From an uncultured Bacillus sp. (GTDB lineage Bacteria > Bacillota > Bacilli > ZCTH02-B2), in NCBI GenBank assembly GCA_947085265.1, contig CAMTVR010000012.1, positions 178,180 through 242,179 of the forward strand: a stretch of 64,000 bases of DNA, in the 5' to 3' direction. Positions 1 to 64,000 of the stretch are shown here, in pieces. The notes under the pieces were generated by a model. That model saw only the letters and a list, made by a program, of their open reading frames with translations, was not told the DNA's origin and did no database searches. The translations under genes were made by a program, and so were the position numbers. The stretch's first letter is position 1; each line of letters starts with the position of its first letter.

Positions 1-331
1 GCAGCTTAAATTGGTCAAACAAGAAGGACAAAATAATTATTACGAATTGACTGGAGCTAAACTCGCGATTCAATTGCAAGCCAAAGACAGATGTTGGGTC
101 GAGCTGCGAGCCAATGATGCGAAGGGGCCTAAATTGTTCAGCAAAGAACTTCAACCGGGAGAAACCTTGGAATGGCCCGGTGAAGAAAAAGCGGACTTAC
201 CCTCGACGGTCCGTCTTCGGATCGGCGCGCCAGCTGCGGTTCAGCTGACCATCAACGGTCAAACGATTGAAACCGAGCGTTTGTCCCGGCCGCAAAATTA
301 TATCATCCAGCAAGTGGAAGCTGGCCAATAA
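1..331 (+). CDS. rodZ: C-terminal fragment of cytoskeleton protein RodZ (DUF4115-like domain); 5' end lies outside the window
   Basis: ORF runs to the window edge; position immediately upstream of pgsA-cinA-recA matches B. subtilis ymfM(rodZ) synteny; C-terminal beta-rich domain pattern. Confidence 0.45.
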   Translation, partial: QLKLVKQEGQNNYYELTGAKLAIQLQAKDRCWVELRANDAKGPKLFSKELQPGETLEWPGEEKADLPSTVRLRIGAPAAVQLTINGQTIETERLSRPQNYIIQQVEAGQ

Positions 332-333
332 GC

Positions 334-930
334 TTGTTCATGGAACGTCGGAACGAGGATCCGGCTTTTGGGATTTGGCATGGGAGGCAGGATGGTGTGA
401 ACTTGGCCAATAAAATCACACTGGCGCGCATCTTATTGGTGCCAGTCGTGATGCTTTTTTTGTTGACATTAAATGAGGCGCTGGCTCTATTGATCTTTTT
501 GCTGGCTGCGTTAACGGATGGTTTGGATGGTTATATCGCCAGAAAAAATCGGTTGGTCACCAACATGGGAAAATTTCTCGATCCGCTGGCGGACAAATTG
601 CTGATCTCGGCTGTCTTAATCGCTTTGGTTCAGATGCAGCGATTGGATGCCTGGATGGCCATCATCATCATCAGCAGGGAATTTGCGGTGACAGGTTTGC
701 GCCTCGTGGGAGCTGCGGATGGTCAGGTCATCGCCGCCAGCCGGATGGGCAAGCTTAAAACGGTGTTTCAAACTGTCGCCATTTCTTTGTTGATTGTCAA
801 CAATTTTCCTTTTTCACGACTGGGGATTCCGATGGCGGATATTGCCATCTGGTTGGCCGTGCTCTTGACAGTGGTTTCCGGAGTAGAGTATTTTGTAAAG
901 AATTGGTCCGTCTTGCAGAAAGCCGGATGA
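334..930 (+). CDS. pgsA: CDP-diacylglycerol--glycerol-3-phosphate 3-phosphatidyltransferase
   Basis: CDP-alcohol phosphatidyltransferase motif DGLDGYIAR, multiple TM segments, synteny pgsA-cinA-recA. Confidence 0.9.
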   Translation: MFMERRNEDPAFGIWHGRQDGVNLANKITLARILLVPVVMLFLLTLNEALALLIFLLAALTDGLDGYIARKNRLVTNMGKFLDPLADKLLISAVLIALVQMQRLDAWMAIIIISREFAVTGLRLVGAADGQVIAASRMGKLKTVFQTVAISLLIVNNFPFSRLGIPMADIAIWLAVLLTVVSGVEYFVKNWSVLQKAG

Positions 931-2207
931 GATCAGGCGAAAGGGCGGGATTGGGATTGAAATCGGAGATCGTTGCCGTGGGTACCGAGTTGTTGCTCGG
1001 GCAAATTGCAAACACCAACGCCCAGTATCTCTCACAAAAGCTTTCAGAAATCGGCATTGATGTATATTATCACACGGCTGTCGGGGATAACGCGACACGG
1101 ATCAAAGAGGTGCTTCATCTTGCGCGCCAGCGTTCAGACCTGATCATCTTGACGGGTGGTCTGGGGCCGACAGAGGATGATCTGACGAAAGAGATGGTGG
1201 CCGAACTGCTCGGGCGACCGTTAGTCGTGCACCAGCCTTCCTTGGACAAAATCACCGCTTTCTTTGCCAAACGGGGCCTCGTGATGACGGAAAACAATCG
1301 CAAGCAGGCGAACGTGATTCAAGGAAGTCGAATCTTCGAAAACCATTACGGCCTGGCTCCTGGCATGGCTGTTTCCGATGCGGAAAAGAAGATTTGGTAC
1401 GTGTTGCTTCCTGGGCCGCCAAGAGAAATGAAGCCGATGGTTCAAGATTTCGTCCTCCCTTTTCTCGCCTCTCTTCTCCCCGAACCGCTGGTGATTCATT
1501 CGAAAGTGTTGCACTTTTACGGAATTGGTGAGTCCTTGCTCGAGGATCGGATCAAGGATTTGATTCAGCAACAGAACAACCCGACCATTGCGCCGCTGGC
1601 TGGTGATCGGGAAGTAAATGTTCGCCTGACGGCAAAAGCTGTCTCCAAGGAAAAGGCGGAACAGATGCTCCAGCCGCTTGTCGAAGAATTGTACCGTCGT
1701 TTTCCGAACCATATATATGCTGAGGGGGAGAATCTGCGGCTGGAGCATATTTTGATCGAGGAATTGCGTAAACGCGGCGATACGTTGGCCGTTGCGGAAA
1801 GTTGTACGGGAGGACAGCTAAGCCGGTCGATCACTTCGGTCGCAGGAAGTTCCACTGTTTTTCAAGGCGGCGTGGTCAGCTATTCGCTGGCCACGAAGCG
1901 GGACGTGTTAGGCATTCCCCAAGACTTGCTGGACCAGTACGGCACAGTATCACGCCAGACGGCTGAGGCAATGGCTGAACATGTTCAACGTCTGTGCCGA
2001 ACGACATGCGGTATTGGTATTACAGGTGTTGCGGGGCCTGATGAGCTGGAAGGCCAACCGGTCGGTTTGGTGTGGATCGCTTGGAGATTGGGCGAACGGT
2101 CACACGTGCGGGAATACCAATATGCCGGCGATCGCCAAGAAATTCAAACGCGCGCCGTCAAGACGGCGATGTTTAAGCTCATCCAATTGTTGCGAGAGAA
2201 AGGTTGA
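927..2207 (+). CDS. cinA: competence/damage-inducible protein CinA (MoCF-binding plus CinA C-terminal domain)
   Basis: N-terminus LGLKSEIVAVGTELLLGQIANTNAQYLSQKL is the typical CinA start; ATG at 927 overlaps the pgsA stop as ATGA; lies upstream of recA. Confidence 0.9.
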   Translation: MRSGERAGLGLKSEIVAVGTELLLGQIANTNAQYLSQKLSEIGIDVYYHTAVGDNATRIKEVLHLARQRSDLIILTGGLGPTEDDLTKEMVAELLGRPLVVHQPSLDKITAFFAKRGLVMTENNRKQANVIQGSRIFENHYGLAPGMAVSDAEKKIWYVLLPGPPREMKPMVQDFVLPFLASLLPEPLVIHSKVLHFYGIGESLLEDRIKDLIQQQNNPTIAPLAGDREVNVRLTAKAVSKEKAEQMLQPLVEELYRRFPNHIYAEGENLRLEHILIEELRKRGDTLAVAESCTGGQLSRSITSVAGSSTVFQGGVVSYSLATKRDVLGIPQDLLDQYGTVSRQTAEAMAEHVQRLCRTTCGIGITGVAGPDELEGQPVGLVWIAWRLGERSHVREYQYAGDRQEIQTRAVKTAMFKLIQLLREKG

Positions 2208-2214
2208 AGTCTAC

Positions 2215-3825
2215 GTGAAAAGTTTCTCCGAACTATCGATTCAAGAAGAAATCTTGAAATCCATTTCAGATATGGGGTTTGAGGAGCCATCACCGATTCA
2301 GGAAGCCTGTATCCCCGTGATTCTGGAAGGAAAAGACGTCATCGGACAGGCGCAGACAGGCACGGGGAAAACGGCTGCTTTCGGGATCCCCGTCATTCAA
2401 GGTGTTGATCCGAAAAAACTGGCCGTACAAGCCATTATCCTGACGCCTACACGCGAATTGGCCATTCAGGTTTCTGCCGAATTGCGAAAAATTTCCCGGT
2501 ATAAATCGCTGCGGATTCTCCCGATCTACGGCGGACAATCCATTCGCCATCAGATTCGCGCTCTCCAGCAGGGGGTTCATGTGGTCATTGGTACACCGGG
2601 AAGAGTTTTGGATCACTTGCGTCGCCGTACACTCCATCTCAATCAGGTTGCCTACTTGGTTTTGGATGAGGCAGATGAAATGCTGGATATGGGGTTCATT
2701 GACGAGATTGAACAGATCATCATTGCCACGCCCAAGGAGAGACAAACCTTGCTCTTTTCCGCCACCATGCCGAACGAGATCCGGAGATTGGCAAAACGTT
2801 ATCTCAAGGATCCGGTACCCATTTCGATCAACCGTGGCGATGTCCATGTACCATACATTGAACAGGTGTATTACCGGGTATTGGAATCTCACAAATTGGA
2901 AGTGTTGTGCCGGATTATTGACAGCGAAGAAGTGGAACAGGGCATTGTGTTTTGTCGCACAAAAAAAGGGGTGGACGCGCTGACCGAGGCGCTGCAGGAA
3001 CGCGGGTACCTGGTTGACGGCATTCACGGAGATCTCAGCCAGATGCAACGGGATAAAGTGATGAAGGCATTTCGCGAAGGAGAAATTGAATTACTGGTGG
3101 CGACGGATGTGGCGGCCCGCGGGATTGATGTCAGCAACGTTTCGCACGTGATCAATTATGATATTCCTCAGGATCCCGAAAGTTACGTTCACCGGATCGG
3201 CCGGACAGGGCGTGCGGGACGTTCAGGTGTCGCGATGACGCTTGTCACGCCAAGGGAAATGAAGTTGCTCCACACCATTCAGGAGCAGACCAAAATGAGC
3301 ATTTCGCCCAGAGAGCTGCCCTCTTTGGAGGAGGTGACACGTAAAAAACGCTCGCAGTGGCGGGAGCAGCTGGTGGCTGTCTTAAATGAAGGAGAAGCGC
3401 TCGATCAGTATGATGAGTTGATTGAGGAATTGCAGGCTCATTATCCTCTGAAAGAGATTGCCCGCGCCGCGCTGCACTTACACTATTCCTCTCACCTCGC
3501 CAATCTTCAATGGAACGAATACGATTTTGGCGATACAGGGGCATCTCTTGGCATGGTCCGGCTGTTTATCAACATTGGCCGCAGAGCGGGGTTGAAACCG
3601 CGCATGCTGATCGATTTGATCACCAGCGCGATCGGTGTCACTTCCCAATCTATCGGTCGGATTGACCTGTTTGATGATTTTTCCTTTGTGGAAGTCAAGG
3701 AGCAGGTGGCTCCCTTTGTTCTCGAAGGCTTGAAATATGTAAACTTTTTAGGCGTTCGCATCAATGTGGAGCCGGCCAGGCCGCGCAACAAGGCGAAAAG
3801 GAATGAATGGAACCGTCATTCGTGA
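2215..3825 (+). CDS. DEAD-box ATP-dependent RNA helicase (CshA/DeaD-like) with C-terminal DbpA-type RNA-binding domain
   Basis: Q-motif/PIQ, AQTGTGKT (motif I), DEAD, SAT, HRIGRTGR motifs; GTG start at 2215 just after the cinA stop; the long ORF track start at 1981 overlaps cinA and is rejected. Confidence 0.85.
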   Translation: MKSFSELSIQEEILKSISDMGFEEPSPIQEACIPVILEGKDVIGQAQTGTGKTAAFGIPVIQGVDPKKLAVQAIILTPTRELAIQVSAELRKISRYKSLRILPIYGGQSIRHQIRALQQGVHVVIGTPGRVLDHLRRRTLHLNQVAYLVLDEADEMLDMGFIDEIEQIIIATPKERQTLLFSATMPNEIRRLAKRYLKDPVPISINRGDVHVPYIEQVYYRVLESHKLEVLCRIIDSEEVEQGIVFCRTKKGVDALTEALQERGYLVDGIHGDLSQMQRDKVMKAFREGEIELLVATDVAARGIDVSNVSHVINYDIPQDPESYVHRIGRTGRAGRSGVAMTLVTPREMKLLHTIQEQTKMSISPRELPSLEEVTRKKRSQWREQLVAVLNEGEALDQYDELIEELQAHYPLKEIARAALHLHYSSHLANLQWNEYDFGDTGASLGMVRLFINIGRRAGLKPRMLIDLITSAIGVTSQSIGRIDLFDDFSFVEVKEQVAPFVLEGLKYVNFLGVRINVEPARPRNKAKRNEWNRHS

Positions 3826-3870
3826 TGAGGAGGTCCGATCACAGAGCCGACCATTTTTCGTTCGCTTCAT

Positions 3871-3884
3871 CGAACATATGCTTG
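3871..3884 (+). promoter_or_regulatory. candidate LexA (Cheo/SOS) box CGAACATATGCTTG overlapping the -35 of a putative recA promoter (TTGCTC-17nt-TAAGAT, about 3882-3910)
   Basis: 12/14 match to the Bacillus Cheo consensus CGAACRNRYGTTYC; located about 70 nt upstream of the recA start. Confidence 0.4.
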
Positions 3885-3952
3885 CTCTTCCTGTAAGCGT
3901 CAGGTAAGATAGGTATCAGAAGAGCCTTTTGACAAGCAAGGGGGAGAGGAAT

Positions 3953-5011
3953 GTGGGAGCAGACCGGCAAGCAGCTTTGGAAATGGCCTTAAGGCAAATC
4001 GAAAAACAGTTTGGTAAAGGTTCCGTGATGAAACTGGGAGAAGCGCAAGCCTCGCTCCAGGTAGAAACCATTCCCAGCGGCGCATTGGCTTTGGACATCG
4101 CGTTAGGTGTGGGTGGCTATCCCAAAGGAAGAATTATTGAAATCTATGGACCGGAATCGTCCGGCAAAACGACCGTTGCCCTGCATGCGATCGCAGAAGC
4201 GCAGAAACTGGGCGGCACGGCCGCCTTTATCGACGCGGAACATGCTTTGGATCCGATTTATGCCCAGAATCTCGGTGTGAATATTGACGAACTTCTCTTA
4301 TCGCAGCCGGACACGGGAGAACAAGCTTTGGAAATCGCGGAAGCGCTGGTGCGCAGCGGGGCTGTTGACATCATCGTCATTGATTCAGTGGCGGCGCTGG
4401 TTCCAAAGGCGGAAATTGACGGCGAGATGGGAGACAGTTACGTCGGTTTACAAGCGCGCCTGATGTCTCAAGCGATGCGCAAATTATCGGGTGCGATCAA
4501 CAAGTCCAAGTGTATTGCCATTTTTATCAACCAGATCAGGGAGAAAGTGGGCGTGATGTTTGGCAACCCTGAAACCACGCCGGGCGGACGAGCCCTCAAA
4601 TTTTACAGCAGTATTCGCCTGGAGGTACGCCGGGCCGAGACGATCAAACAAGGAAATGAAATGGTCGGGAACCGTACCAAAATCAAGGTGGTCAAGAACA
4701 AGGTGGCGCCTCCCTTCCGCCAGGCGGAGGTAGACATCATGTATGGTGAGGGAATTTCGCGTGAAGGCAGTATCATCGACATTGCCGCCGAATTGGACAT
4801 TCTCCAGAAAAGCGGAGCATGGTACTCCTATCAGGGCGAGCGTCTAGGTCAAGGAAGGGAAAATGTCAAACTGTACTTGAAAGAACATCCGGAAGTGGCT
4901 GAAGCGATTGAGAAGCAGATTCGTGAAGTTTGCCAGATAACCCCCCTTCGAATTGTGACATCGGCCGATGTTTCCCCAGATGCGGATGACCCATTTCCGG
5001 CTGAACTGTAA
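3953..5011 (+). CDS. recA: recombinase RecA
   Basis: [29 protein letters not shown]-terminus, Walker [10 protein letters not shown]; GTG start at 3953 preceded by GGGGAGAGG RBS. Confidence 0.95.
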
Positions 5012-5037
5012 ATCAACGATCAAAACGGCAACTGAAC

Positions 5038-5667
5038 ATGCCTGGTTTGTACATTACCGCGATTGAGCCGGTACCCTCTGAGCCCCATCGATGCCAGATT
5101 CGAATCGAAGGGGAAGTCGCATTTACCGTTCATCAATCGGTCATCCGGAAACTCGGCCTGACAGCGGGAAGTGTCTGGGATGAACATCTTCATCGACAAC
5201 TTCTCCACGAAGAAGAGTGTATTCAAGCCAAAAAATGCGCTTATCGATATTTGGCGGCCAGTTGGCGTACGAGCGGTGAAGTAAGGCAATACTTGTTACG
5301 ACGAGGGTTTTCCGAAGATGTTGTCCAGCCTGTGCTGGAGCATTGTCGCCAACGAAAATACTTAGATGATCAAGTCTATGCTGAACAGTACATCCATCAC
5401 CGCTTGCAAAGAGGATACGGCCCCTTGCGGATCGCTCAGGAACTGTCCCGTAAAGAGATCGATCCAGCGATATACGAACCGATATTGTCGTGTGTCGATC
5501 AAGATGAGTTGTTTCAGGTTGCAAAGCGTGTAGCGTTGAAAAAAGAAAAGTCGTTGGGAAAACGAATATCATCCCTTGACAAACAGGTCAAAATCGGGCG
5601 TTACCTATATTACAGGGGTTTTTCCCAAAATGTGATCCAAAAAGTGCTCAACCTCCTCTTTTCTTGA
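5038..5667 (+). CDS. recX: recombination regulator RecX
   Basis: three-helix RecX repeats (RQYLLRRGFSEDVVQPVLEHCRQRKYLDDQVYAEQYIHHRL); sits immediately downstream of recA. Confidence 0.85.
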   Translation: MPGLYITAIEPVPSEPHRCQIRIEGEVAFTVHQSVIRKLGLTAGSVWDEHLHRQLLHEEECIQAKKCAYRYLAASWRTSGEVRQYLLRRGFSEDVVQPVLEHCRQRKYLDDQVYAEQYIHHRLQRGYGPLRIAQELSRKEIDPAIYEPILSCVDQDELFQVAKRVALKKEKSLGKRISSLDKQVKIGRYLYYRGFSQNVIQKVLNLLFS

Positions 5668-5684
5668 GCGTCTTTGGCGCATTC

Positions 5685-5713
5685 TTGACATTCCCTGGTA
5701 AAAAGCATAGAAT
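5685..5713 (+). promoter_or_regulatory. sigma-A type promoter TTGACA-17nt-TAGAAT
   Basis: -35 TTGACA at 5685-5690, 17-nt spacer, -10 TAGAAT at 5708-5713. Confidence 0.55.
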
Positions 5714-5788
5714 GAGACTGCAATCTCATGGTGCTGCCTGGTCTTCGCGATTCATACCTGCATGTGATGGGAATGGAAGCAATAAAGT

Positions 5789-5815
5789 GAGACCGTGTAA
5801 TCGGTCTTTTTTTTA
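5789..5815 (+). terminator. intrinsic terminator-like hairpin (AGACCG-TGTAAT-CGGTCT plus T8) in the rny leader
   Basis: perfect 6-bp GC-containing stem followed by a TTTTTTTT run, 18 nt upstream of the rny start. Confidence 0.55.
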
Positions 5816-5832
5816 GAGAGGGGGGACGCACG

Positions 5833-7374
5833 ATGGATCTGCTCACAGTGGCCATCCCAACCCTCGTTGCATTGTTCATAGGCTTGGCAGCAGGGTATTG
5901 GATGCGCAAGTCGATTGCTGAGTCAAAGATCTCCAGTGCGGAAGAAGCCGCCCGACAAATTGTAGAACAAGCAAAAAAAGAAGCCGAAGCGAAACAAAAA
6001 GAGATTGTACTGGAAGCCAAAGATGAGGCTTTTCGTCTTCGTTCTGAAGCTGAAGCTGAAATCCGCGAACGTCGGAATGAGGTGACCAACCTCGAAAGGC
6101 GGATCTTGCAGAAAGAAGAAGTTTTAGAACGGAAAATGGAGTCATTGGAGAACAAGGAACATCATCTGCAAGAGAAAGAACAACATCTGCAATCACTGAT
6201 TGCTGAACAACAAGATATTCTGACCCGACAAAAGCAAGAACTGGAACGCATATCAGGACTGACCGCGGAAGAGGCACGGAACACCATTCTTCAACAAGTG
6301 GAGGAAGAAGTCAAGCATGAAGCGGCACAGCGGATCAAGGAAGCTGAATTAAAGATACGTGAAGAGGCAGATAAAATTGCAAAAGAGATAATTTCTATTG
6401 CAATTCAACGCTGTGCGGCTGATCACGTTGCGGAAACCACCGTATCTGTCGTATCATTGCCCAACGATGAAATGAAAGGGCGGATCATCGGCCGGGAGGG
6501 GAGGAACATTCGAACCCTTGAAACCCTGACCGGGATTGACCTGATTATCGATGACACGCCGGAGGCGGTGATCCTGTCCGGCTTTGATCCGATTCGCCGT
6601 GAAATCGCGCGGGTGGCTTTAGAAAAACTGGTGGCAGACGGCCGCATTCACCCGGCGCGCATTGAAGAAATGGTGGAAAAAGCCCGTAAAGAAGTGGATG
6701 AAAGGATCCGTGAATATGGTGAACAAGCTATGTTTGAGGCGGGTGTTCATGGTTTACACCCCGATCTGATCAAAATCCTCGGTCGCTTAAAGTTCCGAAC
6801 CAGTTATGGTCAGAATGTCTTGCAACATTCTGTAGAAGTGGCGATTCTGGCAGGATTGCTTGCCGCAGAATTAAATGAGGATGTTGCTTTGGCCAGACGG
6901 GCTGGTTTGCTTCACGACATTGGCAAGGCAATTGATCATGAGGTGGAAGGTTCTCATGTTGAGGTGGGTACTGAATTAGCGAAAAAATATAAAGAACATC
7001 CGGTTGTCATTAATGGGATTGGGTATCACCATGGGGAAGTGGAAGCCAATTCAGTCATCTCTGTATTGGTGACTGCTGCGGATGCCATATCGGCAGCAAG
7101 GCCAGGCGCCCGCAGGGAAACCCTGGAAAATTATATCCGACGGCTGGAAAAATTGGAAGCGATATGTGAGTCATTTGAAGGGGTAGAAAAATCTTACGCC
7201 ATTCAAGCGGGAAGGGAAGTCCGCATCATGGTTCACCCGGAAAAGGTAGACGATGCGGAAGCCTACCGGCTAGCTCGGGAAATTACAAAACGGATTGAAA
7301 ATGAGCTAGATTACCCCGGTCACATCAAAGTCACTGTGATTCGTGAAACCAGAGCTGTCGATTATGCGAGATGA
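5833..7374 (+). CDS. rny: ribonuclease Y
   Basis: N-terminal TM helix, coiled-coil, KH domain ([12 protein letters not shown]) and HD domain (HDIGK); synteny after recA. Confidence 0.95.
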
Positions 7375-7403
7375 GAAGTGGCCTGCGCCACTTCCTTTTT
7401 TCT
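7375..7403 (+). terminator. rho-independent terminator after rny
   Basis: GAAGTGGC-CTGC-GCCACTTCC hairpin followed by TTTTTTCTT. Confidence 0.7.
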
Positions 7404-7463
7404 TCGAAGATATCTTTATGAAAGGTGTAAGGTTTATGGCCCTAACGAAGAGGAGGTGTAGCT

Positions 7464-8258
7464 TTGCGGATCTTGTTTATTGGTGATGTTGTTGGCTCCT
7501 CAGGGCGTCGGGCCGTCTCATTCCTTTTGCCAAAATTGAAGGATAAATACCGTCCCGATTTTGTCCTCGTCAATGGGGAAAATGCTGCGGGAGGTCGAGG
7601 GATCACCCTTAAAATTGCAAAGCAGTTGTTTGAATGGGGAGCTGACGGGATTACATTGGGCAACCACGCCTGGGATAATAAAGAGATCTTTGAATTTATT
7701 GATCAGGAGAAGCGGATTGTCAGACCTGCCAATTATCCATCTGGCACACCTGGCCAAGGAATGATGATTCTTCGAAAAGGATCCCATCAACTGGCTGTGA
7801 TCAATCTTCAGGGACAGACCTATCTCCCACCGCTCAAAAATCCTTTTCATACCATCGATGAGATCGTAAAGGAACTGCAGGATCAGGTCAAACACATCTT
7901 CATTGATTTTCACGCAGAGGCTTCTGCGGAAAAAATTGCCTTGGGATGGTACTTAGATGGACGGGTGTCTTGTGTTGTGGGCACTCATACACACGTTCAG
8001 ACCAATGATTGCCGGATTCTCCCTCATGGCACAGCATATCAAACCGACGTCGGCATGACCGGACCCAAGGATGGGGTCATCGGCATGAGAAAGGATATCA
8101 TTATCAAAAAATTTTTGACCCAACTTCCAGTCCGCTTTGAGGTAGATCGAGGGCCATGGCAATTGAATGCGACGTTGGTTGAACTGGACGATCTAACCGG
8201 TGCGGCCCTGCGGATTCAAGCGTTTCACCTCACAGAGGATCAACCATGGATGGGTTAA
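7464..8258 (+). CDS. ymdB: YmdB-family metallophosphoesterase (2',3'-cyclic nucleotide phosphodiesterase)
   Basis: MRILFIGDVVGSSGRRAV N-terminus typical of the TIGR00282 family; synteny rny-ymdB-spoVS. Confidence 0.9.
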   Translation: MRILFIGDVVGSSGRRAVSFLLPKLKDKYRPDFVLVNGENAAGGRGITLKIAKQLFEWGADGITLGNHAWDNKEIFEFIDQEKRIVRPANYPSGTPGQGMMILRKGSHQLAVINLQGQTYLPPLKNPFHTIDEIVKELQDQVKHIFIDFHAEASAEKIALGWYLDGRVSCVVGTHTHVQTNDCRILPHGTAYQTDVGMTGPKDGVIGMRKDIIIKKFLTQLPVRFEVDRGPWQLNATLVELDDLTGAALRIQAFHLTEDQPWMG

Positions 8259-8370
8259 CACATCCATACTAACGTATAAATGATCCGGAATATTTTTCGC
8301 ATCCAGAGAATAAGAAAAGATAGTAAAAGGTGAAGCGAATCTTGAATCTGACGAGGAGGGAAAGCGGCTG

Positions 8371-8631
8371 ATGGAAGTATTAAAGGTTTCAGCAAAATCC
8401 AACCCCAATTCGGTTGCCGGCGCATTGGCGGGCGTTCTGAGAGAACGAGGTTCTGCGGAAATGCAAGCGATTGGTGCGGGTGCTTTAAACCAAGCCGTGA
8501 AAGCGATTGCCATCGCCAGAGGGTTTGTCGCGCCTAGCGGCATTGATCTGATTTGTATTCCGGCATTTACTGACATCATCATCGATGGAGAAGAGCGAAC
8601 AGCGATAAAATTGATTGTGGAACCGAGATAA
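8371..8631 (+). CDS. spoVS: stage V sporulation protein S
   Basis: 86-aa protein MEVLKVSAKSNPNSVAGALAGVLRERG; highly conserved SpoVS. Confidence 0.9.
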   Translation: MEVLKVSAKSNPNSVAGALAGVLRERGSAEMQAIGAGALNQAVKAIAIARGFVAPSGIDLICIPAFTDIIIDGEERTAIKLIVEPR

Positions 8632-8649
8632 GAGGAGCGAGATAGATGT

Positions 8650-8695
8650 CTAAAACCTGTTTGTCAAAAGATAAACAGGTTTTAGTTGTTTTTTA
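8650..8695 (+). terminator. rho-independent terminator after spoVS
   Basis: CTAAAACCTGTTT...AAACAGGTTTTAG 13-bp stem followed by TTGTTTTTT. Confidence 0.75.
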
Positions 8696-8761
8696 GACCT
8701 TCTATGCCTTGCCTAAGAATAACAATAGGGATATGATAGATGATTGGAAGGGGAGAACAGG

Positions 8762-9745
8762 GTGAAAATTGTGGATGCCCACTGTGATGTTTTATGGAAA
8801 GTCTGGGCAAATCCAGCGGTCACATTTCATGATCATCTCAGCAAATCAGAAGGAGGCTTAGCTTCTTCTCGTTTACATGCAAGCGCACCATTATTGAGGC
8901 AGTCAGGGGTTTTCGTGCAATCGTTTGCTGTATACATACCTCCATCCGTCCGTCCTCAGAGTCGATTTTACACTGCGCTTCAAATGATCGACCTGTATCA
9001 ACGGCAGGTTATCCAAGATGGCGGTGAATGGATACCGTTTCGCTCAGCTGCCGATTTAGAATGGGCCAACCAGCATGGCAAGCGGGTCGCGATGCTGACG
9101 CTGGAAGGGGCTGATGCGATTCAGGGTGATCTGCTCTATCTGCGAATCTTGTATCATTTGGGCGTTCGGATTGTCGGGTTGACATGGAATTATCGCAATG
9201 AGGTGGCAGATGGGGTCGCAGAGCCACGTCCGGGAGGATTGTCCGCTTTTGGACGCCAGTTTGTCAAAGAGGCTCGTCGAAATGGCATGTTGCTGGATGT
9301 TTCCCACCTCTCAGAAGCCGGTTTTTGGGATCTGCTTTCCATCCACCATGAACCTGTGATTGCCTCTCATTCGAACGTTTTTGAAATCAGAAATCATCGG
9401 CGAAATCTCCGGAAGGAACAAGTGGAAGCCATTTTTGCGACAGGTGGTTGTATCGGGTTGACGTTTGTCGGAGACTTTGTCAGCGAACAGCAGCCGGCCA
9501 CGCTGGATGATTTTCTCAAGCACTTGGAACGCTGTTGTGAGTGGGGCGGTGTGAGGCAAACTGGCATTGGTTCTGACTTCGACGGCTGTGATCGCTTGCT
9601 GGCAGAACTGGGACATGCGGGTCAACTGAATCAACTGGTGGAAGCGTTGTTGAAACGTTACAAAGAAGATGAGGTAAAGGGATTTATGGGTGAAAATTGG
9701 TTGCGGTTGTATCGTCATTTTTTCCGACCCGCCTCTAGCGGATGA
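8762..9745 (+). CDS. membrane dipeptidase family (M19, renal dipeptidase-like) protein
   Basis: VKIVDAHCDVLWK N-terminal motif and HxD metal ligands; GTG at 8762 follows AAGGGGAG RBS (the ORF track start at 8744 is also possible). Confidence 0.75.
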   Translation: MKIVDAHCDVLWKVWANPAVTFHDHLSKSEGGLASSRLHASAPLLRQSGVFVQSFAVYIPPSVRPQSRFYTALQMIDLYQRQVIQDGGEWIPFRSAADLEWANQHGKRVAMLTLEGADAIQGDLLYLRILYHLGVRIVGLTWNYRNEVADGVAEPRPGGLSAFGRQFVKEARRNGMLLDVSHLSEAGFWDLLSIHHEPVIASHSNVFEIRNHRRNLRKEQVEAIFATGGCIGLTFVGDFVSEQQPATLDDFLKHLERCCEWGGVRQTGIGSDFDGCDRLLAELGHAGQLNQLVEALLKRYKEDEVKGFMGENWLRLYRHFFRPASSG

Positions 9746-9971
9746 CAACGGCAAAGGGCATTTGTTGGCTTGAAAAACCATATCATTTATGGAATAATGG
9801 GCTTAAAAGAGAGATAGATATGACAAGTTGATGAACATTCTTTTACATTTTTTTGACGGAGTCACCATGTTCTTCCCTTCTTGAACATATGGTCGTTGGT
9901 TGGATTTGCAAAAGCGAAAGAGTAATTGATCGGTGTCGGTAGTGGATGAATGTGAAGGGGTGCAAAAAGAG

Positions 9972-11732
9972 ATGATTGATCAACTATCGTGGAAAGTGGG
10001 CGGCCAACAAGGAGAAGGAATCGACAGCACAGGTGAAATATTTGCTTCGGCATTGAACCGACTGGGGTATTACCTATATGGATACCGTCACTTTTCATCA
10101 CGGATCAAGGGAGGGCACACGAATAGCAAAATTCGTGTCAGTACACGCTTGATCCGTTCCATATCGGATGATCTAGACATTCTGGTCGCATTTGATCAGG
10201 AAACCATTGATGTGAACTGCCATGAATTGCGACCAGGTGGGGTAATCATCGCGGATGCCAAGTTTTCACCTGTTCTCCCGGAAAATGTGATATCGGACAT
10301 TCGTCTGTATGCGGTACCTCTGACTGAAATTGCCGAACAGCTCGGGACCTCACTGATGAAAAACATGGTTGCGGTGGGGGCATCATCTGCATTGTTGGGC
10401 TTGGATCCGGGCGTTTTTCAGGAAGTCGTAGAGGGCCTTTTTTTGCGTAAAGGGAAACAAGTGGTTGAAAATAACATGCAGGCCTTGCTTCAGGGCGCTG
10501 CCTTTATCCAGGAACATGCCTCTGATGTGCTCGGGGAGTTTAAGCTCCAACCAGGGGACGGTAAGAGGCGCCTTTTTATGATCGGTAACGATGCGATCTC
10601 ACTTGGTGCCATTGCTGCAGGATGCCGGATCATGGCAGCCTATCCGATCACGCCGGCTTCCGATATTATGGAATATCTGGCGAAAAAGCTGCCCCAATTT
10701 GGTGGTACAGTGATTCAGACGGAAGACGAAATTGCGGCCATGAACCTGGTCATTGGGGCGGCATACGCGGGAGCTCGCGCCATGACGGCTTCGGCTGGTC
10801 CGGGGTTATCGCTGAAGACGGAGGCAATCGGTTTGGCCGGGATGACCGAGACACCTGTCGTCATTGTGGATACCCAACGCGGCGGGCCAAGCACCGGTTT
10901 GCCGACAAAGACGGAGCAGTCGGATATCAACGCGATGATCTATTCCACGCACGGTGAAATTCCGAAAATCGTCATCGCACCGAGTACGGCGGAAGAGGCC
11001 TTTTACGATACGGTTGAGGCGTTCAATTTGGCGGAAGAATATCAATGTCCCGTGATCATTCTGACTGATCTGCAATTGTCTCTTGGCAAACAGACTGTGG
11101 AACCGCTGGATTATAGCAAGGTGGAGATTCGCCGTGGAAAACTGCTTGCAGGTCAAGAATTGCCGGCTATCCAGGGGAACTTTAAGCGCTATGAATTGAC
11201 CAAAGACGGCATCTCCCCGCGGGTGGTTCCCGGGCAGAAATACGGTATTCACCATGTCACAGGGGTGGAACATAGTGAAACCGGTAGTCCGTCCGAAGCC
11301 CCCGAAAACCGTAAGAAAATGATGGAGAAACGGCTTCGCAAGTTGCAAAACCTGCGCTTTCCTTCGCCTCTGTATGTGCATGCCAAACATGAGGAAGCTG
11401 ATATCCTGTTCGTTGGAATCAATTCGACTCGCGGGACGATTCAAGAGGCGCTGGAACGATTAGAAAAAGAAGGATTGAAGGTGAATCACGTCCATGTGCG
11501 GCTGGTTCACCCATTTCCGGCGGAACAAATGAAACCATACGTTGAAAAGGCCAAAATGGTCATGGTCGTTGAAAATAACGCAACAGGTCAATTGGCCAAT
11601 CAAATCAAGCTGCACGTAGGTCATGCCGAGAAGGTGAAGAACATTTTAAAATATGACGGCAATCCGTTCTTGCCCAAAGAGATTGAATCTCAGGCAAAGG
11701 CTCTGTTTACCCTGGAAAAGGAGCTGATTTGA
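9972..11732 (+). CDS. korA: 2-oxoacid:ferredoxin oxidoreductase alpha subunit (KorA)
   Basis: PFOR domain I/III architecture, about 586 aa; ATG at 9972 after GAAGGGGTG RBS; directly followed by the TPP-binding beta subunit. Confidence 0.85.
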   Translation: MIDQLSWKVGGQQGEGIDSTGEIFASALNRLGYYLYGYRHFSSRIKGGHTNSKIRVSTRLIRSISDDLDILVAFDQETIDVNCHELRPGGVIIADAKFSPVLPENVISDIRLYAVPLTEIAEQLGTSLMKNMVAVGASSALLGLDPGVFQEVVEGLFLRKGKQVVENNMQALLQGAAFIQEHASDVLGEFKLQPGDGKRRLFMIGNDAISLGAIAAGCRIMAAYPITPASDIMEYLAKKLPQFGGTVIQTEDEIAAMNLVIGAAYAGARAMTASAGPGLSLKTEAIGLAGMTETPVVIVDTQRGGPSTGLPTKTEQSDINAMIYSTHGEIPKIVIAPSTAEEAFYDTVEAFNLAEEYQCPVIILTDLQLSLGKQTVEPLDYSKVEIRRGKLLAGQELPAIQGNFKRYELTKDGISPRVVPGQKYGIHHVTGVEHSETGSPSEAPENRKKMMEKRLRKLQNLRFPSPLYVHAKHEEADILFVGINSTRGTIQEALERLEKEGLKVNHVHVRLVHPFPAEQMKPYVEKAKMVMVVENNATGQLANQIKLHVGHAEKVKNILKYDGNPFLPKEIESQAKALFTLEKELI

Positions 11733-11733
11733 G

Positions 11734-12594
11734 ATGGCAACGGTGAAAGATTTTCGGAATAACATCAAACCCAACTGGTGTCCCGGCTGCGGCGATTTTT
11801 CGGTTCAAGCTTCCATTCAACGAGCCTGTGCCAACTTGGGTCTGGAACCTGAGCAGGTTGCGATTATCTCTGGAATCGGATGTTCCGGAAGAATTTCGGG
11901 ATATATCAACGCGTATGGTTTTCATGGTGTTCATGGGCGAGCCCTGCCCCTTGCACAAGGAGTCAAACTGGCCAACCGCGAACTGACGGTTATCGCGGCG
12001 GGAGGTGACGGCGATGGGTTTGCCATCGGTTTGAATCACACGATTCATGCGATGCGGAGAAATATTGACATTACCTATATCGTCATGGATAATCAGGTCT
12101 ACGGCCTGACAAAAGGACAAACTTCGCCTCGAAGCCAAACCGGTTTTGTCACCAAAAGCACTCCGCAGGGAGCGGTCGAACAGCCGATTGCGCCGATCGA
12201 GATGGCGCTCGCGGCAGGCGCAAGTTTTGTCGCGCAAGGTTTTTCAAGCAACGTCAAGCAACTGACCAGCTTGATCGAACAAGCGATTCAGCATCGCGGA
12301 TTCTCGTTTGTCAATGTGTTTAGCCCATGTGTCACTTATAACAAGATCAACACCTACGACTGGTTCAGGCAGAATGTCGTCGAGCTAGGCGATGATTATG
12401 AACCGTATGATCGTCAAAAGGCATTACAAATCGTCCATGAGACCAATGGCTTGGTCACCGGTTTGTTGTATGTCAATCGAGACGCCAAGCCTTACGAAGA
12501 TTTACTGCAAGGCTTCACCGATATTCCTTTTGTCAATGCCGACCTGACCGTTGCACCTGATCAATTCCAGGAGCTCTTACAAGAGTTCGTATAA
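11734..12594 (+). CDS. korB: 2-oxoacid:ferredoxin oxidoreductase beta subunit (KorB), TPP-binding
   Basis: NWCPGCGDF and GDG TPP-binding motifs; translationally coupled to korA. Confidence 0.9.
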   Translation: MATVKDFRNNIKPNWCPGCGDFSVQASIQRACANLGLEPEQVAIISGIGCSGRISGYINAYGFHGVHGRALPLAQGVKLANRELTVIAAGGDGDGFAIGLNHTIHAMRRNIDITYIVMDNQVYGLTKGQTSPRSQTGFVTKSTPQGAVEQPIAPIEMALAAGASFVAQGFSSNVKQLTSLIEQAIQHRGFSFVNVFSPCVTYNKINTYDWFRQNVVELGDDYEPYDRQKALQIVHETNGLVTGLLYVNRDAKPYEDLLQGFTDIPFVNADLTVAPDQFQELLQEFV

Positions 12595-12615
12595 ACCGTT
12601 TGCATACGGTCAAAG

Positions 12616-12648
12616 AACAGCCGTTCCCGTGAACGGCTGTTCTTTTTC
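12616..12648 (+). terminator. rho-independent terminator after korB
   Basis: AACAGCCGTTC-CCGT-GAACGGCTGTT perfect 11-bp stem followed by CTTTTTC. Confidence 0.85.
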
Positions 12649-12812
12649 ATTGGTCGACTTTCATTCGCAGATCCAGTATAATGTGTAGTGTTATCTAAAT
12701 GAAAGAAAACCGGAATTCTGCATTGAAAAGGCCTTCAACACATTGGGATTCATCGATCGTTCGTTTTGATAGAACGCAAATAGACGGTTTGAAATAGACG
12801 GTTAAAGAAAGG

Positions 12813-14285
12813 GTGAGTCAGATGGGAATTCTGATAACGCCGGATCAACTCAGAGCAAAAAAGCGGGGAAAAGAAGAGGTCCAGATTCATCGGTTTGAAT
12901 CGATTCCATCAGAGTTGAGGGAACTGGGAAAAGGAAAGAAATACCTGATTCGAACCTATGGGTGCCAGATGAATGTGCATGACAGCGAGACCATCGCCGG
13001 TCTTCTGGAAATGATGGGGTACCAAGAGACAGCGGATGAGTGTGAGGCAGATTTGATTCTCTTTAATACCTGTGCGATTCGTGAAAATGCAGAGGACAAA
13101 GTGTTTGGCGAGCTCGGACGCCTCAAACCGCTCAAGACCACGAACCCAGGACTCATTCTAGGCGTATGCGGTTGTATGGCACAGGAAGAAACGGTTGTCC
13201 AGCGAATTCTGCAAGCCTATCCGCACGTGGATCTGGTGTTCGGCACTCACAATATCCACCGACTTCCCCATCTCCTGAAGGAAGCGCTGTACAGCAAGGA
13301 GATGGTGGTGGAAGTTTGGTCAAAAGAAGGGGATATTGTTGAACATCTGCCAAAGGCTCGCCGGGAGTCGCTAAGGGCGTGGGTGAATATCATGTACGGG
13401 TGTGACAAGTTCTGCACTTACTGCATCGTCCCTTACACACGCGGCAAAGAACGAAGTCGCCTTCCACAAGATGTACTGGATGAGGTGCGCCATCTGGCGC
13501 GTCACGGATATCAAGAGATCACCCTGCTTGGGCAAAATGTCAACGCATATGGCAAAGATTTTACAGATTTCCGGTATGACTTTGCGGACTTGCTGGATGA
13601 GGTGCGCAAAATCGGGATTCCGCGTGTTCGTTTTACGACCAGTCATCCAAAAGATTTTGATGATCGTCTTATCGAAGTGCTGGCCAAAGGCGGTAATCTC
13701 GTGGAGCATGTTCATTTGCCGGTTCAATCTGGCAATACCACTGTCCTGAAGCGGATGGCACGCAAGTATACCCGCGAGGAATATTTGCGGCTGGTTGAAA
13801 AAATCAAGCGAGCAATTCCAGGAGTTGTTCTAACGACGGATATCATCGTCGGTTTCCCCGGCGAAACAGAGGAACAGTTTGCCGATACGCTTTCTCTGGT
13901 CAAAGAGGTGGAGTTTGATTCGGCCTTTACCTTTATCTACTCCCCTCGCCCCGGAACGCCGGCTGCTAAGTACAAAGATGACGTTCCCATGGAAGAGAAG
14001 AAGCAAAGACTGGAACGACTGAACGAGTTGCAAGGCGAGATAAGCCGCCGGAAAAACGAGCAACTGCGCGGACAAGTGGTTGAAGTCCTGGTGGAAGGAG
14101 AAAGCAAGACAGACGCTGATGTTCTCAGCGGACGGACCCGCACCAACAAATTGGTTCACTTTAAAGGTCCTAAAGCGCTCATTGGTCAACTGATTTCAGT
14201 CAAAATCACCCAACCCCAGACTTGGACGCTCAAAGGCGAATGGATCGAAATGCCAAAATATGAAGTGGTGGAGGCAGTACAGTGA
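12813..14285 (+). CDS. miaB: tRNA-2-methylthio-N6-dimethylallyladenosine synthase MiaB (radical SAM)
   Basis: MTTase N-domain [11 protein letters not shown], radical SAM CxxxCxxC (CDKFCTYC), TRAM domain; a TATAAT -10 lies at 12677-12682 upstream. Confidence 0.9.
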
Positions 14286-14761
14286 TGAATAAAACGGAAG
14301 AGACGCAATTGTCCACCGGCTCCAAAAACGATGGCGCACCATCGGTTTCGCTGCAAGAGATTATGGAAAAAGCCCGCCAATTGGCCGATCTGATTGTACA
14401 GTCGGAAGAGGTGGACTTCTACCGGCGGGCTGAACAACAAATTAAACGAAGCCAAAAAGTGCAGTCGTTGATTGCCCAGATCAAGCGAAAACAAAAAGAA
14501 CTCGTTCATGCCAAACATTTGAACAAGGAACAGCTGGCTGCCCAACTGGAAGAAGAATTGGAAAGGTTGCAGGATGAGCTGGATGAAATTCCAATTGTGG
14601 CTGAATTTAAAGAATCTCAACTGGAAATCAACGATCTCCTCCAGATGGTAACCAATGTGATTGCCAATACGATTTCCGAAAAAATCATTCTTTCTACGGG
14701 AGGCAACCTATTAACTGGGGAGACTGGTTTGATCTCTCTTGAAGGCGAAGAAAAAGAATAG
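14282..14761 (+). CDS. ricA: YmcA/RicA family regulatory protein (YlbF/YmcA superfamily)
   Basis: size and position (miaB-ymcA-cotE) match B. subtilis; helical Q/E/K-rich YmcA-like sequence. Confidence 0.75.
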
Positions 14762-14845
14762 ATGTCGCCAACAAGTTGTGGCAGGATGATTCACCCATGA
14801 CAGATGCCCTGCATACAATTGTACTGAAGAATTGTATGGAGGAGG

Positions 14846-15424
14846 TTGAATATGTCAACTGCCACCCAACGGTACCAATGTCGAGAGATCTTCGCCAAGG
14901 CGGTTTGTGGCAAAGGTCGGAAGTTTTCTCAGTCCACGCATACGGTAACTCCCTCGACCCCACCGGTTCACATTCTTGGCGCTTGGGTGATCAATCACAA
15001 GTATAAAGCGATAAAATCCGGAGATTTTGTGGAAATTGTCGGCACCTATGATCTAAACGTATGGTATGCTTGTGAGAAAAATACCAAGACGGAAGTGGCC
15101 AACGAGACGGTTTCCTATGTGGATCACGTTCCCCTTTCTTTTTTAGATGGCAACATGAAGGACAGCGATGTGCAGGTGCTGGTGACGCCCACATTGGAAC
15201 CCAACTGCATTGATGCGTATCTTTCGCCAAATGGCACCCATTTTGTCATCGAAGTGGAACGGGAGTTTTTAGTGGAGATCATTGGCGAGACGAAACTGTC
15301 GGTTCTGGTCTGCTCCAGTGATGAAGATTGGGTTGATAAAGATTTTGACTTAGATTTTATGGATGATGAACTTCCAAATGATCTTTCCGATGAAGACGAT
15401 GAAGCAGATGATTTGCTTTTGTAA
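14846..15424 (+). CDS. cotE: spore coat morphogenetic protein CotE
   Basis: strong similarity to B. subtilis CotE (ILGxWxINHKY, EIxGxYDxNVWY, ISPNG...EREFL) with acidic C-terminal tail; synteny upstream of mutS. Confidence 0.85.
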   Translation: MNMSTATQRYQCREIFAKAVCGKGRKFSQSTHTVTPSTPPVHILGAWVINHKYKAIKSGDFVEIVGTYDLNVWYACEKNTKTEVANETVSYVDHVPLSFLDGNMKDSDVQVLVTPTLEPNCIDAYLSPNGTHFVIEVEREFLVEIIGETKLSVLVCSSDEDWVDKDFDLDFMDDELPNDLSDEDDEADDLLL

Positions 15425-15454
15425 TCAAAAATGAATGATTGAATGCCTTTCATG

Positions 15455-15488
15455 GAGCCCCTCTCCAAATCGAAGGGACTCTTTTTTC
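15455..15488 (+). terminator. probable terminator after cotE
   Basis: imperfect GAGCCCC...GGGACTC stem followed by TTTTTT. Confidence 0.45.
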
Positions 15489-15604
15489 ACGGGGCATTCT
15501 TTTTTTACATACTTTAGAATGTAGCCATTCACCATTAACCCTGGTTCAGAAGCATTCCCTTTAGCTTCTAGCTCCACCAGGAGAAGCCGAAGCATCACTC
15601 TCCT

Positions 15605-17026
15605 GTGGCAGCTGCAAAAGGGGGGAAGGAGTTGCAAGGATTTCTGCTTCATCGAAATCGAAAAGATCTTGCAAAAAAAGCCCGTGAAGAAGGGTTAATG
15701 GAAGGAGGTACCATACCATCTCACATTCAACCTGATGTTTTGATTTTATGGGATCAGCACATGATGTCAGACCATTCTAATCATTCTAACATTATTGTGC
15801 TCAATCGGCAGCAAGCCGTTCAGCAAGCGATGGATGCCAACGTGCGAACAAGCATTTTACAACTAAGTGGGATATCGTGCGTTACATCTGAAAAACCCAT
15901 CCGTTTTCCGCGGAGGTATTACATCGTTTTATTTCAGCACCAAGTCATGGGAGTGTATTTGTTCCAAAAAGCAACCGTATGGCAGATGGATGAAAAAAAA
16001 TCCCGATTACAAAGAGGGACGTTCCTTCCGCAGAAAAAGTATTCACTGGAGGTGAAACGAGCCATCCGTTTGGCCATCGGCGCTCTCTACGCAATGGGTT
16101 TAGATTTTGGGGGGATCTTGATCGGTGTTCGAACATCCCATTCGATGAAGATCATCGATATTGATCCGACACCTCATTGCACACCTGCCGTTTTAGGACA
16201 TTATGCACGAACCTTTGTCCGGTATTGTCGGACCATCATGGAGCCAGATGAAATGACCCTCGGCACCGACATCGAATTCTTATTGAGTAGCCGATCCGGA
16301 AAGCCGGTTCCGGCCTCTCGATTTATGTCTTATCGAGGAAGGGTGGGATATGATGCATACCGTGATCCCCAGAATCGGTCCGTGCACCCGATTGCAGAGC
16401 TTCGCCCTTTACCAAGTAAACATCCTCTGCAACTCTATCGAAACTTGTATGCAACCATGAAACAGGCCAATAAAATGATTGGCTCATCCAACTTGTCCTG
16501 GTTGGCAGGGAATGAACCCATCGCAAATCTTCCGATTGGTGGACATTTGCATTTTGGCAATGTACCTTTTCATTTTTTGTTGCTTCGTGTTTTGGATGAA
16601 TATTTGGCTTTACCGTTTCGCATTTTAGAAGATCCACGAGGCATCTCGCGACGGCCCAAATATGGAAAGTTAGGGGATGTACGGACCAAACGGCATGGGT
16701 TTGAATACCGAACATTGTCCAGCTTTATTTATTCTCCCAAAATCACGCTCGCCACATTTGTCCTGGCAAAGTTCCTCGTTCATCACCATTTAAAACTTCC
16801 CATTGGGACGTTGTTGAATCCGGATGTATTGCATTCTTATTACCGTGGAAATGGAGCTGAGCTCTACTCACTTGCTGAAGCCAAAATGTCATTGATTGAA
16901 TCGCTTCCGCAATATGAAAATGTCAAGGAGCATGTCAATCCATTATTTCAAAAAATACGTGAAGGAACTCCTTGGGATGAAAAGAAAGATATTCGCCCTG
17001 CCTGGAGGCTGACCTTGCCTTACTGA
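15605..17026 (+). CDS. hypothetical protein (function unknown; C-terminal half faintly resembles GS-like/COOH-NH2 amidoligase domains); start codon uncertain
   Basis: long ORF with good coding texture between cotE and mutS; no motif I can name confidently; no clean RBS at the candidate starts 15605 (GTG), 15632 (TTG) or 15698 (ATG). Confidence 0.45.
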   Translation: MAAAKGGKELQGFLLHRNRKDLAKKAREEGLMEGGTIPSHIQPDVLILWDQHMMSDHSNHSNIIVLNRQQAVQQAMDANVRTSILQLSGISCVTSEKPIRFPRRYYIVLFQHQVMGVYLFQKATVWQMDEKKSRLQRGTFLPQKKYSLEVKRAIRLAIGALYAMGLDFGGILIGVRTSHSMKIIDIDPTPHCTPAVLGHYARTFVRYCRTIMEPDEMTLGTDIEFLLSSRSGKPVPASRFMSYRGRVGYDAYRDPQNRSVHPIAELRPLPSKHPLQLYRNLYATMKQANKMIGSSNLSWLAGNEPIANLPIGGHLHFGNVPFHFLLLRVLDEYLALPFRILEDPRGISRRPKYGKLGDVRTKRHGFEYRTLSSFIYSPKITLATFVLAKFLVHHHLKLPIGTLLNPDVLHSYYRGNGAELYSLAEAKMSLIESLPQYENVKEHVNPLFQKIREGTPWDEKKDIRPAWRLTLPY

Positions 17027-17074
17027 TACTTATGTTATAATACTGGCAAAACACCAGCAGCGAGGCGGAGAAAC

Positions 17075-19744
17075 ATGGGCTCTGTAGCAAATAAACCAAC
17101 GGGCAAACTGACGCCTATGATGGAACAATATTTTTCGATCAAGGAAGCGCATCCCGATGCCTTCTTGTTTTTTCGTCTGGGCGATTTTTATGAACTTTTC
17201 TTTGATGATGCCGTTCAGGCGTCCGAGATGCTCGGTTTAACGCTGACCAGTCGTGGAATGATAGGGGACCAACCCATCCCGATGTGCGGGGTACCATACC
17301 ATGCAGCGGATACATATATCGAACAACTGATTGCGCTTGGATATAAAGTGGCGATCTGTGAGCAGGTGGAGGATCCGAAGACGGCCAAGGGTGTCGTGCG
17401 ACGAGAAGTCGTTCAAATCATCACGCCGGGAACATGGCTTGGAAATGAAGAAAAAGGAAATAGCTACATCTGCTCGATTTTTTTGCAGGATGAATTCTTT
17501 TACCTGGCTTCTGGTGATCTCAGCACAGGGGAACTGGAACTTGTTCGCCATCCAATGTCCCTGGAAGGAGTGTTAGATGAGTGTGCGAGATACCAGCCGC
17601 GTGAGATTCTCCTGGCGGATACACTCACACACCCGTTGAGGCATTCTTTTGAGCGGCGGTTTAAGGGGATCATCACGACCGTTACACCACCTGATAAAGA
17701 GAAAAGCAGTCAATTACTCGCAACCTGGCTCGTTGATCCGCCCGTTTTACATCTTGCGGCGCAGCAGACGATCGGCCAGTTGCTTCATTATTGGCAAGAG
17801 ACGCAAAAGCGGGTCCTCCGGCATTTTCATCTTTCACTGGTCGAGGCAACGCAGTATCTGTTGATGGATGGATTTACGGTTCGCAATCTGGAGCTGTTTG
17901 AGCGGTTATCCGGAGACAAAAAGGCGACCTTGCTCGATCATTTGGACCGAACAGCGACCACCATGGGAGCTAGGCGGTTAAGGCAGTGGCTGGCCAAACC
18001 ATTGGTGGATCGGAGCCAAATTGAACAAAGGCTGGAGGCAGTGGAAGCGCTGGTGGAAGATCCGATGCGGCGCGAAGAGATCCGACAAATCCTGCGGCAA
18101 GTATACGATCTGGAACGAATCGCCACCCGCGTTGCCATGGGCATCGCCTCGCCAAAAGATTTGCTCTCGCTGAAACAATCGTTGGAGCAAGTGCCTGATT
18201 TGCGCACCCATTGCCTTTCCTCATCTTCCTCGTCACTCCAGCAATTAGGCGCGGTCATGGACCTTTGTTTGCCAGTTCGCGAATTGATTGAACGGGCCAT
18301 TGCTCCAGATGCACCTGTACAATTTCAGGAGGGTCGCGTGATACGGGATGGGTACGATCCGCAATTGGATGAGCTCAGACAGATCGCACGAGAGGGTAAG
18401 AAATGGATTGCGGAACTGGAAGCTCACGAACGCGAGGCCACCGGGATTAAATCCTTAAAGATCGGGTTTAATCAAGTGTTTGGCTATTACATCGAGGTCA
18501 CGAAGGCCAATTTTGCGCTGGTGCCTTTGGATCGTTATCAGCGGAAGCAGACATTGGCCAATGCAGAGCGTTACGTGACCGAAGAGCTGAAGGAACGGGA
18601 ACGGCTAATCCTGGAAGCGGAAGAAAAGCTGGCGGCTTTGGAATATCAACGATTTGTTGAGGTACGAGAACAAGTGGCGGCTTCTACACACCGCATTCAA
18701 TCGCTGGCGCGGAACTTGGCAATTTTGGATCTTTATGCCACATTTGCGGAAATCAGCGTACAGGAGCGGTATGTTCGCCCAGTTTTTTCCACAAACCAGC
18801 GCATGAACATTGTTGAAGGGCGACATCCCGTCGTTGAAAAGATGATCTCGGACCAATCTTTTATCGCGAACGATACCAGGATGGATCACCAATGCCGGAT
18901 CTTGCTTTTGACGGGTCCCAACATGGCGGGAAAGAGCACCTATATGCGCCAAGTGGCGTTGATTGCCATTTTGGCGCAAATCGGCTGTTTTGTGCCAGCC
19001 ACCAGCGCTGAGTTGCCTTTATTTGACCGCATCTTTACACGGATTGGCGCATCGGATGATCTGGCCAGCGGGCAAAGCACCTTCATGGTGGAAATGAATG
19101 AAATAAGACTGACCACGACTCAAGCCACGAAAAACAGCCTGGTGATCATTGATGAGCTGGGCAGGGGAACCTCCACCGAAGACGGGATGGCGATCGCTTG
19201 CGCAGTGATTGAGTATTTGCATGATCAGATCGGGTGTTTATCGTTAGTCTCTACCCATTATCACGAGTTGGCCGAGTTGGAATCGACGCTTCAGGGACTG
19301 AAAAATGTCAGCATGGCTGTGGAAGAGACGGAAAATGATGTCCTCTTCTTGCGCCGTTTGATAGAAGGACCCGCGAGCAAAAGTTACGGAATTTATTGTG
19401 CGAAGTTGGCGGGTCTTCCAGCATCCATTATCGAGCGCGCTGAACAACTCCTCGCGCATTATGCCTCGAACGAAATAAAAAACCGGATGGGAGAGACGAA
19501 ATCCGCGCAATCGATGGGAGAACCAGAATTTGCAACCGTTCGCGAAGAGGTGGCTGCCACATCAAAAGCATTTGAGGAGGCCGGAACACAGCAATTGAGT
19601 TTGTTTGGCGAAGCGGATGATCGAGATGGAAAACCGATTCAGGAAATCTTGGACAAATTGAAAAAGTTGGATCTGGACCGGACCACGCCACTTCAGGCGT
19701 TGCAAATTTTGTACCAATTAAAGCGGAAAGGAGGGTGGTTGTAA
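17075..19744 (+). CDS. mutS: DNA mismatch repair protein MutS
   Basis: TPMMEQY N-terminus, Walker A GPNMAGKST, full-length MutS architecture. Confidence 0.95.
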   Translation: MGSVANKPTGKLTPMMEQYFSIKEAHPDAFLFFRLGDFYELFFDDAVQASEMLGLTLTSRGMIGDQPIPMCGVPYHAADTYIEQLIALGYKVAICEQVEDPKTAKGVVRREVVQIITPGTWLGNEEKGNSYICSIFLQDEFFYLASGDLSTGELELVRHPMSLEGVLDECARYQPREILLADTLTHPLRHSFERRFKGIITTVTPPDKEKSSQLLATWLVDPPVLHLAAQQTIGQLLHYWQETQKRVLRHFHLSLVEATQYLLMDGFTVRNLELFERLSGDKKATLLDHLDRTATTMGARRLRQWLAKPLVDRSQIEQRLEAVEALVEDPMRREEIRQILRQVYDLERIATRVAMGIASPKDLLSLKQSLEQVPDLRTHCLSSSSSSLQQLGAVMDLCLPVRELIERAIAPDAPVQFQEGRVIRDGYDPQLDELRQIAREGKKWIAELEAHEREATGIKSLKIGFNQVFGYYIEVTKANFALVPLDRYQRKQTLANAERYVTEELKERERLILEAEEKLAALEYQRFVEVREQVAASTHRIQSLARNLAILDLYATFAEISVQERYVRPVFSTNQRMNIVEGRHPVVEKMISDQSFIANDTRMDHQCRILLLTGPNMAGKSTYMRQVALIAILAQIGCFVPATSAELPLFDRIFTRIGASDDLASGQSTFMVEMNEIRLTTTQATKNSLVIIDELGRGTSTEDGMAIACAVIEYLHDQIGCLSLVSTHYHELAELESTLQGLKNVSMAVEETENDVLFLRRLIEGPASKSYGIYCAKLAGLPASIIERAEQLLAHYASNEIKNRMGETKSAQSMGEPEFATVREEVAATSKAFEEAGTQQLSLFGEADDRDGKPIQEILDKLKKLDLDRTTPLQALQILYQLKRKGGWL

Positions 19745-19746
19745 TC

Positions 19747-21729
19747 ATGCCCCGCATACAGGTTCTGGCAGAACATGTGGCCAATCAGATTGCGGCAGGC
19801 GAGGTAATTGAACGGCCTGCTTCTGTCGTCAAAGAATTGGTGGAGAATTCGATCGATGCCGGCAGCACCCAGATTGAGGTACGCGCGGAGGAGGCGGGTC
19901 TCAGCCAGATCGAGGTCAGGGATAATGGTTCAGGCATCGAACCGGAAGAATGCCTGCTGGCTTTTGAACGACACGCGACGAGCAAGATTCGAACGGCCAA
20001 GGACTTATACCGTATCGGTTCGCTCGGTTTCCGAGGGGAAGCCCTGGCCAGCATTGCCGCCGTTTCCAAGGTCCGATTGGTCACCGCCACCTCGACAGAA
20101 AGAGCAGGCGTCCAACTTTTCCTGGAAGGGGGAGAGGTGAGGGAACATCAACCGACAGCTGCACCAAAAGGAACCTGGATTCAGGTCAACGGTCTGTTTT
20201 ATAATACACCGGCACGTCTGAAATACCTCAAATCAAAGCAAACAGAACTAGCCCATATTCATGATGTGTTGGCGCGCCTTGCCCTGGGTCACCCCCATAT
20301 CGCTTTTCGTTTTTATCATCAGGGCCGGTTGGTCTTTTCAACCGATGGTGATGGGAAGTTATTGCACGTCATTCACGCTTTATATGGTTTAACCACCGCG
20401 CGTTCCATGATTCCGTACAAGGAAGAAACGCCCGATTTTGAATTGGTTGGGTATCTCAGCAAGCCGCAAATCCATCGTGCCAACCGTTCCCACATCTATT
20501 GGATTGTTAACGGGCGGGCGATTAAGAATGCCAACCTGACGCATGCGCTTCTTGACGCCTATCACACGTTGCTGTTGCAGCGCCGCTACCCGATTGCCGT
20601 TGTTCACTTGCGCATGGATCCGCAGTTGGTGGATGTCAATGTGCATCCTGCAAAACTGGAGGTGCGGTTCAGCAAAGAGCAGGAATTGATGAAATGCCTG
20701 AAGGAAAGCGTCAGCAAGCAACTGCGCCAGCAATCGTTGATTTCGCCTAATCCTGCCAATGCCCGTCCCGTTGGTGGACCTGGTAGCCATCAAGCGAAGT
20801 CGAGGCAGCGTCCAAAGCACGTCAATCAACAGGTACAGATCGATTTTATGCGCCCGATCGAAAAAACGGTTCTCCCGACATACCAGACAGACGAACAGCC
20901 CGCTCACGTACCTGAAAGCCCGAGCGTCGAAGAAACACGCATAAAAGATCCGGCGCCGGAGACAGCGAAACCAGAAATGATACGGGAAACAAAGCCATTA
21001 CATCTGGATGCCGGCTCACGATTGGATAGCGGACGAACCGCGCCTGTTTGCGCGGCGATATATGAGGAAGAAGAGACCGTGTCCGTTTCATCTTCTCCCG
21101 AGCAAGCGCCGGAAAACACCGCTCTCCTCCCTATGATGTACCCATTAGGCCAGTTGCACGGCACCTATATCTTGGCCCAGAATGAATTCGGGCTCTACAT
21201 GGTGGACCAGCATGCTGCCCAGGAACGCATTTTTTACGAACGTTTTTCTGAATTGGCCAGACAGTTCCAGGTGCAACGGCAGCCGTTGCTGATTCCGTTG
21301 ACCATCCACCTGCACCCAAAGGAAGCCAGTCTTTTAAACGAATTATTAACGTTGCGAAAAGAGGAGATACTGAACCTAGGAATGGAAATCGAACCTTTTG
21401 GACAACATACGTTCTTGGTTCGTTCCTATCCGAGTTGGATTCCCCCGGATGAGGAGGATTTTTGGATACAGGAAATACTCCATCGATTATTGAACGCAGG
21501 TGGCGATCCCATGAAGATTGCCATGAACGATATCCTGGATGAAGTCATCATGGGGCTGGCATGCAAAGCCGCCATTAAAGCCAATCGGCATCTTCGCCTC
21601 GAAGAGATGCAGCGCTTGTTGGATGACTTGAGACAGGCGCGCCAGCCATACACCTGTCCACACGGACGTCCGGTTGTCATTCACTTTTCACAAAATCAGA
21701 TCAAAAGAATGTTCAAACGAATCATCTAA
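19747..21729 (+). CDS. mutL: DNA mismatch repair protein MutL
   Basis: GHKL ATPase N-terminus IQVLAEHVANQIAAGEVIERPASVVKELVENSIDAG; starts 3 nt after the mutS stop. Confidence 0.95.
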   Translation: MPRIQVLAEHVANQIAAGEVIERPASVVKELVENSIDAGSTQIEVRAEEAGLSQIEVRDNGSGIEPEECLLAFERHATSKIRTAKDLYRIGSLGFRGEALASIAAVSKVRLVTATSTERAGVQLFLEGGEVREHQPTAAPKGTWIQVNGLFYNTPARLKYLKSKQTELAHIHDVLARLALGHPHIAFRFYHQGRLVFSTDGDGKLLHVIHALYGLTTARSMIPYKEETPDFELVGYLSKPQIHRANRSHIYWIVNGRAIKNANLTHALLDAYHTLLLQRRYPIAVVHLRMDPQLVDVNVHPAKLEVRFSKEQELMKCLKESVSKQLRQQSLISPNPANARPVGGPGSHQAKSRQRPKHVNQQVQIDFMRPIEKTVLPTYQTDEQPAHVPESPSVEETRIKDPAPETAKPEMIRETKPLHLDAGSRLDSGRTAPVCAAIYEEEETVSVSSSPEQAPENTALLPMMYPLGQLHGTYILAQNEFGLYMVDQHAAQERIFYERFSELARQFQVQRQPLLIPLTIHLHPKEASLLNELLTLRKEEILNLGMEIEPFGQHTFLVRSYPSWIPPDEEDFWIQEILHRLLNAGGDPMKIAMNDILDEVIMGLACKAAIKANRHLRLEEMQRLLDDLRQARQPYTCPHGRPVVIHFSQNQIKRMFKRII

Positions 21730-21804
21730 ACCAATCATCCAGTTGATGAACATTGCGTATTTGGGCATGACACCGTGTTGGCAAGAGAAAGAGGGATGTA
21801 GGGG

Positions 21805-22758
21805 ATGAAAAAGCCGCTGCTGGTCATTGTGGGACCAACGGCTGTCGGAAAAACAGATCTGAGCGTCGCAATCGCCAGAGTGTTGGACATGGAAGTGATC
21901 TCCGCTGATTCGATGCAGGTATACAAAGGAATGGACATTGGTACGGCCAAGGTGCCGCTTGAGATACGTCAACAAATCCCGCATCACCTGATCGACATCT
22001 GCCAGCCCGATGAGCCTTATTCGGCGGCTGAATTCCAACGGGACGCCTTAAAAGCGATTGAACAGATCCACCAAAGGAAACGGGTTCCGCTGATGGTCGG
22101 CGGTACAGGGCTGTACGTACGTTCCGTGACACACGGTTATCTTTTTTCAGATGCCCCAAAGGATCAGCAGATCCGGGACAAATGGCAAGCGTTTAGCCAA
22201 GAATATGGAAGTCAACGCCTTTATGAACAATTAATGAAAAACGATCCGGAAACAGCTCACAAACTTCATCCGAATGATCAAAAGCGAATCATTCGCGCCT
22301 TGGAGGTACAAGAACTGACAGGGCTTCCGTTCAGTCAGTGGCAGAAGCAACAAAAGGAGCAAGAACCGTGGTTTGATGTGATGACAGTTGGGTTATGGAT
22401 GGAACGAAAGTTGCTGTATGAACGAATTCACCGGCGGGTGGATCGCATGCTTCAAGAAGGTTTGGTGGAAGAGGTAAGAGGACTGTTGGCGAAAGGTTAT
22501 GATGAATCCTTGCCATCTATGCAAGGTTTAGGGTATAAAGAAATTATCGCTTACCTCAAAGGTCAATGGAGTCTCGAAGAAGCGGTCTATGAGTTAAAAA
22601 AAAGGACTCGCCATTTTGCCAAGAGACAGTTCACCTGGTTTCAGAGACAACATGAAGTTCATTGGCTGAAGATAGGAGAGGGAGGATGGGAAGAGAAGTT
22701 CCCTGAAATTCAACAGTTGATTGCAGGAAAATTCTATCCGTTTGACGAATATACATGA
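21805..22758 (+). CDS. miaA: tRNA dimethylallyltransferase MiaA
   Basis: P-loop GPTAVGKT near the N-terminus, IPT family; synteny mutL-miaA-hfq. Confidence 0.9.
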   Translation: MKKPLLVIVGPTAVGKTDLSVAIARVLDMEVISADSMQVYKGMDIGTAKVPLEIRQQIPHHLIDICQPDEPYSAAEFQRDALKAIEQIHQRKRVPLMVGGTGLYVRSVTHGYLFSDAPKDQQIRDKWQAFSQEYGSQRLYEQLMKNDPETAHKLHPNDQKRIIRALEVQELTGLPFSQWQKQQKEQEPWFDVMTVGLWMERKLLYERIHRRVDRMLQEGLVEEVRGLLAKGYDESLPSMQGLGYKEIIAYLKGQWSLEEAVYELKKRTRHFAKRQFTWFQRQHEVHWLKIGEGGWEEKFPEIQQLIAGKFYPFDEYT

Positions 22759-22831
22759 AGCAATGTATAGTCCATATAAATTCATTGATATAAATAGAAA
22801 TAAATTGTAAAAACTATAGGAGGAACTATTC

Positions 22832-23095
22832 ATGAAACAGGTTATAAACGTTCAGGACACTTTTTTGAATCAGGTTCGAAAAGAAAATATCCCGGTAACG
22901 GTTTATTTGACCAACGGATATCAATTGAAAGGCTATGTTCGTTCTTTTGATAATTTTACGGTTGTCATCGAATCAGATGGCAAGCAACAGATGATTTATA
23001 AACATGCCATTTCCACATTTCATCCAGCAAGAGCCGTGAATCTTTATCAGTCCCCGGAAGCAAAAGGAACCGAAGAATCACCGCCATCCAATTAA
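22832..23095 (+). CDS. hfq: RNA chaperone Hfq
   Basis: Sm motifs ([38 protein letters not shown]...YKHAISTF); GGAGG RBS. Confidence 0.9.
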
Positions 23096-23189
23096 GCAAC
23101 ACGGAAGCTTGCTTCGTCCGGTTGTATCCGTGCTTGCATTCTTGAGTCATCATGGATGCTGTTTGAAAAGGGAAGGGGTGGAAGGGCTG

Positions 23190-24140
23190 ATGAAAACAGG
23201 TGCATCATTGCCATCTACCCACCGCATCCAGATCAAATTGACTTCTGCAAAGCAGAAACCCGTCACCGCAGGGCAAACGAAATCTGTTTTCGAACGTCCA
23301 ATGAACAGAGTGGAGCAACCCGAACACCTTCGCCATTTTTATCGTGCCTCTAGACACTTGGAGCAGTTAATCGGACTGGAAAAAGTCAAACAAATGGTCT
23401 ATGAGATCTATGCATTTTATTGGATCAATCAACAACGGGAACAATGGGGCATGAAACGGGAACCGCATGTTCTACATATGGTTTTTCATGGGAATCCAGG
23501 CACGGGTAAAACCACGGTGGCTCGGTTGTTTGGACGGATGTTCCAGGAATTGGGCATTTTACAAAAAGGCCACTTGGTGGAGGTAGAACGAGCTGATCTG
23601 GTGGGCGAGTATGTGGGTCATACCGCACAAAAAACGCGTGAACAGGTAAAGAAAGCTCTGGGGGGCATTCTGTTTATTGACGAAGCTTATTCATTGGCTC
23701 GTGGGGGAGAGAAGGATTTCGGCAAAGAGGCCATTGACACCTTGGTTAAGGCCATGGAGGATTATAAAAACGAGTTCATTTTGATCCTGGCTGGGTATAC
23801 TCAAGAGATGAAGCATTTTCTTGAGACCAACCCGGGCTTGCCGTCCCGTTTTCCGATTCAAGTGGAATTTAGCGATTATACAGTCACACAACTGTTGGAT
23901 ATTGCCGATGTTATGTATGCGGAGCGTGAATACCAGCTATCGGCGGCAGCGCGCTTCAAACTTCAAGCGATTCTGGAAGAGGCCGTGAATAAGTCTCACG
24001 AATTGCCGAGCAATGCCCGTTATGTCCGGAACTTGGTGGAAAAATCGATTCGTAATCAGGCCATGCGTCTGATGCACCAGTCCGTATGGACGAAAGAGAA
24101 ACTCATGTTGATTTTACCGGAAGATTTACAGTTTGATTAG
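23190..24140 (+). CDS. spoVK: stage V sporulation protein K (AAA+ ATPase)
   Basis: Walker A GNPGTGKTT, Walker B ILFIDEAY; ATG at 23190 after AAGGGAAGGGGTGGAAGGG; synteny with ynbB. Confidence 0.85.
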   Translation: MKTGASLPSTHRIQIKLTSAKQKPVTAGQTKSVFERPMNRVEQPEHLRHFYRASRHLEQLIGLEKVKQMVYEIYAFYWINQQREQWGMKREPHVLHMVFHGNPGTGKTTVARLFGRMFQELGILQKGHLVEVERADLVGEYVGHTAQKTREQVKKALGGILFIDEAYSLARGGEKDFGKEAIDTLVKAMEDYKNEFILILAGYTQEMKHFLETNPGLPSRFPIQVEFSDYTVTQLLDIADVMYAEREYQLSAAARFKLQAILEEAVNKSHELPSNARYVRNLVEKSIRNQAMRLMHQSVWTKEKLMLILPEDLQFD

Positions 24141-24239
24141 GAGTTCCAAAACTTGATGAAGTATCGACGCATCGAATTGGATTTCAAACAAAAAGTTGGA
24201 ATAAAAAAAGTTGGAATAAAATAGGGAGAAATTGCGCCG

Positions 24240-25499
24240 ATGTATCAGCATTTTACACACGTTGAACGATTGCGACGGATCTCCGAAACAGTTGAACAAG
24301 AATTATCGGGACGCTTTCGGGAAGTCGCGAGGCTGGTAGAAGAGAATCAAGCCAAAGTGTTGCACGCTTTTCAGGCTTCCCGAGTAAGTGATGCTCATTT
24401 CGCCGGGTCAACCGGATACGGATATGACGACCATGGACGAGATGTGATTGATCAGGTTTACGCAAAGGTGTTTGGCGCAGAGGACGCATTGGTGCGTCCT
24501 CACTTTGTTTCCGGTACACATGCGATTGTAACAGCGCTGTTTGGGATACTGCGTCCTGGGGACGAATTGCTTTACGCCACTGGAATGCCATATGATTCGT
24601 TGCAAGAGGCTTTGGGGTTAAGGGGCGAATGTAGAGGCAATCTGCGCGAGTATGGGATTACTTGCCGCGTTGTTCCGCTCTTGGATGACGGTCGCCCTGA
24701 TTACGCGACCATTGAACGGGCCATCACGCCAGCGACTAAGCTGGTCGCGATCCAGCGTTCTCGCGGCTATGATTGGCGACCCACATTTTCCGTGAAAGAG
24801 ATCGCTCAACTGAATCGGTTTGTGAAGTCCATCCGTCCCGAGCTGCTCACGTTCGTCGATAACTGCTACGGTGAATTTACAGAGATGATGGAGCCTACAG
24901 AAGTTGGCATCGATCTGATGGCTGGATCATTGATTAAGAATCCCGGTGGTGGATTGGCACCTGCAGGCGGATACATCGCTGGACGCCGGGAACTGGTTGC
25001 GATGGCCGCATCCCGTTTGACCGCACCTGGACTTGGAAAAGAGCTGGGTGCCACATTGGGGACCAACCGGTTGATCTTACAAGGATTCTTTCTGGCTCCT
25101 CACATCGTAGGAGAAGCGCTCAAAGGGGCCGTTTTCACCGCTGCCTTACTTGAGCATTACGGTTTTGAAACATCACCGCGTTGGAATGAACCACGTTCCG
25201 ATATCATCCAGGCCATCCGGTTTTCCCGAGAGGCAGAACTGATCACGTTCTGTCAGTCGATTCAAGCGGCTTCTCCGATCGATTCATTCGTCCGTCCCGT
25301 TCCGAGTCCGATGCCGGGTTACGAGGATCGAGTGATCATGGCCGCTGGCACATTTGTCCAGGGTGCAAGCATCGAACTGTCAGCTGATGCGCCACTTCGT
25401 GAGCCATACATCGGATATCTGCAAGGCGGCTTGACTTACGAACATGTCAAGTATGCCATGCTCTCCTTTCTTGACCGGATCCTGACCGAACAAGGGTGA
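24240..25499 (+). CDS. ynbB: YnbB-family PLP-dependent protein (aluminium-resistance / Cys-Met metabolism lyase-like)
   Basis: sequence typical of the YnbB/aluminium-resistance family; B. subtilis synteny spoVK-(hflX)-ynbB. Confidence 0.75.
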   Translation: MYQHFTHVERLRRISETVEQELSGRFREVARLVEENQAKVLHAFQASRVSDAHFAGSTGYGYDDHGRDVIDQVYAKVFGAEDALVRPHFVSGTHAIVTALFGILRPGDELLYATGMPYDSLQEALGLRGECRGNLREYGITCRVVPLLDDGRPDYATIERAITPATKLVAIQRSRGYDWRPTFSVKEIAQLNRFVKSIRPELLTFVDNCYGEFTEMMEPTEVGIDLMAGSLIKNPGGGLAPAGGYIAGRRELVAMAASRLTAPGLGKELGATLGTNRLILQGFFLAPHIVGEALKGAVFTAALLEHYGFETSPRWNEPRSDIIQAIRFSREAELITFCQSIQAASPIDSFVRPVPSPMPGYEDRVIMAAGTFVQGASIELSADAPLREPYIGYLQGGLTYEHVKYAMLSFLDRILTEQG

Positions 25500-25530
25500 A
25501 CAACATTCAACAAACATCACTTTGACAAAC

Positions 25531-26160
25531 TTATTCTTGATACTGCCTGAACAGTCCTATCACTTTACCCAAAATGGTGACATGAGGGAGGCGTATCGGT
25601 TCCATTGCGGGATTTTCCGGTTGCAGGCGAATGTGATCGTGCTCCTTGTAAAATCGTTTGACGGTGGCCTCATGTTCTTCCGTCATGGCCACCACGATCT
25701 CACCGTTGTTGGCCGTATGTTGTTGTCGGACAATCACATAATCCCGATCCTGGATTCCAGCATTGATCATGCTATCTCCACGTACGAGCAGCATAAATAC
25801 AGTTGACTCGTTGGGCGCCATGAATTTGGGAACAGGAAAATAGGTTTCGACATTTTCAATTGCGGTAATGGGCAAGCCTGCGGTCACTTTACCGACAATT
25901 GGAATATGTACCACTTCCGGCTGAGAATCGGCATGACTCATCTCGCGATCGAGGATTTCGATGGCACGAGGTTTGGATGGGTCGCGACGGATATATCCCT
26001 TTTTCTCCAGTTTCGCCAAGTGTCCGTGAACGGTAGAGCTGGATGCCAGGCCGACCGCATCACCGATTTCCCGCACGGAAGGAGGGTATCCTTTTTCACG
26101 GACTTCCTTGACGATAAACTCTAATATGGCTTGTTGACGTTTGGATAGAGGTTCCATCAA
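25531..26160 (-). CDS. lexA: SOS transcriptional repressor LexA
   Basis: winged-helix N-terminus ([10 protein letters not shown]...[14 protein letters not shown]), S24 peptidase domain with Ala-Gly cleavage site and Ser/Lys dyad. Confidence 0.9.
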
Positions 26161-26192
26161 ACCAAAGCCCCACCTTTCTCTCTCTTAATTTA

Positions 26193-26247
26193 AGACCACG
26201 TGTTCGACCTCATTATACCATAATCACGTGTTTCAAACATCCGTTCG
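26193..26247 (+). promoter_or_regulatory. two candidate Cheo/SOS boxes upstream of lexA (AGACCACGTGTTCG at 26193-26206; CAAACATCCGTTCG at 26234-26247)
   Basis: each is a GAAC-N4-GTTC palindrome with one core mismatch; located in the lexA promoter region, as expected for autoregulation. Confidence 0.4.
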
Positions 26248-26411
26248 AAGAAGGAATAGAACCACATTTTAATTTTCAATGAACGTCGAACGTCCTAAGC
26301 CCAACCGCCCATAGTCCCTCCGATAGTCCTCTGAGCTTTCGCTTTTAACGTCCGATAATGTATATTATGTTAACTAATAGCTTGCTGAACTGTATCTCCA
26401 TATAACCGCCA

Positions 26412-27512
26412 TTACCATCGCTTGTATTTTTTCATAAACGAACGATCGATGGCATGTTTCAGCCGCCAGCACCAGCTGCCGTGAAACGACAGGCCCCGGT
26501 AGAGCAAAAACGCCTCACCATCACCGGTAGACAAGATGGACAAATAATGGGATTGCGGCGTATACGGTTTTAACGATGCTCCCGATAAATACCGTCCCAA
26601 GTTGGCCCAAAGCACGGGCGCTTCCCGTACGGCATAAACACCAGCTTTGTGCAGTGAAGGATACGGTTGTATGGAAATGCAATCGCCCGCCCCGAACACA
26701 TTCTCATGGGTCACAGACTGGAGGTGGTGGTTTACCAACAGATAGCCTTGGTGATCCGTTTTGAAGCCGCTTGCCCGGAATAATGGCGGTGCCGCCGGCC
26801 CAGCCAACCATATGAGTTGATCGTATGCCACCGTTTTACCCGACTGAAGTTCCAGATGATCTTTGTAAACAGAGATGACGCGATCCTGTTGAATCAGGTG
26901 AATTCCTTTCTTTTGCACAATCTCCGTTATTATGTGCCGGGTTACCTGGCTGCTTGCATTTTCCAATAGTGGGCCTTTGCTGATCAATGTCACAGGTTGA
27001 TTGAAGCCCAGCCTTTTTCGATGCGCCTGAAGACTGAAACTGATTTCAACGCCTGAAGATCCTCCGCCAGTGACGACGAGACGTTCCTTGGACTTAGAAA
27101 GGAAGTCTTCCTTTAGTTTTGCGATCAGATAGTTGGGCTTGATGAAAGTGGCATGTTCCTGTACACCTGGGACGTCAGTGTTGGCTATTTTCGAGCCGAT
27201 ATCAAAGGAAATCACGTCGTAATGCATTCGTTCGCCCATTGACGTGACGAGCTTTTGTTCTCCGGGATCCACTCTGACAACTGAAGCTTCCACAAAGCGG
27301 ATGTTCGCTGCAGCGCATAAACGGGCTAAATCGATCCGGATGTCATCTATGTTGTATCGCCCTTCCACGTAACCCGAAAACATGCCTGAATAATACTGAT
27401 AACGGTCCGGCGAGATGAATGCAATCTGTGTATTCGCCCATTTGTTCTTCCGCAGTTGTTTAAGAATATAAACATGTGCGTGACCGCCGCCAACAAGAAC
27501 TACTTTTCTCAT
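26412..27512 (-). CDS. FAD/NAD(P)-binding pyridine nucleotide-disulfide oxidoreductase family protein (NDH-2-like)
   Basis: N-terminal Rossmann GGGHAH, second nucleotide-binding GGGSSG, C-terminal GAGDC motif. Confidence 0.65.
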   Translation of the reverse strand: MRKVVLVGGGHAHVYILKQLRKNKWANTQIAFISPDRYQYYSGMFSGYVEGRYNIDDIRIDLARLCAAANIRFVEASVVRVDPGEQKLVTSMGERMHYDVISFDIGSKIANTDVPGVQEHATFIKPNYLIAKLKEDFLSKSKERLVVTGGGSSGVEISFSLQAHRKRLGFNQPVTLISKGPLLENASSQVTRHIITEIVQKKGIHLIQQDRVISVYKDHLELQSGKTVAYDQLIWLAGPAAPPLFRASGFKTDHQGYLLVNHHLQSVTHENVFGAGDCISIQPYPSLHKAGVYAVREAPVLWANLGRYLSGASLKPYTPQSHYLSILSTGDGEAFLLYRGLSFHGSWCWRLKHAIDRSFMKKYKRW

Positions 27513-27701
27513 TCCAGCACCTCATCGCGGAACCATCATATCATCCGTCATGTCTTATCATTTACGACTCTATTTTAGCGTAAAAAAAGACATTTTCAAA
27601 TAAGTTTACATAAGATTTATTATGTTACATTAAGAATTGGCATATTTATACGAAATCATCTTAATGAAAAATAAATTTAAATTTAAAAATTAATTATCAC
27701 T

Positions 27702-27737
27702 AAAAAAACAGGGGCCCTGGATGTTCGGCTCCCCTTC
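27702..27737 (-). terminator. rho-independent terminator ending the minus-strand sugar-nucleotide operon
   Basis: on the minus strand, an AGGGGAGCC...GGCCCCT hairpin followed by TTTTTTT. Confidence 0.6.
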
Positions 27738-27764
27738 TTTAAGAACGGCCTCTGTGTACGTCAC

Positions 27765-28619
27765 TTATCCATGCCCATAACCGTAACCCGGGTGTGTGCG
27801 GATCCACTCGCGCAATTCTGCGAGTGCTTCCTGATACGGCGTGACGGCGTAGGTGAAATCGGAGCGGGTGTTGACCAAGCTCTTGTCGGCGGTGATCCTG
27901 TCGCAGGGGCGTATCGTGATGTCTTCACGGCCAAACGCCTCCTTGAGCCAAAGCAGCAGCTGATACTTGGATATTTTCCCAGGCGTGGCCAGATGCACCA
28001 ATCCGGCAATCACCGGTTTTCGCAGCACCCAGTCGATCGCCTTGGCTAATTCCAGCGTGGTCACGCCGTTCCAGAATGCCCTGCGGTAGCCCTGCACTAC
28101 CCCTTTCTGATTCATGAACCAGTGGAACAAGCCGATGCCGTCCTTGAGTTCAGGACCGATGATTGAGGTGCGTATGGTGAGGTGGCCGCCATACGTCACC
28201 TCTCCCAAGCTTTTGGTCTTCGCGTAAGCGGTCATGCCGTCGGTGACATCTTCTTCCGTGTATTCTCCCCGCTTGCCGGAAAAGACGCAGTCCGTGCTGA
28301 TGTGGATCAGCCGAAAACCCATTTTTTCGCCAAGACGGGCCACCTGGTGGGGAAACAAGCTGTTGACGCAAATTGCGTCGAAGAGACGGCGGGAAGCCTC
28401 TTCGTTGAGAAGGCCTGTCGCATTGATCACGACATCGGGACGGACGAGGCGGATCGCCTGGGCCACTGCCGCTTGATCGGTGACGTCCAAACTGATTGCA
28501 TGAGGATCATCTGATTTTTCCCGCACGGTATGCCACACGTCATGCCGGCCGCATTCCGACAGGTGCGCCCGAATGACGTGCCCGGCCATGCCGTTGCCGC
28601 CAAACACCAGGACCCTCAA
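27765..28619 (-). CDS. RmlD-type SDR reductase; FnlB/Cap5F-like candidate (UDP-2-acetamido-2,6-dideoxy-L-hexose pathway reductase)
   Basis: RmlD substrate-binding-domain family; TTG start at 28619 overlaps the upstream stop as TTGA with GAGAGGGGGA RBS; the 60 upstream codons of the ORF track overlap the previous gene and are rejected. Confidence 0.7.
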   Translation of the reverse strand: MRVLVFGGNGMAGHVIRAHLSECGRHDVWHTVREKSDDPHAISLDVTDQAAVAQAIRLVRPDVVINATGLLNEEASRRLFDAICVNSLFPHQVARLGEKMGFRLIHISTDCVFSGKRGEYTEEDVTDGMTAYAKTKSLGEVTYGGHLTIRTSIIGPELKDGIGLFHWFMNQKGVVQGYRRAFWNGVTTLELAKAIDWVLRKPVIAGLVHLATPGKISKYQLLLWLKEAFGREDITIRPCDRITADKSLVNTRSDFTYAVTPYQEALAELREWIRTHPGYGYGHG

Positions 28620-30691
28620 TCGAGAAATCCCCCTCTCTTCAGCATGTGTGCGATTTGCTCGTGTGTCATCAAAGATGACTGGGAGGTATACTCGCGAAAT
28701 GGCACAGGCTGTAGGGACCCGTATTGCCGGACAAGCGCCGGAGACGGATGTTCGGGCAGGACGATAAAGTACTGCTCCCCATAGCAATACGTGCGCGTCG
28801 TTTCGTAGCGGGAAACGAGCACCTCGTGCAGCTTCTCACCGGGACGGATGCCAATTACCTGGATGGGCACCGGTGCGATGGCCAGGTGTTCCCGCATGAC
28901 GATGGCCAGATCATGGATGTTGCATGCGTTCATTTTCATCACAAACGTCTCTCCCCCGATCGACACTTCGGCGGCCTTCAGCAGCAGTTCGATCGCTTCG
29001 GGCAGGGTGAGGAAAAAACGGGTCATGTCTTTGGAGGTGAGCGGAATCGGATTGCCTGCCAGGATCTGTTCGCGAAAAAGCGGGACGACACTGCCGTTGG
29101 TGCCCAGCACGTTTCCTCCCCGGACGCAGACGAAACGTGTCTTTTCACTAAGATTGTTGGCGCGGATCACCAGCCGTTCGCCCAGCCCCTTGGTCATGCC
29201 GTAAACGTTGACCGGTTCGACCGCTTTGTCGGTGGATACGTCGATCACCTTGTGAACCCCTTGGGCGATGCTGGCCCGGATGACGTTTTCGGTTCCCATG
29301 ACGTTGGTCTTGAGCGCCTCTGCCGGCTGATTCTCGCAGATCGGAACATGTTTCAACGCGGCCAAGTGAAAGACGTAATCCACGCCCGCGCACGCATCCC
29401 AAACGGCCTGGCAATCCCGTACATCCCCGATACGGAACTTGAGCGAGGGATGGTTGTCAAAAACCCGCTGCATCTGGACCTGGGCGTATTCGTTGCGGGA
29501 AAAGATGCGGATTTCTTTCGGGCGTTTCGCCAAAAGCCTGCGGGTCAGTTCCCGTCCCCATGAGCCGGTCCCGCCGGTTACCAGAATGGTTCGTCCTTCA
29601 AACATGGCGGAGCCCCCCCCCAATATGAAACGGACCACTTTCATCGATACGTTGGGGTCCTTGTACCCTTCGGGGCACTCCCAAGAACGGGAGGTGCCGA
29701 TCATCAGGCGAACACAGGCGGCGATTCGTTCCGGTTCCAGACCGGATACCGTATTGCTGCCGCATAATACCGTTTCGGGCCGCTCCGTCGATTGCCGGAT
29801 GGTGACCGCCGGGACGCCAAGGAGACAGCTCTCCTCTTGCACGGTGCCGCTGTCCGTCACGACGCAGCGGGCCTTTTTTTGCAGTTGGACAAAATCAAAA
29901 AATCCGAACGGCTCACACCACTTGATCAGCGGATGGGACGGATCGAGGGAGAACTGTCGGAAACGGGAACGGGTGCGCGGATGGACACTGCAGACAATCG
30001 GCAGCCCCGTCTGTTCAGCGACCAGCTTCAGGCCAGTGAGGATGTTGCGCAGCCTCCGTTCATTGTCGACGTTTTCGGCGCGGTGTGCCGTCACCAGGAT
30101 GTACTGGTTTGCGGCGAGACCGAGTCGCTCCACGATGTCGCTTCGCTCGATCCGTCCCCGATAGTGCTCCAGAACTTCATAGATGGGGTTGCCGCACACC
30201 CAGACGCGCTGCGGATCGATCCCTTCCCGCAGGAGATTTTCCCGCGCGACGGGTGTATACGGCAGGTTGTAGGAGGAGATGGCATCGATGATCTTGCGGT
30301 TGATTTCCTCCGGCACGGTCATATCGTAGCAGCGGTTTCCCGCTTCCATATGGTACACCGGCATTCCCAAACGCTCGGCCAGCACGGCGCAAAGCGCGCT
30401 GTTGGTGTCGCCGAGCACCAGGATGCGGTCGGGGCGTTCTGCGAGCATCAGCTGTTCCACTTGAGCGAATATCGTACCAACCTGTCTTCCAAATGAATGG
30501 GCATTTATTTGCAGTTTGTGGTCGGGTTGGCGAATGCCCAATTCCTCAAAAAAGATTTCGTTCAACAAGCGTTCGTAATTTTGTCCTGTATGAACCAACA
30601 CGTGGCGTGAGGCGAGGAGGTCAAGACGGGGTATGATCCGGCTCAGGCGGATCAATTCGGGACGTGTTCCGAGGATTGTCATCACTTTCAC
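28616..30691 (-). CDS. bifunctional fusion: N-terminal UDP-N-acetylglucosamine 2-epimerase (WecB/FnlC-like) fused to C-terminal UDP-GlcNAc 4,6-dehydratase (Polysacc_synt_2; Cap5E/FnlA/PseB-like)
   Basis: N-terminal domain MTILGTRPE...HMEAGNR...PEEINR is WecB-like; C-terminal domain LVTGGTGSWG...YGMTKGLGE...GTNGSVVP closely resembles Cap5E/FnlA; the two domains share a continuous reading frame; start GTG 30691 or ATG 30682 downstream of AAAGGAGG. Confidence 0.8.
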   Translation of the reverse strand: MKVMTILGTRPELIRLSRIIPRLDLLASRHVLVHTGQNYERLLNEIFFEELGIRQPDHKLQINAHSFGRQVGTIFAQVEQLMLAERPDRILVLGDTNSALCAVLAERLGMPVYHMEAGNRCYDMTVPEEINRKIIDAISSYNLPYTPVARENLLREGIDPQRVWVCGNPIYEVLEHYRGRIERSDIVERLGLAANQYILVTAHRAENVDNERRLRNILTGLKLVAEQTGLPIVCSVHPRTRSRFRQFSLDPSHPLIKWCEPFGFFDFVQLQKKARCVVTDSGTVQEESCLLGVPAVTIRQSTERPETVLCGSNTVSGLEPERIAACVRLMIGTSRSWECPEGYKDPNVSMKVVRFILGGGSAMFEGRTILVTGGTGSWGRELTRRLLAKRPKEIRIFSRNEYAQVQMQRVFDNHPSLKFRIGDVRDCQAVWDACAGVDYVFHLAALKHVPICENQPAEALKTNVMGTENVIRASIAQGVHKVIDVSTDKAVEPVNVYGMTKGLGERLVIRANNLSEKTRFVCVRGGNVLGTNGSVVPLFREQILAGNPIPLTSKDMTRFFLTLPEAIELLLKAAEVSIGGETFVMKMNACNIHDLAIVMREHLAIAPVPIQVIGIRPGEKLHEVLVSRYETTRTYCYGEQYFIVLPEHPSPALVRQYGSLQPVPFREYTSQSSLMTHEQIAHMLKRGGFLD

Positions 30692-30744
30692 ATCCAATGA
30701 GCCTCCTTTCCTCACTTTCCTTCCTCCAAAGTTCAAGACTGAGC

Positions 30745-31458
30745 TCATTCCGCTTCTTTCGGGAGCAAGAGGTGTTTCCACTTGGGAAATTCCTCATTGG
30801 CCCTCGTGAAATCCGCCGGCTGGCCGATGTCCATCCAGAACGCATCATTTTCATAATGCCGAACCGTCTCTCCTTTTTCCAAAAGCGCTTGGATCAGATC
30901 TGGGATGTCGAAAAACTGCCGTTCCGGGATGTACTCAAGAATGAGTGGATCCATCATGTAGATCCCCATACTGACATGGGCATTGCGCAGCGGTTTCTCG
31001 ATGAATCGGATGACACGTTCTCCCTCCGTCTCCAGCACACCAAGGTTGATGGGCACGTGTTTTTGTTGCGATGCGACGGTCATGATGCTGCGTCCGGACG
31101 TGTGAAACTCCCAGAACGCACGAAACGACAATGTGGTCAGTATATCGCAGTTGATGAGCAAAAACGGCTCGGACAAGTGGGTGAGCGTCTTAAGCGGTCC
31201 TGCCGTCCCGCGGGGTTCCGTTTCCACCTGATAGGCAATCGAGACGCTCCACGCACTCCCGTCGCCAAAATAGCTCTGGATCAAGGAAGCCCGATAACCG
31301 CATGCCATTGTGATGTTGGTGAAACCGTGGTATTGGAGCTGTTTCACGATGATTTCCAGAATCGGCTGATCTCCTACCGGCAAAAGTCCTTTGGGCAGCA
31401 CCTTGGTGTACGGCATCATGCGTACGCCTCTGCCCCCGGTCATGATGACAGCATCCAC
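30745..31458 (-). CDS. sugar-1-phosphate nucleotidyltransferase (NTP_transferase; short RmlA/RfbF/HddC-like)
   Basis: MTGGRGVRMMPYTKVLPKGLLPV nucleotidyltransferase signature; GTG start 15 nt after the upstream stop with GAGAGGGGGAA RBS. Confidence 0.8.
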   Translation of the reverse strand: MDAVIMTGGRGVRMMPYTKVLPKGLLPVGDQPILEIIVKQLQYHGFTNITMACGYRASLIQSYFGDGSAWSVSIAYQVETEPRGTAGPLKTLTHLSEPFLLINCDILTTLSFRAFWEFHTSGRSIMTVASQQKHVPINLGVLETEGERVIRFIEKPLRNAHVSMGIYMMDPLILEYIPERQFFDIPDLIQALLEKGETVRHYENDAFWMDIGQPADFTRANEEFPKWKHLLLPKEAE

Positions 31459-31473
31459 GGTTGATTCCCCCTC

Positions 31474-32466
31474 TCACACGATGTACTCGGTCGGACGCTG
31501 ATATAAGTGCTTGTGGCGCATCATCCAGTCAATCGTCCGCTGCAGGCCTTCTTCCAGAGTCACAGATGGCTTCCATCCCAAGACGACTGCTGCCTTGCTG
31601 CTGTCAGAAAACAGCCGATCCACTTCGCTTTTTTTCGGCCGTAGCCGGTTTTGATCCACCCGCACCGGCAAATCCCGGCCCATTCGCTCGAGAATCATGC
31701 GGGCCAAATCCCGCACCGAGATTTCAAACCCGGAACCGACGTTGAACAAATCGCCGACCGCTTTGTCCTCTTCGGCCGCGTATAGAAACGCCCGCACGGT
31801 ATCTTCCACAAAAGTGTAATCTCGTGTTGGCGACAAGTTTCCCAATACTATTTCCGAGCGGTGAAGGGCCTGGTTGATAATCGTCGGAATGACCGCCCGC
31901 ATGGACTGATGCGGACCGTAAACGTTGAACGGGCGAATGGTTACCACTGGCGTGTTGTACGAACAGTGGAAGCTCTCTACAAGCTTGTCGGCCGCTATTT
32001 TGCTTGCCGAATACGGAGACTGTCCCTGAAGCGGATGGGTTTCGTCCATTGGCACGTAACGTGCAGTGCCGTACACCTCGCTCGTCGACGTGTGTACCAT
32101 GCGGGGAATGCCCAGATCCCGGACCGCCTGGAGCACGTGCAAGGTGCCGAGCACATTGGTCTCGACGACTTCTGTGGGGTTACGGTAAGAATACGGGATG
32201 GCGATCAGCGCGCCAAGGTGAAACACCGCATCGACACCCTTCACAGCCTGATAAACCGCTTGAGGGTCCCGCAAATCTCCCTTGACAACCTCAATTTCCT
32301 TGAGTTGATCGGCCGGCAGATGCTCGAGAAACCCGAGCGTATTGAGCGAATGGTAGCGCACAAACGCGCGGACGGTCGCGCCAGACATGACGAGCAGCTG
32401 AGTCAGGTGGCTGCCGATAAAACCAGATGACCCCGTCACCAGCACTGTTTTTCTTCTGATGTCCAT
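31474..32466 (-). CDS. NAD-dependent epimerase/dehydratase family protein (extended SDR, RmlB-like sugar 4,6-dehydratase or 4-epimerase)
   Basis: TGSSGFIGSHL Rossmann motif, TSTSEVYG, YSASK catalytic Tyr/Lys; start ATG 32466; the ORF track N-terminal extension is rejected. Confidence 0.75.
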   Translation of the reverse strand: MDIRRKTVLVTGSSGFIGSHLTQLLVMSGATVRAFVRYHSLNTLGFLEHLPADQLKEIEVVKGDLRDPQAVYQAVKGVDAVFHLGALIAIPYSYRNPTEVVETNVLGTLHVLQAVRDLGIPRMVHTSTSEVYGTARYVPMDETHPLQGQSPYSASKIAADKLVESFHCSYNTPVVTIRPFNVYGPHQSMRAVIPTIINQALHRSEIVLGNLSPTRDYTFVEDTVRAFLYAAEEDKAVGDLFNVGSGFEISVRDLARMILERMGRDLPVRVDQNRLRPKKSEVDRLFSDSSKAAVVLGWKPSVTLEEGLQRTIDWMMRHKHLYQRPTEYIV

Positions 32467-32512
32467 CTTCTTTCCCAACCCTTCTGATGCAGTTGTTCTT
32501 GATGCCTGTGTA

Positions 32513-34494
<1,982 letters not shown>

Positions 34495-35859
34495 TTACCC
34501 TTTTTGTATTCCATTCCGGATCTCTTCCCAGGACAAAGCGAGATGAACCGTATCTTCTTCCGACTGGTTTCCGAATTGCACTTCGATGATGTCCAGATCT
34601 TTGGAAGCTATGACGGCGTGCCTGGCTCCGGCCGGAAGTTCCCATACAGCGCCCGGACAAATGGAGAAAATCCGTCCGTTCAAGACCAATTCCCCCTCTC
34701 CGGCCGCCACGATCCACACCTTGCGGCAATGCGTGTGATACCGATAGCTGAGATGCTTACCCGCGCGGAGATGGATTTTCCGGGTCAATGCTTCATGATT
34801 CTGATCATCCAATACGCGAGACCAGCCCCAGCCCCGTTCCTCATACTTCACGCGTTTGGCAATCGCTGGTGCGGCATTTTTCACGAGGTTGCTCTTGGCT
34901 TTGTCCGCGACCAGGATTCCGTCCGGGCTCGCAGCAACCACCACATCCGAAACGCCAATCGTGACCACAGGAATTTCCAATTCGTTCAGAATGTGCACAT
35001 TCTTGCAGTCCACGCATTTTGCAAACGCTTCGTCTGTTCCGTCCATCTCCTGCGTGATTTCATTCCAGGTGCCCAAATCTTTCCAAAAACCAGAATAAGG
35101 AATCACCACCGCCTGACTGGCGTTTTCAACAATTTCATAATCAAAACTGATTTTTGGCAAATTCCCATATTCCTGCAGCATTTTTTCATAGTCCGTGGGC
35201 CACCCTCTTTTGGCCAATTCTTGGATCACATCACCCAACCGGAAGGCAAAAATGCCGCTGTTCCACAAGGCACATTGCGTGAAAAGCTGGTGCATCTCCC
35301 GCTCCTGCGGTTTTTCCTTAAAATACTGCACTTTTTGGTAGGCGATTTCAGAAGCCAGGTCCGTCTGTTCCCCGGAGGGAACAATGTAGCCGTATTGGGA
35401 TGACGGGTAGGACGGCGCTATGCCAATCAGGGCAAGTGCCGCGCCCGAGTGATGAATCACTTCCTCCAATTGTTTCATCTTCACAAAAAACGCATCGTCC
35501 GCATGAAAATCGACAGGCATCACTGTGATTACATCCGAACAATCGACACGCTGTTTTGAATAAAAATACGTTGCCGCCAATGCGATTGCCGGGAATGTAT
35601 CCCGTGGTTCAGGCTCAATGATCAGTGGCACTTCAGTTCCCAACTGATCGTGCACGAGATCGACATGCGTTTGCGACGTTGCAATGTACGCATCACTGGA
35701 CGGCAGATGTTCCTCCAGTTTTCTCCAGGTCCGTTGAACCATGGACTCTTTTTCGCCTTTTGGATGATGGAATATTTTTAAAAACGGTTTGGAACGCAGA
35801 TGATGGGAGAATGGCCACAACCTTTTTCCTGATCCCCCCGCAAGGAGCACCAATTTCAT
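34495..35859 (-). CDS. manC: mannose-1-phosphate guanylyltransferase / mannose-6-phosphate isomerase (type II PMI-GMP, ManC/XanB)
   Basis: LAGGSGKRLWP nucleotidyltransferase N-terminus plus C-terminal cupin (PMI) domain; ATG 35859 with GAGGTG RBS. Confidence 0.85.
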   Translation of the reverse strand: MKLVLLAGGSGKRLWPFSHHLRSKPFLKIFHHPKGEKESMVQRTWRKLEEHLPSSDAYIATSQTHVDLVHDQLGTEVPLIIEPEPRDTFPAIALAATYFYSKQRVDCSDVITVMPVDFHADDAFFVKMKQLEEVIHHSGAALALIGIAPSYPSSQYGYIVPSGEQTDLASEIAYQKVQYFKEKPQEREMHQLFTQCALWNSGIFAFRLGDVIQELAKRGWPTDYEKMLQEYGNLPKISFDYEIVENASQAVVIPYSGFWKDLGTWNEITQEMDGTDEAFAKCVDCKNVHILNELEIPVVTIGVSDVVVAASPDGILVADKAKSNLVKNAAPAIAKRVKYEERGWGWSRVLDDQNHEALTRKIHLRAGKHLSYRYHTHCRKVWIVAAGEGELVLNGRIFSICPGAVWELPAGARHAVIASKDLDIIEVQFGNQSEEDTVHLALSWEEIRNGIQKG

Positions 35860-36075
35860 TGTCCGCACCTCTATCCCCTTCGCTTTTACGACCATCATAT
35901 GTACAGGTGTGAAAAGGTGATCTATCCCACCCCGCAAAAATGGTCGTCTTTCCCGAGATCTCGTGCGGCATGTGCAACCGTCCAATCCAAACAAGCGGCA
36001 GGATCATATGGTAAAAGTGTTCACGCGCCAAGTTGATATGGCAAGAACGTCAAAAAACCTGGGAAGGGGATGAAC

Positions 36076-36921
36076 ATGGGCGGTTTATGGACAGACGAGG
36101 AGATCCTTGAAGCCATCCATCAGCGCAGATGGTATCACAAAATACCCATTCGTCCCGGCATCACAACCCCCGGCAATGATTACGACAGATTGTGGGACAT
36201 TATCCGTGCCGCCAGGAAACATATTGACTACACAGGAAAAAGAGTGCTCGACATCGCCAGTTTTGATGGCTTGTGGGCGTTTGAAGCCGAGCGGCTGGGG
36301 GCGAGCTTTGTCGTTGCCACGGATTGCTATCAGCCGGCTTTTGCGAATTTCGCGTTATGCAAGGAGATCCTAAAAAGCAATGTCGTTCCACTATACAACG
36401 TCTCCCCGTATTCCTTGTGGGACGGACTGAAAGTGATTCTGATGGATGACGAATCGACACCGCTTCCTTATCCGCAGCAAGTTCGCCACAACTTGTTCGA
36501 TATTGTTCAGCACCTCGGCCTGTTATATCACGTGCGGGATCCTCTGATGACTTTGTCTCAATCACGGAGCGTCATCAAGACAGGAGGGTTCTTGCTTCTG
36601 GAAACAGCGGCCATTTTGAACCCTGGAGAATCATTGATGGTGTACAACGGTCCGCCGGAGAACAAAAAACGCATTTACCTGGATGTGACCACGTGGTGGA
36701 TCCCGACCATCCAGTGTGTGATGGAAATGCTGAAAACCACACTGTTTGAGCCAATGCCGGAAACCATTCACATTCTTGAAGATCAGCCAATCAGCGGGTA
36801 TCCGCTCGGACGTATGGCCGTCGTTGCAAAAGCCGTTCCCGGGCATGCGATTGCCCAAGATACCTACAAAGAGCTGTTGCGCACCTTCCGCAATCCCGGC
36901 CTGGTCCCGGAATACCTGTAA
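36076..36921 (+). CDS. DUF1698/CmoB-like class I methyltransferase-fold protein
   Basis: block similarity to CmoB (WYH.I.....TPG; GKRVLD...; ...LYH...PL; LLETxxI), but the glycine-rich SAM loop is degenerate (DIASFDG instead of GxGxG); ATG at 36070 or 36076 after GGGAAGGGG. Confidence 0.55.
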   Translation: MGGLWTDEEILEAIHQRRWYHKIPIRPGITTPGNDYDRLWDIIRAARKHIDYTGKRVLDIASFDGLWAFEAERLGASFVVATDCYQPAFANFALCKEILKSNVVPLYNVSPYSLWDGLKVILMDDESTPLPYPQQVRHNLFDIVQHLGLLYHVRDPLMTLSQSRSVIKTGGFLLLETAAILNPGESLMVYNGPPENKKRIYLDVTTWWIPTIQCVMEMLKTTLFEPMPETIHILEDQPISGYPLGRMAVVAKAVPGHAIAQDTYKELLRTFRNPGLVPEYL

Positions 36922-36976
36922 CGACCAACCATCATGCGGCAAACGCCGGGCGGGAATGAAGCGACCGCACTGATTT

Positions 36977-38188
36977 TTGGCAAGCGAGGTGTGGCCTTTG
37001 TCTGCTCCTTTGGTTAGCGTCATTACCACATCGTATCACCGCGCCCGGTTTATCCGGGAGACGATCGAAAGCGTTTTGCAGCAGGATTATCCTTTCATTG
37101 AACACATCGTGGTGGACGGAGGATCGACGGACGGCACGGTGGAGATCCTGCAACAATACAGCCAACGCGGCGACCGTTTTCGTTTCGTCTCCGAACCGGA
37201 CCGTGGGCAGTCGCACGCGGTGAACAAGGGACTGGCCATGGCGCGGGGCGAGATCATCGGGTGGCTGAATTCGGACGACACTTATGTGCCGGGAGCCGTA
37301 AAAAAAGCGGTGCAGGCGTTTCAGCGCCATCCGGACTGGGCGATGATCCACGGCAGGGCATTTTTCATCGATGAGAACGGTCATGGACAAGGGCCAGTCG
37401 GTTATACCGCCCCCATCGACTTCGACAAATTGTTCCACGGATGTTTTGTCTCCCATCCGACAGTTTTTATCAGGAAAAGCGTGTTCCAACAAATCGGGGG
37501 AGCGGATGAAACCCTCAAATTTTGCTTGGATTACGATGTGTGGATTCGGATCGCCAGGAACCACGTCATCGGGTTTATCGACGATTTTCTCGCCAATTAC
37601 AGAGTTCATCGCGGCTCACAGACAAACCGCGAATGGAAAACAGTCGGCATTCCCGAGATCTTGAAAATCATCGCAAGGCATTACGGCACGGTTTCAAAAA
37701 CCTGGATGTCGATCTATTTAAGTGAAATGGAGGATAGAAACGTTTTTCAGATTTTGCGTCGCTTTCAAGCTGCCTCGTTGTTCGGCAATCCGCCGAAAAT
37801 CACAAGGATGAACAGGCACGAAGATTTCAGTGTTCCTCCCTTGTTCCGGATCACATTGGCATCGGATCCTGGATTCCCGATGAAAATGCTGCTTGTCAAA
37901 GGCAGGATGCTGGCTTCACGAATGTATGATGCGCACAAGTTCACGTGCACCGTACTGGTAAATGGACAAACGGTCAGGAATTACGACATCACAACATCCC
38001 CGTTCGTTTTTGAAATCCCGCTTCCCCCGGATCGCGCGGTCAATCAAGTGGACATTCTTTCCTCAAAGTTCTCCATGGCGGACCACTCCGACGCGAGAAA
38101 GCGGAGCTTTGTTGCGGAGGAGGTGATCCCCCTCTCCCGCACCGAAGCCGAGATTTATCGCACGCATCTTAAACCTCTCCTGGTTTAA
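36977..38188 (+). CDS. family 2 glycosyltransferase (GT-A fold) with a roughly 180-aa C-terminal domain of unknown function; paralog A
   Basis: SVITTSY...DGGSTDGT...NSDD motifs; highly similar to the next gene. Confidence 0.8.
   Translation: MASEVWPLSAPLVSVITTSYHRARFIRETIESVLQQDYPFIEHIVVDGGSTDGTVEILQQYSQRGDRFRFVSEPDRGQSHAVNKGLAMARGEIIGWLNSDDTYVPGAVKKAVQAFQRHPDWAMIHGRAFFIDENGHGQGPVGYTAPIDFDKLFHGCFVSHPTVFIRKSVFQQIGGADETLKFCLDYDVWIRIARNHVIGFIDDFLANYRVHRGSQTNREWKTVGIPEILKIIARHYGTVSKTWMSIYLSEMEDRNVFQILRRFQAASLFGNPPKITRMNRHEDFSVPPLFRITLASDPGFPMKMLLVKGRMLASRMYDAHKFTCTVLVNGQTVRNYDITTSPFVFEIPLPPDRAVNQVDILSSKFSMADHSDARKRSFVAEEVIPLSRTEAEIYRTHLKPLLV
37045..37297 (+). repeat. direct repeat copy 1 (5' region of GT2 paralog A); near-identical to 38351-38603
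   Basis: long stretches of identical DNA (for example gcgttttgcagcaggattatcctttcattgaacacatcgtgg...ggaggatcgacggacggcacggtgga) shared between the two tandem genes. Confidence 0.8.
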
Positions 38189-38299
38189 TGCGGTGAACAC
38201 GCGTTTTTCGGGAAGCGACGAATGGGAACGCGCGCGCCAGCCGGCGCCATTGGAGGTGCCCGCTTAACCCACTAAACTGAAAGCGATGGAGTGATCGAG

Positions 38300-39616
38300 A
38301 TGGCCCATCTTCCGCTGGTGAGCATCATCACGCCCAGCTACAACCGAAGCCGTTTTATCCGGGAGACGGTCGTGAGCGTTTTGCAGCAGGATTATCCTTT
38401 TATTGAACACATCGTGGTCGACGGAGGATCGACGGACGGCACGGTGGAAATTCTGCAACAATACAGCCAACACGGCGACAGGTTTCGCTATGTCTCGGAA
38501 CCGGACCGCGGCCAGTCGCACGCGATCAACAAGGGGCTGGCCATGTCTCGGGGCGAGATCATCGGGTGGCTGAATTCGGACGATACGTATCTGCCAGGCG
38601 CCATCCGCAAGGCCGTGCGCGCGCTGCTGCAGCATCCCCACTGGGCGATGGTGCATGGCTTGGCTTACGTGACGGACGAGCGGAGCCAGCGGCGGTCCGC
38701 TTATTCGGTGGAACCGGTGGATTACCAGAAATTGTTTCATGGTTGCCGCATCTGCCAGCCCACCGCCTTTATTCGCAAGGATGTCTTTCAACAGCTGGGG
38801 GGAGTGGATGAGTCACTGCACTTTTGCATGGATTATGATCTCTGGATCCGGATCGCCAAACGGCACACCATCGGGTTTCTCGATGAATATTTGGCCACTG
38901 CCAGAGTCCACCCGTCAGCCAAAAGCGTGACGCATTGGAAATCCATCGGCCTTCCCGAGATCCTGCAGACCATTTCCAAGCATTACGGAACCGTCTCCAA
39001 TGATTGGCTGCAATTGTTCCTGTCGCAACACGCGGATAAAGACATTTTCTGGTTGTTAAACCGCTTCAAGGATTATTCAGTTTTTGGAATTCCGCCAAAA
39101 ATCAGCAACATAAACCGATATGCCGATTTCTGGGTTCCCGCCCGATTGGTCATGACCGTGGAGGCGGATCCGGGGTTTCCCTTGCACGCCTTGCTGCTCA
39201 AGGGGAGGGTTCCCCTGTCCGCCTTCCCGTCCGCCCACAGGAACAAATATCGGCTCACTGTTCTTTTAAACCGTAAAATCACCGGCACCTTTTTCATTGA
39301 CCAGGAATCCTTCACTCTGGAAGTCCCTCTTCATACTTCCCAGTCATCCAACCACATTGAAATGATGTCATCCCACTTCATCCCTTCCGGGCATCCCCTG
39401 AACCCTCATCAGACGCCGCTCAGCTTTCTCGCCGACGACGTCATTCCTCTTTCCCGCAAGGAAGCGGAATTTTACCGCGTCTATCAGCGCTCTCCATACC
39501 TGGCTGCAGCTTGGATCTGGCAAAACAGGCAGCCTGTTCCTTGCCCGCCATCGCTTCAAGAAAATCCCTTTCGGAGCGGAACTGGAAGCACCCACGACGG
39601 GGAGGACACTGGATGA
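38300..39616 (+). CDS. family 2 glycosyltransferase with divergent C-terminal extension; paralog B
   Basis: N-terminal roughly 100 aa about 90% identical to paralog A, then diverging; ATG 38300 after GGAGTG RBS. Confidence 0.8.
   Translation: MAHLPLVSIITPSYNRSRFIRETVVSVLQQDYPFIEHIVVDGGSTDGTVEILQQYSQHGDRFRYVSEPDRGQSHAINKGLAMSRGEIIGWLNSDDTYLPGAIRKAVRALLQHPHWAMVHGLAYVTDERSQRRSAYSVEPVDYQKLFHGCRICQPTAFIRKDVFQQLGGVDESLHFCMDYDLWIRIAKRHTIGFLDEYLATARVHPSAKSVTHWKSIGLPEILQTISKHYGTVSNDWLQLFLSQHADKDIFWLLNRFKDYSVFGIPPKISNINRYADFWVPARLVMTVEADPGFPLHALLLKGRVPLSAFPSAHRNKYRLTVLLNRKITGTFFIDQESFTLEVPLHTSQSSNHIEMMSSHFIPSGHPLNPHQTPLSFLADDVIPLSRKEAEFYRVYQRSPYLAAAWIWQNRQPVPCPPSLQENPFRSGTGSTHDGEDTG
38351..38603 (+). 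repeat. direct repeat copy 2 (5' region of GT2 paralog B)
   Basis: see copy 1. Confidence 0.8.
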
Positions 39617-40629
39617 AAATTGTCATTCCAATGGGCTACCTGCACCTGGGCGGCGGGTGCAAAGTGCTGGTTGAGACCGCAAATGCGCTGGCCGCGCGCG
39701 GGCACGAGGTGGAACTGTGCCCGTTGCGGGTGCTGACGCAGATGTACCCTGTTCGCTGCAAACTGACCCCCATTCCCGTGCTGTCGAGGGAGTACATCCC
39801 TTACGGGGACATTGTTTTGCCCAACTTTTACACCACGTTTCGCCCCGCTTATTCCGCCTGGCCCGCCCAGACCGTGCGGCTCAGTCTGGGGTTTGAACCG
39901 TACTGGGTGCCCGACCCGAAGGAGGCGCTGTGGACGTACCGGCAAGGCGTGCCGATCCTCTCCATCTCCCGCTGGCTGGATGAGCAGATCCGCAAGCATG
40001 CGGGGCAACGCAGCACAGTGGTCAATCCGGGTGTCGATCTGACCGTATTCCACCCCGGTCCGAAATTGAAGACGTTCCGAACAGATAAACCAAAAGTCAT
40101 CATGTACATCGCCCGCGATCCCGGCGCGGGGTATCAATTGAAAGGGTTTCACGATTTCGTCGCCAGTCTGCAAATATTGAAAAACTGGTACCCTGATTCC
40201 TTTGTCGTGAACCTCGTGTGCCCCGAAAAGAAACTCGGCGTGCCGGGCATTCCGCATCAGGTTTATTCGCCGGCAAGCGACGCGGAAATGGCGCAACTGT
40301 ATCGGGAGGCCGATATGTTTGTCTCGTCGTCCTGGTTTGAAGGGTACTCCCTTCCCCCGCTGGAAGCAATGGCCTGCGGAACACCGGTGGCGACCACCAA
40401 TTCCGGCGGCGTGCTGGACTACTGCACCCATCTGCAAAACGGCTACATCGTGCCGCCGCGCAACCCGGTATTGCTCGCCGAGGGGATGCACGCCGTGCTC
40501 ACCAATGGTACCCTGTACAACAAGCTGGTGATCGGGGGGCTGCAGACAGCGAAGCGGTTTTCCAAAGACCGTTTTGAACGAGAAATTGTCACTGCCCTGG
40601 AAGCCATTTTTGAGGCGCGAATGCGCTGA
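39613..40629 (+). CDS. family 4 glycosyltransferase (GT-B, Glycos_transf_1)
   Basis: EGYSLPPLEAMACGTPV (EX7E motif); ATG 39613 overlaps the previous stop as ATGA. Confidence 0.8.
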   Translation: MKIVIPMGYLHLGGGCKVLVETANALAARGHEVELCPLRVLTQMYPVRCKLTPIPVLSREYIPYGDIVLPNFYTTFRPAYSAWPAQTVRLSLGFEPYWVPDPKEALWTYRQGVPILSISRWLDEQIRKHAGQRSTVVNPGVDLTVFHPGPKLKTFRTDKPKVIMYIARDPGAGYQLKGFHDFVASLQILKNWYPDSFVVNLVCPEKKLGVPGIPHQVYSPASDAEMAQLYREADMFVSSSWFEGYSLPPLEAMACGTPVATTNSGGVLDYCTHLQNGYIVPPRNPVLLAEGMHAVLTNGTLYNKLVIGGLQTAKRFSKDRFEREIVTALEAIFEARMR

Positions 40630-40686
40630 TTCCACAGGATCGGGAAATCCTTGAGAACTGCGCTCATGGGAGGGAGGGATTTTTCT

Positions 40687-41388
40687 GTGCGCATTGCACC
40701 GAAGGTTTCGGTGGTCATCCCGTTTTACAACTGCGCGTACGTGAATCAAGCCATTGAAAGCGCCCTGAACCAGAGTTACCCCCACATTGAGGTGATTGTC
40801 GTCAACGACGGTTCGACTCGGCACGTCGAGAAAATTACGCCGTACGTTCACCGGATAAGGTACATCGAAAAGGCCAACGGAGGCACGGCCAGCGCCCTGA
40901 ACGCAGGAATCCGCAACGCTTCCGGAACGTATTTCGCCTGGCTGAGTTCGGACGATTTTTACGACAGGCACAAAATTGCCAGCCAGATAGCGTTCATGCA
41001 ATCCGCCAGTGCCTTCGCCAGCCACACCGCTTTCTACTTCATAGACGCACACAATCGTATACGCCGCCCCACTCCCTACACCGTTTTTGGAAACCGGATC
41101 GATTTTTTTGAACAAATGAAACATGGTTGCCTGATCAACGGTTCCACCGTCATGCTCAGCATGGACGTGTTCGACCACGCAGGACTGTTCGACGAATCGC
41201 TCCGCTATGCGCATGATTACGAATTCTGGCTGCGCGTTCTGATGAGATACGACTTCCTTTACATGCCGCAACCTCTACTCTACTACCGCGTCCACAGTGA
41301 GATGGGATCAGGCAAATTCGCGCCGCAGCTGGCTAGAGAAACGCTGCTCGTCCGGCAAAAATACCAAAACATGGTTATTCATCCGTAA
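40687..41388 (+). CDS. family 2 glycosyltransferase
   Basis: VSVVIPFYNCAYVNQAIESALNQSYPHIEVIVVNDGS...LSSDD; GTG 40687 after GGGAGGGAGGG RBS (the ORF track start at 40651 is also possible). Confidence 0.75.
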   Translation: MRIAPKVSVVIPFYNCAYVNQAIESALNQSYPHIEVIVVNDGSTRHVEKITPYVHRIRYIEKANGGTASALNAGIRNASGTYFAWLSSDDFYDRHKIASQIAFMQSASAFASHTAFYFIDAHNRIRRPTPYTVFGNRIDFFEQMKHGCLINGSTVMLSMDVFDHAGLFDESLRYAHDYEFWLRVLMRYDFLYMPQPLLYYRVHSEMGSGKFAPQLARETLLVRQKYQNMVIHP

Positions 41389-41411
41389 GGCGCCTACAGG
41401 CGTCACTATCA

Positions 41412-41759
41412 TTACTCCAAGTATAGCTTTGTCTCCACGACGGCCGCCGCGCCGGCCGCGGCCAGCACGACCAGGATGGGAAAAGCGGCCGGCACCAAGA
41501 AGTACAAGGCAACGATCGCTGTGGAAGACCAGATGCCGACACACCAGTGACAGCTGAGGAGTATCCCTAGCCAGCGGCGAAAGCCTGAACCCTTCAGGTG
41601 GATGTGCCGTACCACCTGGCCGGAAGGGTCGGCTTCATAGGAAACGCTGAAAAACGGTTCACGCAAAAACGACATGATGTCGTCATAAACAATCAAATGT
41701 GTCAAACGAAAGCTGGCCAATACGATAATCACGAGATGGAGCCACGTCATCTCAAACAT
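41412..41759 (-). CDS. DUF1360-family small membrane protein
   Basis: about 115 aa, two to three TM helices, HLIVYDDI motif typical of Bacillus DUF1360 proteins; ATG 41759 with GAGGAAG RBS. Confidence 0.5.
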   Translation of the reverse strand: MFEMTWLHLVIIVLASFRLTHLIVYDDIMSFLREPFFSVSYEADPSGQVVRHIHLKGSGFRRWLGILLSCHWCVGIWSSTAIVALYFLVPAAFPILVVLAAAGAAAVVETKLYLE

Positions 41760-41862
41760 CAGTTCCACTTCCTCGTTAAGATTTGTTCCTGATTCACGCG
41801 CGATGCAAAAGCCGGACATGCCTGAAAAATTCACAGGCCTGTGCGCGCCGTTTTTTGTTTCG

Positions 41863-43140
41863 TCAGCACGACACCGCGATCCGATTGTTGGAGGAAAATT
41901 GCACCTGCTGTTCGCGGAAAAAGATGAATCCTTCGATCGTCACGCTGTTGCCGGATTCCGGTGTCATCACGGTCATCTGGAAGTTTTGGAAAGGATGGAC
42001 TTCCTTTGGCGCGATACGCACCGGCTGAACCGGAGCGATCCAGTACTCCCCCCGCTCCTTTGCCTTCTCAAACCAGTCTTCCTCCAGAAATCTCCAGCCC
42101 CTTACACCCATAGGACTTTGCACGCCGAGCGTCTCCACCATGTTGGCCGGCAAAATCTGCCCGCCCAGTTTGACGCTGCCAGGGGGATCGGCGCGCAAGC
42201 AAACGACCGGGTTGATCAATGCTTCCGTTCCTGTATTTTTGACATATAGGTTTCCGAAGATCAAAAACGGCTTACCCTCGATGTCGGAGCGGAGCACGGT
42301 GTAATCAAAAAACACCTCGGCAGCCAACTCTCCCTGTTCCGGCAGCCGGCTTGCTGCTTCGTCGATCGGCTCGCCGACCGGCTTCTCCCAGGCACTGGGC
42401 AACCTCCGTGTTTCCCTCTCCCCCTTCTCGAGCATCGGGGGTGTTGCCGCCAACATCCGCAAAACAGCGGGAGTCAGACAGGAGAGTGGCGAGATTTGCT
42501 GTTCTGTCAGCAAGTAGCGAAGGATGCCGGACGCGAAAAAGAAGGCTATCCGCTCTGCCCACTCCTTCCAGGCCGTTTGCGCCATGCTGGTCGGAAGCTG
42601 GCAGCAAACCTCGACAAATGCGTGGAACGGCTGGCACCCGCGCCGCCATTCGGTTGCGCACGGTATCCCCGCGCTCTTCCATTCTGTCTCCAGACAGTGC
42701 ACCAATGCTTGGTTGCACCGGCTTTCATGCTGAATGATAGTCATTCGGGGCGGAAGCCCGATGTCTGCCTTTTCGATGGTAAATTGTACGCATACATCCT
42801 TCTGTTCCGGCCAGTCCAACCGGTTCGGCGACAGAGCGACGCTCACCCCAGCGGCGGTGAGAAATCGTTCCGTCAGTGCCAAAATGTCCCGTTCATGTGG
42901 ATGGAAATCGGTTGCGGCGGGAACCTGTCGGTGCCTATCCTCCAGCACACACATTTTCCCTTTGAGCCCCGGCGCGAGAACAATCCTGTTTTCTTTTGGC
43001 TCCCACTGAAAGTGAAACCCGCTTTCTTGACAAAACAGACGAAAGGCAGGCAGTGATGTGAAAGGGATCGTCCCACACGTTTGACCAGCGTAAAAAACCG
43101 CAACATCATCCATCCCAAATCCCCCTTCTTTATCGGTCAT
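41863..43140 (-). CDS. hypothetical protein (425 aa, Cys-containing central region, no recognisable domain)
   Basis: long ORF with GAGGGAGGGG RBS 7 nt before the ATG at 43140; co-directional with the DUF1360 gene. Confidence 0.55.
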   Translation of the reverse strand: MTDKEGGFGMDDVAVFYAGQTCGTIPFTSLPAFRLFCQESGFHFQWEPKENRIVLAPGLKGKMCVLEDRHRQVPAATDFHPHERDILALTERFLTAAGVSVALSPNRLDWPEQKDVCVQFTIEKADIGLPPRMTIIQHESRCNQALVHCLETEWKSAGIPCATEWRRGCQPFHAFVEVCCQLPTSMAQTAWKEWAERIAFFFASGILRYLLTEQQISPLSCLTPAVLRMLAATPPMLEKGERETRRLPSAWEKPVGEPIDEAASRLPEQGELAAEVFFDYTVLRSDIEGKPFLIFGNLYVKNTGTEALINPVVCLRADPPGSVKLGGQILPANMVETLGVQSPMGVRGWRFLEEDWFEKAKERGEYWIAPVQPVRIAPKEVHPFQNFQMTVMTPESGNSVTIEGFIFFREQQVQFSSNNRIAVSC

Positions 43141-43250
43141 TCCGCATCCCCTCCCTCTTCCCCTCTTGCTTCATAGGCTGCTACGTGTTCATTGTATGTA
43201 CGCCCATCAGAAAGAGTGCCGGTCGGTGCGAATGCCCGCGGCAAACGGGT

Positions 43251-43277
43251 ACCTGCGCTCGGTTTTGGCATAGGATG
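43251..43277 (+). promoter_or_regulatory. possible mother-cell sigma-K-like promoter (AC-16nt-CATAGGATG) upstream of the ppGalNAc-T-like gene
   Basis: matches AC-N16/17-CATANNNTA except for the final base; by sequence only. Confidence 0.25.
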
Positions 43278-43299
43278 TCAGGAAGGAAGGAGTGAGCCA

Positions 43300-44181
43300 A
43301 TGTCTGACGGACACATGCCTTTTGTTTCCTTAATCATTCCGGCCAAAAACGAAGGGAATAACGTGCGTGCGACCGTTGAATCGGCATTACGCGTAAAAAC
43401 CCACCACCCTTTTGAGATCATCATCGTGGATGATGGTTCTACAGACGGATGCTGCGCGTTTTTGGCATCCGGAGAAAACGAACAGATCAAATTAATCACG
43501 ACTCAGGGAATTGGGGCTGCCCCTGCCAGAAACCTGGGTGCTGAGCATTCACTGGGAGAATACCTCATCTTTTGCGACGCCCACTTGTTCTTCCAGGACT
43601 ATTGGATGGATCAGTTGCTGGGACTGATCCGGACGGGACAAGCGAACGCCGTGTCCCCCGGCATCGCTTCGACAAACCGGCCGAATCTCGTCGGGTACGG
43701 CCAGACACTGAACCGCATGTTGGGCGTACAGTGGAACCGGCAAATATCCGTTCCCGCACCTACGGCGATTCTGCCGGGCGGATGTTTGGCCATGACGAGA
43801 GACGTCTTCTTCGATGTGGGCGGATTTGATCGGGGATTTCAGGTTTGGGGGTTTGAAGATGTGGAGATCTCGCTCAAGCTGTGGCTATTTGGCTACCAGT
43901 GCTACGTGCAGCCGGCAGTCAAGGTGTTCCATCTGTTTCGCGAATCTCACCCGTACCGCGTGACATTCGACCACGTATACTACAACATGCTTCGGATGGC
44001 CTACAGCCATTTTAACGAATCTCGGATCGCCTCTTGCCGCAGCTTGATTCACCACGCAGATCCAGCCCGGATCGAGGAAGCTGTATTGGCTGGTGGCGTG
44101 CTGGAACAGCGGAAACGCTACTTCGCGCGCCGGAAGTACGACGACGAATGGTTCATGCGCCGGTTCGGAATCCCGTTCTGA
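43300..44181 (+). CDS. GT-A glycosyltransferase resembling the catalytic domain of polypeptide N-acetylgalactosaminyltransferases (GT27-like / GT2; no lectin domain)
   Basis: block-wise match to the ppGalNAc-T catalytic domain: EIIIVDDGS, FCDAH (DxH), Gal/GalNAc-T motif WGFEDVEISLKLWLFGYQ (compare WGGENLEISFRVWQCGG), and HLFR (compare HVFR). Confidence 0.7.
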   Translation: MSDGHMPFVSLIIPAKNEGNNVRATVESALRVKTHHPFEIIIVDDGSTDGCCAFLASGENEQIKLITTQGIGAAPARNLGAEHSLGEYLIFCDAHLFFQDYWMDQLLGLIRTGQANAVSPGIASTNRPNLVGYGQTLNRMLGVQWNRQISVPAPTAILPGGCLAMTRDVFFDVGGFDRGFQVWGFEDVEISLKLWLFGYQCYVQPAVKVFHLFRESHPYRVTFDHVYYNMLRMAYSHFNESRIASCRSLIHHADPARIEEAVLAGGVLEQRKRYFARRKYDDEWFMRRFGIPF

Positions 44182-44311
44182 GAACACTGCGGATGGGAAA
44201 ATATACCTGGAATATTCACCTAAAAAATAGGCGTTTGTTTACAAGCAAAATGCCCTCCTCAACATAGTATGTATTGCGTAAAACACCACCTAGGAAAGGG
44301 AGGGTTCATAA

Positions 44312-45571
44312 TTGGTAAGGCAAATCAGACCCATCAAGGGTTTTCAAGTTCCGACGCCGACGCCGACCGCACCCGCGCCGATTCCGAACAATCTGCAAGA
44401 AGAATGCATCCGCGTTCAAAAGGTGTACGACTGGGTCGTGACCGCGAACCGGGATCAAAACAAAGTTCAAATTCCTAGCGACTGTCTGGCTCTTGTCAAC
44501 GAAGCCATCCAGGCCGGGCAAAATATCACTGTTCAATGTGTGGAGCCGGTCATCCCTTCACCATTCCCGATCATTCCGAAACCGCAGCCGACGCAGGGAC
44601 TCGACTTCTCCTGCCGGATCATCAGCATTCGCCGGGAAAACATCGTTATCGGGGGCAACGTCGTCCGGGTCGGCATTGTCCGCTTTCTCTTCAGTGCTAC
44701 GCTGCTGATCCGTGTTTTTGCCGACGGCACGCTGTTATGCGAATTTCCAGCCACTGTCCAGTTCGACGATGAAATCGTGCTCTGCCTGCCAGAACCGCTC
44801 GACGAAGACAACATCCTCTGCCGGATTACCGCGGTTGAGTGCACGCCGCTGGAGCCCATCCTTGGCGGCCAAATTCTGATTGACGTGGTCATTTGCAAAG
44901 AAATCCAGGTGGAAGCGGAAGTGAAGCTGGAGGTATTGGCAAAATTTTGCCAGCCTCGCCCAGCCGACATACCCGTACCGACACCCACGCCGCCAGCATT
45001 CCACTGCCCACCAGTCATCTTCCCGGCACAATGCCCAGAGATCTTCCCGCGTCAAAACTGCGACTGCCAGGCAACTGCCAACGTCATTCTCACCAATTCG
45101 ACCGTGCTGTTTGACGGCGTAGCGGAAGTCGGCACGGAACAATTAATAGCCGAGATCTGCCCGAACTGCAATCCGGGAGACAGTACCTTCTCTTATACCT
45201 TTGTCGACACGATCTCACCCACACCGACACCCACGCCTACCGACGAAGTCCCTGGCGATTTCAGCTTCGTCTTCACACCGGTACAAATCAGTACACCTGT
45301 TTGCTCAGCGATCCCTGGCGGCGGCCTGCAGGCCGTGGTCACCGGTACAGGAACCCGCACATTCACCGCAACCGGCACACAGGATACCCTTGCCTACGAG
45401 CTAACGCTGCGTGAACTGCCCGGCCTCACGGACGAATACCGCCTCATCCTGCGCAACGCGCTGGGTGCCATCGTCTTCGACACCGGGTTCAAGACAGTTC
45501 CGGACGCCAACCTCATCGTCCAAGACTGCATCACCTTCCCGGATGTCATTCCGGCGCCATCTGTGCCCTAA
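44312..45571 (+). CDS. cysteine-rich three-module protein with Thr-Pro linkers (TPTPT), no signal peptide; candidate glycoprotein substrate / spore-surface structural protein
   Basis: TTG start 7 nt after GGAAAGGGAGGG RBS; three TP-rich linkers (VPTPTPTAPAPIP, IPVPTPTPP, ISPTPTPTPTDE) separate Cys-rich modules; own terminator downstream. Confidence 0.65.
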   Translation: MVRQIRPIKGFQVPTPTPTAPAPIPNNLQEECIRVQKVYDWVVTANRDQNKVQIPSDCLALVNEAIQAGQNITVQCVEPVIPSPFPIIPKPQPTQGLDFSCRIISIRRENIVIGGNVVRVGIVRFLFSATLLIRVFADGTLLCEFPATVQFDDEIVLCLPEPLDEDNILCRITAVECTPLEPILGGQILIDVVICKEIQVEAEVKLEVLAKFCQPRPADIPVPTPTPPAFHCPPVIFPAQCPEIFPRQNCDCQATANVILTNSTVLFDGVAEVGTEQLIAEICPNCNPGDSTFSYTFVDTISPTPTPTPTDEVPGDFSFVFTPVQISTPVCSAIPGGGLQAVVTGTGTRTFTATGTQDTLAYELTLRELPGLTDEYRLILRNALGAIVFDTGFKTVPDANLIVQDCITFPDVIPAPSVP

Positions 45572-45594
45572 TCCAAATCACGCGCACAAACATG

Positions 45595-45630
45595 CGGGAG
45601 AACAACAGATTCTCCCGTATTTTCATTTCT
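45595..45630 (+). terminator. rho-independent terminator after the Cys-rich protein gene
   Basis: CGGGAGA-loop-TCTCCCG stem followed by TATTTTCATTTCT. Confidence 0.7.
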
Positions 45631-45741
45631 GTGTACCAAGAAACAAGAAAAGAGAAGGTTTACCCGTTGTCTTTATGCACATTTTCCTCCCTGTTACATA
45701 TGTCTATAGGGAAAAGCACACGGAATGGAGGAAAATATGCG

Positions 45742-47499
45742 ATGTCACTAAAAAAGAAACCCTCCGGAAAATTGAACCTGATTAAAGAACAGATGACCAT
45801 GCTAAAACGGCAAAGGGCTTACTATCAAACAAAAGCGACGCAATACAGCGAGGAACTCAATGATCTGAAAGAAAGATTGAGAGAAAGTATCCAACGCGAT
45901 CATGAAACCAGCAAACACATGGAGCAGTTAAACGCCGCGCTCATGCGATACCAAGACAAAGAAAAAGAATGGAACGGTGTTGTTGAACAACTATACAACA
46001 AAATCAACGACTTTGAAAAAAGGGAGGCCGATTACCTGTACTTGCTTGAACAAAAAGAAAAATCCATTGCCCATTATCAAAAGAAGCTGGGCACATGGGA
46101 AAAAAGGTTTGAAGAATTAAATGAAAAACTCAAAAAGTTTTCAGAATCGCCACATACGCCAGATTACCAACAGTTGCTGGCGCAAAAAGACGAATCGCTC
46201 GCCCATTATCAGGCGCTTGAAGCAGAATGGAACCAAGCATTGGAAAAACTGAACCAGAAGATTGAGAAGCAAAGGCAAAAGGAGGAAGAATACCGCCAAC
46301 AACTTGCCCAGCTCCACCAACAACTTGCCAATTACGAGGAAAAAGAAGCGGAAAACAGCCGACTCTTGGAACAAACGGAGTTGGCGTACCGAAAACTTCT
46401 TGACCAAAAAGACGAAGAACTACGTCAGCTGACCGAACAAAAAAAAGACCTGATCCGGCACCTTGAAGCTCAACTATCTGAATCGCGGCAACAGCTTGCC
46501 CAGCTCAACCAGCGCCTCGCGGCCTGCCAGGAAAAAGAAACCGAATATAGCCACCTTTTGGGGCAAACAGAGGCGAGATACAGAAAGCTGATTGAGCAAA
46601 AGGAAGCAGAATTTCTCCAGCAATTGCAGCAAAAAAACGAACAGCATCGGCAATTGATTGATCAAAAGGACCATCTGATTCAACGCTTGGAAGCCCTTCA
46701 AGCCGAATCGGAACAGCGCCTCGCCGACCTCCACCAACAACTTGCCAATTACCAGGAAAAAGAATCTGAAACGCTTAAATGGCTAGGTGAAACGGGTGAA
46801 AAACACAGGCAGCTGCTCACAAAAAAAGAGACGGAATTTAGGAAACTGATCGAACAGAAGGACAAGGAATACCGTCAGATCCTGGAACAAAAGGAAACAG
46901 AATACCTCCAGTTCCTGGAGGAAAAAGGGAAGGAATATCGGCAACTTTTGGAGCAAAGGGACGAGGAATATCGCAAGCTGCTGAAAGAAAAGGACAGGAT
47001 GATTGCCCGTTTTGAAGCGCGAGAAGAAGAACTTGAGCAACTTCTGCGGCAAAAAGAGCAGACGATTGCCCGCTATCAAGCCATGGCACTGGAATGGAAA
47101 CAGAATCTGCGTTCTCCCATTCACGAGGAAGAACACTTGGAACAGCTGAAAGAGAACCAAGAGAGCTTATCCGAATACCGGAAACTGCTGCAACAAAAAG
47201 ACGAAGTGATTGCACAGTACGAAGAAAAGGAGCTGGAATGGAAACAGGCGATGGAACAACTGCAACAGCGAATCAGGGAACTGGAAGAGAAAGAGGAGAA
47301 ATACAAGAAGGCGATCAGTGATTATCAGGAAAAGGAGGCAAAATACAAAAAAGCTTTGGAGCAAAACAGCTTTGTGGAACCAAAGGAAGTTACCGTTTCC
47401 ACACTGCTCAACGGCGCTGTCTATGGCAGCCATGCAACGTTTCTCAAGCCGCATCACACCTCTCAGTCCGCACCGTTTAATCCGTTTAAAAACATGTAG
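45742..47499 (+). CDS. long coiled-coil repeat protein (Q/E/K-rich; roughly 11-aa repeats of type K-E/D-x-E-Y-R-x-L-L-E-Q)
   Basis: ATG 45742 10 nt after GGAGGAAAA; about 586 aa with heptad-like periodicity; repetitive at both DNA and protein level. Confidence 0.65.
   Translation: MSLKKKPSGKLNLIKEQMTMLKRQRAYYQTKATQYSEELNDLKERLRESIQRDHETSKHMEQLNAALMRYQDKEKEWNGVVEQLYNKINDFEKREADYLYLLEQKEKSIAHYQKKLGTWEKRFEELNEKLKKFSESPHTPDYQQLLAQKDESLAHYQALEAEWNQALEKLNQKIEKQRQKEEEYRQQLAQLHQQLANYEEKEAENSRLLEQTELAYRKLLDQKDEELRQLTEQKKDLIRHLEAQLSESRQQLAQLNQRLAACQEKETEYSHLLGQTEARYRKLIEQKEAEFLQQLQQKNEQHRQLIDQKDHLIQRLEALQAESEQRLADLHQQLANYQEKESETLKWLGETGEKHRQLLTKKETEFRKLIEQKDKEYRQILEQKETEYLQFLEEKGKEYRQLLEQRDEEYRKLLKEKDRMIARFEAREEELEQLLRQKEQTIARYQAMALEWKQNLRSPIHEEEHLEQLKENQESLSEYRKLLQQKDEVIAQYEEKELEWKQAMEQLQQRIRELEEKEEKYKKAISDYQEKEAKYKKALEQNSFVEPKEVTVSTLLNGAVYGSHATFLKPHHTSQSAPFNPFKNM
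46100..47330 (+). repeat. internal tandem repeat region of the coiled-coil gene
   Basis: recurring DNA units (for example caacaacttgccaattac[cg]aggaaaaagaa at about 46321 and about 46738; repeated gaacaaaagga... units); produces the many spurious antisense ORFs listed in the ORF track. Confidence 0.7.
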
Positions 47500-47779
47500 A
47501 AGATGATGGATTGCAACTGCACCGTGACGAGAATCTCTCCTTCCTTCTTTTATCATTGGTACAAACGCCGTTACCTCCTGAGCGGGGTTCGAATAAACAT
47601 ATTATGACATTGCCAGAAAGGAAGGGATCAAATGACCCACGATCAGCTTCGCGCGTTATACAGGCAACGGCAAATGAGACCCGTCCGATCGGAATATTAC
47701 CCGAAAGGAATGTCGACCAGCCTGAATTCAGGGAAACAAACCGGGAGTTCTGTCCGTATGGTCAAACCACTCTCCCAAA

Positions 47780-48226
47780 ATGCTGCCGGCTGCTGCGGAC
47801 GACGCTCTTTACATTAACGCAACGGGAGGCGTTTTTCCGGTAGCCCAACGTGTCTGGGATGAAATGGTGAGGCATTGCCTGGAACAACTGCCAAATGAGG
47901 CATGTGGGCTCCTTTCAGGAAAGCGCGGTAGAGCAGAAACGATCTGGAAGATGGATAACATGGAGCACAGTCCTGTTTCATTTTCAATGGACGAGGGACA
48001 AATCCGAAGCGTATTTCATGGATTGGACAAAATGGGTGAAGAGCTGGTTGGGATTTATCACTCCCATCCGACTGCGCCCGCCTATCCTTCCCCGCATGAC
48101 ATGGAACACGCAACTTACCCGGAGGCGGCGTACTTGATCGTTTCCCTTGCCAACCTTCAACCATGGGTCGGGTGCTTCCGCATCCGCGGGAAGCAAGCTA
48201 TCCCTTTGCCCATTTTCATTTTTTGA
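47780..48226 (+). CDS. Mov34/MPN/PAD-1 (JAMM) family metalloprotease-like protein
   Basis: EACGLL...YHSHP....SPHD JAMM motif (E-x(n)-HxH-x(7)-S-xxD); start uncertain (ATG 47780 or 47864). Confidence 0.7.
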   Translation: MLPAAADDALYINATGGVFPVAQRVWDEMVRHCLEQLPNEACGLLSGKRGRAETIWKMDNMEHSPVSFSMDEGQIRSVFHGLDKMGEELVGIYHSHPTAPAYPSPHDMEHATYPEAAYLIVSLANLQPWVGCFRIRGKQAIPLPIFIF

Positions 48227-48244
48227 AGGAATCACAAAGAAAGG

Positions 48245-48290
48245 TGGCCCCTGCTTTTCACAGTTTTGACGCAAAAGGGGCCAACTTTTT
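48245..48290. terminator. bidirectional terminator between the JAMM gene (+) and the MFS gene (-)
   Basis: GGCCCCT...AGGGGCC stem followed by TTTTTCTC on the plus strand; overlaps the MFS stop codon. Confidence 0.5.
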
Positions 48291-49445
48291 CTCGTGTGTA
48301 ACAAACGCAAACAGCAACATGACTGACAGCAACGTAATACAGGCTGTGACAAGAAATGGCAGGTGAATATTGGCCGAATACAGCATTGTTGCCAAAAGCG
48401 GCCCGATAATTCTTCCCAGATTGTCCATTGACGTAACCAAACCAGTCGCCACCCCATGTCCTGCGGTGGATTTTTTTGTGACCAATGAAGTGATCAGAGG
48501 ACGAATGAGCGTATTGCCAGCTCCAAAAATCACCACAAATAATGTCGCGGTCCAAAAGTTAGAGGAAAAGAGAATTAATACCATCCCCAGCGACGACACG
48601 AGAAGTCCAATCCCAACCACACGAAGCTCGTGTCCTGGTTTCACTCGCCGCACCACTCCTCCTTGGATCAGGGCGCCGACGATGCCGCTAATGAGCAGGA
48701 TCAGCCCAATTTGGGTTGGCGTAGCCTGGATCTTTACCATTTGATAATACTGTAGCGTCGCTTCCAGGCCGGCAAGTCCATAGGAACCGATAAAAGAAAT
48801 CGCGTAAAGATACTTCAGCGATCCAGTAAATGCTTTCCAACGGGATGTTTTTTGGGTTGCATGTTTTTTCTGTCGGGCTGTCAAGGGCAACGACTCATCG
48901 AGATAAAAAAACGCAAACAAGGTTAACAGCAGAGCAAGCGCCGACGATACAAAAAATGGAAAAGCCAGACCAAAATGGCTGAGAAACCCACCGACGGCAG
49001 GGCCGATGATGAACCCAAGTCCAATGGACATTCCAGCCAGACCCATTCCTTTGTTGCGTTCTTCCTCACTGGTAATATCAGCGATATACGCCATTGCTAC
49101 CGATGTGGCAGCGCCGGAAAAACAGCCCCCTAAGATGCGGGAGATGTACATTAACCAAAGTTTGTCTGTGGCCATGCCGAAGAGAAAGAAACTGATCGCG
49201 TATCCGACAAGTCCTATCATGATCAAGGGACGCCTTCCATATCGATCCGATAATCCTCCCCAAACCGGAGACAGGATAAAAGAAAAAAAGGCATAAATGG
49301 ATAAGAGCCATCCCAAGTGATAAGGCGCAGCCCCCGTCTCTTGAACCAACACAGGCATCACCGGAATAATCAGGCCAAATCCGATAAAAATCGTGATCAA
49401 CAGCAGCATCACGATACCGATTCGTTTGTCCAATGTACTAGCCAA
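48258..49445 (-). CDS. MFS transporter (multidrug-efflux/TetA-like, 12 TM)
   Basis: GGLSDRYGRRPLIMIG MFS signature motif A; hydrophobic periodicity. Confidence 0.85.
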   Translation of the reverse strand: MASTLDKRIGIVMLLLITIFIGFGLIIPVMPVLVQETGAAPYHLGWLLSIYAFFSFILSPVWGGLSDRYGRRPLIMIGLVGYAISFFLFGMATDKLWLMYISRILGGCFSGAATSVAMAYIADITSEEERNKGMGLAGMSIGLGFIIGPAVGGFLSHFGLAFPFFVSSALALLLTLFAFFYLDESLPLTARQKKHATQKTSRWKAFTGSLKYLYAISFIGSYGLAGLEATLQYYQMVKIQATPTQIGLILLISGIVGALIQGGVVRRVKPGHELRVVGIGLLVSSLGMVLILFSSNFWTATLFVVIFGAGNTLIRPLITSLVTKKSTAGHGVATGLVTSMDNLGRIIGPLLATMLYSANIHLPFLVTACITLLSVMLLFAFVTHEKKLAPFASKL

Positions 49446-49636
49446 TTCGCGCAGCCCCCTGCCTAATGTATAATAGAGACCTGTCTTGACTTAGCCGATG
49501 CGGGATGTGTGGATACAACCCTATTTTAGCTGAAAGTGACGTGAGATTCAAAAGAGTTAACATAAGATATGTTATGTATCTATTATATCACAAAAATTCA
49601 TGTTATTATCATAATTAAATCAAGGGAGCTAAATCA

Positions 49637-49669
49637 AGGAAGCCAGACGTTCGGCTTCCTTTTGCTGTT
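49637..49669. terminator. hairpin downstream of tkt (AGGAAGCC-AGACGTTC-GGCTTCCT), likely the tkt terminator
   Basis: perfect 8-bp stem; T-rich on the plus side, weaker on the minus side. Confidence 0.45.
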
Positions 49670-49705
49670 CTCCGTTACTGTTCTCAGAGAATGTTTACAA
49701 AGAAG

Positions 49706-51724
49706 TTATGCAGAAGGATTCAGCAATTGTTTCATTTTGTGTACCACGTGTTCAACGGTAAAACCAAACTCCTGCATCACTCGCTCACCTGGCGCAGAGG
49801 CACCAAACGTGTCGATGCCAAGGATGGCCCCTTTTTCCCCGACATATCTTTCCCAACCCAACGGGCGGGCCATTTCAATCGCCAAACGGGCTGTGATGGA
49901 AGGAGGCAATACCGATTCTTTGTAGCTTTGATCCTGCCGTTCAAAAAGCTCCCAACTAGGCATGCTGACCACACGTACGGGGTAACCCTCCGACAACAGC
50001 TGCTGTTGAGCGCGCAGTGCCAGGGAAACTTCAGAACCCGTGGCGAGAAGGATGCCCAGCGGGGATTCCTTAGGTTCGCTGAGAATATACGCCCCTTTTT
50101 CAAAGTAATCGGGCGCCATTTCTTTCGTCCCTTCCAGAATGGGGAGATTCTGCCTGGTGAGAATCATGGCAACGGGACCATCCGCCTTTTGAACAGCAAA
50201 ACGGTAGGCGGCGGCTGTTTCGTTCGCATCGGCCGGACGAAGCACATACAGTCCAGGAATGGCGCGAAGCGACGGCAGATGTTCGATCGGTTCATGCGTC
50301 GGACCATCCTCCCCGACAGCGATGCTATCATGGGTGAACACATAAACGACAGGCAATTTCATGATCGCTGCCAGACGGATCGCCGGGCGCAAATAGTCGG
50401 AGAAGACGAGAAAAGTACCCCCATAGACCCGCACGCCCCCGTGCAGCAGCATCCCATTGAGCGCCGCCCCCATGGCATGTTCACGAACGCCAAACCAGAT
50501 GTTCCGCCCGGTATAGTCCAGCGCGCGAAACGTTTCTTCTCCTTTCAAGAGCGTTTTGTTGGATGAAGCCAAATCGGCCGAGCCACCAATCAAGGTTGGC
50601 AGCCGACGCGAAATGGCATTGAGAATTTCCCCAGAGGCAGAACGGGTGGCGATGTCTTTATCCGATGAAGCATATGTGGGGATTTCTTCATCCCATCCGG
50701 CAGGCAGTTCGCCATTCATCGCCTGTTTTAATTGCGCCGCCAATTGTGGGTATTTTTCCTCATAGTCACGCATTTTTTCCAACCAGGCGGACTCCTCTTG
50801 TTCTCCCCTGCTTTTTACTTCAGCAAAGAGTTCCCTTACGGATTCGGGAACATAAAATGGCTCTTTCCCCGGCCATCCATAGGTTTCTTTGACCTTTTTC
50901 ACCTCGTCTGGTCCAAGAGGCGCCCCATGAACGTCTGATTTGCCTGCCTTGTTGGGACTGCCATAACCAATGATGGTTCGAATTTCAATCAGCGTGGGCC
51001 GATCCTGTTCCTGTTTGGCTTGAACAATCGCATCATGAATCGCTTGGATATCATTTCCGTCTTCCACCTTTATATAATGCCAACCGTATGCTTCGAAGCG
51101 TTTAGCCACATCTTCCGAAAACGTTAAGTTCGTTTCACCATCCAGTGAAATCTGGTTGGAATCATACAACACGATTAAGCGTCCCAATTTCAAATGTCCT
51201 GCTAAGGATGCGGCCTCACTAGAAATTCCTTCCATAAGGTCACCATCCCCACAGAGAACATATGTATAGTGGTCGATGATGGGGTGGCCAGGACGATTGT
51301 ATGTAGCGGCCAGGTGACGTTCAGCCATCGCCATGCCAACGGCCATGCCAATCCCTTGGCCAAGCGGACCTGTTGTGGCCTCAACACCGGGTGTGTGGCC
51401 GTATTCCGGGTGGCCTGGGGTCAAACTGTTCCACTGGCGAAACTGCTTGATGTCTGACAAGTGAACAGGATATCCGCACAGATGGAGCAGGCTATACAAC
51501 AACATGGAGCCATGTCCGGCCGACAGCACAAAACGATCTCGATTAAACCAGGACGGATTAGCCGGATTATGCTTCATCAACTTTGTCCAGAGAACATAAG
51601 CCATCGGCGCGGCTCCCATTGTGATCCCTGGATGTCCGGAGTTGGCTTGCTCAATCGCGTCAATCGAAAGGGTTCGAATGGTGTTGATCGCTAATTGTTC
51701 CAGCGATGAATCGACAGTCGTCAT
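49706..51724 (-). CDS. tkt: transketolase
   Basis: TPP-binding GHPG/GDG motifs, full length about 672 aa; ATG 51724 with AGGAGG RBS. Confidence 0.95.
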
Positions 51725-51857
51725 GAACCAGATGCCTCCTGTACAGATACTCAATTCGATTTAATGATAACTGAACCACGTCGAAAACAAAAGAGACACC
51801 GTTTTGGCGTCTCTATTAGCGCTTTTCTTTTCATGTTTTGGCCTTTTGAACACCACT

Positions 51858-52283
51858 TTATTGAAAAAATTTGACCTGAGCAGAACCCGCTGTGACCACG
51901 TCACCGTTTTGGTTTACGGCCGCGATGTCAAATGTGGCCACTTTGCCCTCTTCACCATCGCTCACAGCGGTGACTTTGCCACGGCAAGTAAGGACATCCC
52001 CTGGCTTTACCATGCGTTGAAAGCGCACCTTCATCTGCTTGATATCAGCGTTGGCTCCCACCAACGCACGAACATACTGTCCCAAGAATCCCATGCTCAA
52101 CATCCCGTGGGCAATGACACCATCCAAGCCGGCCGACTGGGCAAAGCTGTCGACGGTATGCAACGGGTTAAAGTCTCCAGATGCTCCTGCGTATTTCACT
52201 AATTGAACGCGGTCGATTGGAGGCTTCTCCAGCGCCTCCAATTCCATTCCTTCCTGCAGCTCCGCAAACGTCAACACTTTCAT
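51858..52283 (-). CDS. MaoC-like (R)-specific enoyl-CoA hydratase / dehydratase hot-dog protein
   Basis: hot-dog fold signature DFNPLHTVDSFAQSAGLDGVIAHGML. Confidence 0.8.
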   Translation of the reverse strand: MKVLTFAELQEGMELEALEKPPIDRVQLVKYAGASGDFNPLHTVDSFAQSAGLDGVIAHGMLSMGFLGQYVRALVGANADIKQMKVRFQRMVKPGDVLTCRGKVTAVSDGEEGKVATFDIAAVNQNGDVVTAGSAQVKFFQ

Positions 52284-52299
52284 CTTGGCGGCCTCCCCG

Positions 52300-52749
52300 T
52301 TAAATATCTTGTCTGTACACGATGGTTGAACGGCCTGTCACAACAGGCTGGTTATCGATATCTCTGGCAACGGTTTCAACAATGATGAACGTCATACGGC
52401 CTGAGCTGCCCTGCCGATCAAAAACATTCGTAATCTCACTTTGGATCCAATATTTGTCTCCCGGTCTCATCGGTCTGTGGAAGATGTATTCCTGCTCCCC
52501 GTGCAACACCCGCCGCATTTCAAAGCCAGGCACATCTTTTAAAGGGCTTGGCGCGTTCATGGTCAACGTGGTTGCAAATGTCGGCGGCGCGATAATTCCT
52601 CGATATGGCGTAGATGCCGCATACGCTTCATCGACGTAAATCGGGCAATCATCTCCAACCGCCTCCGCAAATCGGCGGATATGTCCTTTTTCCACTTCAA
52701 TCGTATATACCTCTGTCTTTCTGCCGATGAGACTCTTGTCGATCGTCAT
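52300..52749 (-). CDS. MaoC N-terminal-type hot-dog (FAS1-like dehydratase) protein, partner of the adjacent MaoC
   Basis: hot-dog fold without catalytic motif; adjacent and co-directional with the MaoC gene. Confidence 0.7.
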   Translation of the reverse strand: MTIDKSLIGRKTEVYTIEVEKGHIRRFAEAVGDDCPIYVDEAYAASTPYRGIIAPPTFATTLTMNAPSPLKDVPGFEMRRVLHGEQEYIFHRPMRPGDKYWIQSEITNVFDRQGSSGRMTFIIVETVARDIDNQPVVTGRSTIVYRQDI

Positions 52750-52781
52750 GGTTGCACCACCTCTCTGTCCTTAATATTCGA

Positions 52782-53543
52782 TTAGATCGTAGGCCTTCCG
52801 GCGACATAAAGTATTTGCCCGGTGACATATTCTGCCTCTCGCGATGCTAAAAATGCGGCCACATTGGCAATGTCTTCCGGCGTGCCAGCTCGTTTGATGG
52901 GATTGCGTTTGACAAATTCTTCGATCATGGTTTCAAAAGAAATGCCCATTCTTTCCGCGGTAGCACGGGTCATTTCTGTTTGGATAAACCCAGGGGCAAT
53001 GGCATTTACCGTGATGCCGTAAGGTCCCAATTCAATGGCCATCGTCCGGGTCATGCCTTGAATACCTGCTTTGGCCGCCGAATAGTTCACCTGCCCTCTG
53101 TTACCCAGGGCGGATGTTGAGGAAAGGTTGATGATTCGGCCATACTTTTGCGGGACCATATACTTCTGCGCCTCTCTCGAGCACAAAAAGGTTCCCTTTA
53201 AGTGAATGTCAATCACCGTATTCCAGTCGTCTTCAGTCATCTTGTACAGGAGGTTGTCGCGAATCACGCCGGCATTATTGACGAGAATGTCCAGCTTGCC
53301 AAACTGGTCCGCCACTTTTTTGATGCTTTCTACCACCTGTTCGGCATTGGCAACGTCACATGCCAATGCCAAACCTTCCCCGCCAGCGGCACGGATCTCC
53401 TGCACCACCGTTGCGGCACCATCCAAATTCAGATCAAACACTCCGACACGCGCTCCTTCGGAAGCCAACTTACGGGCAATGGCGGCACCGATGCCGCGTG
53501 CCGCGCCGGTGACGATGGCCACCTGTCCATCAAATTTTCCCAT
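52782..53543 (-). CDS. fabG: 3-oxoacyl-[ACP]/acetoacetyl-CoA reductase (FabG/PhaB-like SDR)
   Basis: TGAARGIG cofactor motif, NNAG, S...YxxxK catalytic triad. Confidence 0.8.
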   Translation of the reverse strand: MGKFDGQVAIVTGAARGIGAAIARKLASEGARVGVFDLNLDGAATVVQEIRAAGGEGLALACDVANAEQVVESIKKVADQFGKLDILVNNAGVIRDNLLYKMTEDDWNTVIDIHLKGTFLCSREAQKYMVPQKYGRIINLSSTSALGNRGQVNYSAAKAGIQGMTRTMAIELGPYGITVNAIAPGFIQTEMTRATAERMGISFETMIEEFVKRNPIKRAGTPEDIANVAAFLASREAEYVTGQILYVAGRPTI

Positions 53544-53657
53544 GCATTTCCTCTCCATTCTTTTTCCATGAACCTTGTTGTTTGAAACACTTTTTTATCG
53601 TTGCCAATTTTAGTTATATCACAATTCAAAGATTTGAGCAAGAATTTTATCCTCTGG

Positions 53658-54152
53658 TTATGAGCGAGTGAAAGGGAAACAATGTTCGCGCAACAGTTTG
53701 TTTAAAAACCCTTGGCATCCAGCTTCAACCAATTCGTAGACTTCCGAAAATCGCCCATTGTAATACGGATCAGGAACTTCAGAGGACCCTTTTTCAGGTG
53801 CAAAATCCATCAACAACCGAATATCGGCGCGATGTTCCCCTGATTGATCAGCCAATGCCTTGATTTCGTTTAAATTGACGCGATCCATGACAAGAATGTA
53901 ATCGAATGCGTTCAAGTCCTCTTCTCTGATTTGGCGAGCGACGAGTCCGGTTCCATCGATCTGCTTTTCTTCCAGGATTTTTCGCGTTCCCTCATGGGGT
54001 GGCTCCCCGACATGCCAGCCTCCAAGTCCGGCAGAATCGATCTCAAAATACTCCGTCAATCCTTTTTCCCGCACGAGATGTCGAAATACCGCTTCCGCCA
54101 TCGGGGATCGACAGATATTGCCTAAGCAAACGAACAATACGCGAAGCTTCAC
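53658..54152 (-). CDS. low-molecular-weight protein tyrosine/arginine phosphatase
   Basis: P-loop VLFVCLGNICRSPMAE (CX5R) plus DPYY motif; GTG 54152 after GAGGTG RBS. Confidence 0.8.
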   Translation of the reverse strand: MKLRVLFVCLGNICRSPMAEAVFRHLVREKGLTEYFEIDSAGLGGWHVGEPPHEGTRKILEEKQIDGTGLVARQIREEDLNAFDYILVMDRVNLNEIKALADQSGEHRADIRLLMDFAPEKGSSEVPDPYYNGRFSEVYELVEAGCQGFLNKLLREHCFPFTRS

Positions 54153-54204
54153 CAAACTTACACCTCTTTTGTGAATGAAATCATGCTCAAGTAGTTTGAA
54201 ACAG

Positions 54205-55005
54205 CTAAGTCCGTCTGAGAATTTGCGGCCAAGGCCTTCCTTCCCGCCATTCGACATGGACAGGTATCCTGTATGCTTTGGTCAGGTTGTGATCACTGAG
54301 GACCGCTTCCTTTTTTCCTAAAGCATGGATGGTACCGTCTGCCATGAGCAGGACGAAATGAAAGACGGGCAAAATTTCTTCAATGTGATGGGTGACGTAA
54401 AGCAGTGTCGGACCTCCTTCCTGCTTGGCCAACTGGGAAATCGTTTGTAAAAGGTGTTCACGAGCAAACAAATCCAGCCCGTTACAAGGTTCATCGAGGA
54501 TCAGCAATTGAGGCTCGGCCATCAGTGCCCGTGCGATGATCACCTTCTGTTTTTCACCTTGTGAAAGCCGGCCAAAGCGGTGACCGGACAACTGTTGACA
54601 TCCTAACCAACCTAAGATTTGTTCGGCTTTTTCGATTTCATTTTCTCCCCACTTTTCGTAGAGACCAAATGTGGCAAATTTCCCGCTGATGACAATGTCT
54701 CGAACCGTTTCACCGGGATTCAAACGCTCTTCCAAGACGGAACTGACCCAGCCAATGGCTTTTCTCACTTCACGCAGATCGCATTCTCCGTACCGGTTGC
54801 CAAGAACGGTGAGATTCCCTTTTGACGGCCAGAGATATCCAGCCACCATCTGCAGTAATGTGGTTTTTCCTGAACCGTTGAGGCCCAAGATCGCCCAGTG
54901 TTCCCCTGTGTTGACCTGCCAATTGATGTTCTTCAGGATATGTTGATCTCCTCGCCACCAATCCAACTGTTCCACGCGAACTGCTGCTTGAGATGCGTTG
55001 TCCAT
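54205..55005 (-). CDS. ABC transporter ATP-binding protein (YlmA-like orphan ATPase)
   Basis: Walker A GLNGSGKTT, ABC signature LSQGEKQK, Walker B LLILDEP. Confidence 0.8.
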   Translation of the reverse strand: MDNASQAAVRVEQLDWWRGDQHILKNINWQVNTGEHWAILGLNGSGKTTLLQMVAGYLWPSKGNLTVLGNRYGECDLREVRKAIGWVSSVLEERLNPGETVRDIVISGKFATFGLYEKWGENEIEKAEQILGWLGCQQLSGHRFGRLSQGEKQKVIIARALMAEPQLLILDEPCNGLDLFAREHLLQTISQLAKQEGGPTLLYVTHHIEEILPVFHFVLLMADGTIHALGKKEAVLSDHNLTKAYRIPVHVEWREGRPWPQILRRT

Positions 55006-55054
55006 CGTTGTTTCCTCCGTGTTTTTGTAGCTCTATTAATTCGGCAAATAACCA

Positions 55055-55504
55055 TCATTTCAAAATTCTCAATGTAACTGCGTTGAGCACCCAGCTGAAC
55101 AAACTCATCAAGAGTGCGCCCCAAAAGGCACCTGCCAATCCATCGATCTGAAAGCTGGGCAACATCCAAGCTGTCATTGCAAAAGTCAGTGCGTTAATGA
55201 CCAATAAAAACAAGCCAAAGGTAAGAAATGTCAATGGCAGTGTAAGCAGAACGAGAAGCGGGCGGACAAGTGCATTGACCACCCCCAAAATCAAGGCTGC
55301 CAATACGGCGGTACCGATTCCCTGAATATGGACACTTGGCAGAAGAGATGCGACGAGAAACAGCGCCAACCCGTTCAGCAGAATCTGAATGACCCATCGC
55401 AAGCGCTTCACCTCCTGATACAAGGTCGTTTCAATCATTCTTCTTTCGTGCGGTTTGTATTCTTGATTCATTTTGGAAGATTCACAGAGTGCGATTGACT
55501 TCAT
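55055..55504 (-). CDS. DUF360 / phage-holin-like four-TM membrane protein
   Basis: four hydrophobic helices with LPxxxxDG repeats typical of the YvlD/DUF360 family. Confidence 0.55.
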   Translation of the reverse strand: MKSIALCESSKMNQEYKPHERRMIETTLYQEVKRLRWVIQILLNGLALFLVASLLPSVHIQGIGTAVLAALILGVVNALVRPLLVLLTLPLTFLTFGLFLLVINALTFAMTAWMLPSFQIDGLAGAFWGALLMSLFSWVLNAVTLRILK

Positions 55505-55581
55505 TTGCCATCGTAGGTCATACTAATCTTATGGTTGCCGATTTTTTTGTGTATCTCAGCAAATGGATGGAGGGATGAGGA

Positions 55582-56646
55582 TTGGCTATCCAATTCCGCG
55601 TCGAAGAAGAATGGATGCAGTTTTACGATCCAACCGACGGATGGAAGCCGTTTTCGCGCAAAACAGAGGTCCGTTACTGCCCCCTGACAGGAGACACATC
55701 GCGCATCCTGGAATACCCGATGGGACGGCTCAATCCTCCTGATTATCGCCCAATCGCTGATAAAACCAAAGACCTGGGCTGTCCTTTTTGCCCGGAAAAT
55801 CTCTTACAAGTGACCCCCAAGTATCCGGAGGCCATCCATGAGGAAGGTCGTTTTAAGCGTGGAGAAGCCGTCGTTTTTCCGAACCTCTTTCCCTATGGAA
55901 AACATAGCGGCGTTGCTATCTTTTCAGGACAGCATTACGTTCCTCTGAATGAGTTTACGGAAGAGATGCTAACGAACGGTTTTCTCGTGGCGTTAGATTG
56001 CTTGAAAGCGATCCATCGAGTCGATCCGACGTCCATATATATGTCCATCAATTGGAATTATATGCCGATGGCAGGAGCCAGCATCATTCATCCTCATCTG
56101 CAGGTGGTGGCCACGCCTCATCCGAGTAATTATCAACGGAAAACGTTGCAAGCGGCCAGGGATTTTGTGGAAAGATATGGAACTAGCTATTACACTTTGC
56201 TGATTCAGGAAGAACGAAAGCATGACCAGCGATGGATTTGCGAAAATGAATCATTGGCCTGGGTCCATGCATTCGCTCCACAGGGTCAGATGGATTTTTT
56301 AGGCATCTTCAAGGGCGGAGAAACCCTCGCTCAGCTGACAGAAGAAAAAATTCGCGAAATGGCCAAAGACCTTTTGGTGATTTTTCGTTACCTCAAAGCA
56401 AATCACTTTGTGAGTTTTAACCTTGGGCTTTTTGTGCCGGCGGTTCCCTCTCCTGGGTACCACGCACATGTACGGATCATCCCTCGAACCACATTGGGAA
56501 TGATCGGAACAAGTGAGATCAATTATTTCAAAGTGCTTCACAATGAATCGCTTTCGCTGAAAAAGCCCGAAGATACAGCACTGGAACTCAAAAAACGCTT
56601 TGAAAAAGAAAGAAATTGCTTCAACAACCCTGTAGATCATCGATGA
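55582..56646 (+). CDS. galactose-1-phosphate uridylyltransferase-like HIT-superfamily protein (GalT branch)
   Basis: Zn-ligand CPFC and histidine-triad-like HPHLQV; TTG start 8 nt after GGAGGG. Confidence 0.7.
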   Translation: MAIQFRVEEEWMQFYDPTDGWKPFSRKTEVRYCPLTGDTSRILEYPMGRLNPPDYRPIADKTKDLGCPFCPENLLQVTPKYPEAIHEEGRFKRGEAVVFPNLFPYGKHSGVAIFSGQHYVPLNEFTEEMLTNGFLVALDCLKAIHRVDPTSIYMSINWNYMPMAGASIIHPHLQVVATPHPSNYQRKTLQAARDFVERYGTSYYTLLIQEERKHDQRWICENESLAWVHAFAPQGQMDFLGIFKGGETLAQLTEEKIREMAKDLLVIFRYLKANHFVSFNLGLFVPAVPSPGYHAHVRIIPRTTLGMIGTSEINYFKVLHNESLSLKKPEDTALELKKRFEKERNCFNNPVDHR

Positions 56647-56720
56647 TTTACAGGGTTCGACAACATTGTCGAGCAATTAAGAATCGTGCGCTTGCCTGGG
56701 AAATAGGAGAGGGAAAAGGA

Positions 56721-57431
56721 TTACCCGGAGTGCTCTTCCTCTTCCAGCCAATTGTAAAACGTAAAATCAGGTGGAGCCCCCTTCAGCCGCCGTTCACGAA
56801 AGCGCATCGCGTGCGCTTGCGCCTCCTGGGGGGTATGGATGTTGTTCCGCTGCCACTCAAAAAGGATCCGATCAATGTATCGGAAATTGAGTTTTCCGCT
56901 CAGGACAGCCTCTTTCAAGGCGGCTTTGACCAGCTCTTCCGAACATCCGTCACGATCCAGCCAGTTGTTGATCATTTCGCACTCCATCGGGGATAGAGGA
57001 CGCCCAAACTCTTCTTCAAAGACGGTGAAAATGGACTTCCTGCTCACCTCACGCGATGGAGCCGCTACCTGCTGGCCAGCCTGGTATGCCCGCCATTTTT
57101 CAAACAAGGGTTCCAGCCTGTAGGATTCAGTCGTCATCCCACTGGCCGGTTCCTGATACTGAGAAATTTTAAGAAGGCCCTTTTGCATCAAGCGCTGAAT
57201 GCGCTGCACAACCTCATGCCGATCACAGGAGAGGCAACTGGCCAGTTCATCAAAGGTGGGAAAGGTGTTCCTTTCAATTTGTCGGAATGCCAGCAGTTGG
57301 ATGATCAACATCATCTCCTCGTCCTGAATTCCCAAGCGCTTGTAATCTCTCAACAAGGAAGCCGGCAAGCTAACGATGGGGTTTTCCCATGTCTTGATAT
57401 AAAAATGATTCTCATCATGGCGCTTGTTCAT
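56721..57431 (-). CDS. dnaD: DNA replication protein DnaD
   Basis: DDBH1/DDBH2 architecture with YxxxIxxxW motif (FRYIDRILFEWQ); B. subtilis synteny aspB-(asnS)-dnaD. Confidence 0.85.
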   Translation of the reverse strand: MNKRHDENHFYIKTWENPIVSLPASLLRDYKRLGIQDEEMMLIIQLLAFRQIERNTFPTFDELASCLSCDRHEVVQRIQRLMQKGLLKISQYQEPASGMTTESYRLEPLFEKWRAYQAGQQVAAPSREVSRKSIFTVFEEEFGRPLSPMECEMINNWLDRDGCSEELVKAALKEAVLSGKLNFRYIDRILFEWQRNNIHTPQEAQAHAMRFRERRLKGAPPDFTFYNWLEEEEHSG

Positions 57432-57452
57432 CTCTCTTGCACCTCAAGCGTA

Positions 57453-58634
57453 TTATCCCTGGACGAAACGTGCAATCCGCTCCATTCCTTTTTCGATCTG
57501 CTGCAGGCTGGTTGCGTATGATAACCGAATATGATTCTTGGTTCCAAAGCCAGAACCAGGTACCACGGCCACCTTCTCCTTTTCCAGCAGCGCTTTGGCC
57601 CATTCGTCGGCACTTTGAAAGGATCCGTGCGGCGTCTGGTAAGCGGATTGTATATTGATATACACATAAAAGGCTCCTTGTGGCGTGCAGGCGGCGAGAC
57701 CCGGGATCCGGTCAATCCATTCCAGCATTTTCCGACGCCGCTCTGTAAAGTGACGTTTCATCTCTTCCAACGGCTCCTGGGTCCCGGTAATCGCTGCAAG
57801 CGCCGCGTATTGTGCGATGGATGTGGGATTGGAGGTGCTGTGACTGGACAGTCTTTCCATTGCCTTGATGATCTCTTTTGGGCCTGCTGCATAACCGATC
57901 CGCCATCCCGTCATGGCATAAGGCTTGGAGACTCCGTTGACGACAATCGTATTGGCCTTCAGCTCCGGACTGAGTGAGGCGATACTGATGTGAACAGCAT
58001 TGTCATAGATCAGCTTTTCATAGATTTCATCAGAAATGATCACGAGCCCCTTGCGCAAACAAACGTTTCCCAGAGCCTCCAGCTCCTGCTTGCTGTAGAT
58101 CATTCCTGTGGGGTTGCTGGGTGAGTTGAGCAAGAAGATTTTCGTCTTCGGGGTAATCGCCGCTTCCAGTTGGTCCGGCGTGATTTTAAATTGATTGTCC
58201 TCTCTTCCCTCGATAAAAACGGGGATTGCGCCTGCCAGTTTGACCTGTTCGGGATAACTGACCCAATACGGGACAGGGATGATCACCTCATCGCCAGGTT
58301 CACATAATACCTGAAACAGGTTGTACAAAGCATGTTTCGCTCCCGCCGTGACCACCACTTCATCAGCGGTGTACCTCAACTGGTTATCCTGTTGAAGCTT
58401 GTCCGCAATGGCCTGTTTCAACTCAAGAATCCCGCCAGCCGGCGTGTATTTGGTATAGCCTTTTTGCATCGCCTCGATGGCGGCTTGGATAATGTGCTGG
58501 GGTGTGTTAAAGTCTGGTTCTCCGGCACCGAAACCGACAACATCCAGACCTTGTGCCCTCATTTCTTTCGCTTTGGCCGTGATGGCCAATGTCGGTGAAG
58601 GCAAAATTTGTCGCACACGTTCAGATAGGTTCAT
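57453..58634 (-). CDS. aspB: aspartate aminotransferase (class I aminotransferase)
   Basis: PLP-lysine motif region (SKPYAMTGWRIGY) and GAGEPDFNTP N-terminus; ATG 58634. Confidence 0.9.
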   Translation of the reverse strand: MNLSERVRQILPSPTLAITAKAKEMRAQGLDVVGFGAGEPDFNTPQHIIQAAIEAMQKGYTKYTPAGGILELKQAIADKLQQDNQLRYTADEVVVTAGAKHALYNLFQVLCEPGDEVIIPVPYWVSYPEQVKLAGAIPVFIEGREDNQFKITPDQLEAAITPKTKIFLLNSPSNPTGMIYSKQELEALGNVCLRKGLVIISDEIYEKLIYDNAVHISIASLSPELKANTIVVNGVSKPYAMTGWRIGYAAGPKEIIKAMERLSSHSTSNPTSIAQYAALAAITGTQEPLEEMKRHFTERRRKMLEWIDRIPGLAACTPQGAFYVYINIQSAYQTPHGSFQSADEWAKALLEKEKVAVVPGSGFGTKNHIRLSYATSLQQIEKGMERIARFVQG

Positions 58635-58689
58635 CTTTGTCCCCCATTTCACGAATTCAACAATCATCCTCTATTTTACCTGTTCTCTA

Positions 58690-58728
58690 GAGAAAGGAAA
58701 AGCCAGACCGTTTAAACGGCCTGGTCTG
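58690..58728 (-). terminator. terminator of the ftsH-like gene (hairpin spans its stop codon)
   Basis: on the minus strand, CCAGGCCG-TTTAAA-CGGTCTGG (1 mismatch) followed by CTTTTCCTTTCTC. Confidence 0.55.
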
Positions 58729-60205
58729 CGAGAAACGTTTCGAACAATTTGCGGAATGCGGTTCCGCTTAATACTTCCTCGTCCAAGAGAATCTTCAGCG
58801 CCTGCTCAAAGAGCGGGCGATGTTCCCTTAACAGGTTTACGGTTTGCTCAAAGAGCTGGTTGAGAATTTCGTTGCATTCTTTGTACAGCATCTCTTTGGG
58901 CAGCAGGTTGACATCCACGATTCCGAGTGAGCTTAAGCCCGTCTCCACCATCGTCTTGACGATGCGAATGGCTTGCTCATAGTCATTTTTCGCCCCGGTG
59001 CTGCGGTTTCCGTACATCAGATGTTCCGCGGCGGCGCCGGCCAAGCAAATCATGATTTGCTGCTCCAGGTATGGGCGTGTGTAGAGATAGCGATCTTCCC
59101 CGGGGGACTGGCGTACATATCCCAGCGCGCCGCCGCGCGGACTCAGCGCCACCTGCGACACGGATCCGGGCCGCAGGATTTCCGAGATAGCAGCATGTCC
59201 CAGTTCGTGTACCGCAACCCGTTTGCGTTCTTCCTGCGTGGACTCTTTGTCGGTCTGTTCACCCAACATGACTTTATCAATGGCTTGTGCCATGTGTTTG
59301 GGTTGGATCGTTTCTGAACGTTCCCGCATCGCGTAAATGGCCGCTTCGTTAATGAGACTCTCTAACTGGGCCCCTGAAAAGCCGAATGTTTCAGAAGCAA
59401 TTTTCTCCAAATCAATCTGATCAGACAAGGGTTTGTTGCGACTATGCAGTTTTAAGATTTGTAAACGGGCCTTTTTTTCAGGCAGATCCACCTCGATTTG
59501 CCGATCAAAGCGTCCAGGCCGCAACAAAGCTTCATCCAACATGTCTTTACGGTTCGTCGCGGCAATCAGCAAGATGCGCGGATGATCGGATGTGCCGATC
59601 CCGTCCATTTCCGTCAACAACTGATTCAATGTCTGGTCATATTCGCGAGACTGGACGCCATCTCTTTTACCTGCCAAGACATCGATTTCGTCGATAAAAA
59701 TGATGGCACTTTCTTTATTTTGCTTTGCCGCCTGGGAACGAGCCTCTTTGAACAGCTCGCGCACCCGCTGAGCGCCCACACCGACATACATTTCGACAAA
59801 TTCGCTCCCTGATGCGGCCAGGAAAACCGAGTCGGTGTAATTGGCCGCGGCTTTTGCCAGAAGGGTTTTTCCGGTTCCTGGCGGTCCGCTGAGCAGAATC
59901 CCTTTGATCGGACGAATGCCATATAACTCCACTTTATCGTGATGCTTGAGAAAATCCAGCGCTTCGATCATTTCTCGCTTGACTCGCTCATGACCGCCAA
60001 TATCATCAAAAGCGACTGCCGTATTCTTGACGAGGTATTTTCCCCTCTCTTTCAAGCCAAGATTGAGCTCTCCTCTGGCCTGTAAAAAAAAGATGACGGC
60101 CCCAATGAGGATTGCCAGCAAGACGAGCGGCATGACGTTGACCCCCATGGCGCCGAGAAAAATCAGGAGGGCGGGTATAATACCAAGTGCCAATTCTTTA
60201 ACCAC
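58712..60205 (-). CDS. short FtsH-family ATP-dependent zinc metalloprotease paralog (single N-terminal TM, AAA+ plus M41 peptidase, no large extracytoplasmic domain)
   Basis: Walker A GPPGTGKT, Walker B IIFIDEID, second region of homology, HEXXH (HELGHA); GTG start after GGAGG. Confidence 0.85.
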   Translation of the reverse strand: MVKELALGIIPALLIFLGAMGVNVMPLVLLAILIGAVIFFLQARGELNLGLKERGKYLVKNTAVAFDDIGGHERVKREMIEALDFLKHHDKVELYGIRPIKGILLSGPPGTGKTLLAKAAANYTDSVFLAASGSEFVEMYVGVGAQRVRELFKEARSQAAKQNKESAIIFIDEIDVLAGKRDGVQSREYDQTLNQLLTEMDGIGTSDHPRILLIAATNRKDMLDEALLRPGRFDRQIEVDLPEKKARLQILKLHSRNKPLSDQIDLEKIASETFGFSGAQLESLINEAAIYAMRERSETIQPKHMAQAIDKVMLGEQTDKESTQEERKRVAVHELGHAAISEILRPGSVSQVALSPRGGALGYVRQSPGEDRYLYTRPYLEQQIMICLAGAAAEHLMYGNRSTGAKNDYEQAIRIVKTMVETGLSSLGIVDVNLLPKEMLYKECNEILNQLFEQTVNLLREHRPLFEQALKILLDEEVLSGTAFRKLFETFLADQAV

Positions 60206-60725
60206 GTATATCCTCCTCTCCCGCTCTGCGTGGATATACTTTGTACAGCTGATATTCCCCTTTATGAAATTGAAAATAGACGTATTCTGAATTGATATCT
60301 ACGATCGCCTGATCCAGCTGTAGCTGTTCTTTCATCGATTCAGCAATCTCGGGCAACTTCCGGTATTCGTGCCGACTCAGCGCTTCCTCGACCAGAAACT
60401 GTGTTGTATGCCATGCCTCCTGCATGGCCTGGCTTGGATGACTTCGGAACTGGATCGTCAATTGCCGATTTTCGGCCAACGGCGCGAGAATGGCCAAAGC
60501 TGTCTCATGAACCGTCTTCAGTTCGGCATCATCTGTCAGTGATATTTCGACACGCACCCGCTCGCGCGAAGGTTCAATGCGGACTTCGCGTACTCCCGCG
60601 ATCGCCGTGAGTTTTGTTTCGACTGGCTTTTCAACAAACCAGTTCATATAAATAAACCAAACCGCAAAGAGCAGCGCCAACGTCGAAACAAATGACGCAA
60701 GGACAAGGCTTAGCCGCAGTTTCAC
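60198..60725 (-). CDS. hypothetical membrane-anchored protein (N-terminal TM helix), translationally coupled to the ftsH-like gene
   Basis: ORF overlaps the ftsH-like start by 8 nt; no recognisable domain. Confidence 0.45.
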   Translation of the reverse strand: MKLRLSLVLASFVSTLALLFAVWFIYMNWFVEKPVETKLTAIAGVREVRIEPSRERVRVEISLTDDAELKTVHETALAILAPLAENRQLTIQFRSHPSQAMQEAWHTTQFLVEEALSRHEYRKLPEIAESMKEQLQLDQAIVDINSEYVYFQFHKGEYQLYKVYPRRAGEEDIRG

Positions 60726-60829
60726 GCATCTTCCATTCCTTTGTCATTGTTTGTCCCGTTAACTTTGATTCTGGCAAGACTGGTATTAGTATACCATGTC
60801 CACAAAGGGAATGAAAGCGACAAAACCTG

Positions 60830-61306
60830 CTAACGAAGCCGCAGCTCGCGAATCACCCTTCCGTCTGTCATTTGCATATAGAGATACACATATCCTCGCG
60901 AGAGCCCCGTCTCTTTTAGCAAAACCACCCAGACGGGACGCTGTTTGAAAAGCCCTGGAGTCATGCGAACCAAGCGCGTCTGGGGATAAAGCTGCCGCGC
61001 TTTTTCCACCGCATTTTCCGATGAAATTAAGCCATTCGTAGGGATTTCGTATTTTTCCTCCTCGTTATACCAGATCCATTTCTCGATCCCCTGCGCGTCA
61101 ATTCCTTTGGCGATATGGTAATTCTTCTCGCTCGCAAAAAATGCCACTTCCGAAACGGTTTCCAACCACTGCTGCCGGGTGACATCCTGGATGATCTGAT
61201 CCTGTTTTTTGCGTACTTGATCGTACCCTGTGTAAAGAACCGTCAGGCTAATCCCGACCAATAAGCAAAGTGCGGCCGCAGACAGGATCAGGATTTTCTT
61301 GATCAT
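60830..61306 (-). CDS. YpmB/TseB-like PepSY-type membrane-anchored protein
   Basis: size about 158 aa, N-terminal TM, position near aspB as in B. subtilis ypmB-aspB. Confidence 0.45.
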   Translation of the reverse strand: MIKKILILSAAALCLLVGISLTVLYTGYDQVRKKQDQIIQDVTRQQWLETVSEVAFFASEKNYHIAKGIDAQGIEKWIWYNEEEKYEIPTNGLISSENAVEKARQLYPQTRLVRMTPGLFKQRPVWVVLLKETGLSRGYVYLYMQMTDGRVIRELRLR

Positions 61307-61433
61307 GCTTCCTTCTCACCTTTCGTCTTTCGGAAAAGAACAAAGAGAGCTGGTTTGATTTCATCATTCTGTTACTCATACGGCATCGAGAAACCCGCAT
61401 AATAAAACTGTACTCAGGAGTAGGAGGTGTCGA

Positions 61434-61604
61434 TTGAAAAACTCACGCCACACACCCCATTGTTCGGCAATGACCCACGCCACCAACCCTGAGACAAATC
61501 ACCCTGACGAAACAATCATCGAGGCGGACATGCATTCTGAGCTTCGGGCGTTGCGCTACCGTCAAAGCCTGTTTGCGTTGCTCAAGCAGTTGGGAGCTGA
61601 ATAG
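61434..61604 (+). CDS. candidate small protein (56 aa from TTG; 44 aa from the internal ATG at 61470)
   Basis: not in the ORF track (below its length cut-off); preceded by GGAGGTG and followed by a hairpin plus T-run. Confidence 0.3.
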   Translation: MKNSRHTPHCSAMTHATNPETNHPDETIIEADMHSELRALRYRQSLFALLKQLGAE

Positions 61605-61630
61605 AAACTTCCCCCTCTACCCTCTCCGGT

Positions 61631-61656
61631 GCCTGCCATGTGCAGGCCTGTTTTTG
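61631..61656 (+). terminator. rho-independent terminator (GCCTGC-CATGT-GCAGGC followed by CTGTTTTTG)
   Basis: perfect 6-bp GC stem plus T-run, 27 nt after the small ORF stop. Confidence 0.55.
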
Positions 61657-61677
61657 TGAATATGTTTTGCGAGATGT

Positions 61678-62976
61678 TCACCATCCCCGTACGATGTTCC
61701 CCACTTCATAAAGAATTCGCTCCTCATCTAAGGTAAGTATCTGCCGCTCCTTCATGAGTGGCTTTCCTTGAACATAAACATCGCTGACATCTTCTGCTCG
61801 TGCGCTGTACACCAAATGAGAGACGGGATCAAACAGTGGATGCATGTGCGGTTCTGATATCGTCATGACAATGAAATCAGCCTCTTTTCCCTCTTCCAAT
61901 GTCCCGATATGCTGTTCAAGTCCAAGACTTTTTGCTCCATCTCTCGTTGCCATGGCCAGGGCCATGTCGGCAGGGACCGCCAGCGGATCCAAGGTATTGC
62001 CTTTATGGATCAGACTGGCCAGCCTCATTTCCTCGAAGAGATCTAAATTGTTGTTGCTAGCCGCGCTATCAGTGCCCAGAGAGACGGTAATGCCCCGTTT
62101 GAACATTTCCGGAACGGGAGCAATTCCACTGGCGAGCTTAAGGTTGCTGCCCGGATTGTGCGAGACCGACACCTGATATTCGGCCAGAATGTCCAAGTCT
62201 TCCTCTGAAACATGCACAACATGCGCTGCCAGTGTCGGCCGCTCAAAAAAGCCCAGTTCAGACAACAGCATCACTGGGGACTTGCCGTACTCAGCCCAAC
62301 AATCCTGAACTTCTTTTTTGGTTTCCGACAGGTGGGTATGAATCGGCAGGGAAAGCTCACCCGATATCCCGATGATCTGTTCAATCACCGAAAGCGGACA
62401 GGTGTAAATGGCATGTGGGCTGACCATCGTCGTGATCCGTCCGCCCGCAGCGCCATGGAAATCTCTCGCAAATTGTTCCATCTCCTTGATTTTCCCTTTG
62501 ACCTCGTTCGGATCACCGTAGCCAATCACGCCTCGGGCCAGACTTGCCCGAATGCCAGATTCTTCGACGACACGCGCCACCTGATCCATGTGATCGTACA
62601 TGTCTGCAAAACAGGTGGTTCCGCTTTTGATCATTTCAAGAATCGACAAGGCACTGCCCCAATACACTTCCCGGTTGGTAAATTGAGCCTCTTTCGGCCA
62701 CATTTTTTTTTCCAGCCACTGTTGCAACGGGAGATCGTCGGCATACCCTCGAAGCAGGGACATGGCAGCATGGGTGTGGGTGTTGATGAGTCCCGGGAGG
62801 ATGATTTTGCCTCGCATGTCATGAACCTCGCCGAACAGCTCTTTTTCATCCATTGAATATGGACTTCCGACGTAGTGAATTTTCCCATTTTCAATGATCA
62901 ACCAGCCATTTTCAATTGTCTTGCCGGTGCCTGTCACGATGGTAGCGCCCGAAAAAAGCTGTTTCATTCCGCTCAT
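61678..62976 (-). CDS. mtaD: amidohydrolase-superfamily deaminase (5-methylthioadenosine/S-adenosylhomocysteine deaminase MtaD-like)
   Basis: metal-binding HTHTHAAMS (HxH), HTHLSE, GTDSAASNNNLD motifs. Confidence 0.75.
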   Translation of the reverse strand: MSGMKQLFSGATIVTGTGKTIENGWLIIENGKIHYVGSPYSMDEKELFGEVHDMRGKIILPGLINTHTHAAMSLLRGYADDLPLQQWLEKKMWPKEAQFTNREVYWGSALSILEMIKSGTTCFADMYDHMDQVARVVEESGIRASLARGVIGYGDPNEVKGKIKEMEQFARDFHGAAGGRITTMVSPHAIYTCPLSVIEQIIGISGELSLPIHTHLSETKKEVQDCWAEYGKSPVMLLSELGFFERPTLAAHVVHVSEEDLDILAEYQVSVSHNPGSNLKLASGIAPVPEMFKRGITVSLGTDSAASNNNLDLFEEMRLASLIHKGNTLDPLAVPADMALAMATRDGAKSLGLEQHIGTLEEGKEADFIVMTISEPHMHPLFDPVSHLVYSARAEDVSDVYVQGKPLMKERQILTLDEERILYEVGNIVRGW

Positions 62977-63029
62977 CCGTTTCTCTCAAAAGAAGTTACA
63001 TCCATTTAAACAGATGCTTGCGGCAGGCG

Positions 63030-63983
63030 TCAAGAATGGACCTTGAGCATTTCCAGGATCGGGTCAATGGATTGGGTTGCTTTCCTGGTCAAAGGTAGAA
63101 ATAGGTCTCCCTCTTTTTCCAACCGCGCATGGATATTTTGGAGGTGAAATTGTTCTGGCTTGATGCCAGATTCCAATTCCGACCATTTCAGCGGAACGGA
63201 AACGGGAGCGCCCGGCCTGGCCCGTGGCGAATAGGCGCAGATCAACGACTTCCCCCGCCACATCTGCAAGTAGTCAAAATACACCTTTCTCCCTCTTTTT
63301 TTGACCAATCGCTCCAAGGTAAACAGATGAGGATATTTGGACTGAAAATAGGCTGCAAAAAAGTGATTCACCTGTCTTGCCTGTTCATATGCGCAAGGTT
63401 TGACCGGTACAAAAAGTTGCAAACCGGTCGCGCCGGAAGTTTTCACGTAACTTTCAAGGGCCAGCGACTGAAGTTCATCTCGAATGATCAGGGCTGCCTC
63501 TGCCACTCGGGAAAAATCGCATTGATTCGGATCGAGATCGAAAACCAACGCATGAAGCAGTTCTTCATGATACGAGGAAAAAGAAACGTGAAATTCCAGA
63601 CATGCCTGGTTGGCCAACCAAATCAGGGTTTCGGGACGGTTGAGCAGGATATAAGTGGTATTTTTCCGTTTGACCCGTTCTATCCAATCAGGAGCATAAG
63701 AGGGAATATTTTTTTGGTAAAATGATTCTCTTTCAATCCCTTCGGGAAAGCGAATGGTGGTCAAAAGGCGATTGCTGGCATGGCGGATCAAAAATGGAGC
63801 TATTCTGGTCAGATGCAGAATGTAGTCCCATTTCGTCAAGCCGATATCCGGCCAGAGAACTTTGTCCGGGTGGGTAATCCGCATCACCCGTTCGTTGATC
63901 TCCACCCATTTGGAAGTTGCGTCCGTGATCATGTCGTGTTTCACCCGCTCTATAGGGATAAATACAGAAGAACGAAAACGCAC
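63030..63983 (-). CDS. NHEJ DNA polymerase/primase domain protein (LigD polymerase domain, stand-alone)
   Basis: LigD PolDom signature (RITHPDKVLWP...; FDLDP; KTSGATGLQLFVP); about 300 aa without ligase or nuclease domains; may start at an internal ATG (about 63932). Confidence 0.75.
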   Translation of the reverse strand: MRFRSSVFIPIERVKHDMITDATSKWVEINERVMRITHPDKVLWPDIGLTKWDYILHLTRIAPFLIRHASNRLLTTIRFPEGIERESFYQKNIPSYAPDWIERVKRKNTTYILLNRPETLIWLANQACLEFHVSFSSYHEELLHALVFDLDPNQCDFSRVAEAALIIRDELQSLALESYVKTSGATGLQLFVPVKPCAYEQARQVNHFFAAYFQSKYPHLFTLERLVKKRGRKVYFDYLQMWRGKSLICAYSPRARPGAPVSVPLKWSELESGIKPEQFHLQNIHARLEKEGDLFLPLTRKATQSIDPILEMLKVHS

Positions 63984-64000
63984 AAGATATGGCTAGGTGA

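Follow-up and report, generated by a model that had tools for sequence, protein, structure and literature searches.

What drives the divergent genes on either side of a 159-bp gap (43141-43299) between a gene for a 425-aa protein and a glycosyltransferase gene, and what might these genes do together? In the window—i.e. the whole stretch of 64,000 nucleotides that was analysed—we consider it probable that this gap is a compact two-way mother-cell sporulation promoter region, and that it serves a spore-surface gene module. The genes concerned are:

41412..41762, minus strand: gene for a DUF1360/YjcA-like small membrane protein, 116 aa, three hydrophobic segments (PF07098, E=3.5e-32)
41863..43140, minus strand: U425 gene, 425 aa, of an uncharacterised family confined to sporeformers
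43300..44181, plus strand: GT2 glycosyltransferase gene, polypeptide-GalNAc-transferase-like, 293 aa, catalytic domain only (Pfam Glycos_transf_2 and Glyco_transf_7C)
44312..45571, plus strand: gene for a morphogenetic spore-coat protein of the BMQ_0737 family, 419 aa, Cys-rich (18 Cys) and with two (PT)n stretches (NF052457)
45742..47499, plus strand: gene for a coiled-coil protein

Both minus-strand genes of the initial annotation are confirmed as open reading frames (425 and 116 aa). Most homologues of U425 begin where its gene offers a second possible start, at 43113, which has a separate ribosome site (AAGGGGGA), and the DUF1360 gene has the ribosome site GAGGAAGTGG. Its product belongs to PF07098 (110.9 bits, cutoff 21, profile positions 1-100 of 102), and the 419-aa protein likewise belongs to NF052457 (E=1.4e-29, 103.7 bits, cutoff 71, profile positions 2-198 of 199). 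The GT2 gene had been called ppGalNAc-T-like, a name that fits well, as its best solved relatives are GalNAc-T2, T10, and T1 (E=2.5e-21 to GalNAc-T2 over residues 6-220). The translation has a GT-A (GT27-like) catalytic domain and contains CDAH and WGFEDVEISLKLW, which we take to be the DxH and Gal/GalNAc-T-type motifs, and it ends after the catalytic domain, with no C-terminal ricin-type lectin domain.

The gap contains 2 candidate promoters, which point away from each other and consist of the following boxes:

43190..43198, minus strand: -10 box CATACAATG facing the 425-aa/DUF1360 pair, CATAnnnT conserved
43215..43219, minus strand: -35 box GCACT facing the same pair (AC, 17 nt, CATA), with a sigma-K-type C at position 4
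43249..43253, plus strand: -35 box GTACC facing the GT2 gene (AC, 16 nt, CATA), AC at 43251-43252
43269-43277, plus strand: -10 box CATAGGATG facing the GT2 gene, conserved in Brevibacillaceae

The plus-strand motif, AC-N16-CATAGGATG (43251-43277), is exactly as the initial annotation described it, except that its -10 box ends 22 nt before the ATG at 43300 rather than about 25 nt upstream. The inferred GT2 leader would be very short, approximately 16 nt. On the minus strand, a mirror promoter that had gone unseen, AC-N17-CATACAATG (43217 to 43190), fits the sigma-K consensus better than the plus-strand motif and is similar to the box that precedes the cotE gene of the window. Both have a sigma-K-type -35 at the expected distance, i.e. 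GTACC-N15-CATA (AC-N16) on the plus strand and GCACT-N16-CATA (AC-N17) on the minus strand. Together with the -10 box CATAGTATG of the BMQ_0737-family gene, CATAGGATG and CATACAATG match 8 of the 9 bases of the sigma-K -10 CATAnnnTA, with G in place of the consensus A at the end; many orthologues carry the full CATACAATA. Scanning for sigma-70 promoters gave no candidate within the gap, the sole nearby match being inside the 425-aa reading frame, and no Rfam family matches anywhere in the window.

A motif match alone means little here, because the counts across the window sit at chance level. AC-N16/17-CATAnnnT[AG] occurs 4 times versus 3.0 +/- 1.7 expected in Markov-1 simulations, and AC-N16/17-CATAnnnT 12 times versus 7.7 +/- 2.7. 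As neither the sigma-K nor the GerE consensus is enriched across the window, we did not use motif counts as evidence and relied on conservation instead. What is above chance is the placement of the matches, with 2 of the 4 standing back to back in one 159-bp gap, and the conservation of the boxes, whose distances to the start codons stay the same in related genomes.

We compared 39 loci from other genomes, the closest by neighbouring genes being that of a Bacillota MAG (L008). In an alignment of 24 distinct related gaps, the sole conserved blocks are 2 ribosome sites, 2 -10 boxes, and 2 -35 boxes, while the DNA between them differs in both sequence and length. In B. panacihumi, the gap has shrunk to 100 bp and nothing but these promoter and ribosome-site elements is left. 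The boxes are conserved across three families, and because the loci are orthologous their agreement does not amount to independent observations.

In the window and all 27 Brevibacillaceae/Thermoactinomycetaceae loci, CATAnnnT faces the 425-aa gene from the corresponding position. An xCAC at a spacing of 16-17 nt goes with it in the window and 26 of these 27; L008 has no -35 match before its 425-aa gene. On the other side, all Brevibacillaceae loci have CATA[CG]nATG at 29-35 nt from the GT2 start codon, with the variants CATACCCTA in the B. panacihumi group and CATATAATG in Aneurinibacillus danicus; in this respect, CATAGGATG looks like a genuine -10 element. In the window, as in L008, L017, and L018, the GT2-facing -35 reads G[TC]ACC, and in mesophilic Brevibacillus it is GTTCC or GTGCC, with the C at position 4 kept but not the A at position 3. 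This C is present in all Brevibacillus loci, and the Aneurinibacillus locus L009 does not fit. In Bacillaceae where a BMQ-family gene is the direct divergent neighbour, 5 loci have ATACC-N16-CATAnnnTA, which fits the sigma-K pattern. The sigma-K resemblance noted at first survives in part: the -10 box and the position-4 C in Brevibacillus hold, whereas the number of matches is that of chance and the A of the GT2-facing -35 is not conserved in mesophilic Brevibacillus.

Which sigma factor might read these promoters depends largely on one base. According to PMC517825 (section 14), sigma-E and sigma-K have a common -10 box and differ only at -35 position 4, where C is of the sigma-K type and T of the sigma-E type; some promoters are read by both factors, and cotE P2 of B. 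subtilis is sigma-K-dependent. The cotE gene of the window, our internal control, is preceded by TTCACC-N-CATACAATT, with the box CATACAAT resembling the minus-strand -10 box CATACAATG. The C at position 4 in both gap promoters points to sigma-K. Because the 2 factors have a common -10 box, "mother cell" is the firmer part of this assignment and "late" the weaker one, and sequence separates sigma-E from sigma-K with less than certainty. The initial annotation had suggested that the motif, if real, would place the island in the late mother-cell regulon, and it is the mother-cell half of that suggestion that the boxes bear out best.

The promoters could also be real and mother-cell specific, but read early by sigma-E, or by both sigma-E and sigma-K, in which case the module would not be specifically late. 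We find this unlikely, albeit the most credible of the alternatives. The cotE box CATACAAT is a textbook sigma-E -10 box too, dual recognition is on record for certain promoters, and 6 Bacillaceae orthologues of the 425-aa gene carry xCAT, i.e. the sigma-E-type T at -35 position 4. In addition, yjcA of B. subtilis, after which the DUF1360 relatives are named, is controlled by sigma-E in the mother cell and has a gene number adjacent to those of cotV and cotW (PMC517825). However, the position-4 C is kept almost throughout the Brevibacillaceae/Thermoactinomycetaceae loci before the 425-aa gene and in all Brevibacillus GT2-facing promoters. The partner gene family also encodes an outermost-layer protein, with BMQ_0737 of Bacillus megaterium QM B1551 described as localising to the outermost spore layers (PMC4656864; PMC4674009, citing Manetsberger et al. 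2014), and a GerE-like box agrees with late expression. We therefore keep sigma-K as the preferred reader. A change of one promoter base may even have rewired the control of the 425-aa gene, with sigma-E reading it in Bacillaceae (-35 CAT) and sigma-K in Brevibacillaceae (-35 CAC).

The GerE-like box lies upstream of the BMQ_0737-family gene, which has the following elements around it:

44225-44236, plus strand: GerE-like box AAATAGGCGTTT, an exact RWWTRGGYN2YY match approximately 48 nt upstream of the inferred transcription start
44263-44271, plus strand: -10 box CATAGTATG, without AC at 16-17 nt
45595..45617, plus strand: terminator-like hairpin with T run directly 3' of the gene, an 11-pair stem followed by TTTTCATTTCT

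The initial annotation had seen a similar box at about 44263. It is there and recurs before BMQ_0737-family genes, but it has no AC at 16-17 nt and thus no sigma-K-type -35. CATAGTATG precedes the BMQ_0737-family gene in most Brevibacillus loci, whereas L008 has CATAGGATG and the B. panacihumi group has CATAGAATG. Among 5 distant loci with short members of the 425-aa family, it is identical in 3 (Halobacillus, Terrilactibacillus, and one metagenome contig), and the other 2 have CATAGTATA and CATAAAATA. The predicted box AAATAGGCGTTT agrees with the GerE consensus as tabulated in PMC2695774, and it stands near or upstream of where a -35 would be, as would be expected of a GerE site. The window and 15 of 23 Brevibacillaceae GT2-BMQ gaps have an exact match at this position, approximately 10-fold over the locus background. 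Beyond the hairpin, the coiled-coil gene likely starts at ATG 45742; its product has weak SMC-type coiled-coil matches only, and a coiled-coil gene downstream of the BMQ-family gene is conserved in Brevibacillaceae.

At the other end of the module, the DUF1360 gene is probably co-transcribed with the 425-aa gene, as no terminator-like site was found in the 100-nt gap between them. In the window, as in loci L008, L009, L013, and L016-L019, it comes immediately after the 425-aa gene. This operon is not universal, because an opposite-strand gene lies between the 2 genes in mesophilic Brevibacillus, and the link is lineage-limited, since a profile search finds no DUF1360 gene within 6 kb in the Bacillaceae loci. 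The DUF1360 matches obtained here are from Bacillales, some bearing the UniRef name "Sporulation protein YjcA", and a literature search returned reports of DUF1360 only from mycobacteria and their phages.

The 425-aa protein had been described as having no catalytic motif, which is borne out. Searches of Pfam, NCBIfam, and PDB sequences with the protein and its family profile gave no match; the family forms 260 clusters at 50% identity, and all 59 homologues are labelled "hypothetical". An AlphaFold model (pLDDT 81) predicts a small domain at the N terminus, followed by an Amidase_3 fold, a linker that varies within the family, and a beta-sandwich, which is strongly conserved; 2 of these parts matter here:

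42496..42972, minus strand: pseudo-amidase, an Amidase_3-like fold (residues 57-215) without conserved metal or catalytic residues
41866..42339, minus strand: C-terminal beta-sandwich (residues 268-425), strongly conserved, the signature domain of the family

In the model, residues 57-215 adopt the Amidase_3 fold, but the protein has neither the sequence match nor the His/Glu/His zinc ligands and catalytic Glu of these amidases. Among 39 family sequences, no column in this region has His at >=50% (i.e. in at least half of them). The presumed zinc-ligand positions, which were placed by the order of secondary structure and not by residue-level superposition, are occupied by G/S, R/F, and Q. E83, present in 30 of the 39, is the sole residue retained, and the catalytic Glu position is Q in 25. 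The amidase-like half is also the least conserved folded part of the family, and in some relatives it is absent or swapped for a coiled coil. Relative to Amidase_3 amidases, the protein is thus best viewed as a pseudo-enzyme.

Could it nevertheless act on the cell wall, as a cortex or mother-cell-wall amidase or as an activator or inhibitor of one, rather than as a structural coat partner? Its predicted fold is that of such enzymes, but the absence of a conserved His, the Q at the catalytic position, the lack of a Pfam Amidase_3 match and of a signal peptide, and the expendable nature of the amidase-like half beside a conserved beta-sandwich make an active or regulatory enzyme very improbable.

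A structural role beside the BMQ_0737 family finds more favour in the gene neighbourhoods. In 36 of the 38 loci that could be assessed, a BMQ-family gene lies near the 425-aa homologue, upstream of it and on the opposite strand, and the short family members, which consist of the C-terminal beta-sandwich only, are directly downstream of an NF052457 gene in 5 of 5. From this neighbourhood, we infer that the 425-aa protein is likely a partner of the BMQ_0737 coat morphogenetic protein. For the Halobacillus locus L041, a 363-aa divergent gene was considered as the BMQ partner and rejected, the partner being a 254-aa upstream gene on the same strand. We further propose, tentatively and with less than even confidence, that the beta-sandwich is a dedicated, previously undescribed partner domain of BMQ_0737-family coat proteins, required in Brevibacillaceae, Thermoactinomycetaceae, and several Bacillaceae for assembling the outermost spore layer or anchoring it. 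The (PT)3-4 repeats of the 419-aa protein also occur in its orthologues, and the GalNAc-transferase-like enzyme may O-glycosylate the (PT)n stretches to give a mucin-like spore-surface glycoprotein.

Slightly less probable again than a cell-wall enzyme is that the CATA blocks are sites of a dedicated regulator or some other conserved DNA feature, with transcription starting elsewhere and the sigma-K likeness coincidental: the chance-level frequency of the consensus, the 9-bp palindrome that CATAGTATG itself forms, a TRGGCATTC block abutting the -10 box in Brevibacillus, and the variable GT2-facing -35 would suit it, but not the pairs of blocks, which are 16-17 nt apart and keep a fixed distance to both start codons, the recurrence of this pattern ahead of cotE, the lack of an alternative sigma-70-like promoter in the gap, or the smallest gaps of 100 bp, which leave room for nothing else.

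In the two-way promoter reading that we prefer, mother-cell RNA polymerase would read the gap in both directions during sporulation from 2 back-to-back promoters with CATA-type -10 boxes. The minus-strand promoter would drive the 425-aa gene and, by read-through, the DUF1360/YjcA-like gene, and the plus-strand promoter would drive the GT2 gene. The BMQ_0737-family gene would use its own CATAGTATG promoter, which resembles GerE-assisted sigma-K promoters in lacking a proper -35 and in having a GerE-like box upstream. Construction and glycosylation of the outermost spore layer would be the task of this module and of the sugar-nucleotide and glycosyltransferase genes at 27.7-41.4 kb. The 425-aa protein would be synthesised in the mother cell and deposited on the spore, and there would serve the BMQ_0737-family protein as a partner in structure or assembly, contacting it through the conserved C-terminal beta-sandwich, with the amidase-like domain as a non-catalytic scaffold.

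This leaves our understanding of sporulation unchanged and extends known principles to new genes. For a glycosylation island of the spore surface in poorly studied sporeformers, it provides a testable regulatory map that places three predicted promoters and a single GerE-like box, and it gives context and a likely role, as BMQ_0737 partner, to a protein family without Pfam model or annotation. The CAT and CAC variants of orthologous promoters also offer a natural test of the single-base sigma-E/sigma-K rule.

Judged from its sequence, the locus is an ordinary kind of system, i.e. a late mother-cell coat cluster with an uncharacterised partner protein. Its promoters resemble the sigma-K and sigma-E promoters of B. 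subtilis, including cotE P2 (PMC517825), in their CATA-type -10, in a -35 with C located 16-17 nt upstream, in their short leaders, and in their place before coat genes. They differ in that the last -10 base is G and not A, that the GT2-facing -35 is degenerate in many relatives, and that the starts are predicted from sequence. With B. subtilis YjcA, the 116-aa protein has in common the Pfam family, the name given to its relatives, and a mother-cell gene that neighbours genes of the outermost spore layer; yjcA is sigma-E-controlled, whereas the DUF1360 gene is probably co-transcribed from a sigma-K-type promoter. The likeness to BMQ_0737 concerns the neighbour of the 425-aa gene and not the 425-aa protein: the 419-aa protein passes the NCBIfam model named after BMQ_0737, yet is longer than this 199-position domain model and has (PT)n stretches. 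Compared with the Amidase_3 amidases CwlD, CwlV, Ami1, and AmiC, the 425-aa protein has no sequence-level match and is without conserved zinc ligands, catalytic Glu, and export signal. A close parallel in layout is cgeAB/cgeCDE of B. subtilis, which are divergent, sigma-K- and GerE-dependent operons for spore-surface maturation. These also have divergent units with a short common gap, late mother-cell promoters with GerE involvement (here predicted), a GT2 glycosyltransferase on one side, and a role in glycosylation or maturation of the outermost spore layer (here proposed). By contrast, the genes of the present module are of the BMQ_0737, pseudo-amidase/beta-sandwich, and DUF1360 kinds, and their regulation is a prediction.

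Both minus-strand ORFs proposed in the initial annotation are real. They lie in an island that runs, in order, through sugar-nucleotide genes, a methyltransferase, four glycosyltransferases, DUF1360, the gene for the 425-aa protein, GT2, a Cys-rich BMQ-family gene, and a coiled-coil gene, while the wider backbone of the window is cinA-recA-rny-ymdB...cotE-mutSL-miaA-spoVK-lexA. The island is flanked by lexA/thioredoxin-reductase-like genes and MFS/tkt genes, and its G+C is 0.51-0.58 over 28000-46000 vs 0.45-0.51 in the flanks, which could reflect acquisition or different codon usage.

14793-14819, plus strand: promoter-like site AC-N17-CATACAATT, 27 nt before the cotE start codon
14846-15424: cotE (Pfam CotE, E=8.5e-66)
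27.7-47.5 kb: island between lexA and tkt
41412-41762, minus strand: DUF1360 gene, 116 aa, three hydrophobic segments (Pfam DUF1360, E=3.5e-32)
41863-43140, minus strand: 425-aa protein gene, ORF confirmed
43217 to 43190, minus strand: AC-N17-CATACAATG, motif facing the 425-aa gene
43251-43252 (AC), 16 nt, 43269-43277 (CATAGGATG), plus strand: motif facing GT2
43300-44181, plus strand: GT2 gene, 293 aa, Glyco_transf_7C match, divergent to the 425-aa gene
44263-44271, plus strand: -10 box CATAGTATG before the BMQ-family gene
44312-45571, plus strand: BMQ-family Cys-rich gene (NF052457, 103.7 bits vs cutoff 71)
45595-45617: terminator-like hairpin after the BMQ-family gene

The sigma-K-like motif AC-16 nt-CATAGGATG noticed initially is exactly present, ending 22 nt before the GT2 ATG rather than the roughly 25 nt first given, and a second match, which had been missed, faces the 425-aa gene. 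The GT2 start, previously 43301, is corrected to ATG 43300. Counting does not lift the promoter match above chance: with both strands counted, the window has 4 instances of AC-N16/17-CATAnnnT[AG] vs 3.0 +/- 1.7 expected from Markov-1 simulations, and 12 of the looser AC-N16/17-CATAnnnT vs 7.7 +/- 2.7. Two of the four stricter matches stand back to back in one 159-bp gap, in which no sigma-70-like site was found; Rfam returned no family match.

Searching with a profile built on the 425-aa family gave 39 genome loci, which belong to Brevibacillus, Aneurinibacillus, Thermoactinomycetaceae, and several Bacillaceae. When 24 distinct Brevibacillaceae-type gaps are aligned, the blocks that stay conserved are the two ribosome sites, ATTGTATGAATGCCC (GGGCATT-CATACAAT when read on the opposite strand), AAGTGA (likewise TCACTT), CGTTCC, and GCATACCATGG, separated by DNA that varies in both sequence and length. 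For example, the B. panacihumi gap is only 100 bp and contains just the conserved elements. On the side of the 425-aa gene, the predicted promoter pairs xCAC with CATAnnnT at a spacing of 16-17 nt, both in the window and in 26 of 27 Brevibacillaceae/Thermoactinomycetaceae loci; L008, a Bacillota MAG, keeps the -10 box with no -35 match, and six Bacillaceae loci carry xCAT at the same distance. Specifically, these orthologous promoters have TCAT (L014, L020, L023, L033, L034, and L036) vs TCAC in Brevibacillaceae, the TCAT sites lying about 30-60 nt before position 6001 (about 4220 in L020). On the GT2 side, every Brevibacillaceae locus has its -10 box 29-35 nt ahead of the start codon. G[TC]ACC forms the -35 box in the window and in L008, L017, and L018, and other Brevibacillus have GTTCC or GTGCC, so that position 4 stays C and the A at position 3 is lost in places; locus L009, from Aneurinibacillus, breaks this pattern. 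In Bacillaceae, the BMQ-family gene is itself the immediate divergent neighbor, and five loci there read ATACC-N16-CATAnnnTA.

Promoters of sigma-E and sigma-K have identical -10 sequences, and one -35 base separates the two, position 4 being C for sigma-K and T for sigma-E (Eichenberger et al. 2004, PMC517825). On this rule, the window promoters would be of sigma-K type because they carry C at this position. The site upstream of cotE, a gene whose P2 promoter in B. subtilis has been attributed to sigma-K (PMC517825), was taken as an internal control. It reads TTCACC-N-CATACAATT and so shows this pattern ahead of a genuine coat gene of the mother cell. A reverse-oriented CATACAAT also lies nearby at 14838-14831. 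The CAC (Brevibacillaceae) vs CAT (Bacillaceae) split would predict a change in timing, with sigma-K and sigma-E used in different lineages; it could equally reflect base composition, as Bacillaceae genomes are AT-richer. The reading first proposed is supported to this extent, as a prediction from sequence: these are conserved mother-cell-type promoters, most likely read by sigma-K.

The similar box reported upstream of the Cys-rich gene is also present (CATAGTATG), with no AC at 16-17 nt from it. This region is strongly conserved in Brevibacillus, where CCTAAAAAATRGGCATTCGTTGACAAGCAAA is followed after ~14 nt by CATAGTATG, and it includes AAATRGGCnnYY, which fits the GerE consensus tabulated in PMC2695774 (RWWTRGGYN2YY) exactly, both in the window and in 15 of 23 related gaps. 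GerE-consensus matches are about ten-fold over the background of the same loci, which are orthologous and hence not independent events. CATAGTATG recurs 51-59 nt before BMQ_0737-family genes of Halobacillus, Terrilactibacillus, and one metagenome contig, and CATAGTATA and CATAAAATA take its place in two further distant loci. With a good -10, a poor -35, and a GerE-like box upstream, this third putative promoter resembles GerE-assisted sigma-K promoters such as those of B. subtilis coat genes. Downstream, the listed coiled-coil ORF (45592) overlaps the terminator-like hairpin (45595-45617); its likely start is ATG 45742, behind GGAATGGAGGAAAA, and no clear CATA box was found before it.

Other CATA boxes occur in the window. 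A second back-to-back pair in the island, read by eye, comprises CATATGATG (35893-35901, minus strand), 42 nt ahead of ATG 35859, the likely start of a mannose-1-phosphate guanylyltransferase-like gene, and CATATGGTA (35995-36003, plus strand), 75 nt ahead of ATG 36070, where the methyltransferase gene starts. This pair, if real, would place the sugar-nucleotide and glycosyltransferase operons under mother-cell control as well. The sole exact AC-N17-CATAnnnTA match (ACGGGGCATTCTTTTTTTACATACTTTA, 15489-15516, plus strand) precedes a 473-aa COOH-NH2 ligase-type gene (PF14395) between cotE and mutS, and includes GGGCATTC, a block that also adjoins Brevibacillus promoters. AC-N16-CATAGAATG (5688-5714, plus strand), which lies 119 nt ahead of rny (RNase Y), probably arises by chance, in keeping with the expected background.

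The 100-nt stretch separating the 425-aa and DUF1360 genes holds no terminator-like site, which makes their co-transcription plausible. For the 425-aa gene, an alternative start at 43113 has its own ribosome site and matches the start point of most homologues. DUF1360 directly follows this gene in the window, L008, L009, L013, and L016-L019, is separated from it by an opposite-strand gene in mesophilic Brevibacillus, and is absent from the Bacillaceae loci, where a profile detected no copy up to 6 kb away. The intervening gene (367 aa; L001 7476-8579, minus strand, and equivalent sites) encodes a product that, by eye, has an N-terminal hydrophobic signal-like segment and a PG-binding/SCP-type secreted look; DUF1360 itself is preceded in these genomes by a conserved block, GTTTGTCGC...CAATGGTACTAAA, that contains no CATA box. 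Some DUF1360 relatives carry the UniRef name 'Sporulation protein YjcA', and yjcA of B. subtilis is under sigma-E control, with numbering that adjoins cotV and cotW (PMC517825).

Searches of the 425-aa protein against Pfam, NCBIfam, and PDB sequences gave no match, all 59 close homologues are annotated 'hypothetical', and an exhaustive profile search yields 260 clusters at 50% identity. Its AlphaFold model (pLDDT 81) contains the following parts.

Residues 12-56: small N-terminal domain
Residues 57-215: amidase-like part
Disordered linker of variable length
Residues 268-425: C-terminal beta-sandwich

We do not file the protein as an amidase, because no column of the amidase-like part reaches 50% His and its putative ligand positions, assigned by secondary-structure order without residue-level superposition, are G/S, R/F, and Q. 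Of the 53 columns with >=90% conservation, 43 fall in the beta-sandwich, which models at pLDDT 90.8 and whose structural neighbors are all generic. Since an N-terminal hydrophobic segment is absent, the mother-cell cytoplasm is probably where the protein is both made and used. Its sequence changes much faster than those of its neighbors: between the window (41863-43140) and L008 (6001-7236), the closest locus by neighboring genes and the one lacking the -35 match, identity is just 42%, vs 85% (BMQ-family protein), 74% (GT2), and 72% (DUF1360).

Of 38 assessable loci, 36 have a BMQ-family gene upstream of the 425-aa homologue, on the other strand; L032 and L038 have none, and L009, truncated where its contig ends, was left out. 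Many family members are short (170-340 aa), consisting of the beta-sandwich only, some behind a coiled coil, and all five looked up in different lineages sit directly 3', on the same strand, of an NF052457 gene (E from 1e-41 to 1e-62). The same neighbor in two different gene arrangements is good evidence for a functional link between the two families, which does not address mechanism.

NF052457 is the NCBIfam 'BMQ_0737 family morphogenetic spore coat protein', and two (PT)3-4 stretches occur in the window member and again in ~29 orthologues. As initially proposed, GT2 is polypeptide GalNAc-transferase-like: judged by sequence, these enzymes are its closest solved relatives (GalNAc-T2 at E=2.5e-21). 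It contains CDAH (DxH) and WGFEDVEISLKLW, which we take to resemble the motifs of these enzymes. Together with the (PT)3-4 stretches of its neighbor, these motifs suggest that the coat protein may be O-glycosylated in a mucin-like manner.

The initial observation is confirmed and extended. What is new is a promoter map running in both directions, a pseudo-amidase/beta-sandwich family whose genes constantly neighbor those of the BMQ_0737 family, and a predicted switch between sigma-E and sigma-K from one lineage to another. By analogy with cgeAB/cgeCDE, to which it is comparable, this is a familiar sort of system, a late coat/spore-surface glycosylation cluster, with its regulation here predicted from sequence.

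Follow-up and report, generated by a model that had tools for sequence, protein, structure and literature searches.

A GalNAc-transferase-like glycosyltransferase encoded beside a Thr-Pro-linker coat protein in a predicted spore-surface locus of an uncultured Bacillus sp.

Spore-surface glycans control the adhesion, hydrophobicity, dispersal and immune recognition of spores. To our knowledge, very few of the enzymes by which spore proteins receive their first sugar have been identified (SgtA of C. difficile and probably CgeB of B. subtilis), and SgtA is the only characterised spore enzyme of its kind. The C. difficile gene sgtA sits immediately upstream of bclA3 and codes for an Mn2+-dependent GT-A enzyme of 358 amino acid residues, with a WcaA-like GT-A domain and C-terminal TPR repeats, which O-glycosylates Thr in the GPT repeats of BclA3; its product is beta-O-GlcNAc, and UDP-GalNAc is rejected (PMC7157674). 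Spore-crust glycosylation in B. subtilis has been connected with CgeA Thr112, with CgeB/CgeD and with the sps, yfn and ytc genes (PMC13577073, PMC7439481), CgeA being reported to be glycosylated at that residue (PMC13577073). Protein-linked GalNAc is found on Bacillus spores, as BclA of B. anthracis carries GalNAc-Rha3-Ant (PMC10050317). BMQ_0737 of Priestia megaterium QM B1551 is described as a morphogenetic protein of the outermost coat/exosporium (Manetsberger 2014, as cited in PMC4656864), and the GFP-tagged protein was placed in the outermost spore layers, where it was antibody-accessible (PMC4656864). No report of its glycosylation was found in the accessible literature on BMQ_0737.

The window (the whole stretch of 64,000 nucleotides that was analysed, from an uncultured Bacillus sp.) contains a gene for a soluble glycosyltransferase next to a gene of the BMQ_0737 family (Table 1). 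Judged by its gene content, this is a spore-surface locus, a predicted late-sporulation cluster and not a free-standing "mucin system"; cotE and spoVK are located ∼28 kb upstream. Because of this late-sporulation setting, the enzyme is most likely a spore-surface glycosylation enzyme. The sugar-nucleotide genes and further transferases that the original prediction had named upstream were recovered as a set of seven minus-strand genes and four glycosyltransferases. Of the products of the sugar-nucleotide genes that were tested, not one scored as high as the GalE (4-epimerase) cut-off.

Table 1. Coordinates of the features of the locus within the window.
Feature	Position	Strand	Basis or remark
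293-aa soluble GT-A glycosyltransferase gene	43300..44181	+	translation, Pfam, PDB search, alignments, AlphaFold2 model
419-aa Cys-rich (18 Cys) BMQ_0737-family morphogenetic spore coat protein gene	44312..45571	+	NCBIfam NF052457
Thr-Pro segment 1, PTPTPT, aa 14-19	44351..44368	+	predicted disordered N-terminus of coat protein
Thr-Pro segment 2, PTPTPP, aa 223-228	44978..44995	+	inter-domain linker of coat protein
Thr-Pro segment 3, SPTPTPTPT, aa 302-310	45215..45241	+	low-confidence loop, coat protein C-terminal region
Sigma-K-type promoter motif ACCTGCGCTCGGTTTTGGCATAGGAT (AC-N16-CATAnnnT)	43251..43276	+	24 nt 5' of the glycosyltransferase ATG
Promoter-like element, TTTACAAGC ... CATAGTATGTA, 5' of coat-protein gene	44238..44273	+	conserved in alignment
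Terminator-like hairpin and T-run	45592..45620	+	just 3' of coat-protein stop codon
425-aa protein gene, divergent from enzyme gene	41863..43140	-	most constant neighbour of the enzyme family
DUF1360 membrane protein gene	41412..41834	-	Pfam PF07098, 6.1e-32
Prok-JAB / M67-type metallopeptidase gene	47780..48226	+	Pfam PF14464, 1.1e-23
GT2 paralogue with ∼200-aa C-terminal extension	36977-38188	+	tandem with 38291-39616
GT2 paralogue with ∼200-aa C-terminal extension	38291-39616	+	tandem with 36977-38188
GT4 gene	39613-40629	+	one of four further glycosyltransferases in 36977..41388
GT2 gene	40651-41388	+	one of four further glycosyltransferases in 36977..41388
Sugar-nucleotide and modification genes	27765..36921	both	upstream of enzyme gene
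RmlD-like reductase; WecB-type 2-epimerase/PseB-FnlA-type 4,6-dehydratase fusion; nucleotidyltransferase	within 27765-35994	-	
LegB-like dehydratase; Gmd; Fcl-like synthase; ManC-like guanylyltransferase	within 27765-35994	-	
Methyltransferase	36070-36921	+	

The ATG at position 43300, with GGAAGGAAGGAG just before it, agrees with the starts of the homologues; a longer TTG start at 43192 found no support. The translated protein contains the motifs FEIIIVDDGSTDG, IFCDAHLF, VWGFEDVEISLKLWLFGYQCY and VFHLFRESHPY. By Pfam, it was matched to Glycos_transf_2 (PF00535, 4.9e-26; 92.1 bits against a gathering threshold of 23.3) and Glyco_transf_7C (PF02709, 8.5e-8), the identical pair that makes up the GT27 catalytic region. 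When all PDB sequences were searched with phmmer, the best match was human GalNAc-T2 (E 2.5e-21, enzyme residues 6-220), followed by T10, T1, T9, T12 and T4, and a profile built from 17 sequences of the enzyme family matched GT27 chains with E values from 1e-26 to 1e-29 over profile positions 5-242. In the AlphaFold2 model (pLDDT 95.4), the predicted GT-A fold superposes over all 293 residues on that of GT27 (for example, human GalNAc-T2, PDB 2FFU/4D0T); only GT27 chains were among the 50 best Foldseek matches listed, with query-normalised TM scores of 0.75-0.84, and the C-terminal 75 residues correspond to the GT27-type helical region. The closest solved relatives by sequence and predicted fold are all eukaryotic GT27 enzymes, yet they are only 23-25% identical. 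The resemblance to polypeptide GalNAc-transferases is well above chance, and it is real but not exclusive, because bacterial GT2 profiles score similarly: the NCBIfam profiles MftF (84 bits) and EpsD (79 bits) were about as high as GalNAc-T2. All 22 matches to named bacterial GT2 equivalogs (MftF, EpsD, PgaC, TuaG and others) were far under the NCBIfam cut-offs, the top one being MftF with 84.4 bits against 280.

The original prediction of a lectin-less protein resembling the ppGalNAc-transferase catalytic domain was corroborated by these motifs, the phmmer match and the superposition of the model; every sequence feature that it named was found at the coordinates given. The signal anchor, stem and ricin-type lectin domain of GT27 are all missing. 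Neither a ricin-type lectin domain nor TPR repeats were found by Pfam, the chain stops at residue 293, and no hydrophobic segment that would provide an anchor or stem was found (maximum 19-residue Kyte-Doolittle mean of 1.02, and of 0.31 for windows starting at residues 1-15). A signal-peptide-like N-terminus was found neither in the enzyme nor in the 419-aa neighbour. The cytoplasmic location proposed at the outset was retained with a correction: given the BMQ_0737-family neighbour, cotE upstream and the sigma-K-type motifs, the cytoplasm would be that of the mother cell in sporulation, whereas GT27 enzymes are in the Golgi.

As shown by the alignment with GalNAc-T2, the metal triad of the enzyme, D93-x-H95 and H211, corresponds to D224/H226/H359. 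These three residues were invariant across 56 aligned sequences, and DxH (not DxD) was found in 55 of 61 representative clusters of the ∼300-aa family, whereas related giant multi-domain bacterial transferases carry DxD. Equivalents of D176, R208, I253 and F361/R362 of GalNAc-T2 are present. I253, one of the residues that line the GalNAc N-acetyl pocket of GalNAc-T2, has its counterpart in I122, which does not vary in the 17-sequence alignment; at the position of the pocket residue L310 there is an invariant Cys, at that of A307 a Pro, and AGGL reads PGGC. The Gal/GalNAc-T-type motif, W183-G-F-E-D-V-E189, was matched by PF02709. Relative to WGGEN of GalNAc-T2, it reads WGFED, the second Gly position being variable and the Asn335 position being an invariant Asp, as in inverting GT7/GT2 enzymes; in inverting beta4Gal-T1 this position is the catalytic base. 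A beta linkage would be no less probable than an alpha linkage, the kind formed in true mucin-type glycosylation. Of the GalNAc-T2 peptide-groove residues F280, W282 and F361, only F361 is kept (as F213), and the 15-residue loop with F280 and W282 is a gap in the enzyme. Since this loop is absent, the acceptor preference is not transferable from GT27, and together with the invariant Asp its loss meant that the label "mucin-type" (alpha-GalNAc) in the original prediction was not upheld.

The neighbouring protein scored 103.7 bits with NF052457 (cut-off 71), its residues 32-246 covering profile positions 2-198 of 199; 171 homologues were found, and its model (pLDDT 81) has no close solved fold. 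It is Cys-rich and over the family cut-off, like BMQ_0737, and differs from it by the added Thr-Pro linkers and a C-terminal module. The predicted linkers were located as three Thr-Pro segments, which fall in the low-confidence (predicted disordered) stretches of the model (residues 1-33, 208-245 and 305-313). Many homologues have Thr-Pro repeats at the position of segment 1 too, and the linker equivalent to segment 3 contained some Pro, Thr or Ser in every case. Three or more consecutive [TS]P dipeptides were found in all 16 BMQ_0737-like genes abutting the glycosyltransferase gene versus 42 of 120 family members overall, although the 16 do not count as independent events because direct adjacency is mostly confined to one clade. 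Thr-Pro repeats were absent from ten BMQ_0737-like ORFs linked to the glycosyltransferase, and in B. xiapuensis the enzyme gene adjoins a Thr-Pro-poor homologue, so these repeats are not a constant trait of the neighbour. At two loci with Thr-Pro-less homologues (Fictibacillus, Halobacillus), there was no such enzyme gene within 10 kb. The comparison of Thr-Pro content with enzyme presence gave a mixed outcome in a sample that is too small.

The motif AC-N16-CATAnnnT, assigned to sigma-K on the basis of the B. subtilis consensus, was found at most 120 nt upstream of the enzyme orthologue in 27 of 79 genomes (34%). Among the remaining ORFs of these loci it occurred in 10.4%, and in random windows in 1.7%. 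A separate AC-N17-CATACAAT motif is present upstream of the 425-aa protein gene. The 130-bp spacer between the glycosyltransferase and coat-protein genes showed no terminator-like site. A CATAG[TGA]ATGTA box and an upstream T(T/G)ACAAGC were conserved in 14 aligned sequences, namely the window and 13 loci where a BMQ_0737-like gene directly follows the glycosyltransferase gene. The -10-like box resembles promoters of mother-cell sigma factors, while the assignment of the -35 is uncertain. In a scan for sigma-70 promoters, nothing rose over background.

Named members of the family share 50-90% identity with the enzyme encoded in the window and were found almost only in endospore-forming Bacillales; with orthologues in distant genera, its identity is 50-70%. 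There was no B. subtilis orthologue among the matches listed. A search of PLSDB for copies on P. megaterium exosporium plasmids gave only one match, on a 690-kb Cytobacillus spongiae replicon, where the cluster is beside cotE. Neighbourhoods were counted in 79 genomes (loci) carrying the enzyme gene, with 6 kb around it considered for BMQ_0737-like and GT2 genes. A BMQ_0737-like gene was present within this distance in 30 genomes and absent in 49; it was within 150 bp in 16 loci, and in 15, which make up essentially a single Brevibacillus-type clade, it came directly downstream on the strand of the enzyme gene. The 425-aa protein gene was more constant (36 of 79 loci, adjacent in 25), and the idea of a dedicated enzyme-neighbour pair was therefore given up. 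A 267-aa coat-like family contributed 10 adjacent copies, a Prok-JAB / M67-type gene was found in 29 of 79 loci and also in loci L083, L085 and L086, and DUF1360 was co-located in 16 of 79. Different Bacillales families repeat this neighbourhood of BMQ_0737-like, 425-aa, JAB and DUF1360 genes. Another GT2 gene was found within 6 kb in 49 of the 79 loci (adjacent in 17), and a second transferase with Glyco_transf_7C is located ∼100 bp or less 3' of the enzyme gene in many Bacillaceae; spore-surface protein genes (425-aa family, BMQ_0737-like, collagen-like) and other glycosyltransferase genes flank the enzyme gene about equally often. The 425-aa protein, for which no Pfam, NCBIfam or PDB match was found even with a 20-sequence profile, is highly conserved in its C-terminal ∼150 residues.

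Directly downstream of the enzyme gene, B. infantis has genes for collagen-like GxT proteins; in Radiobacillus, such genes are within ∼1.2 kb. The arrangement is like that of sgtA-bclA3. On a plasmid-like P. megaterium contig, the enzyme copy is followed by a VPTGTIN-repeat protein, and the B. pseudomycoides copy has unrelated neighbours. A Thr-Pro-rich ORF in locus L078 was discounted as a partner, as it encodes a secreted PG-binding/CAP protein. In longer relatives, the enzyme module is fused only to other glycosyltransferase domains and never to protein-binding domains; these fusions do not discriminate between the hypotheses. An exhaustive representative search, in clusters without taxonomy, revealed a very large bacterial superfamily around the enzyme and no clear bridge to eukaryotic GT27. 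The literature search found no bacterial GT27-like spore enzyme and no experimental data for any member of the family.

Compared by its published description, SgtA shares with the window enzyme a soluble GT-A architecture and a gene directly 5' of that of a spore-surface protein; it is metal dependent, and the enzyme here keeps the conserved DxH and His metal-binding site. The acceptor Thr is beside Pro in repeats in BclA3 (GPT), as are the candidate TP sites in the 419-aa protein. The two differ in that SgtA has TPR repeats in place of the GT27-type helical region, and the acceptor families are collagen-like in C. difficile and, as a candidate, BMQ_0737-like here. The B. subtilis crust likewise has an outermost-layer protein glycosylated in the mother cell on Thr in a flexible loop, with sugar-nucleotide and transferase genes clustered with coat genes, but CgeA is unrelated to BMQ_0737, and CgeB is described as belonging to the UDP-glycosyltransferase superfamily, with N- and C-terminal domains that flank a sugar-nucleotide pocket, and is not a GT-A enzyme.

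We lean, at somewhat below an even chance, towards priming: the enzyme would act in the mother cell as a protein O-glycosyltransferase and put the first sugar on proteins of the coat and exosporium, by analogy with SgtA-BclA3. The soluble, metal-dependent GT-A enzyme would be made in the mother cell late in sporulation, bind a UDP-sugar via its D93-x-H95 and H211 metal site and transfer one sugar to outer-coat or exosporium proteins, at Thr/Ser hydroxyls in their disordered, Pro-rich segments, the likeliest acceptors in this organism being the three Thr-Pro segments of the adjacent protein. Other transferases of the locus would then extend this primer with GDP-6-deoxyhexose and UDP-2-acetamido-6-deoxyhexose-type donors encoded upstream, and the outcome would be a hydrophilic glycan layer on the spore surface. 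We infer the protein acceptor, its identity with the neighbour and the order of glycan assembly. Points in favour of priming are the protein-O-glycosylating GT27 relatives, the family-specific DxH, the distribution in spore formers, the sigma-K-type motif, the position downstream of cotE and spoVK, the coat and collagen-like neighbours, the Thr-Pro runs of the abutting BMQ_0737-like genes, the predicted disorder of the Thr-Pro segments, and the SgtA and CgeA precedents. It is also quite conceivable, though we hold it with less confidence, that the enzyme elongates or branches a glycan of the same spore-surface pathway and that priming, if any, is performed by another transferase of the locus. 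The tandem GT2 enzymes may be such candidates, as their extra C-terminal domains are reminiscent of SgtA with its GT-A plus TPR layout, and they are equally plausible as the protein-priming enzymes. Adjacency mostly limited to one clade, the 49 of 79 loci lacking a BMQ_0737-like gene, Thr-Pro-poor neighbours and fusions only to transferase domains speak against priming by the GT27-like enzyme. The lost GalNAc-T peptide-groove loop, the GT27-like scores of the MftF, EpsD and PgaC profiles (with non-protein acceptors), and the frequent GT2 and Glyco_transf_7C genes nearby do so too and favour elongation, as does the wide occurrence of GT2 plus Glyco_transf_7C with the E-D dyad and third His in bacterial glycan builders, giant multi-domain ones included. 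A conserved glycan acceptor accounts for the identity kept across distant genera no less well than variable protein linkers do. Elongation is, however, opposed by the full-length sequence and fold similarity, which is best to protein-modifying GT27, by the DxH common to the enzyme and GT27 but not to the multi-domain relatives, by structural spore proteins outnumbering transferases as immediate neighbours, and by the repeated location of the enzyme gene beside proteins with Thr-containing repeats in different lineages.

The original prediction taken strictly, with a true mucin-type enzyme that is dedicated to the neighbouring protein and acts as a retaining UDP-GalNAc:polypeptide alpha-GalNAc-transferase, appears improbable. 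The best match to GT27, the conserved DxH and His triad, the invariant I122 and the protein-linked GalNAc on B. anthracis BclA (PMC10050317) would fit it, but the Asp at the WGGEN Asn335 position, the Cys and Pro at L310 and A307, the lack of a GalE-level product among the sugar-nucleotide genes tested and the non-exclusive pairing do not, and SgtA makes beta-O-GlcNAc and rejects UDP-GalNAc. Least probable of all, and in our view very unlikely, is an ordinary vegetative cell-wall or exopolysaccharide GT2 located beside a coat-protein gene by chance: public annotations read "glycosyltransferase involved in cell wall biosynthesis" or "family 2", and GT2 enzymes are abundant in every genome, yet the family is almost confined to spore formers, sigma-K-type motifs are enriched upstream, the neighbourhood recurs across Bacillales families, and the enzyme is without a membrane segment, unlike most wall-polymer synthases.

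If the priming reading is true, a conserved GT27-like enzyme in many Bacillales would be a third priming enzyme family. The reading predicts that three short Thr-Pro segments of a single coat protein carry sugar, which is easily tested. More broadly, and doubtfully, the enzyme may belong to a widespread family of polypeptide O-glycosyltransferases, bacterial and specific to sporulation, which among prokaryotes would be the closest counterpart of GT27. The morphogenetic coat and exosporium proteins of endospores would then have short Thr-Pro domains that resemble mucins, and a GalNAc-T-like core without lectin domain would prime them in the cytoplasm of the mother cell. Priming by this enzyme would then bear on the origin of the eukaryotic enzymes that initiate mucin-type glycosylation and would make available a scaffold, small, soluble and free of a lectin domain, with which Thr-Pro linkers could be glycosylated. 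Should the enzyme elongate a glycan instead, the locus would still be a compact, well-delimited model of a spore glycan pathway.

The 293-aa GT-A glycosyltransferase begins at the ATG at 43300, which is preceded by a ribosome-binding site (GGAAGGAAGGAG) and is the start shared by its homologs. All motifs quoted in the original prediction (FEIIIVDDGS, FCDAH, WGFEDVEISLKLWLFGYQ and HLFR) were found in the translation. Pfam assigned a Glycos_transf_2 domain (4.9e-26) and a Glyco_transf_7C domain (8.5e-8, residues 153–203), the same pair from which the catalytic region of the eukaryotic polypeptide GalNAc-transferases (GT27) is built; no ricin, TPR or further domain was detected by Pfam, in line with the predicted lack of a lectin domain. 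When the enzyme was used to search PDB sequences, human GalNAc-T2 ranked first (E 2.5e-21, residues 6–220), followed by T10, T1, PGANT9, T12 and T4. The enzyme-family profile matched GT27 chains over positions 5–242 (E 1e-26 to 1e-29), and in non-GT27 GT2 structures it covered the N-terminal nucleotide-binding half only. The AlphaFold2 model, built from a 56-sequence alignment (pLDDT 95.4, pTM 0.92), had only GT27 chains among its 50 best Foldseek matches, with query-normalized TM scores of 0.75–0.84, so the C-terminal helical region (residues 220–293) also lies within the shared fold. The profile searches and the structural model that had been proposed as checks both gave a GT27-like enzyme, and this likeness is confirmed, far above chance. 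The bacterial profiles MftF (84 bits), EpsD (79 bits) and PgaC (62 bits) scored in a range similar to GalNAc-T2, but far under their cut-offs, and the enzyme therefore belongs to none of these families.

Residues were mapped onto GalNAc-T2 by a HMMER alignment to 2FFU (chain index + 70 = GalNAc-T2 numbering). The Mn2+ ligands D224, H226 and H359 of GalNAc-T2 correspond to D93, H95 and H211, invariant in the 56 family members. Its D176 (D45 in the window enzyme) and F361-R362 (F213-R214) were also invariant, as was I253 (I122) in a 17-sequence alignment, and R208 (R77) was R or K in the family. In contrast, the GalNAc-T2 stretch lvfkwdymtpeqrrs, with the peptide-groove residues F280 and W282, is a gap in the window enzyme. 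A307-G-G-L310 is replaced by P159-G-G-C162 and W331-G-G-E-N335 by W183-G-F-E-D187, with C162 and D187 invariant; the N335 position is that of D318 of the inverting beta4Gal-T1, its proposed catalytic base. The DxH of GT27 is thus paired in this family with the E-D dyad that typifies inverting GT-A enzymes, a combination from which stereochemistry is not deducible. A motif census covered 149 retrievable of the 150 closest representative clusters listed by an exhaustive search, aligned to the family profile. Among the ∼300-aa proteins, DxH was present in 55/61, Asp at 187 in 53/61 and the distal His in 57/61, whereas the related giant multi-domain transferases carried DxD; DxH is thus a distinctive feature common to the family and GT27. 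A larger bacterial GT2 branch shares the E-D dyad as well as the distal His.

The neighboring protein matched NCBIfam NF052457, “BMQ_0737 family morphogenetic spore coat protein”, with 103.7 bits (cut-off 71 bits; residues 32–246). In Priestia megaterium spores, BMQ_0737 belongs to the outermost layer; its GFP fusion was located at the outer coat or exosporium and was antibody-accessible (PMC4656864). The Thr-Pro segments of the window protein are PTPTPT (residues 14–19), PTPTPP (223–228) and SPTPTPTPT (302–310), and the candidate acceptor peptides are QVPTPTPTAPAPIP, DIPVPTPTPPAF and ISPTPTPTPTDEVP. In its structural model (pLDDT 81), these three segments fell within low-confidence stretches (1–33, 208–245 and 305–313) flanked by confidently modelled beta-rich modules, for which no close solved relative was found; the expected Thr-Pro linkers between modules were thereby borne out. 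Two or three of these positions also carry Thr-Pro repeats in homologs from Brevibacillus, Salibacterium, Alteribacillus, Rossellomorea, Cytobacillus, Pontibacillus, Aliibacillus and Peribacillus; the repeats were missing in Fictibacillus, Halobacillus and some others, and at least three consecutive [TS]P units occurred in 42/120 homologs. Elsewhere, mostly in Brevibacillus, the BMQ_0737-type module (residues 1–220 of the window protein) is joined to beta-propeller (YncE), HYR, Kelch, DUF11 or choice-of-anchor A domains (homologs P0127, P0128, P0152, P0156, P0164, P0204 and P0205). An N-terminal module with such varied partners was read as a spore-anchoring unit, which suggests a spore-surface anchor that may present interchangeable C-terminal domains.

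Features of the spore-surface locus in the window
Feature	Position	Strand	Length	Description
cotE	14846-15424			
COOH-NH2 ligase	15605-17026	+	473 aa	protein with phage phiEco32-like type 2 ligase domain (PF14395, 8.4e-83); between cotE and mutS
Fusion protein	28616-30781	-	721 aa	WecB-type UDP-GlcNAc 2-epimerase + PseB/FnlA-type 4,6-dehydratase; adjoins RmlD-like reductase
Tandem GT2 paralogs	36977-38188, 38291-39616	+		each with ~200-aa C-terminal extension without Pfam match
425-aa protein	41863-43140	-	425 aa	
Sigma-K-type pattern	43251-43276			ACCTGCGCTCGGTTTTGGCATAGGAT; 24 nt before enzyme ATG
GT27-like enzyme	43300-44181	+	293 aa	
Coat protein	44312-45571	+	419 aa	18 Cys, 39 Thr, 48 Pro
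BMQ_0737-type module	44312-44970			
Hairpin + T-run	45592-45620			behind coat-protein gene
Coiled-coil ORF	45592-47499	+	635 aa	highly repetitive, E/K/Q-rich
JAB/M67 peptidase	47780-48226	+		Prok-JAB/M67 metallopeptidase

The first block of the window contains rny, a ymdB-like gene, miaB, cotE, mutS, mutL, miaA and spoVK. The second encodes Gmd, an Fcl-like synthase, a ManC-like enzyme, a LegB-like dehydratase with a nucleotidyltransferase, the WecB–PseB/FnlA fusion and an RmlD-like reductase, and is followed by a methyltransferase gene; the third comprises four glycosyltransferase genes, including the two tandem GT2 paralogs. The sugar-nucleotide and glycosyltransferase genes claimed to lie upstream were thus both present, and the fusion protein with the reductase looks like a compact UDP-2-acetamido-2,6-dideoxyhexose route (FucNAc, QuiNAc or RhaNAc type). 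After the minus-strand genes for DUF1360 and the 425-aa protein, the last block consists of the GT27-like gene, the coat-protein gene, the coiled-coil ORF and the JAB/M67 peptidase gene. The coiled-coil ORF has weak relatives in 19 loci, and its real start is probably further downstream, since its annotated ATG overlaps the hairpin. The surroundings of 43300–45571 are a spore-surface glycan and protein locus. As anticipated, no signal peptide or membrane segment was detected in the enzyme or the coat protein; a reaction between the two would be cytoplasmic, with the refinement that, in such a locus, the cytoplasm is that of the mother cell.

The sequence upstream of the enzyme gene fits AC-N16-17-CATAnnnT, the B. 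subtilis sigma-K consensus. Such a pattern was found within 120 nt upstream of the ortholog in 27/79 loci, mostly 22–41 nt before the start; the background rates were 1.7% for random windows and 10.4% for the remaining ORFs of these loci (Fisher p 1.4e-7). A separate CATAG[TGA]ATGTA box precedes the coat-protein gene and is kept in 14/14 aligned sequences (the window and 13 loci with the coat-protein gene directly after the enzyme gene), and no terminator-like site was found between the two genes. The enzyme is very probably a spore-surface glycosyltransferase made late in the mother cell, and a function outside the spore is highly improbable.

At E ≤ 1e-10, 772 relatives of the enzyme were found, of which the best 120 were ∼293 aa long and 53–90% identical to the window protein; named sources among these were Brevibacillus, Paenibacillus, Alicyclobacillus, Ammoniphilus, Priestia, Neobacillus, Lysinibacillus, Bacillus pseudomycoides and other spore formers. 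For synteny, the proteins of the window were compared by tblastn with 79 genome loci, and matches up to 6 kb from the enzyme gene were counted. The most constant neighbor was the 425-aa family (36/79 loci; adjoining in 25, usually divergent), for which no Pfam, NCBIfam or PDB match was found. Its C-terminal ∼150 residues are highly conserved (AEVFFDYT..GNLYIKNTGTE..GGQILPPN..GEYWI..SNNRI), its gene has its own sigma-K-like motif, and the protein could serve the enzyme as partner, scaffold or acceptor. BMQ_0737-like genes were present in 30/79 loci, 15 of them directly downstream on the same strand (Brevibacillus and one related MAG); in other Bacillaceae and Thermoactinomycetaceae they lay 1–5 kb away in varying order. 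The two genes adjoin in the window, but among the 79 loci direct succession on the same strand was limited to those 15. In B. xiapuensis the coat-protein gene comes first and the enzyme gene second. Other neighbors were collagen-like GxT proteins (directly downstream in B. infantis, 1.2 kb off in Radiobacillus), a 267-aa coat-like family with PTPTPT in Alicyclobacillus and, on a plasmid-like contig of P. megaterium, a VPTGTIN-repeat protein following an enzyme copy.

DUF1360 was found in 16/79 loci and the JAB peptidase in 29/79; the peptidase gene accompanies those for the enzyme, the coat protein and the 425-aa protein, also in loci L083, L085 and L086, across Brevibacillaceae and Bacillaceae, and in Cytobacillus spongiae the same four-gene set adjoins cotE. 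A second GT2 gene lay within 6 kb in 49/79 loci, adjoining in 17. In many Bacillaceae, a Glyco_transf_7C transferase of ∼210–230 aa, named “galactosyltransferase-related” in RefSeq, follows the GT27-like gene by ∼60–130 bp (L083, 10228–10923; L018, L035, L046, L047, L054 and L062), and the two could form a two-step enzyme pair; in the window, no such gene directly follows. L054, a record titled Pseudomonas sp. ISL-84, also contains Bacillus-type spore-coat-like genes, and its assembly is probably contaminated or mislabelled.

That the enzyme primes Thr in the linkers of its neighbor has a little less than an even chance. This reading draws on its exclusive full-length similarity to the protein-modifying GT27 enzymes and the DxH common to both, on the finding that in several lineages its gene recurs beside those of spore proteins whose repeats contain Thr, and on the Thr-Pro repeats carried by 16/16 BMQ_0737-like genes within 150 bp of the enzyme gene. 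The C. difficile pair SgtA–BclA3 provides the precedent: SgtA, a GT-A enzyme that depends on Mn2+, has its gene directly upstream of that of its acceptor and places beta-O-GlcNAc on Thr of GPT repeats (PMC7157674).

Against priming, adjacency is mostly that of one clade, Thr-Pro-poor neighbors exist, the loop of the peptide groove is missing, GT2 profiles for non-protein acceptors score as high as GT27, and the enzyme module is fused elsewhere only to other transferase domains. Moreover, the tandem GT2 paralogs of the same locus, each a GT-A domain with an extra domain, recall SgtA and are two other candidates for protein priming. The main rival, on which the enzyme elongates a glycan, is somewhat less likely than priming. 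A strictly mucin-type system, with alpha-GalNAc transferred by a dedicated pair, is improbable; the GT27-type DxH is accompanied by the inverting-type dyad, and the neighbor varies.

O-glycosylation of spore-surface proteins in the mother cell is already known from BclA, from BclA3 with SgtA and from CgeA with CgeB: B. anthracis BclA bears GalNAc-Rha3-Ant (PMC10050317), and B. subtilis CgeA with CgeB represents spore-surface protein O-glycosylation (PMC13577073). Literature searches found no paper describing a lectin-less GT27-like family of spore formers. What is new is this conserved, uncharacterised family together with a candidate acceptor family, and the hypothesis of a GT27-like spore-surface enzyme is easily testable.

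What the first reader, a model, noticed from the sequence alone, without database searches (positions are those of the whole stretch)
45742..47499. 586-aa Q/E/K-rich coiled-coil protein with about 11-residue repeats (K-E/D-x-E-Y-R-x-L-L-E-Q) directly downstream of the glycoprotein gene
The protein is almost entirely predicted coiled coil. The central region repeats the units KETEFRKLIEQ, KDKEYRQILEQ, KETEYLQFLEE, KGKEYRQLLEQ and RDEEYRKLLKE, and the DNA shows corresponding repeat units. There is no signal peptide and no SMC/ATPase head, and the gene has its own RBS. It could be a structural or scaffolding protein for the neighbouring Cys-rich protein, for example a fibre or crust matrix component.
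Basis: seen in the sequence. Interest (0 to 1): 0.5.

Follow-up and report, generated by a model that had tools for sequence, protein, structure and literature searches.

The report
Length-variable coiled-coil spore-surface protein
This gene encodes a long rod-like coiled-coil protein with no characterised relatives. It sits in a conserved spore-surface gene cluster of Brevibacillus-like bacteria behind a late-sporulation-type promoter, so it is most likely a fibrous building block or spacer of the outer spore layers, which is moderately interesting.

Summary
Window 45742..47499 (+) encodes a 585-aa protein (not 586) that is 60% Q/E/K/R/L. The AF2 model is 84% helix. Five exact 11-residue repeats lie at residues 362-416, there are further degenerate copies, and heptad/hendecad periodicity exceeds shuffles.

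It matches no Pfam, NCBIfam or PDB family. An exhaustive search of 1.84 billion proteins gave 13 hits, of which I judge nine to be real relatives by their shared end motifs. The named ones are Brevibacillus "hypothetical proteins".

Orthologues share a conserved N-terminal motif and a C-terminal tail ending FNPFK. Their lengths range from 308 to 1356 aa, through tandem duplications that are mostly multiples of 7 residues.

The gene always lies in the same cluster: glycosyltransferases, DUF1360, a ~410-aa unknown, a BMQ_0737-family spore coat protein, this gene, a small CCG peptide and a Prok-JAB peptidase. The cluster recurs in Numidum, Paenactinomyces and, in looser form, Bacillaceae.

Its upstream region carries a sigma-K-type promoter (GCACA, 15 nt, CATATGTCTA). 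The −10 motif and the AC of the −35 are invariant in the eight aligned loci.

Best reading (confidence 0.55): a late mother-cell fibrous rod of the outer spore layers, anchored by its conserved ends. No expression or localisation data exist. It is a new, uncharacterised family of a known kind. Interest 0.4.

The parts
45742..47499 (+). Coding sequence of the 585-aa coiled-coil protein, stop codon included
   Evidence: ORF; start fixed by the RBS and by orthologue starts; the exact protein is also called on a Logan contig.
45592..45630 (+). Rho-independent terminator of the upstream BMQ_0737-family gene. It contains the spurious ATG of the 635-aa ORF.
   Evidence: 11-pair stem followed by a T-run. 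A GGGAGAAG...CTTCTCCC hairpin is conserved at this position in the other loci.
45677..45681 (+). Predicted -35 element GCACA of a sigma-K-type promoter
   Evidence: The AC is invariant in all 8 aligned loci, and B. brevis has GCACC. C at the 4th position is the sigma-K versus sigma-E discriminator (PMC517825).
45697..45706 (+). Predicted -10 element CATATGTCTA, 15 nt after the -35
   Evidence: TACATATGTCTAT is invariant in 8 loci within otherwise diverged intergenic DNA. It is the only exact copy in the window. Paenactinomyces has GCACA-15-CATATGTGTA.
45727..45731 (+). Ribosome-binding site GGAGG, 10 nt before the ATG
   Evidence: Read from the sequence; AGGAGG or GGGAGG is conserved in the orthologues.
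45742..45876 (+). Conserved N-terminal module, residues 1-45: basic head MxxKKK followed by KEQMxxLKRQxxYYxxKAxQYxxEL
   Evidence: Alignments; 32-48% identity over the N-terminal 50 residues against orthologues.
45766..47367 (+). Segmented helical rod: helices 9-132, 140-323, 352-455 and 462-542. Breaks at P137/P140 and P459, and a low-confidence stretch 324-351.
   Evidence: AF2 secondary structure; hydrophobic periodicity 3.55 and 10.8.
46825..46989 (+). Array of five exact 11-residue (hendecad) repeats, residues 362-416: KETEFRKLIEQ, KDKEYRQILEQ, KETEYLQFLEE, KGKEYRQLLEQ, RDEEYRKLLKE
   Evidence: TRF period 33 nt; repeat family D1.
47242..47496 (+). Conserved C-terminal module, residues 501-585: EKEEKYKKAIxDYQEKE helix, then a disordered tail ending HATFLKPHHTxQxxPFNPFKN
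   Evidence: Alignments. It is the most conserved region in 5 of the 7 orthologue comparisons (38-59% identity). The Numidum orthologue matches the profile at E=2e-6. Tail pLDDT is below 50.
44312..45571 (+). Context: upstream Cys-rich, PT-linker protein of the BMQ_0737 morphogenetic spore coat family
   Evidence: NF052457 scores 103.7 bits against a cut-off of 71; 55-86% identical in syntenic loci.
41863..43140 (-). Context: conserved 425-aa unknown protein of the cluster. A sigma-K/E-type promoter GCACT-15-CATACAAT lies at 43219..43190 (-).
   Evidence: Synteny; promoter conserved in L005-L010. Its C-terminal domain is fused to a coiled-coil N-terminus in Fictibacillus (blastp E=7e-27).
41412..41834 (-). 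Context: DUF1360 protein
   Evidence: PF07098 scores 110 bits; present in almost all related loci.
47632..47817 (+). Context: conserved 61-aa ORF, MTxDQLRALYxQRQxRPV...GCCGRR
   Evidence: Conserved in every Brevibacillus-clade locus, Numidum and Paenactinomyces; no Pfam or NCBIfam match.
47780..48226 (+). Context: Prok-JAB metallopeptidase gene
   Evidence: PF14464 at 1.1e-23; syntenic in all loci except Fictibacillus (L015).

Best explanation
The gene encodes a fibrous, mostly alpha-helical coiled-coil rod. It is made in the mother cell late in sporulation from its own sigma-K-type promoter. It is deposited in, or organises, the outer spore layers (outer coat, crust or exosporium) together with the adjacent BMQ_0737-family coat protein and the surrounding glycosylation genes.

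Proposed mechanism (inferred, not shown): the conserved basic N-terminal module and the conserved C-terminal module dock the rod to partners of the same cluster. The C-terminal module has a disordered tail ending HAxFxKPHHTxQxxFNPFK. The segmented rod, about 70-80 nm if extended, self-associates or spans between layers as a fibre or spacer. Rod length is changed in evolution by adding or removing blocks that are mostly whole heptads, so it ranges from about 45 to 195 nm between species.

Shown: the sequence anatomy, the family, the synteny and the promoter conservation. Inferred: expression timing, location, self-assembly and docking.
For: (1) Anatomy. The protein is 84% helix in four long segments, with a short head and a 43-residue disordered tail. 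Heptad and hendecad periodicity exceeds shuffles. There is no signal peptide, transmembrane segment or enzymatic domain, as expected for coat proteins assembled from the mother-cell cytoplasm.

(2) Synteny. The order GT2, DUF1360(-), ~410-aa unknown(-), GT2, BMQ_0737-family, coiled-coil gene, small CCG ORF, Prok-JAB is kept in a Logan metagenome contig (L002), a Bacillota MAG and seven Brevibacillus species. It recurs in Numidum and Paenactinomyces with 656- and 550-aa coiled-coil genes. Long coiled-coil genes also lie in the BMQ_0737 clusters of Halobacillus and Peribacillus.

(4) Promoter. An invariant kmAC(a/c)-15 nt-CATATGTCTA lies in otherwise unconserved DNA in 8 loci, with close variants in B. 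brevis and Paenactinomyces. C at -35 position 4 marks sigma-K rather than sigma-E. No sigma-70-like site lies upstream on the + strand. A terminator separates the gene from the upstream gene.

(5) Conserved ends and a variable rod. N50 identity is 32-48%, C85 38-59% and the middle 28-42%, with lengths of 308-1356 aa. Tandem repeat periods in the orthologues are 7, 14, 21, 28, 42, 49, 56, 70, 84, 91, 112, 119 and 126 aa, all multiples of 7, and up to 95% identical.

(6) Domain shuffling in Fictibacillus links this protein to the ~410-aa neighbour. The neighbour's C-terminal domain is fused to a coiled-coil N-terminus (E=7e-27). The divergent gene there ends with three xNPFK-like motifs that match the tail profile (E=8e-4).
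Against: There are no expression, proteomic or localisation data for any family member; all are 'hypothetical protein'.

The sigma-K pattern alone is not enriched in the window (9 matches against 11.8 in shuffles), so the promoter call rests on conservation and on B. subtilis rules applied to another family.

The AF2 model is of modest confidence (pLDDT 67, 2-sequence alignment) and says nothing about oligomer state or whether the rod folds back.

Homology to the Bacillaceae coiled-coil genes is not demonstrated (hhalign not significant).

The L005 repeat is 122 aa, not a multiple of 7.

Synteny with the JAB gene and the small peptide would equally fit a role in that unknown pathway.
Confidence: 0.55

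Rival explanations
1. Transient mother-cell scaffold or tether (golgin-like). The rod recruits or spaces the cluster's glycosyltransferases and coat proteins at the forespore surface during assembly, but is not a stable component of the mature spore.
For: The same synteny with 4-5 glycosyltransferases and the nucleotide-sugar genes and the same sporulation-type promoter. Long coiled coils with conserved ends are typical tethers (general knowledge).
Against: Nothing distinguishes this from the structural reading with the present data. Glycosyltransferase content differs widely between loci while the coiled-coil gene, the BMQ_0737 gene and the JAB gene stay together in most of them.
Confidence: 0.15
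2. Component or substrate of the unknown pathway formed by the downstream small CCG peptide and the Prok-JAB peptidase, for example an adaptor or a target of peptide conjugation and cleavage.
For: The order coiled-coil gene, small ORF, JAB is kept in all Brevibacillus-clade loci, Numidum and Paenactinomyces. No clear terminator was found between the coiled-coil gene and the small ORF in the window.
Against: The small ORF has its own conserved upstream motif AATAAAACATAGTA. In Halobacillus the coiled-coil gene lies after JAB, and in Peribacillus it is separated from JAB. No biochemical precedent is known to me.
Confidence: 0.1
3. Vegetative cytoskeletal (intermediate-filament-like) or chromosome-associated coiled-coil protein unrelated to sporulation.
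For: The head-rod-tail anatomy resembles bacterial coiled-coil-rich proteins. There are weak sub-threshold SMC-arm matches.
Against: No ATPase head or hinge. No sigma-70-like promoter upstream, and a conserved sigma-K-type one instead. The gene is confined to a spore-surface cluster of endospore formers.
Confidence: 0.07
4. Hydrophilic desiccation protectant of the LEA type, in which the 11-mer repeats fold into amphipathic helices on drying.
For: An 11-residue repeat array, a very hydrophilic composition and a spore context.
Against: Only about 10 of the ~53 eleven-residue stretches are 11-mers. The repeats carry strong hydrophobic core positions (Y/F, L, L/I) and the rest of the protein is heptad-based. 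Orthologue repeats are heptad multiples. The conserved docking-like ends are not expected for a protectant.
Confidence: 0.05

Closest known systems
BMQ_0737 family morphogenetic spore coat protein (Bacillus megaterium QM B1551; NCBIfam NF052457)
   Same: It is the immediately adjacent gene in every Brevibacillus-clade locus. BMQ_0737 is reported in the outermost spore layers. It is the anchor that identifies the cluster as spore-surface.
   Different: It is not homologous to the target. It is Cys-rich with PT linkers rather than a coiled coil, and it is far more conserved (55-86% against 27-43% identity).
Bacterial coiled-coil-rich (intermediate-filament-like) proteins such as crescentin, FilP and Scy (from my own knowledge)
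   Same: A short non-helical head, a segmented coiled-coil rod with short linkers, and a non-helical tail. No nucleotide-binding domain. Scy also mixes non-heptad periodicities.
   Different: No sequence similarity was detected. The target has a sporulation-type promoter and spore-surface synteny rather than a role in vegetative cell shape. Filament formation is untested.
Bacillus subtilis Cse15 (YknT), a sigma-E-dependent sporulation protein with a predicted coiled coil (recalled; Henriques et al. 1997 could not be read)
   Same: A mother-cell-expressed coiled-coil protein of unknown function.
   Different: None of the 13 hits of the exhaustive search carried a Bacillus name, and those that could be named or traced to a genome were Brevibacillus or a Bacillota MAG. 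The promoter type differs (sigma-K-like here), and so do length, end motifs and genomic context.
Length-setting or fibrillar coiled coils such as Braun's lipoprotein Lpp and streptococcal M proteins (from my own knowledge)
   Same: Conserved ends with a repeat-driven, length-variable coiled-coil rod. In those systems rod length sets a spacing or the reach from the surface.
   Different: No signal peptide, lipobox or LPXTG motif (read from the sequence). It is assembled inside the mother cell. A spacer function is only hypothesised.
SMC / chromosome segregation proteins
   Same: A long coiled-coil arm gives weak matches (31 bits).
   Different: No Walker A/B head and no hinge. The score is far below the cut-off of 567, and the best-scoring stretch covers only model positions 237-504 of 1181.

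Membership tests
SMC / chromosome partition proteins | N- and C-terminal ABC-type ATPase head halves and a central hinge | tested here: not met
   TIGR02168 scores 31 bits against a cut-off of 567.35, with its best stretch at model positions 237-504 of 1181. No SMC_N or hinge in Pfam.
BMQ_0737 family morphogenetic spore coat protein (NF052457) | Match to the family model above its cut-off | tested here: not met
   The target has no match. The upstream neighbour 44312..45571 does, at 103.7 bits against 71.
New family: Brevibacillus-type NPFK-tail coiled-coil protein (defined here) | Conserved N-terminal motif M-x-x-K-K-K ... KE[QK][ML]xxLK[RK]Qxx[YF][YF]xxKAxQ | tested here: met
   Alignments; present in the window protein at residues 1-35.
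New family: Brevibacillus-type NPFK-tail coiled-coil protein (defined here) | Conserved C-terminal module EKEEKY[KR][KQ]AIxD[YF] followed by a tail ending [FI]NPFK | tested here: met
   The pattern EEKY[KR][KQ]AI retrieved 7 genomic loci. Numidum matches at E=2e-6.
New family: Brevibacillus-type NPFK-tail coiled-coil protein (defined here) | Position between a BMQ_0737-family gene and a small CCG ORF plus Prok-JAB | tested here: met
   In Numidum the gene also precedes the CCG ORF and JAB, but six glycosyltransferase/methyltransferase genes separate it from the BMQ_0737-family gene.
Sigma-K regulon (late mother-cell genes) | Promoter with -35 kmACm (C at position 4), a gap of 14-16 nt, and a -10 of CATA type | tested here: met
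   GCACA (45677-45681), 15 nt, CATATGTCTA (45697-45706). It is conserved in 8 aligned loci, with close variants in B. brevis and Paenactinomyces. The rule comes from PMC517825.
Sigma-K regulon (late mother-cell genes) | Sigma-K-dependent transcription in sporulating cells | not testable with these tools
   No transcriptome or mutant data are available.
Coiled-coil-rich / intermediate-filament-like bacterial proteins | Segmented coiled-coil rod flanked by a non-helical head and tail | tested here: met
   AF2 helices 9-132, 140-323, 352-455 and 462-542, head 1-8, tail 543-585; periodicity 3.55.
Coiled-coil-rich / intermediate-filament-like bacterial proteins | Cofactor-independent self-assembly into filaments | not testable with these tools
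   Needs purified protein and electron microscopy.
Hendecad (11-residue) coiled coils | 11-residue periodicity with hydrophobic a/d/e positions | tested here: met
   Five exact 11-mers at residues 362-416 with Y/F, L and L/I at fixed positions. Lag-11 z is 6.4 and the hydrophobic period is 10.8. This holds for only part of the rod; handedness is untestable here.
Group 3 LEA proteins | Many tandem 11-mers of low hydrophobicity making up most of the protein | tested here: not met
   About 10 copies only. They have a strong hydrophobic core, and the rest of the protein is heptad-based.
Sortase-anchored fibrillar surface proteins (M-protein type) | N-terminal signal peptide and C-terminal LPXTG anchor | tested here: not met
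   The sequence read directly (printout) shows a hydrophilic N-terminus MSLKKKPSGK and no LPXTG.

The most novel reading that the evidence does not exclude
The protein is an evolutionarily adjustable molecular spacer. Its rod length (about 45-195 nm across species) would set the thickness or spacing of a glycosylated outermost spore layer. It would be one part of a previously unrecognised six-gene spore-surface module: DUF1360, a ~410-aa two-domain protein, a BMQ_0737-family protein, the coiled-coil rod, a small CCG peptide and a JAB peptidase. The module is conserved in Brevibacillus, Numidum and Paenactinomyces, and in looser form in Bacillaceae, with the FNPFK tail acting as the docking peptide for another module member.
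Probability: 0.2. Interest if true: 0.65.

Novelty: new member of a known kind. Interest (0 to 1): 0.4.

Why it matters
Outer spore layers outside the B. subtilis and B. cereus groups are poorly understood. BMQ_0737 is one of the few morphogenetic proteins described for them.

This analysis links BMQ_0737-family genes to a fixed set of uncharacterised partners. It identifies a rapidly evolving coiled-coil rod whose length varies fourfold, mostly in heptad steps.

If rod length sets layer spacing, that would give a simple, testable rule for how spore-surface architecture diversifies. It would also give a handle for engineering spore surfaces in Brevibacillus, which is used as an expression host.

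If it is merely one more coat component, the finding is ordinary.

Tried and rejected
The search with the C-terminal profile found only two fragments. The exhaustive search was needed.
- **The search for related loci with the 10-sequence alignment A1**: A C-terminal alignment worked.
- **Hits P0007, P0008 and P0013 of the exhaustive search**: rejected as compositional or repeat matches. One is a eukaryote-like protein with KDAEFxERLKE 11-mers and one is a membrane protein with MTVSEYRRVIR repeats.
- **PDB sequence search**: no hit.
- **AF2 of the 425-aa neighbour without an alignment**: unusable, pLDDT 35, so no fold search was run.
- **Pfam DUF3794 (SPOCS) in the BMQ_0737-like proteins**: suggested by UniRef names but not detected even at E≤10.
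- **hhalign of the neighbour's N-domain profile against the Fictibacillus 288-aa protein**: not significant, E=0.028 and probability 1.7%.
- **hhalign of the N-terminal profile against the Numidum, Halobacillus and Peribacillus coiled-coil proteins**: not significant. Homology to the Bacillaceae proteins is therefore left open.
- **The sigma-K regular expression alone**: not enriched in the window.
- **Self-BLAST for internal repeats**: gave nothing useful.
- **Manetsberger 2014 and Henriques 1997**: could not be read. Literature searches for Brevibacillus spore coat coiled-coil proteins and for DUF1360 with spores found nothing.
- **The 635-aa ORF from ATG 45592**: rejected because that ATG lies in the terminator stem.
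Full report
**1. Observation**

The ORF list gives 45592..47499 (635 aa). The ATG at 45592 lies in the stem of a terminator-like hairpin (45592-45620, followed by a T-run) that ends the upstream gene. The ATG at 45742 is preceded by GGAGG at 45727-45731, and every orthologue begins at the equivalent residue behind AGGAGG or GGGAGG.

Composition is E 98, L 79, Q 72, K 68, R 36, which is 60% of all residues. There are one Cys and eight Pro.

The five quoted 11-mers form an uninterrupted array at residues 362-416, and five looser copies start at residues 212, 223, 287, 298 and 351. At DNA level TRF reports period 33, 2.1-2.4 copies and 75-80% match. The repeat finder reports a six-copy family with spacings of 192, 66, 225, 66 and 33 nt, plus several families built on a recurring LLxQKDxxIAxYQxxExEW motif.

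Residue autocorrelation is significant at lags 21 (z 7.9), 11 (6.4), 42, 22, 7 and 14. Hydrophobic periodicity peaks at 3.55 and 10.8 residues, above the 95th percentile of shuffle maxima.

AF2 (2-sequence alignment, mean pLDDT 67) gives helices 9-132, 140-323, 352-455 and 462-542. The breaks are at P137/P140 and P459, with a low-confidence stretch 324-351 that includes G349/G352. The tail 543-585 is disordered. In detail: a segmented, mixed heptad/hendecad coiled-coil rod with a short basic head and a non-helical tail.

**2. No known family**

Pfam gives only a sub-threshold FlgK helical match. NCBIfam gives SMC at 31 bits against a cut-off of 567, and the best-scoring stretch matches only model positions 237-504 of 1181. 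The PDB sequence search gives nothing.

**3. The family**

An exhaustive phmmer search of 1.84 billion representative proteins returned 13 hits at E≤1e-3. I judge nine to be real relatives. They share two end modules:
- An N-terminal module: MxxKKK ... KE[QK][ML]xxLK[RK]Qxx[YF][YF]xxKAxQ.
- A C-terminal module: EKEEKY[KR][KQ]AIxD[YF]xxKE, about 30 S/T/P/Q-rich residues, then HAxFxKPHHTxQxx[FI]NPFK.

Members that carry a name are all "hypothetical protein" from Brevibacillus invocatus, B. panacihumi and Brevibacillus sp. AY1.

A genome scan with EEKY[KR][KQ]AI found the gene in B. thermoruber, B. aydinogluensis, B. parabrevis, B. gelatini, two unnamed Brevibacillus strains and a Bacillota MAG. 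B. brevis has it too. The window's own species is not among the representative genomes. Its closest relatives are the MAG and a Logan metagenome contig.

Lengths are 308, 346, 362, 363, about 415, 448, 585, 654, 660, 683, 976 and 1356 aa. Against the window protein, the N-terminal 50 residues are 32-48% identical, the last 85 residues 38-59% and the middle 28-42%. The neighbouring BMQ_0737-like protein is 55-86% identical.

Tandem repeats inside orthologue genes have periods of 7, 14, 21, 28, 42, 49, 56, 70, 84, 91, 112, 119 and 126 aa, all multiples of seven. Matches are 73-95%, highest for the long-period arrays (92-95% in L005, L006 and L008), so those expansions look recent. One exception is a 122-aa unit in B. 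thermoruber. The rod therefore grows and shrinks mostly in register-preserving blocks while the ends are kept.

**4. Context**

The window is chromosomal: mutS, mutL, miaA, spoVK and lexA lie upstream and tkt downstream.

Positions 27.7-36 kb (- strand) encode nucleotide-sugar enzymes. Positions 36-44 kb encode a methyltransferase, four GT2 and one GT4 glycosyltransferases, DUF1360 (-) and a 425-aa unknown (-). The gene at 44312..45571 belongs to the BMQ_0737 morphogenetic spore coat family (103.7 bits against a cut-off of 71). BMQ_0737 itself is reported in the outermost layers of B. megaterium spores.

The order DUF1360(-), ~410-aa unknown(-), GT2, BMQ_0737-family, coiled-coil gene, small ORF, Prok-JAB is kept in all Brevibacillus-clade loci.

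Neighbourhoods of more distant BMQ_0737 homologues show the following:
- *Numidum massiliense*: DUF1360, a 419-aa protein, BMQ_0737, six glycosyltransferase/methyltransferase genes, a 656-aa coiled-coil protein ending TTINPFKNNSFKK, a 66-aa CCG peptide and JAB. Its C-terminus matches the family profile at E=2e-6.
- *Paenactinomyces guangxiensis*: the compact form with a 550-aa coiled-coil protein. Its N-terminus matches the family profile at E=0.003, against 0.12-0.54 for reversed controls.
- *Halobacillus* and *Peribacillus*: 518-aa and >1490-aa coiled-coil genes in the same cluster. Homology to the target is not demonstrable.
- *Fictibacillus*: the gene after BMQ_0737 fuses a coiled-coil N-terminus (family N-profile E=0.015) to the C-terminal domain of the ~410-aa protein (blastp E=7e-27). 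The divergent upstream gene ends in ISPFK...INPFK...INPFQ, which matches the tail profile at E=8e-4. This shuffling suggests, without proving, that the rod, its tail and the ~410-aa protein act together.

**5. Regulation**

An alignment of the 160 nt upstream of the start in eight loci shows almost no conservation apart from four elements:
- the terminator of the upstream gene;
- an invariant AC within kmAC(a/c), GCACA at 45677-45681 in the window;
- an invariant TACATATGTCTAT 15 nt further on (CATATGTCTA at 45697-45706);
- the RBS.

B. brevis has GCACC-15-CATATGACTA, Paenactinomyces has GCACA-15-CATATGTGTA, and Fictibacillus has GAACG-15-CATAAGATA.

Eichenberger et al. 2004 state that sigma-E and sigma-K promoters share the -10. 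They differ at -35 position 4, C for sigma-K and T for sigma-E, with a 14-16 nt gap between the two blocks (PMC517825). All loci here have C. No sigma-70-like site lies upstream on the + strand.

The pattern alone is not enriched in the window (9 against 11.8 in shuffles), so the evidence is the conservation. The divergent ~410-aa gene also has kCACk-15/16-CATACAAT, conserved in seven loci. I conclude, by inference, that the gene is transcribed by a sigma-K-type holoenzyme late in the mother cell.

**6. Mechanism**

Shown: a head-rod-tail fibrous anatomy, conserved ends with a hypervariable rod, fixed synteny with a spore outer-layer gene, and a conserved sporulation-type promoter.

Inferred: the protein is a fibrous component or spacer of the outer spore layers. 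It would be docked through its ends to cluster partners, and its rod would be about 70-80 nm if fully extended (493 helical residues at about 0.15 nm each). Orthologues would span roughly 45-195 nm.

Rivals are a transient mother-cell scaffold for the glycosylation and coat machinery, a role in the unknown small-peptide/JAB pathway, a vegetative cytoskeletal protein, and an LEA-like protectant. The last two conflict with the promoter, the synteny and the hydrophobic core pattern.

**7. Comparison and novelty**

The closest functional analogues are bacterial coiled-coil-rich, intermediate-filament-like proteins, and length-setting coiled coils such as Lpp or M proteins. These comparisons are from my own knowledge. 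No homology to them was found, and the defining anchors of the latter are absent.

B. subtilis Cse15 is a recalled precedent for a mother-cell coiled-coil protein; none of the 13 hits of the exhaustive search that could be named or traced to a genome came from Bacillus.

The target belongs to an unannotated, lineage-restricted family: a new member of a known general kind. The more interesting by-product is the conserved multi-gene module around BMQ_0737-family genes.

Noticed in passing
window 47632..47817 (+) and 47780..48226 (+); also L002, L004-L012: A conserved 48-66-aa ORF (MTPDQLRALYxQRQxRPV ... GGCCG[RK]R near the C-terminus) always precedes, and slightly overlaps, a Prok-JAB metallopeptidase gene. 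It has no Pfam or NCBIfam match, and a conserved AATAAAACATAGTA motif lies upstream. It may be a small peptide that is cleaved or modified and is paired with the JAB peptidase.
   Followed up: partly
window 41863..43140 (-), promoter 43219..43190 (-): A conserved ~410-aa protein with no family match lies divergent from the BMQ_0737 side and has a sigma-K/E-type promoter, GCACT-15-CATACAAT. In Fictibacillus (L015 9287-10180) its C-terminal ~150-residue domain is fused to a coiled-coil N-terminus. Single-sequence AF2 failed (pLDDT 35).
   Followed up: partly
window 41412..41834 (-): A DUF1360 protein is a constant member of the BMQ_0737 cluster across Brevibacillus, Numidum, Paenactinomyces and Peribacillus, which hints at a sporulation role for this domain of unknown function. 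No paper in the library links DUF1360 to spores.
   Followed up: partly
window 28616..30781 (-): A single 720-aa ORF carries both a UDP-GlcNAc 2-epimerase domain (residues 59-385) and a Polysacc_synt_2 dehydratase domain (398-670). It sits next to an RmlD-like reductase (27765..28787). This looks like a fused pathway for a 6-deoxy-N-acetylhexosamine, possibly for the spore-surface glycan.
   Followed up: no
window 36977..38188 (+) and 38291..39616 (+): Two tandem paralogous GT2 glycosyltransferases, each with a ~200-residue C-terminal extension of unknown function. Brevibacillus loci carry one copy.
   Followed up: no
L016 18244-18558 (-) (B. brevis CP134050.1): A 104-aa protein with BclA_C/C1q domain hits lies 6 kb from the cluster, which suggests exosporium-nap-like components in Brevibacillus.
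   Followed up: no
proteins P0007 and P0013: Unrelated proteins, one eukaryote-like, carry similar 11-residue repeats of the form K[DE]AE[FY]xxxLxE. This is apparently convergent use of the same hendecad motif.
   Followed up: no
window 15605..17026 (+) and 24240..25499 (+): Two sizeable ORFs (473 and 419 aa), next to mutS and spoVK, have no NCBIfam match at E≤1e-10.
   Followed up: no
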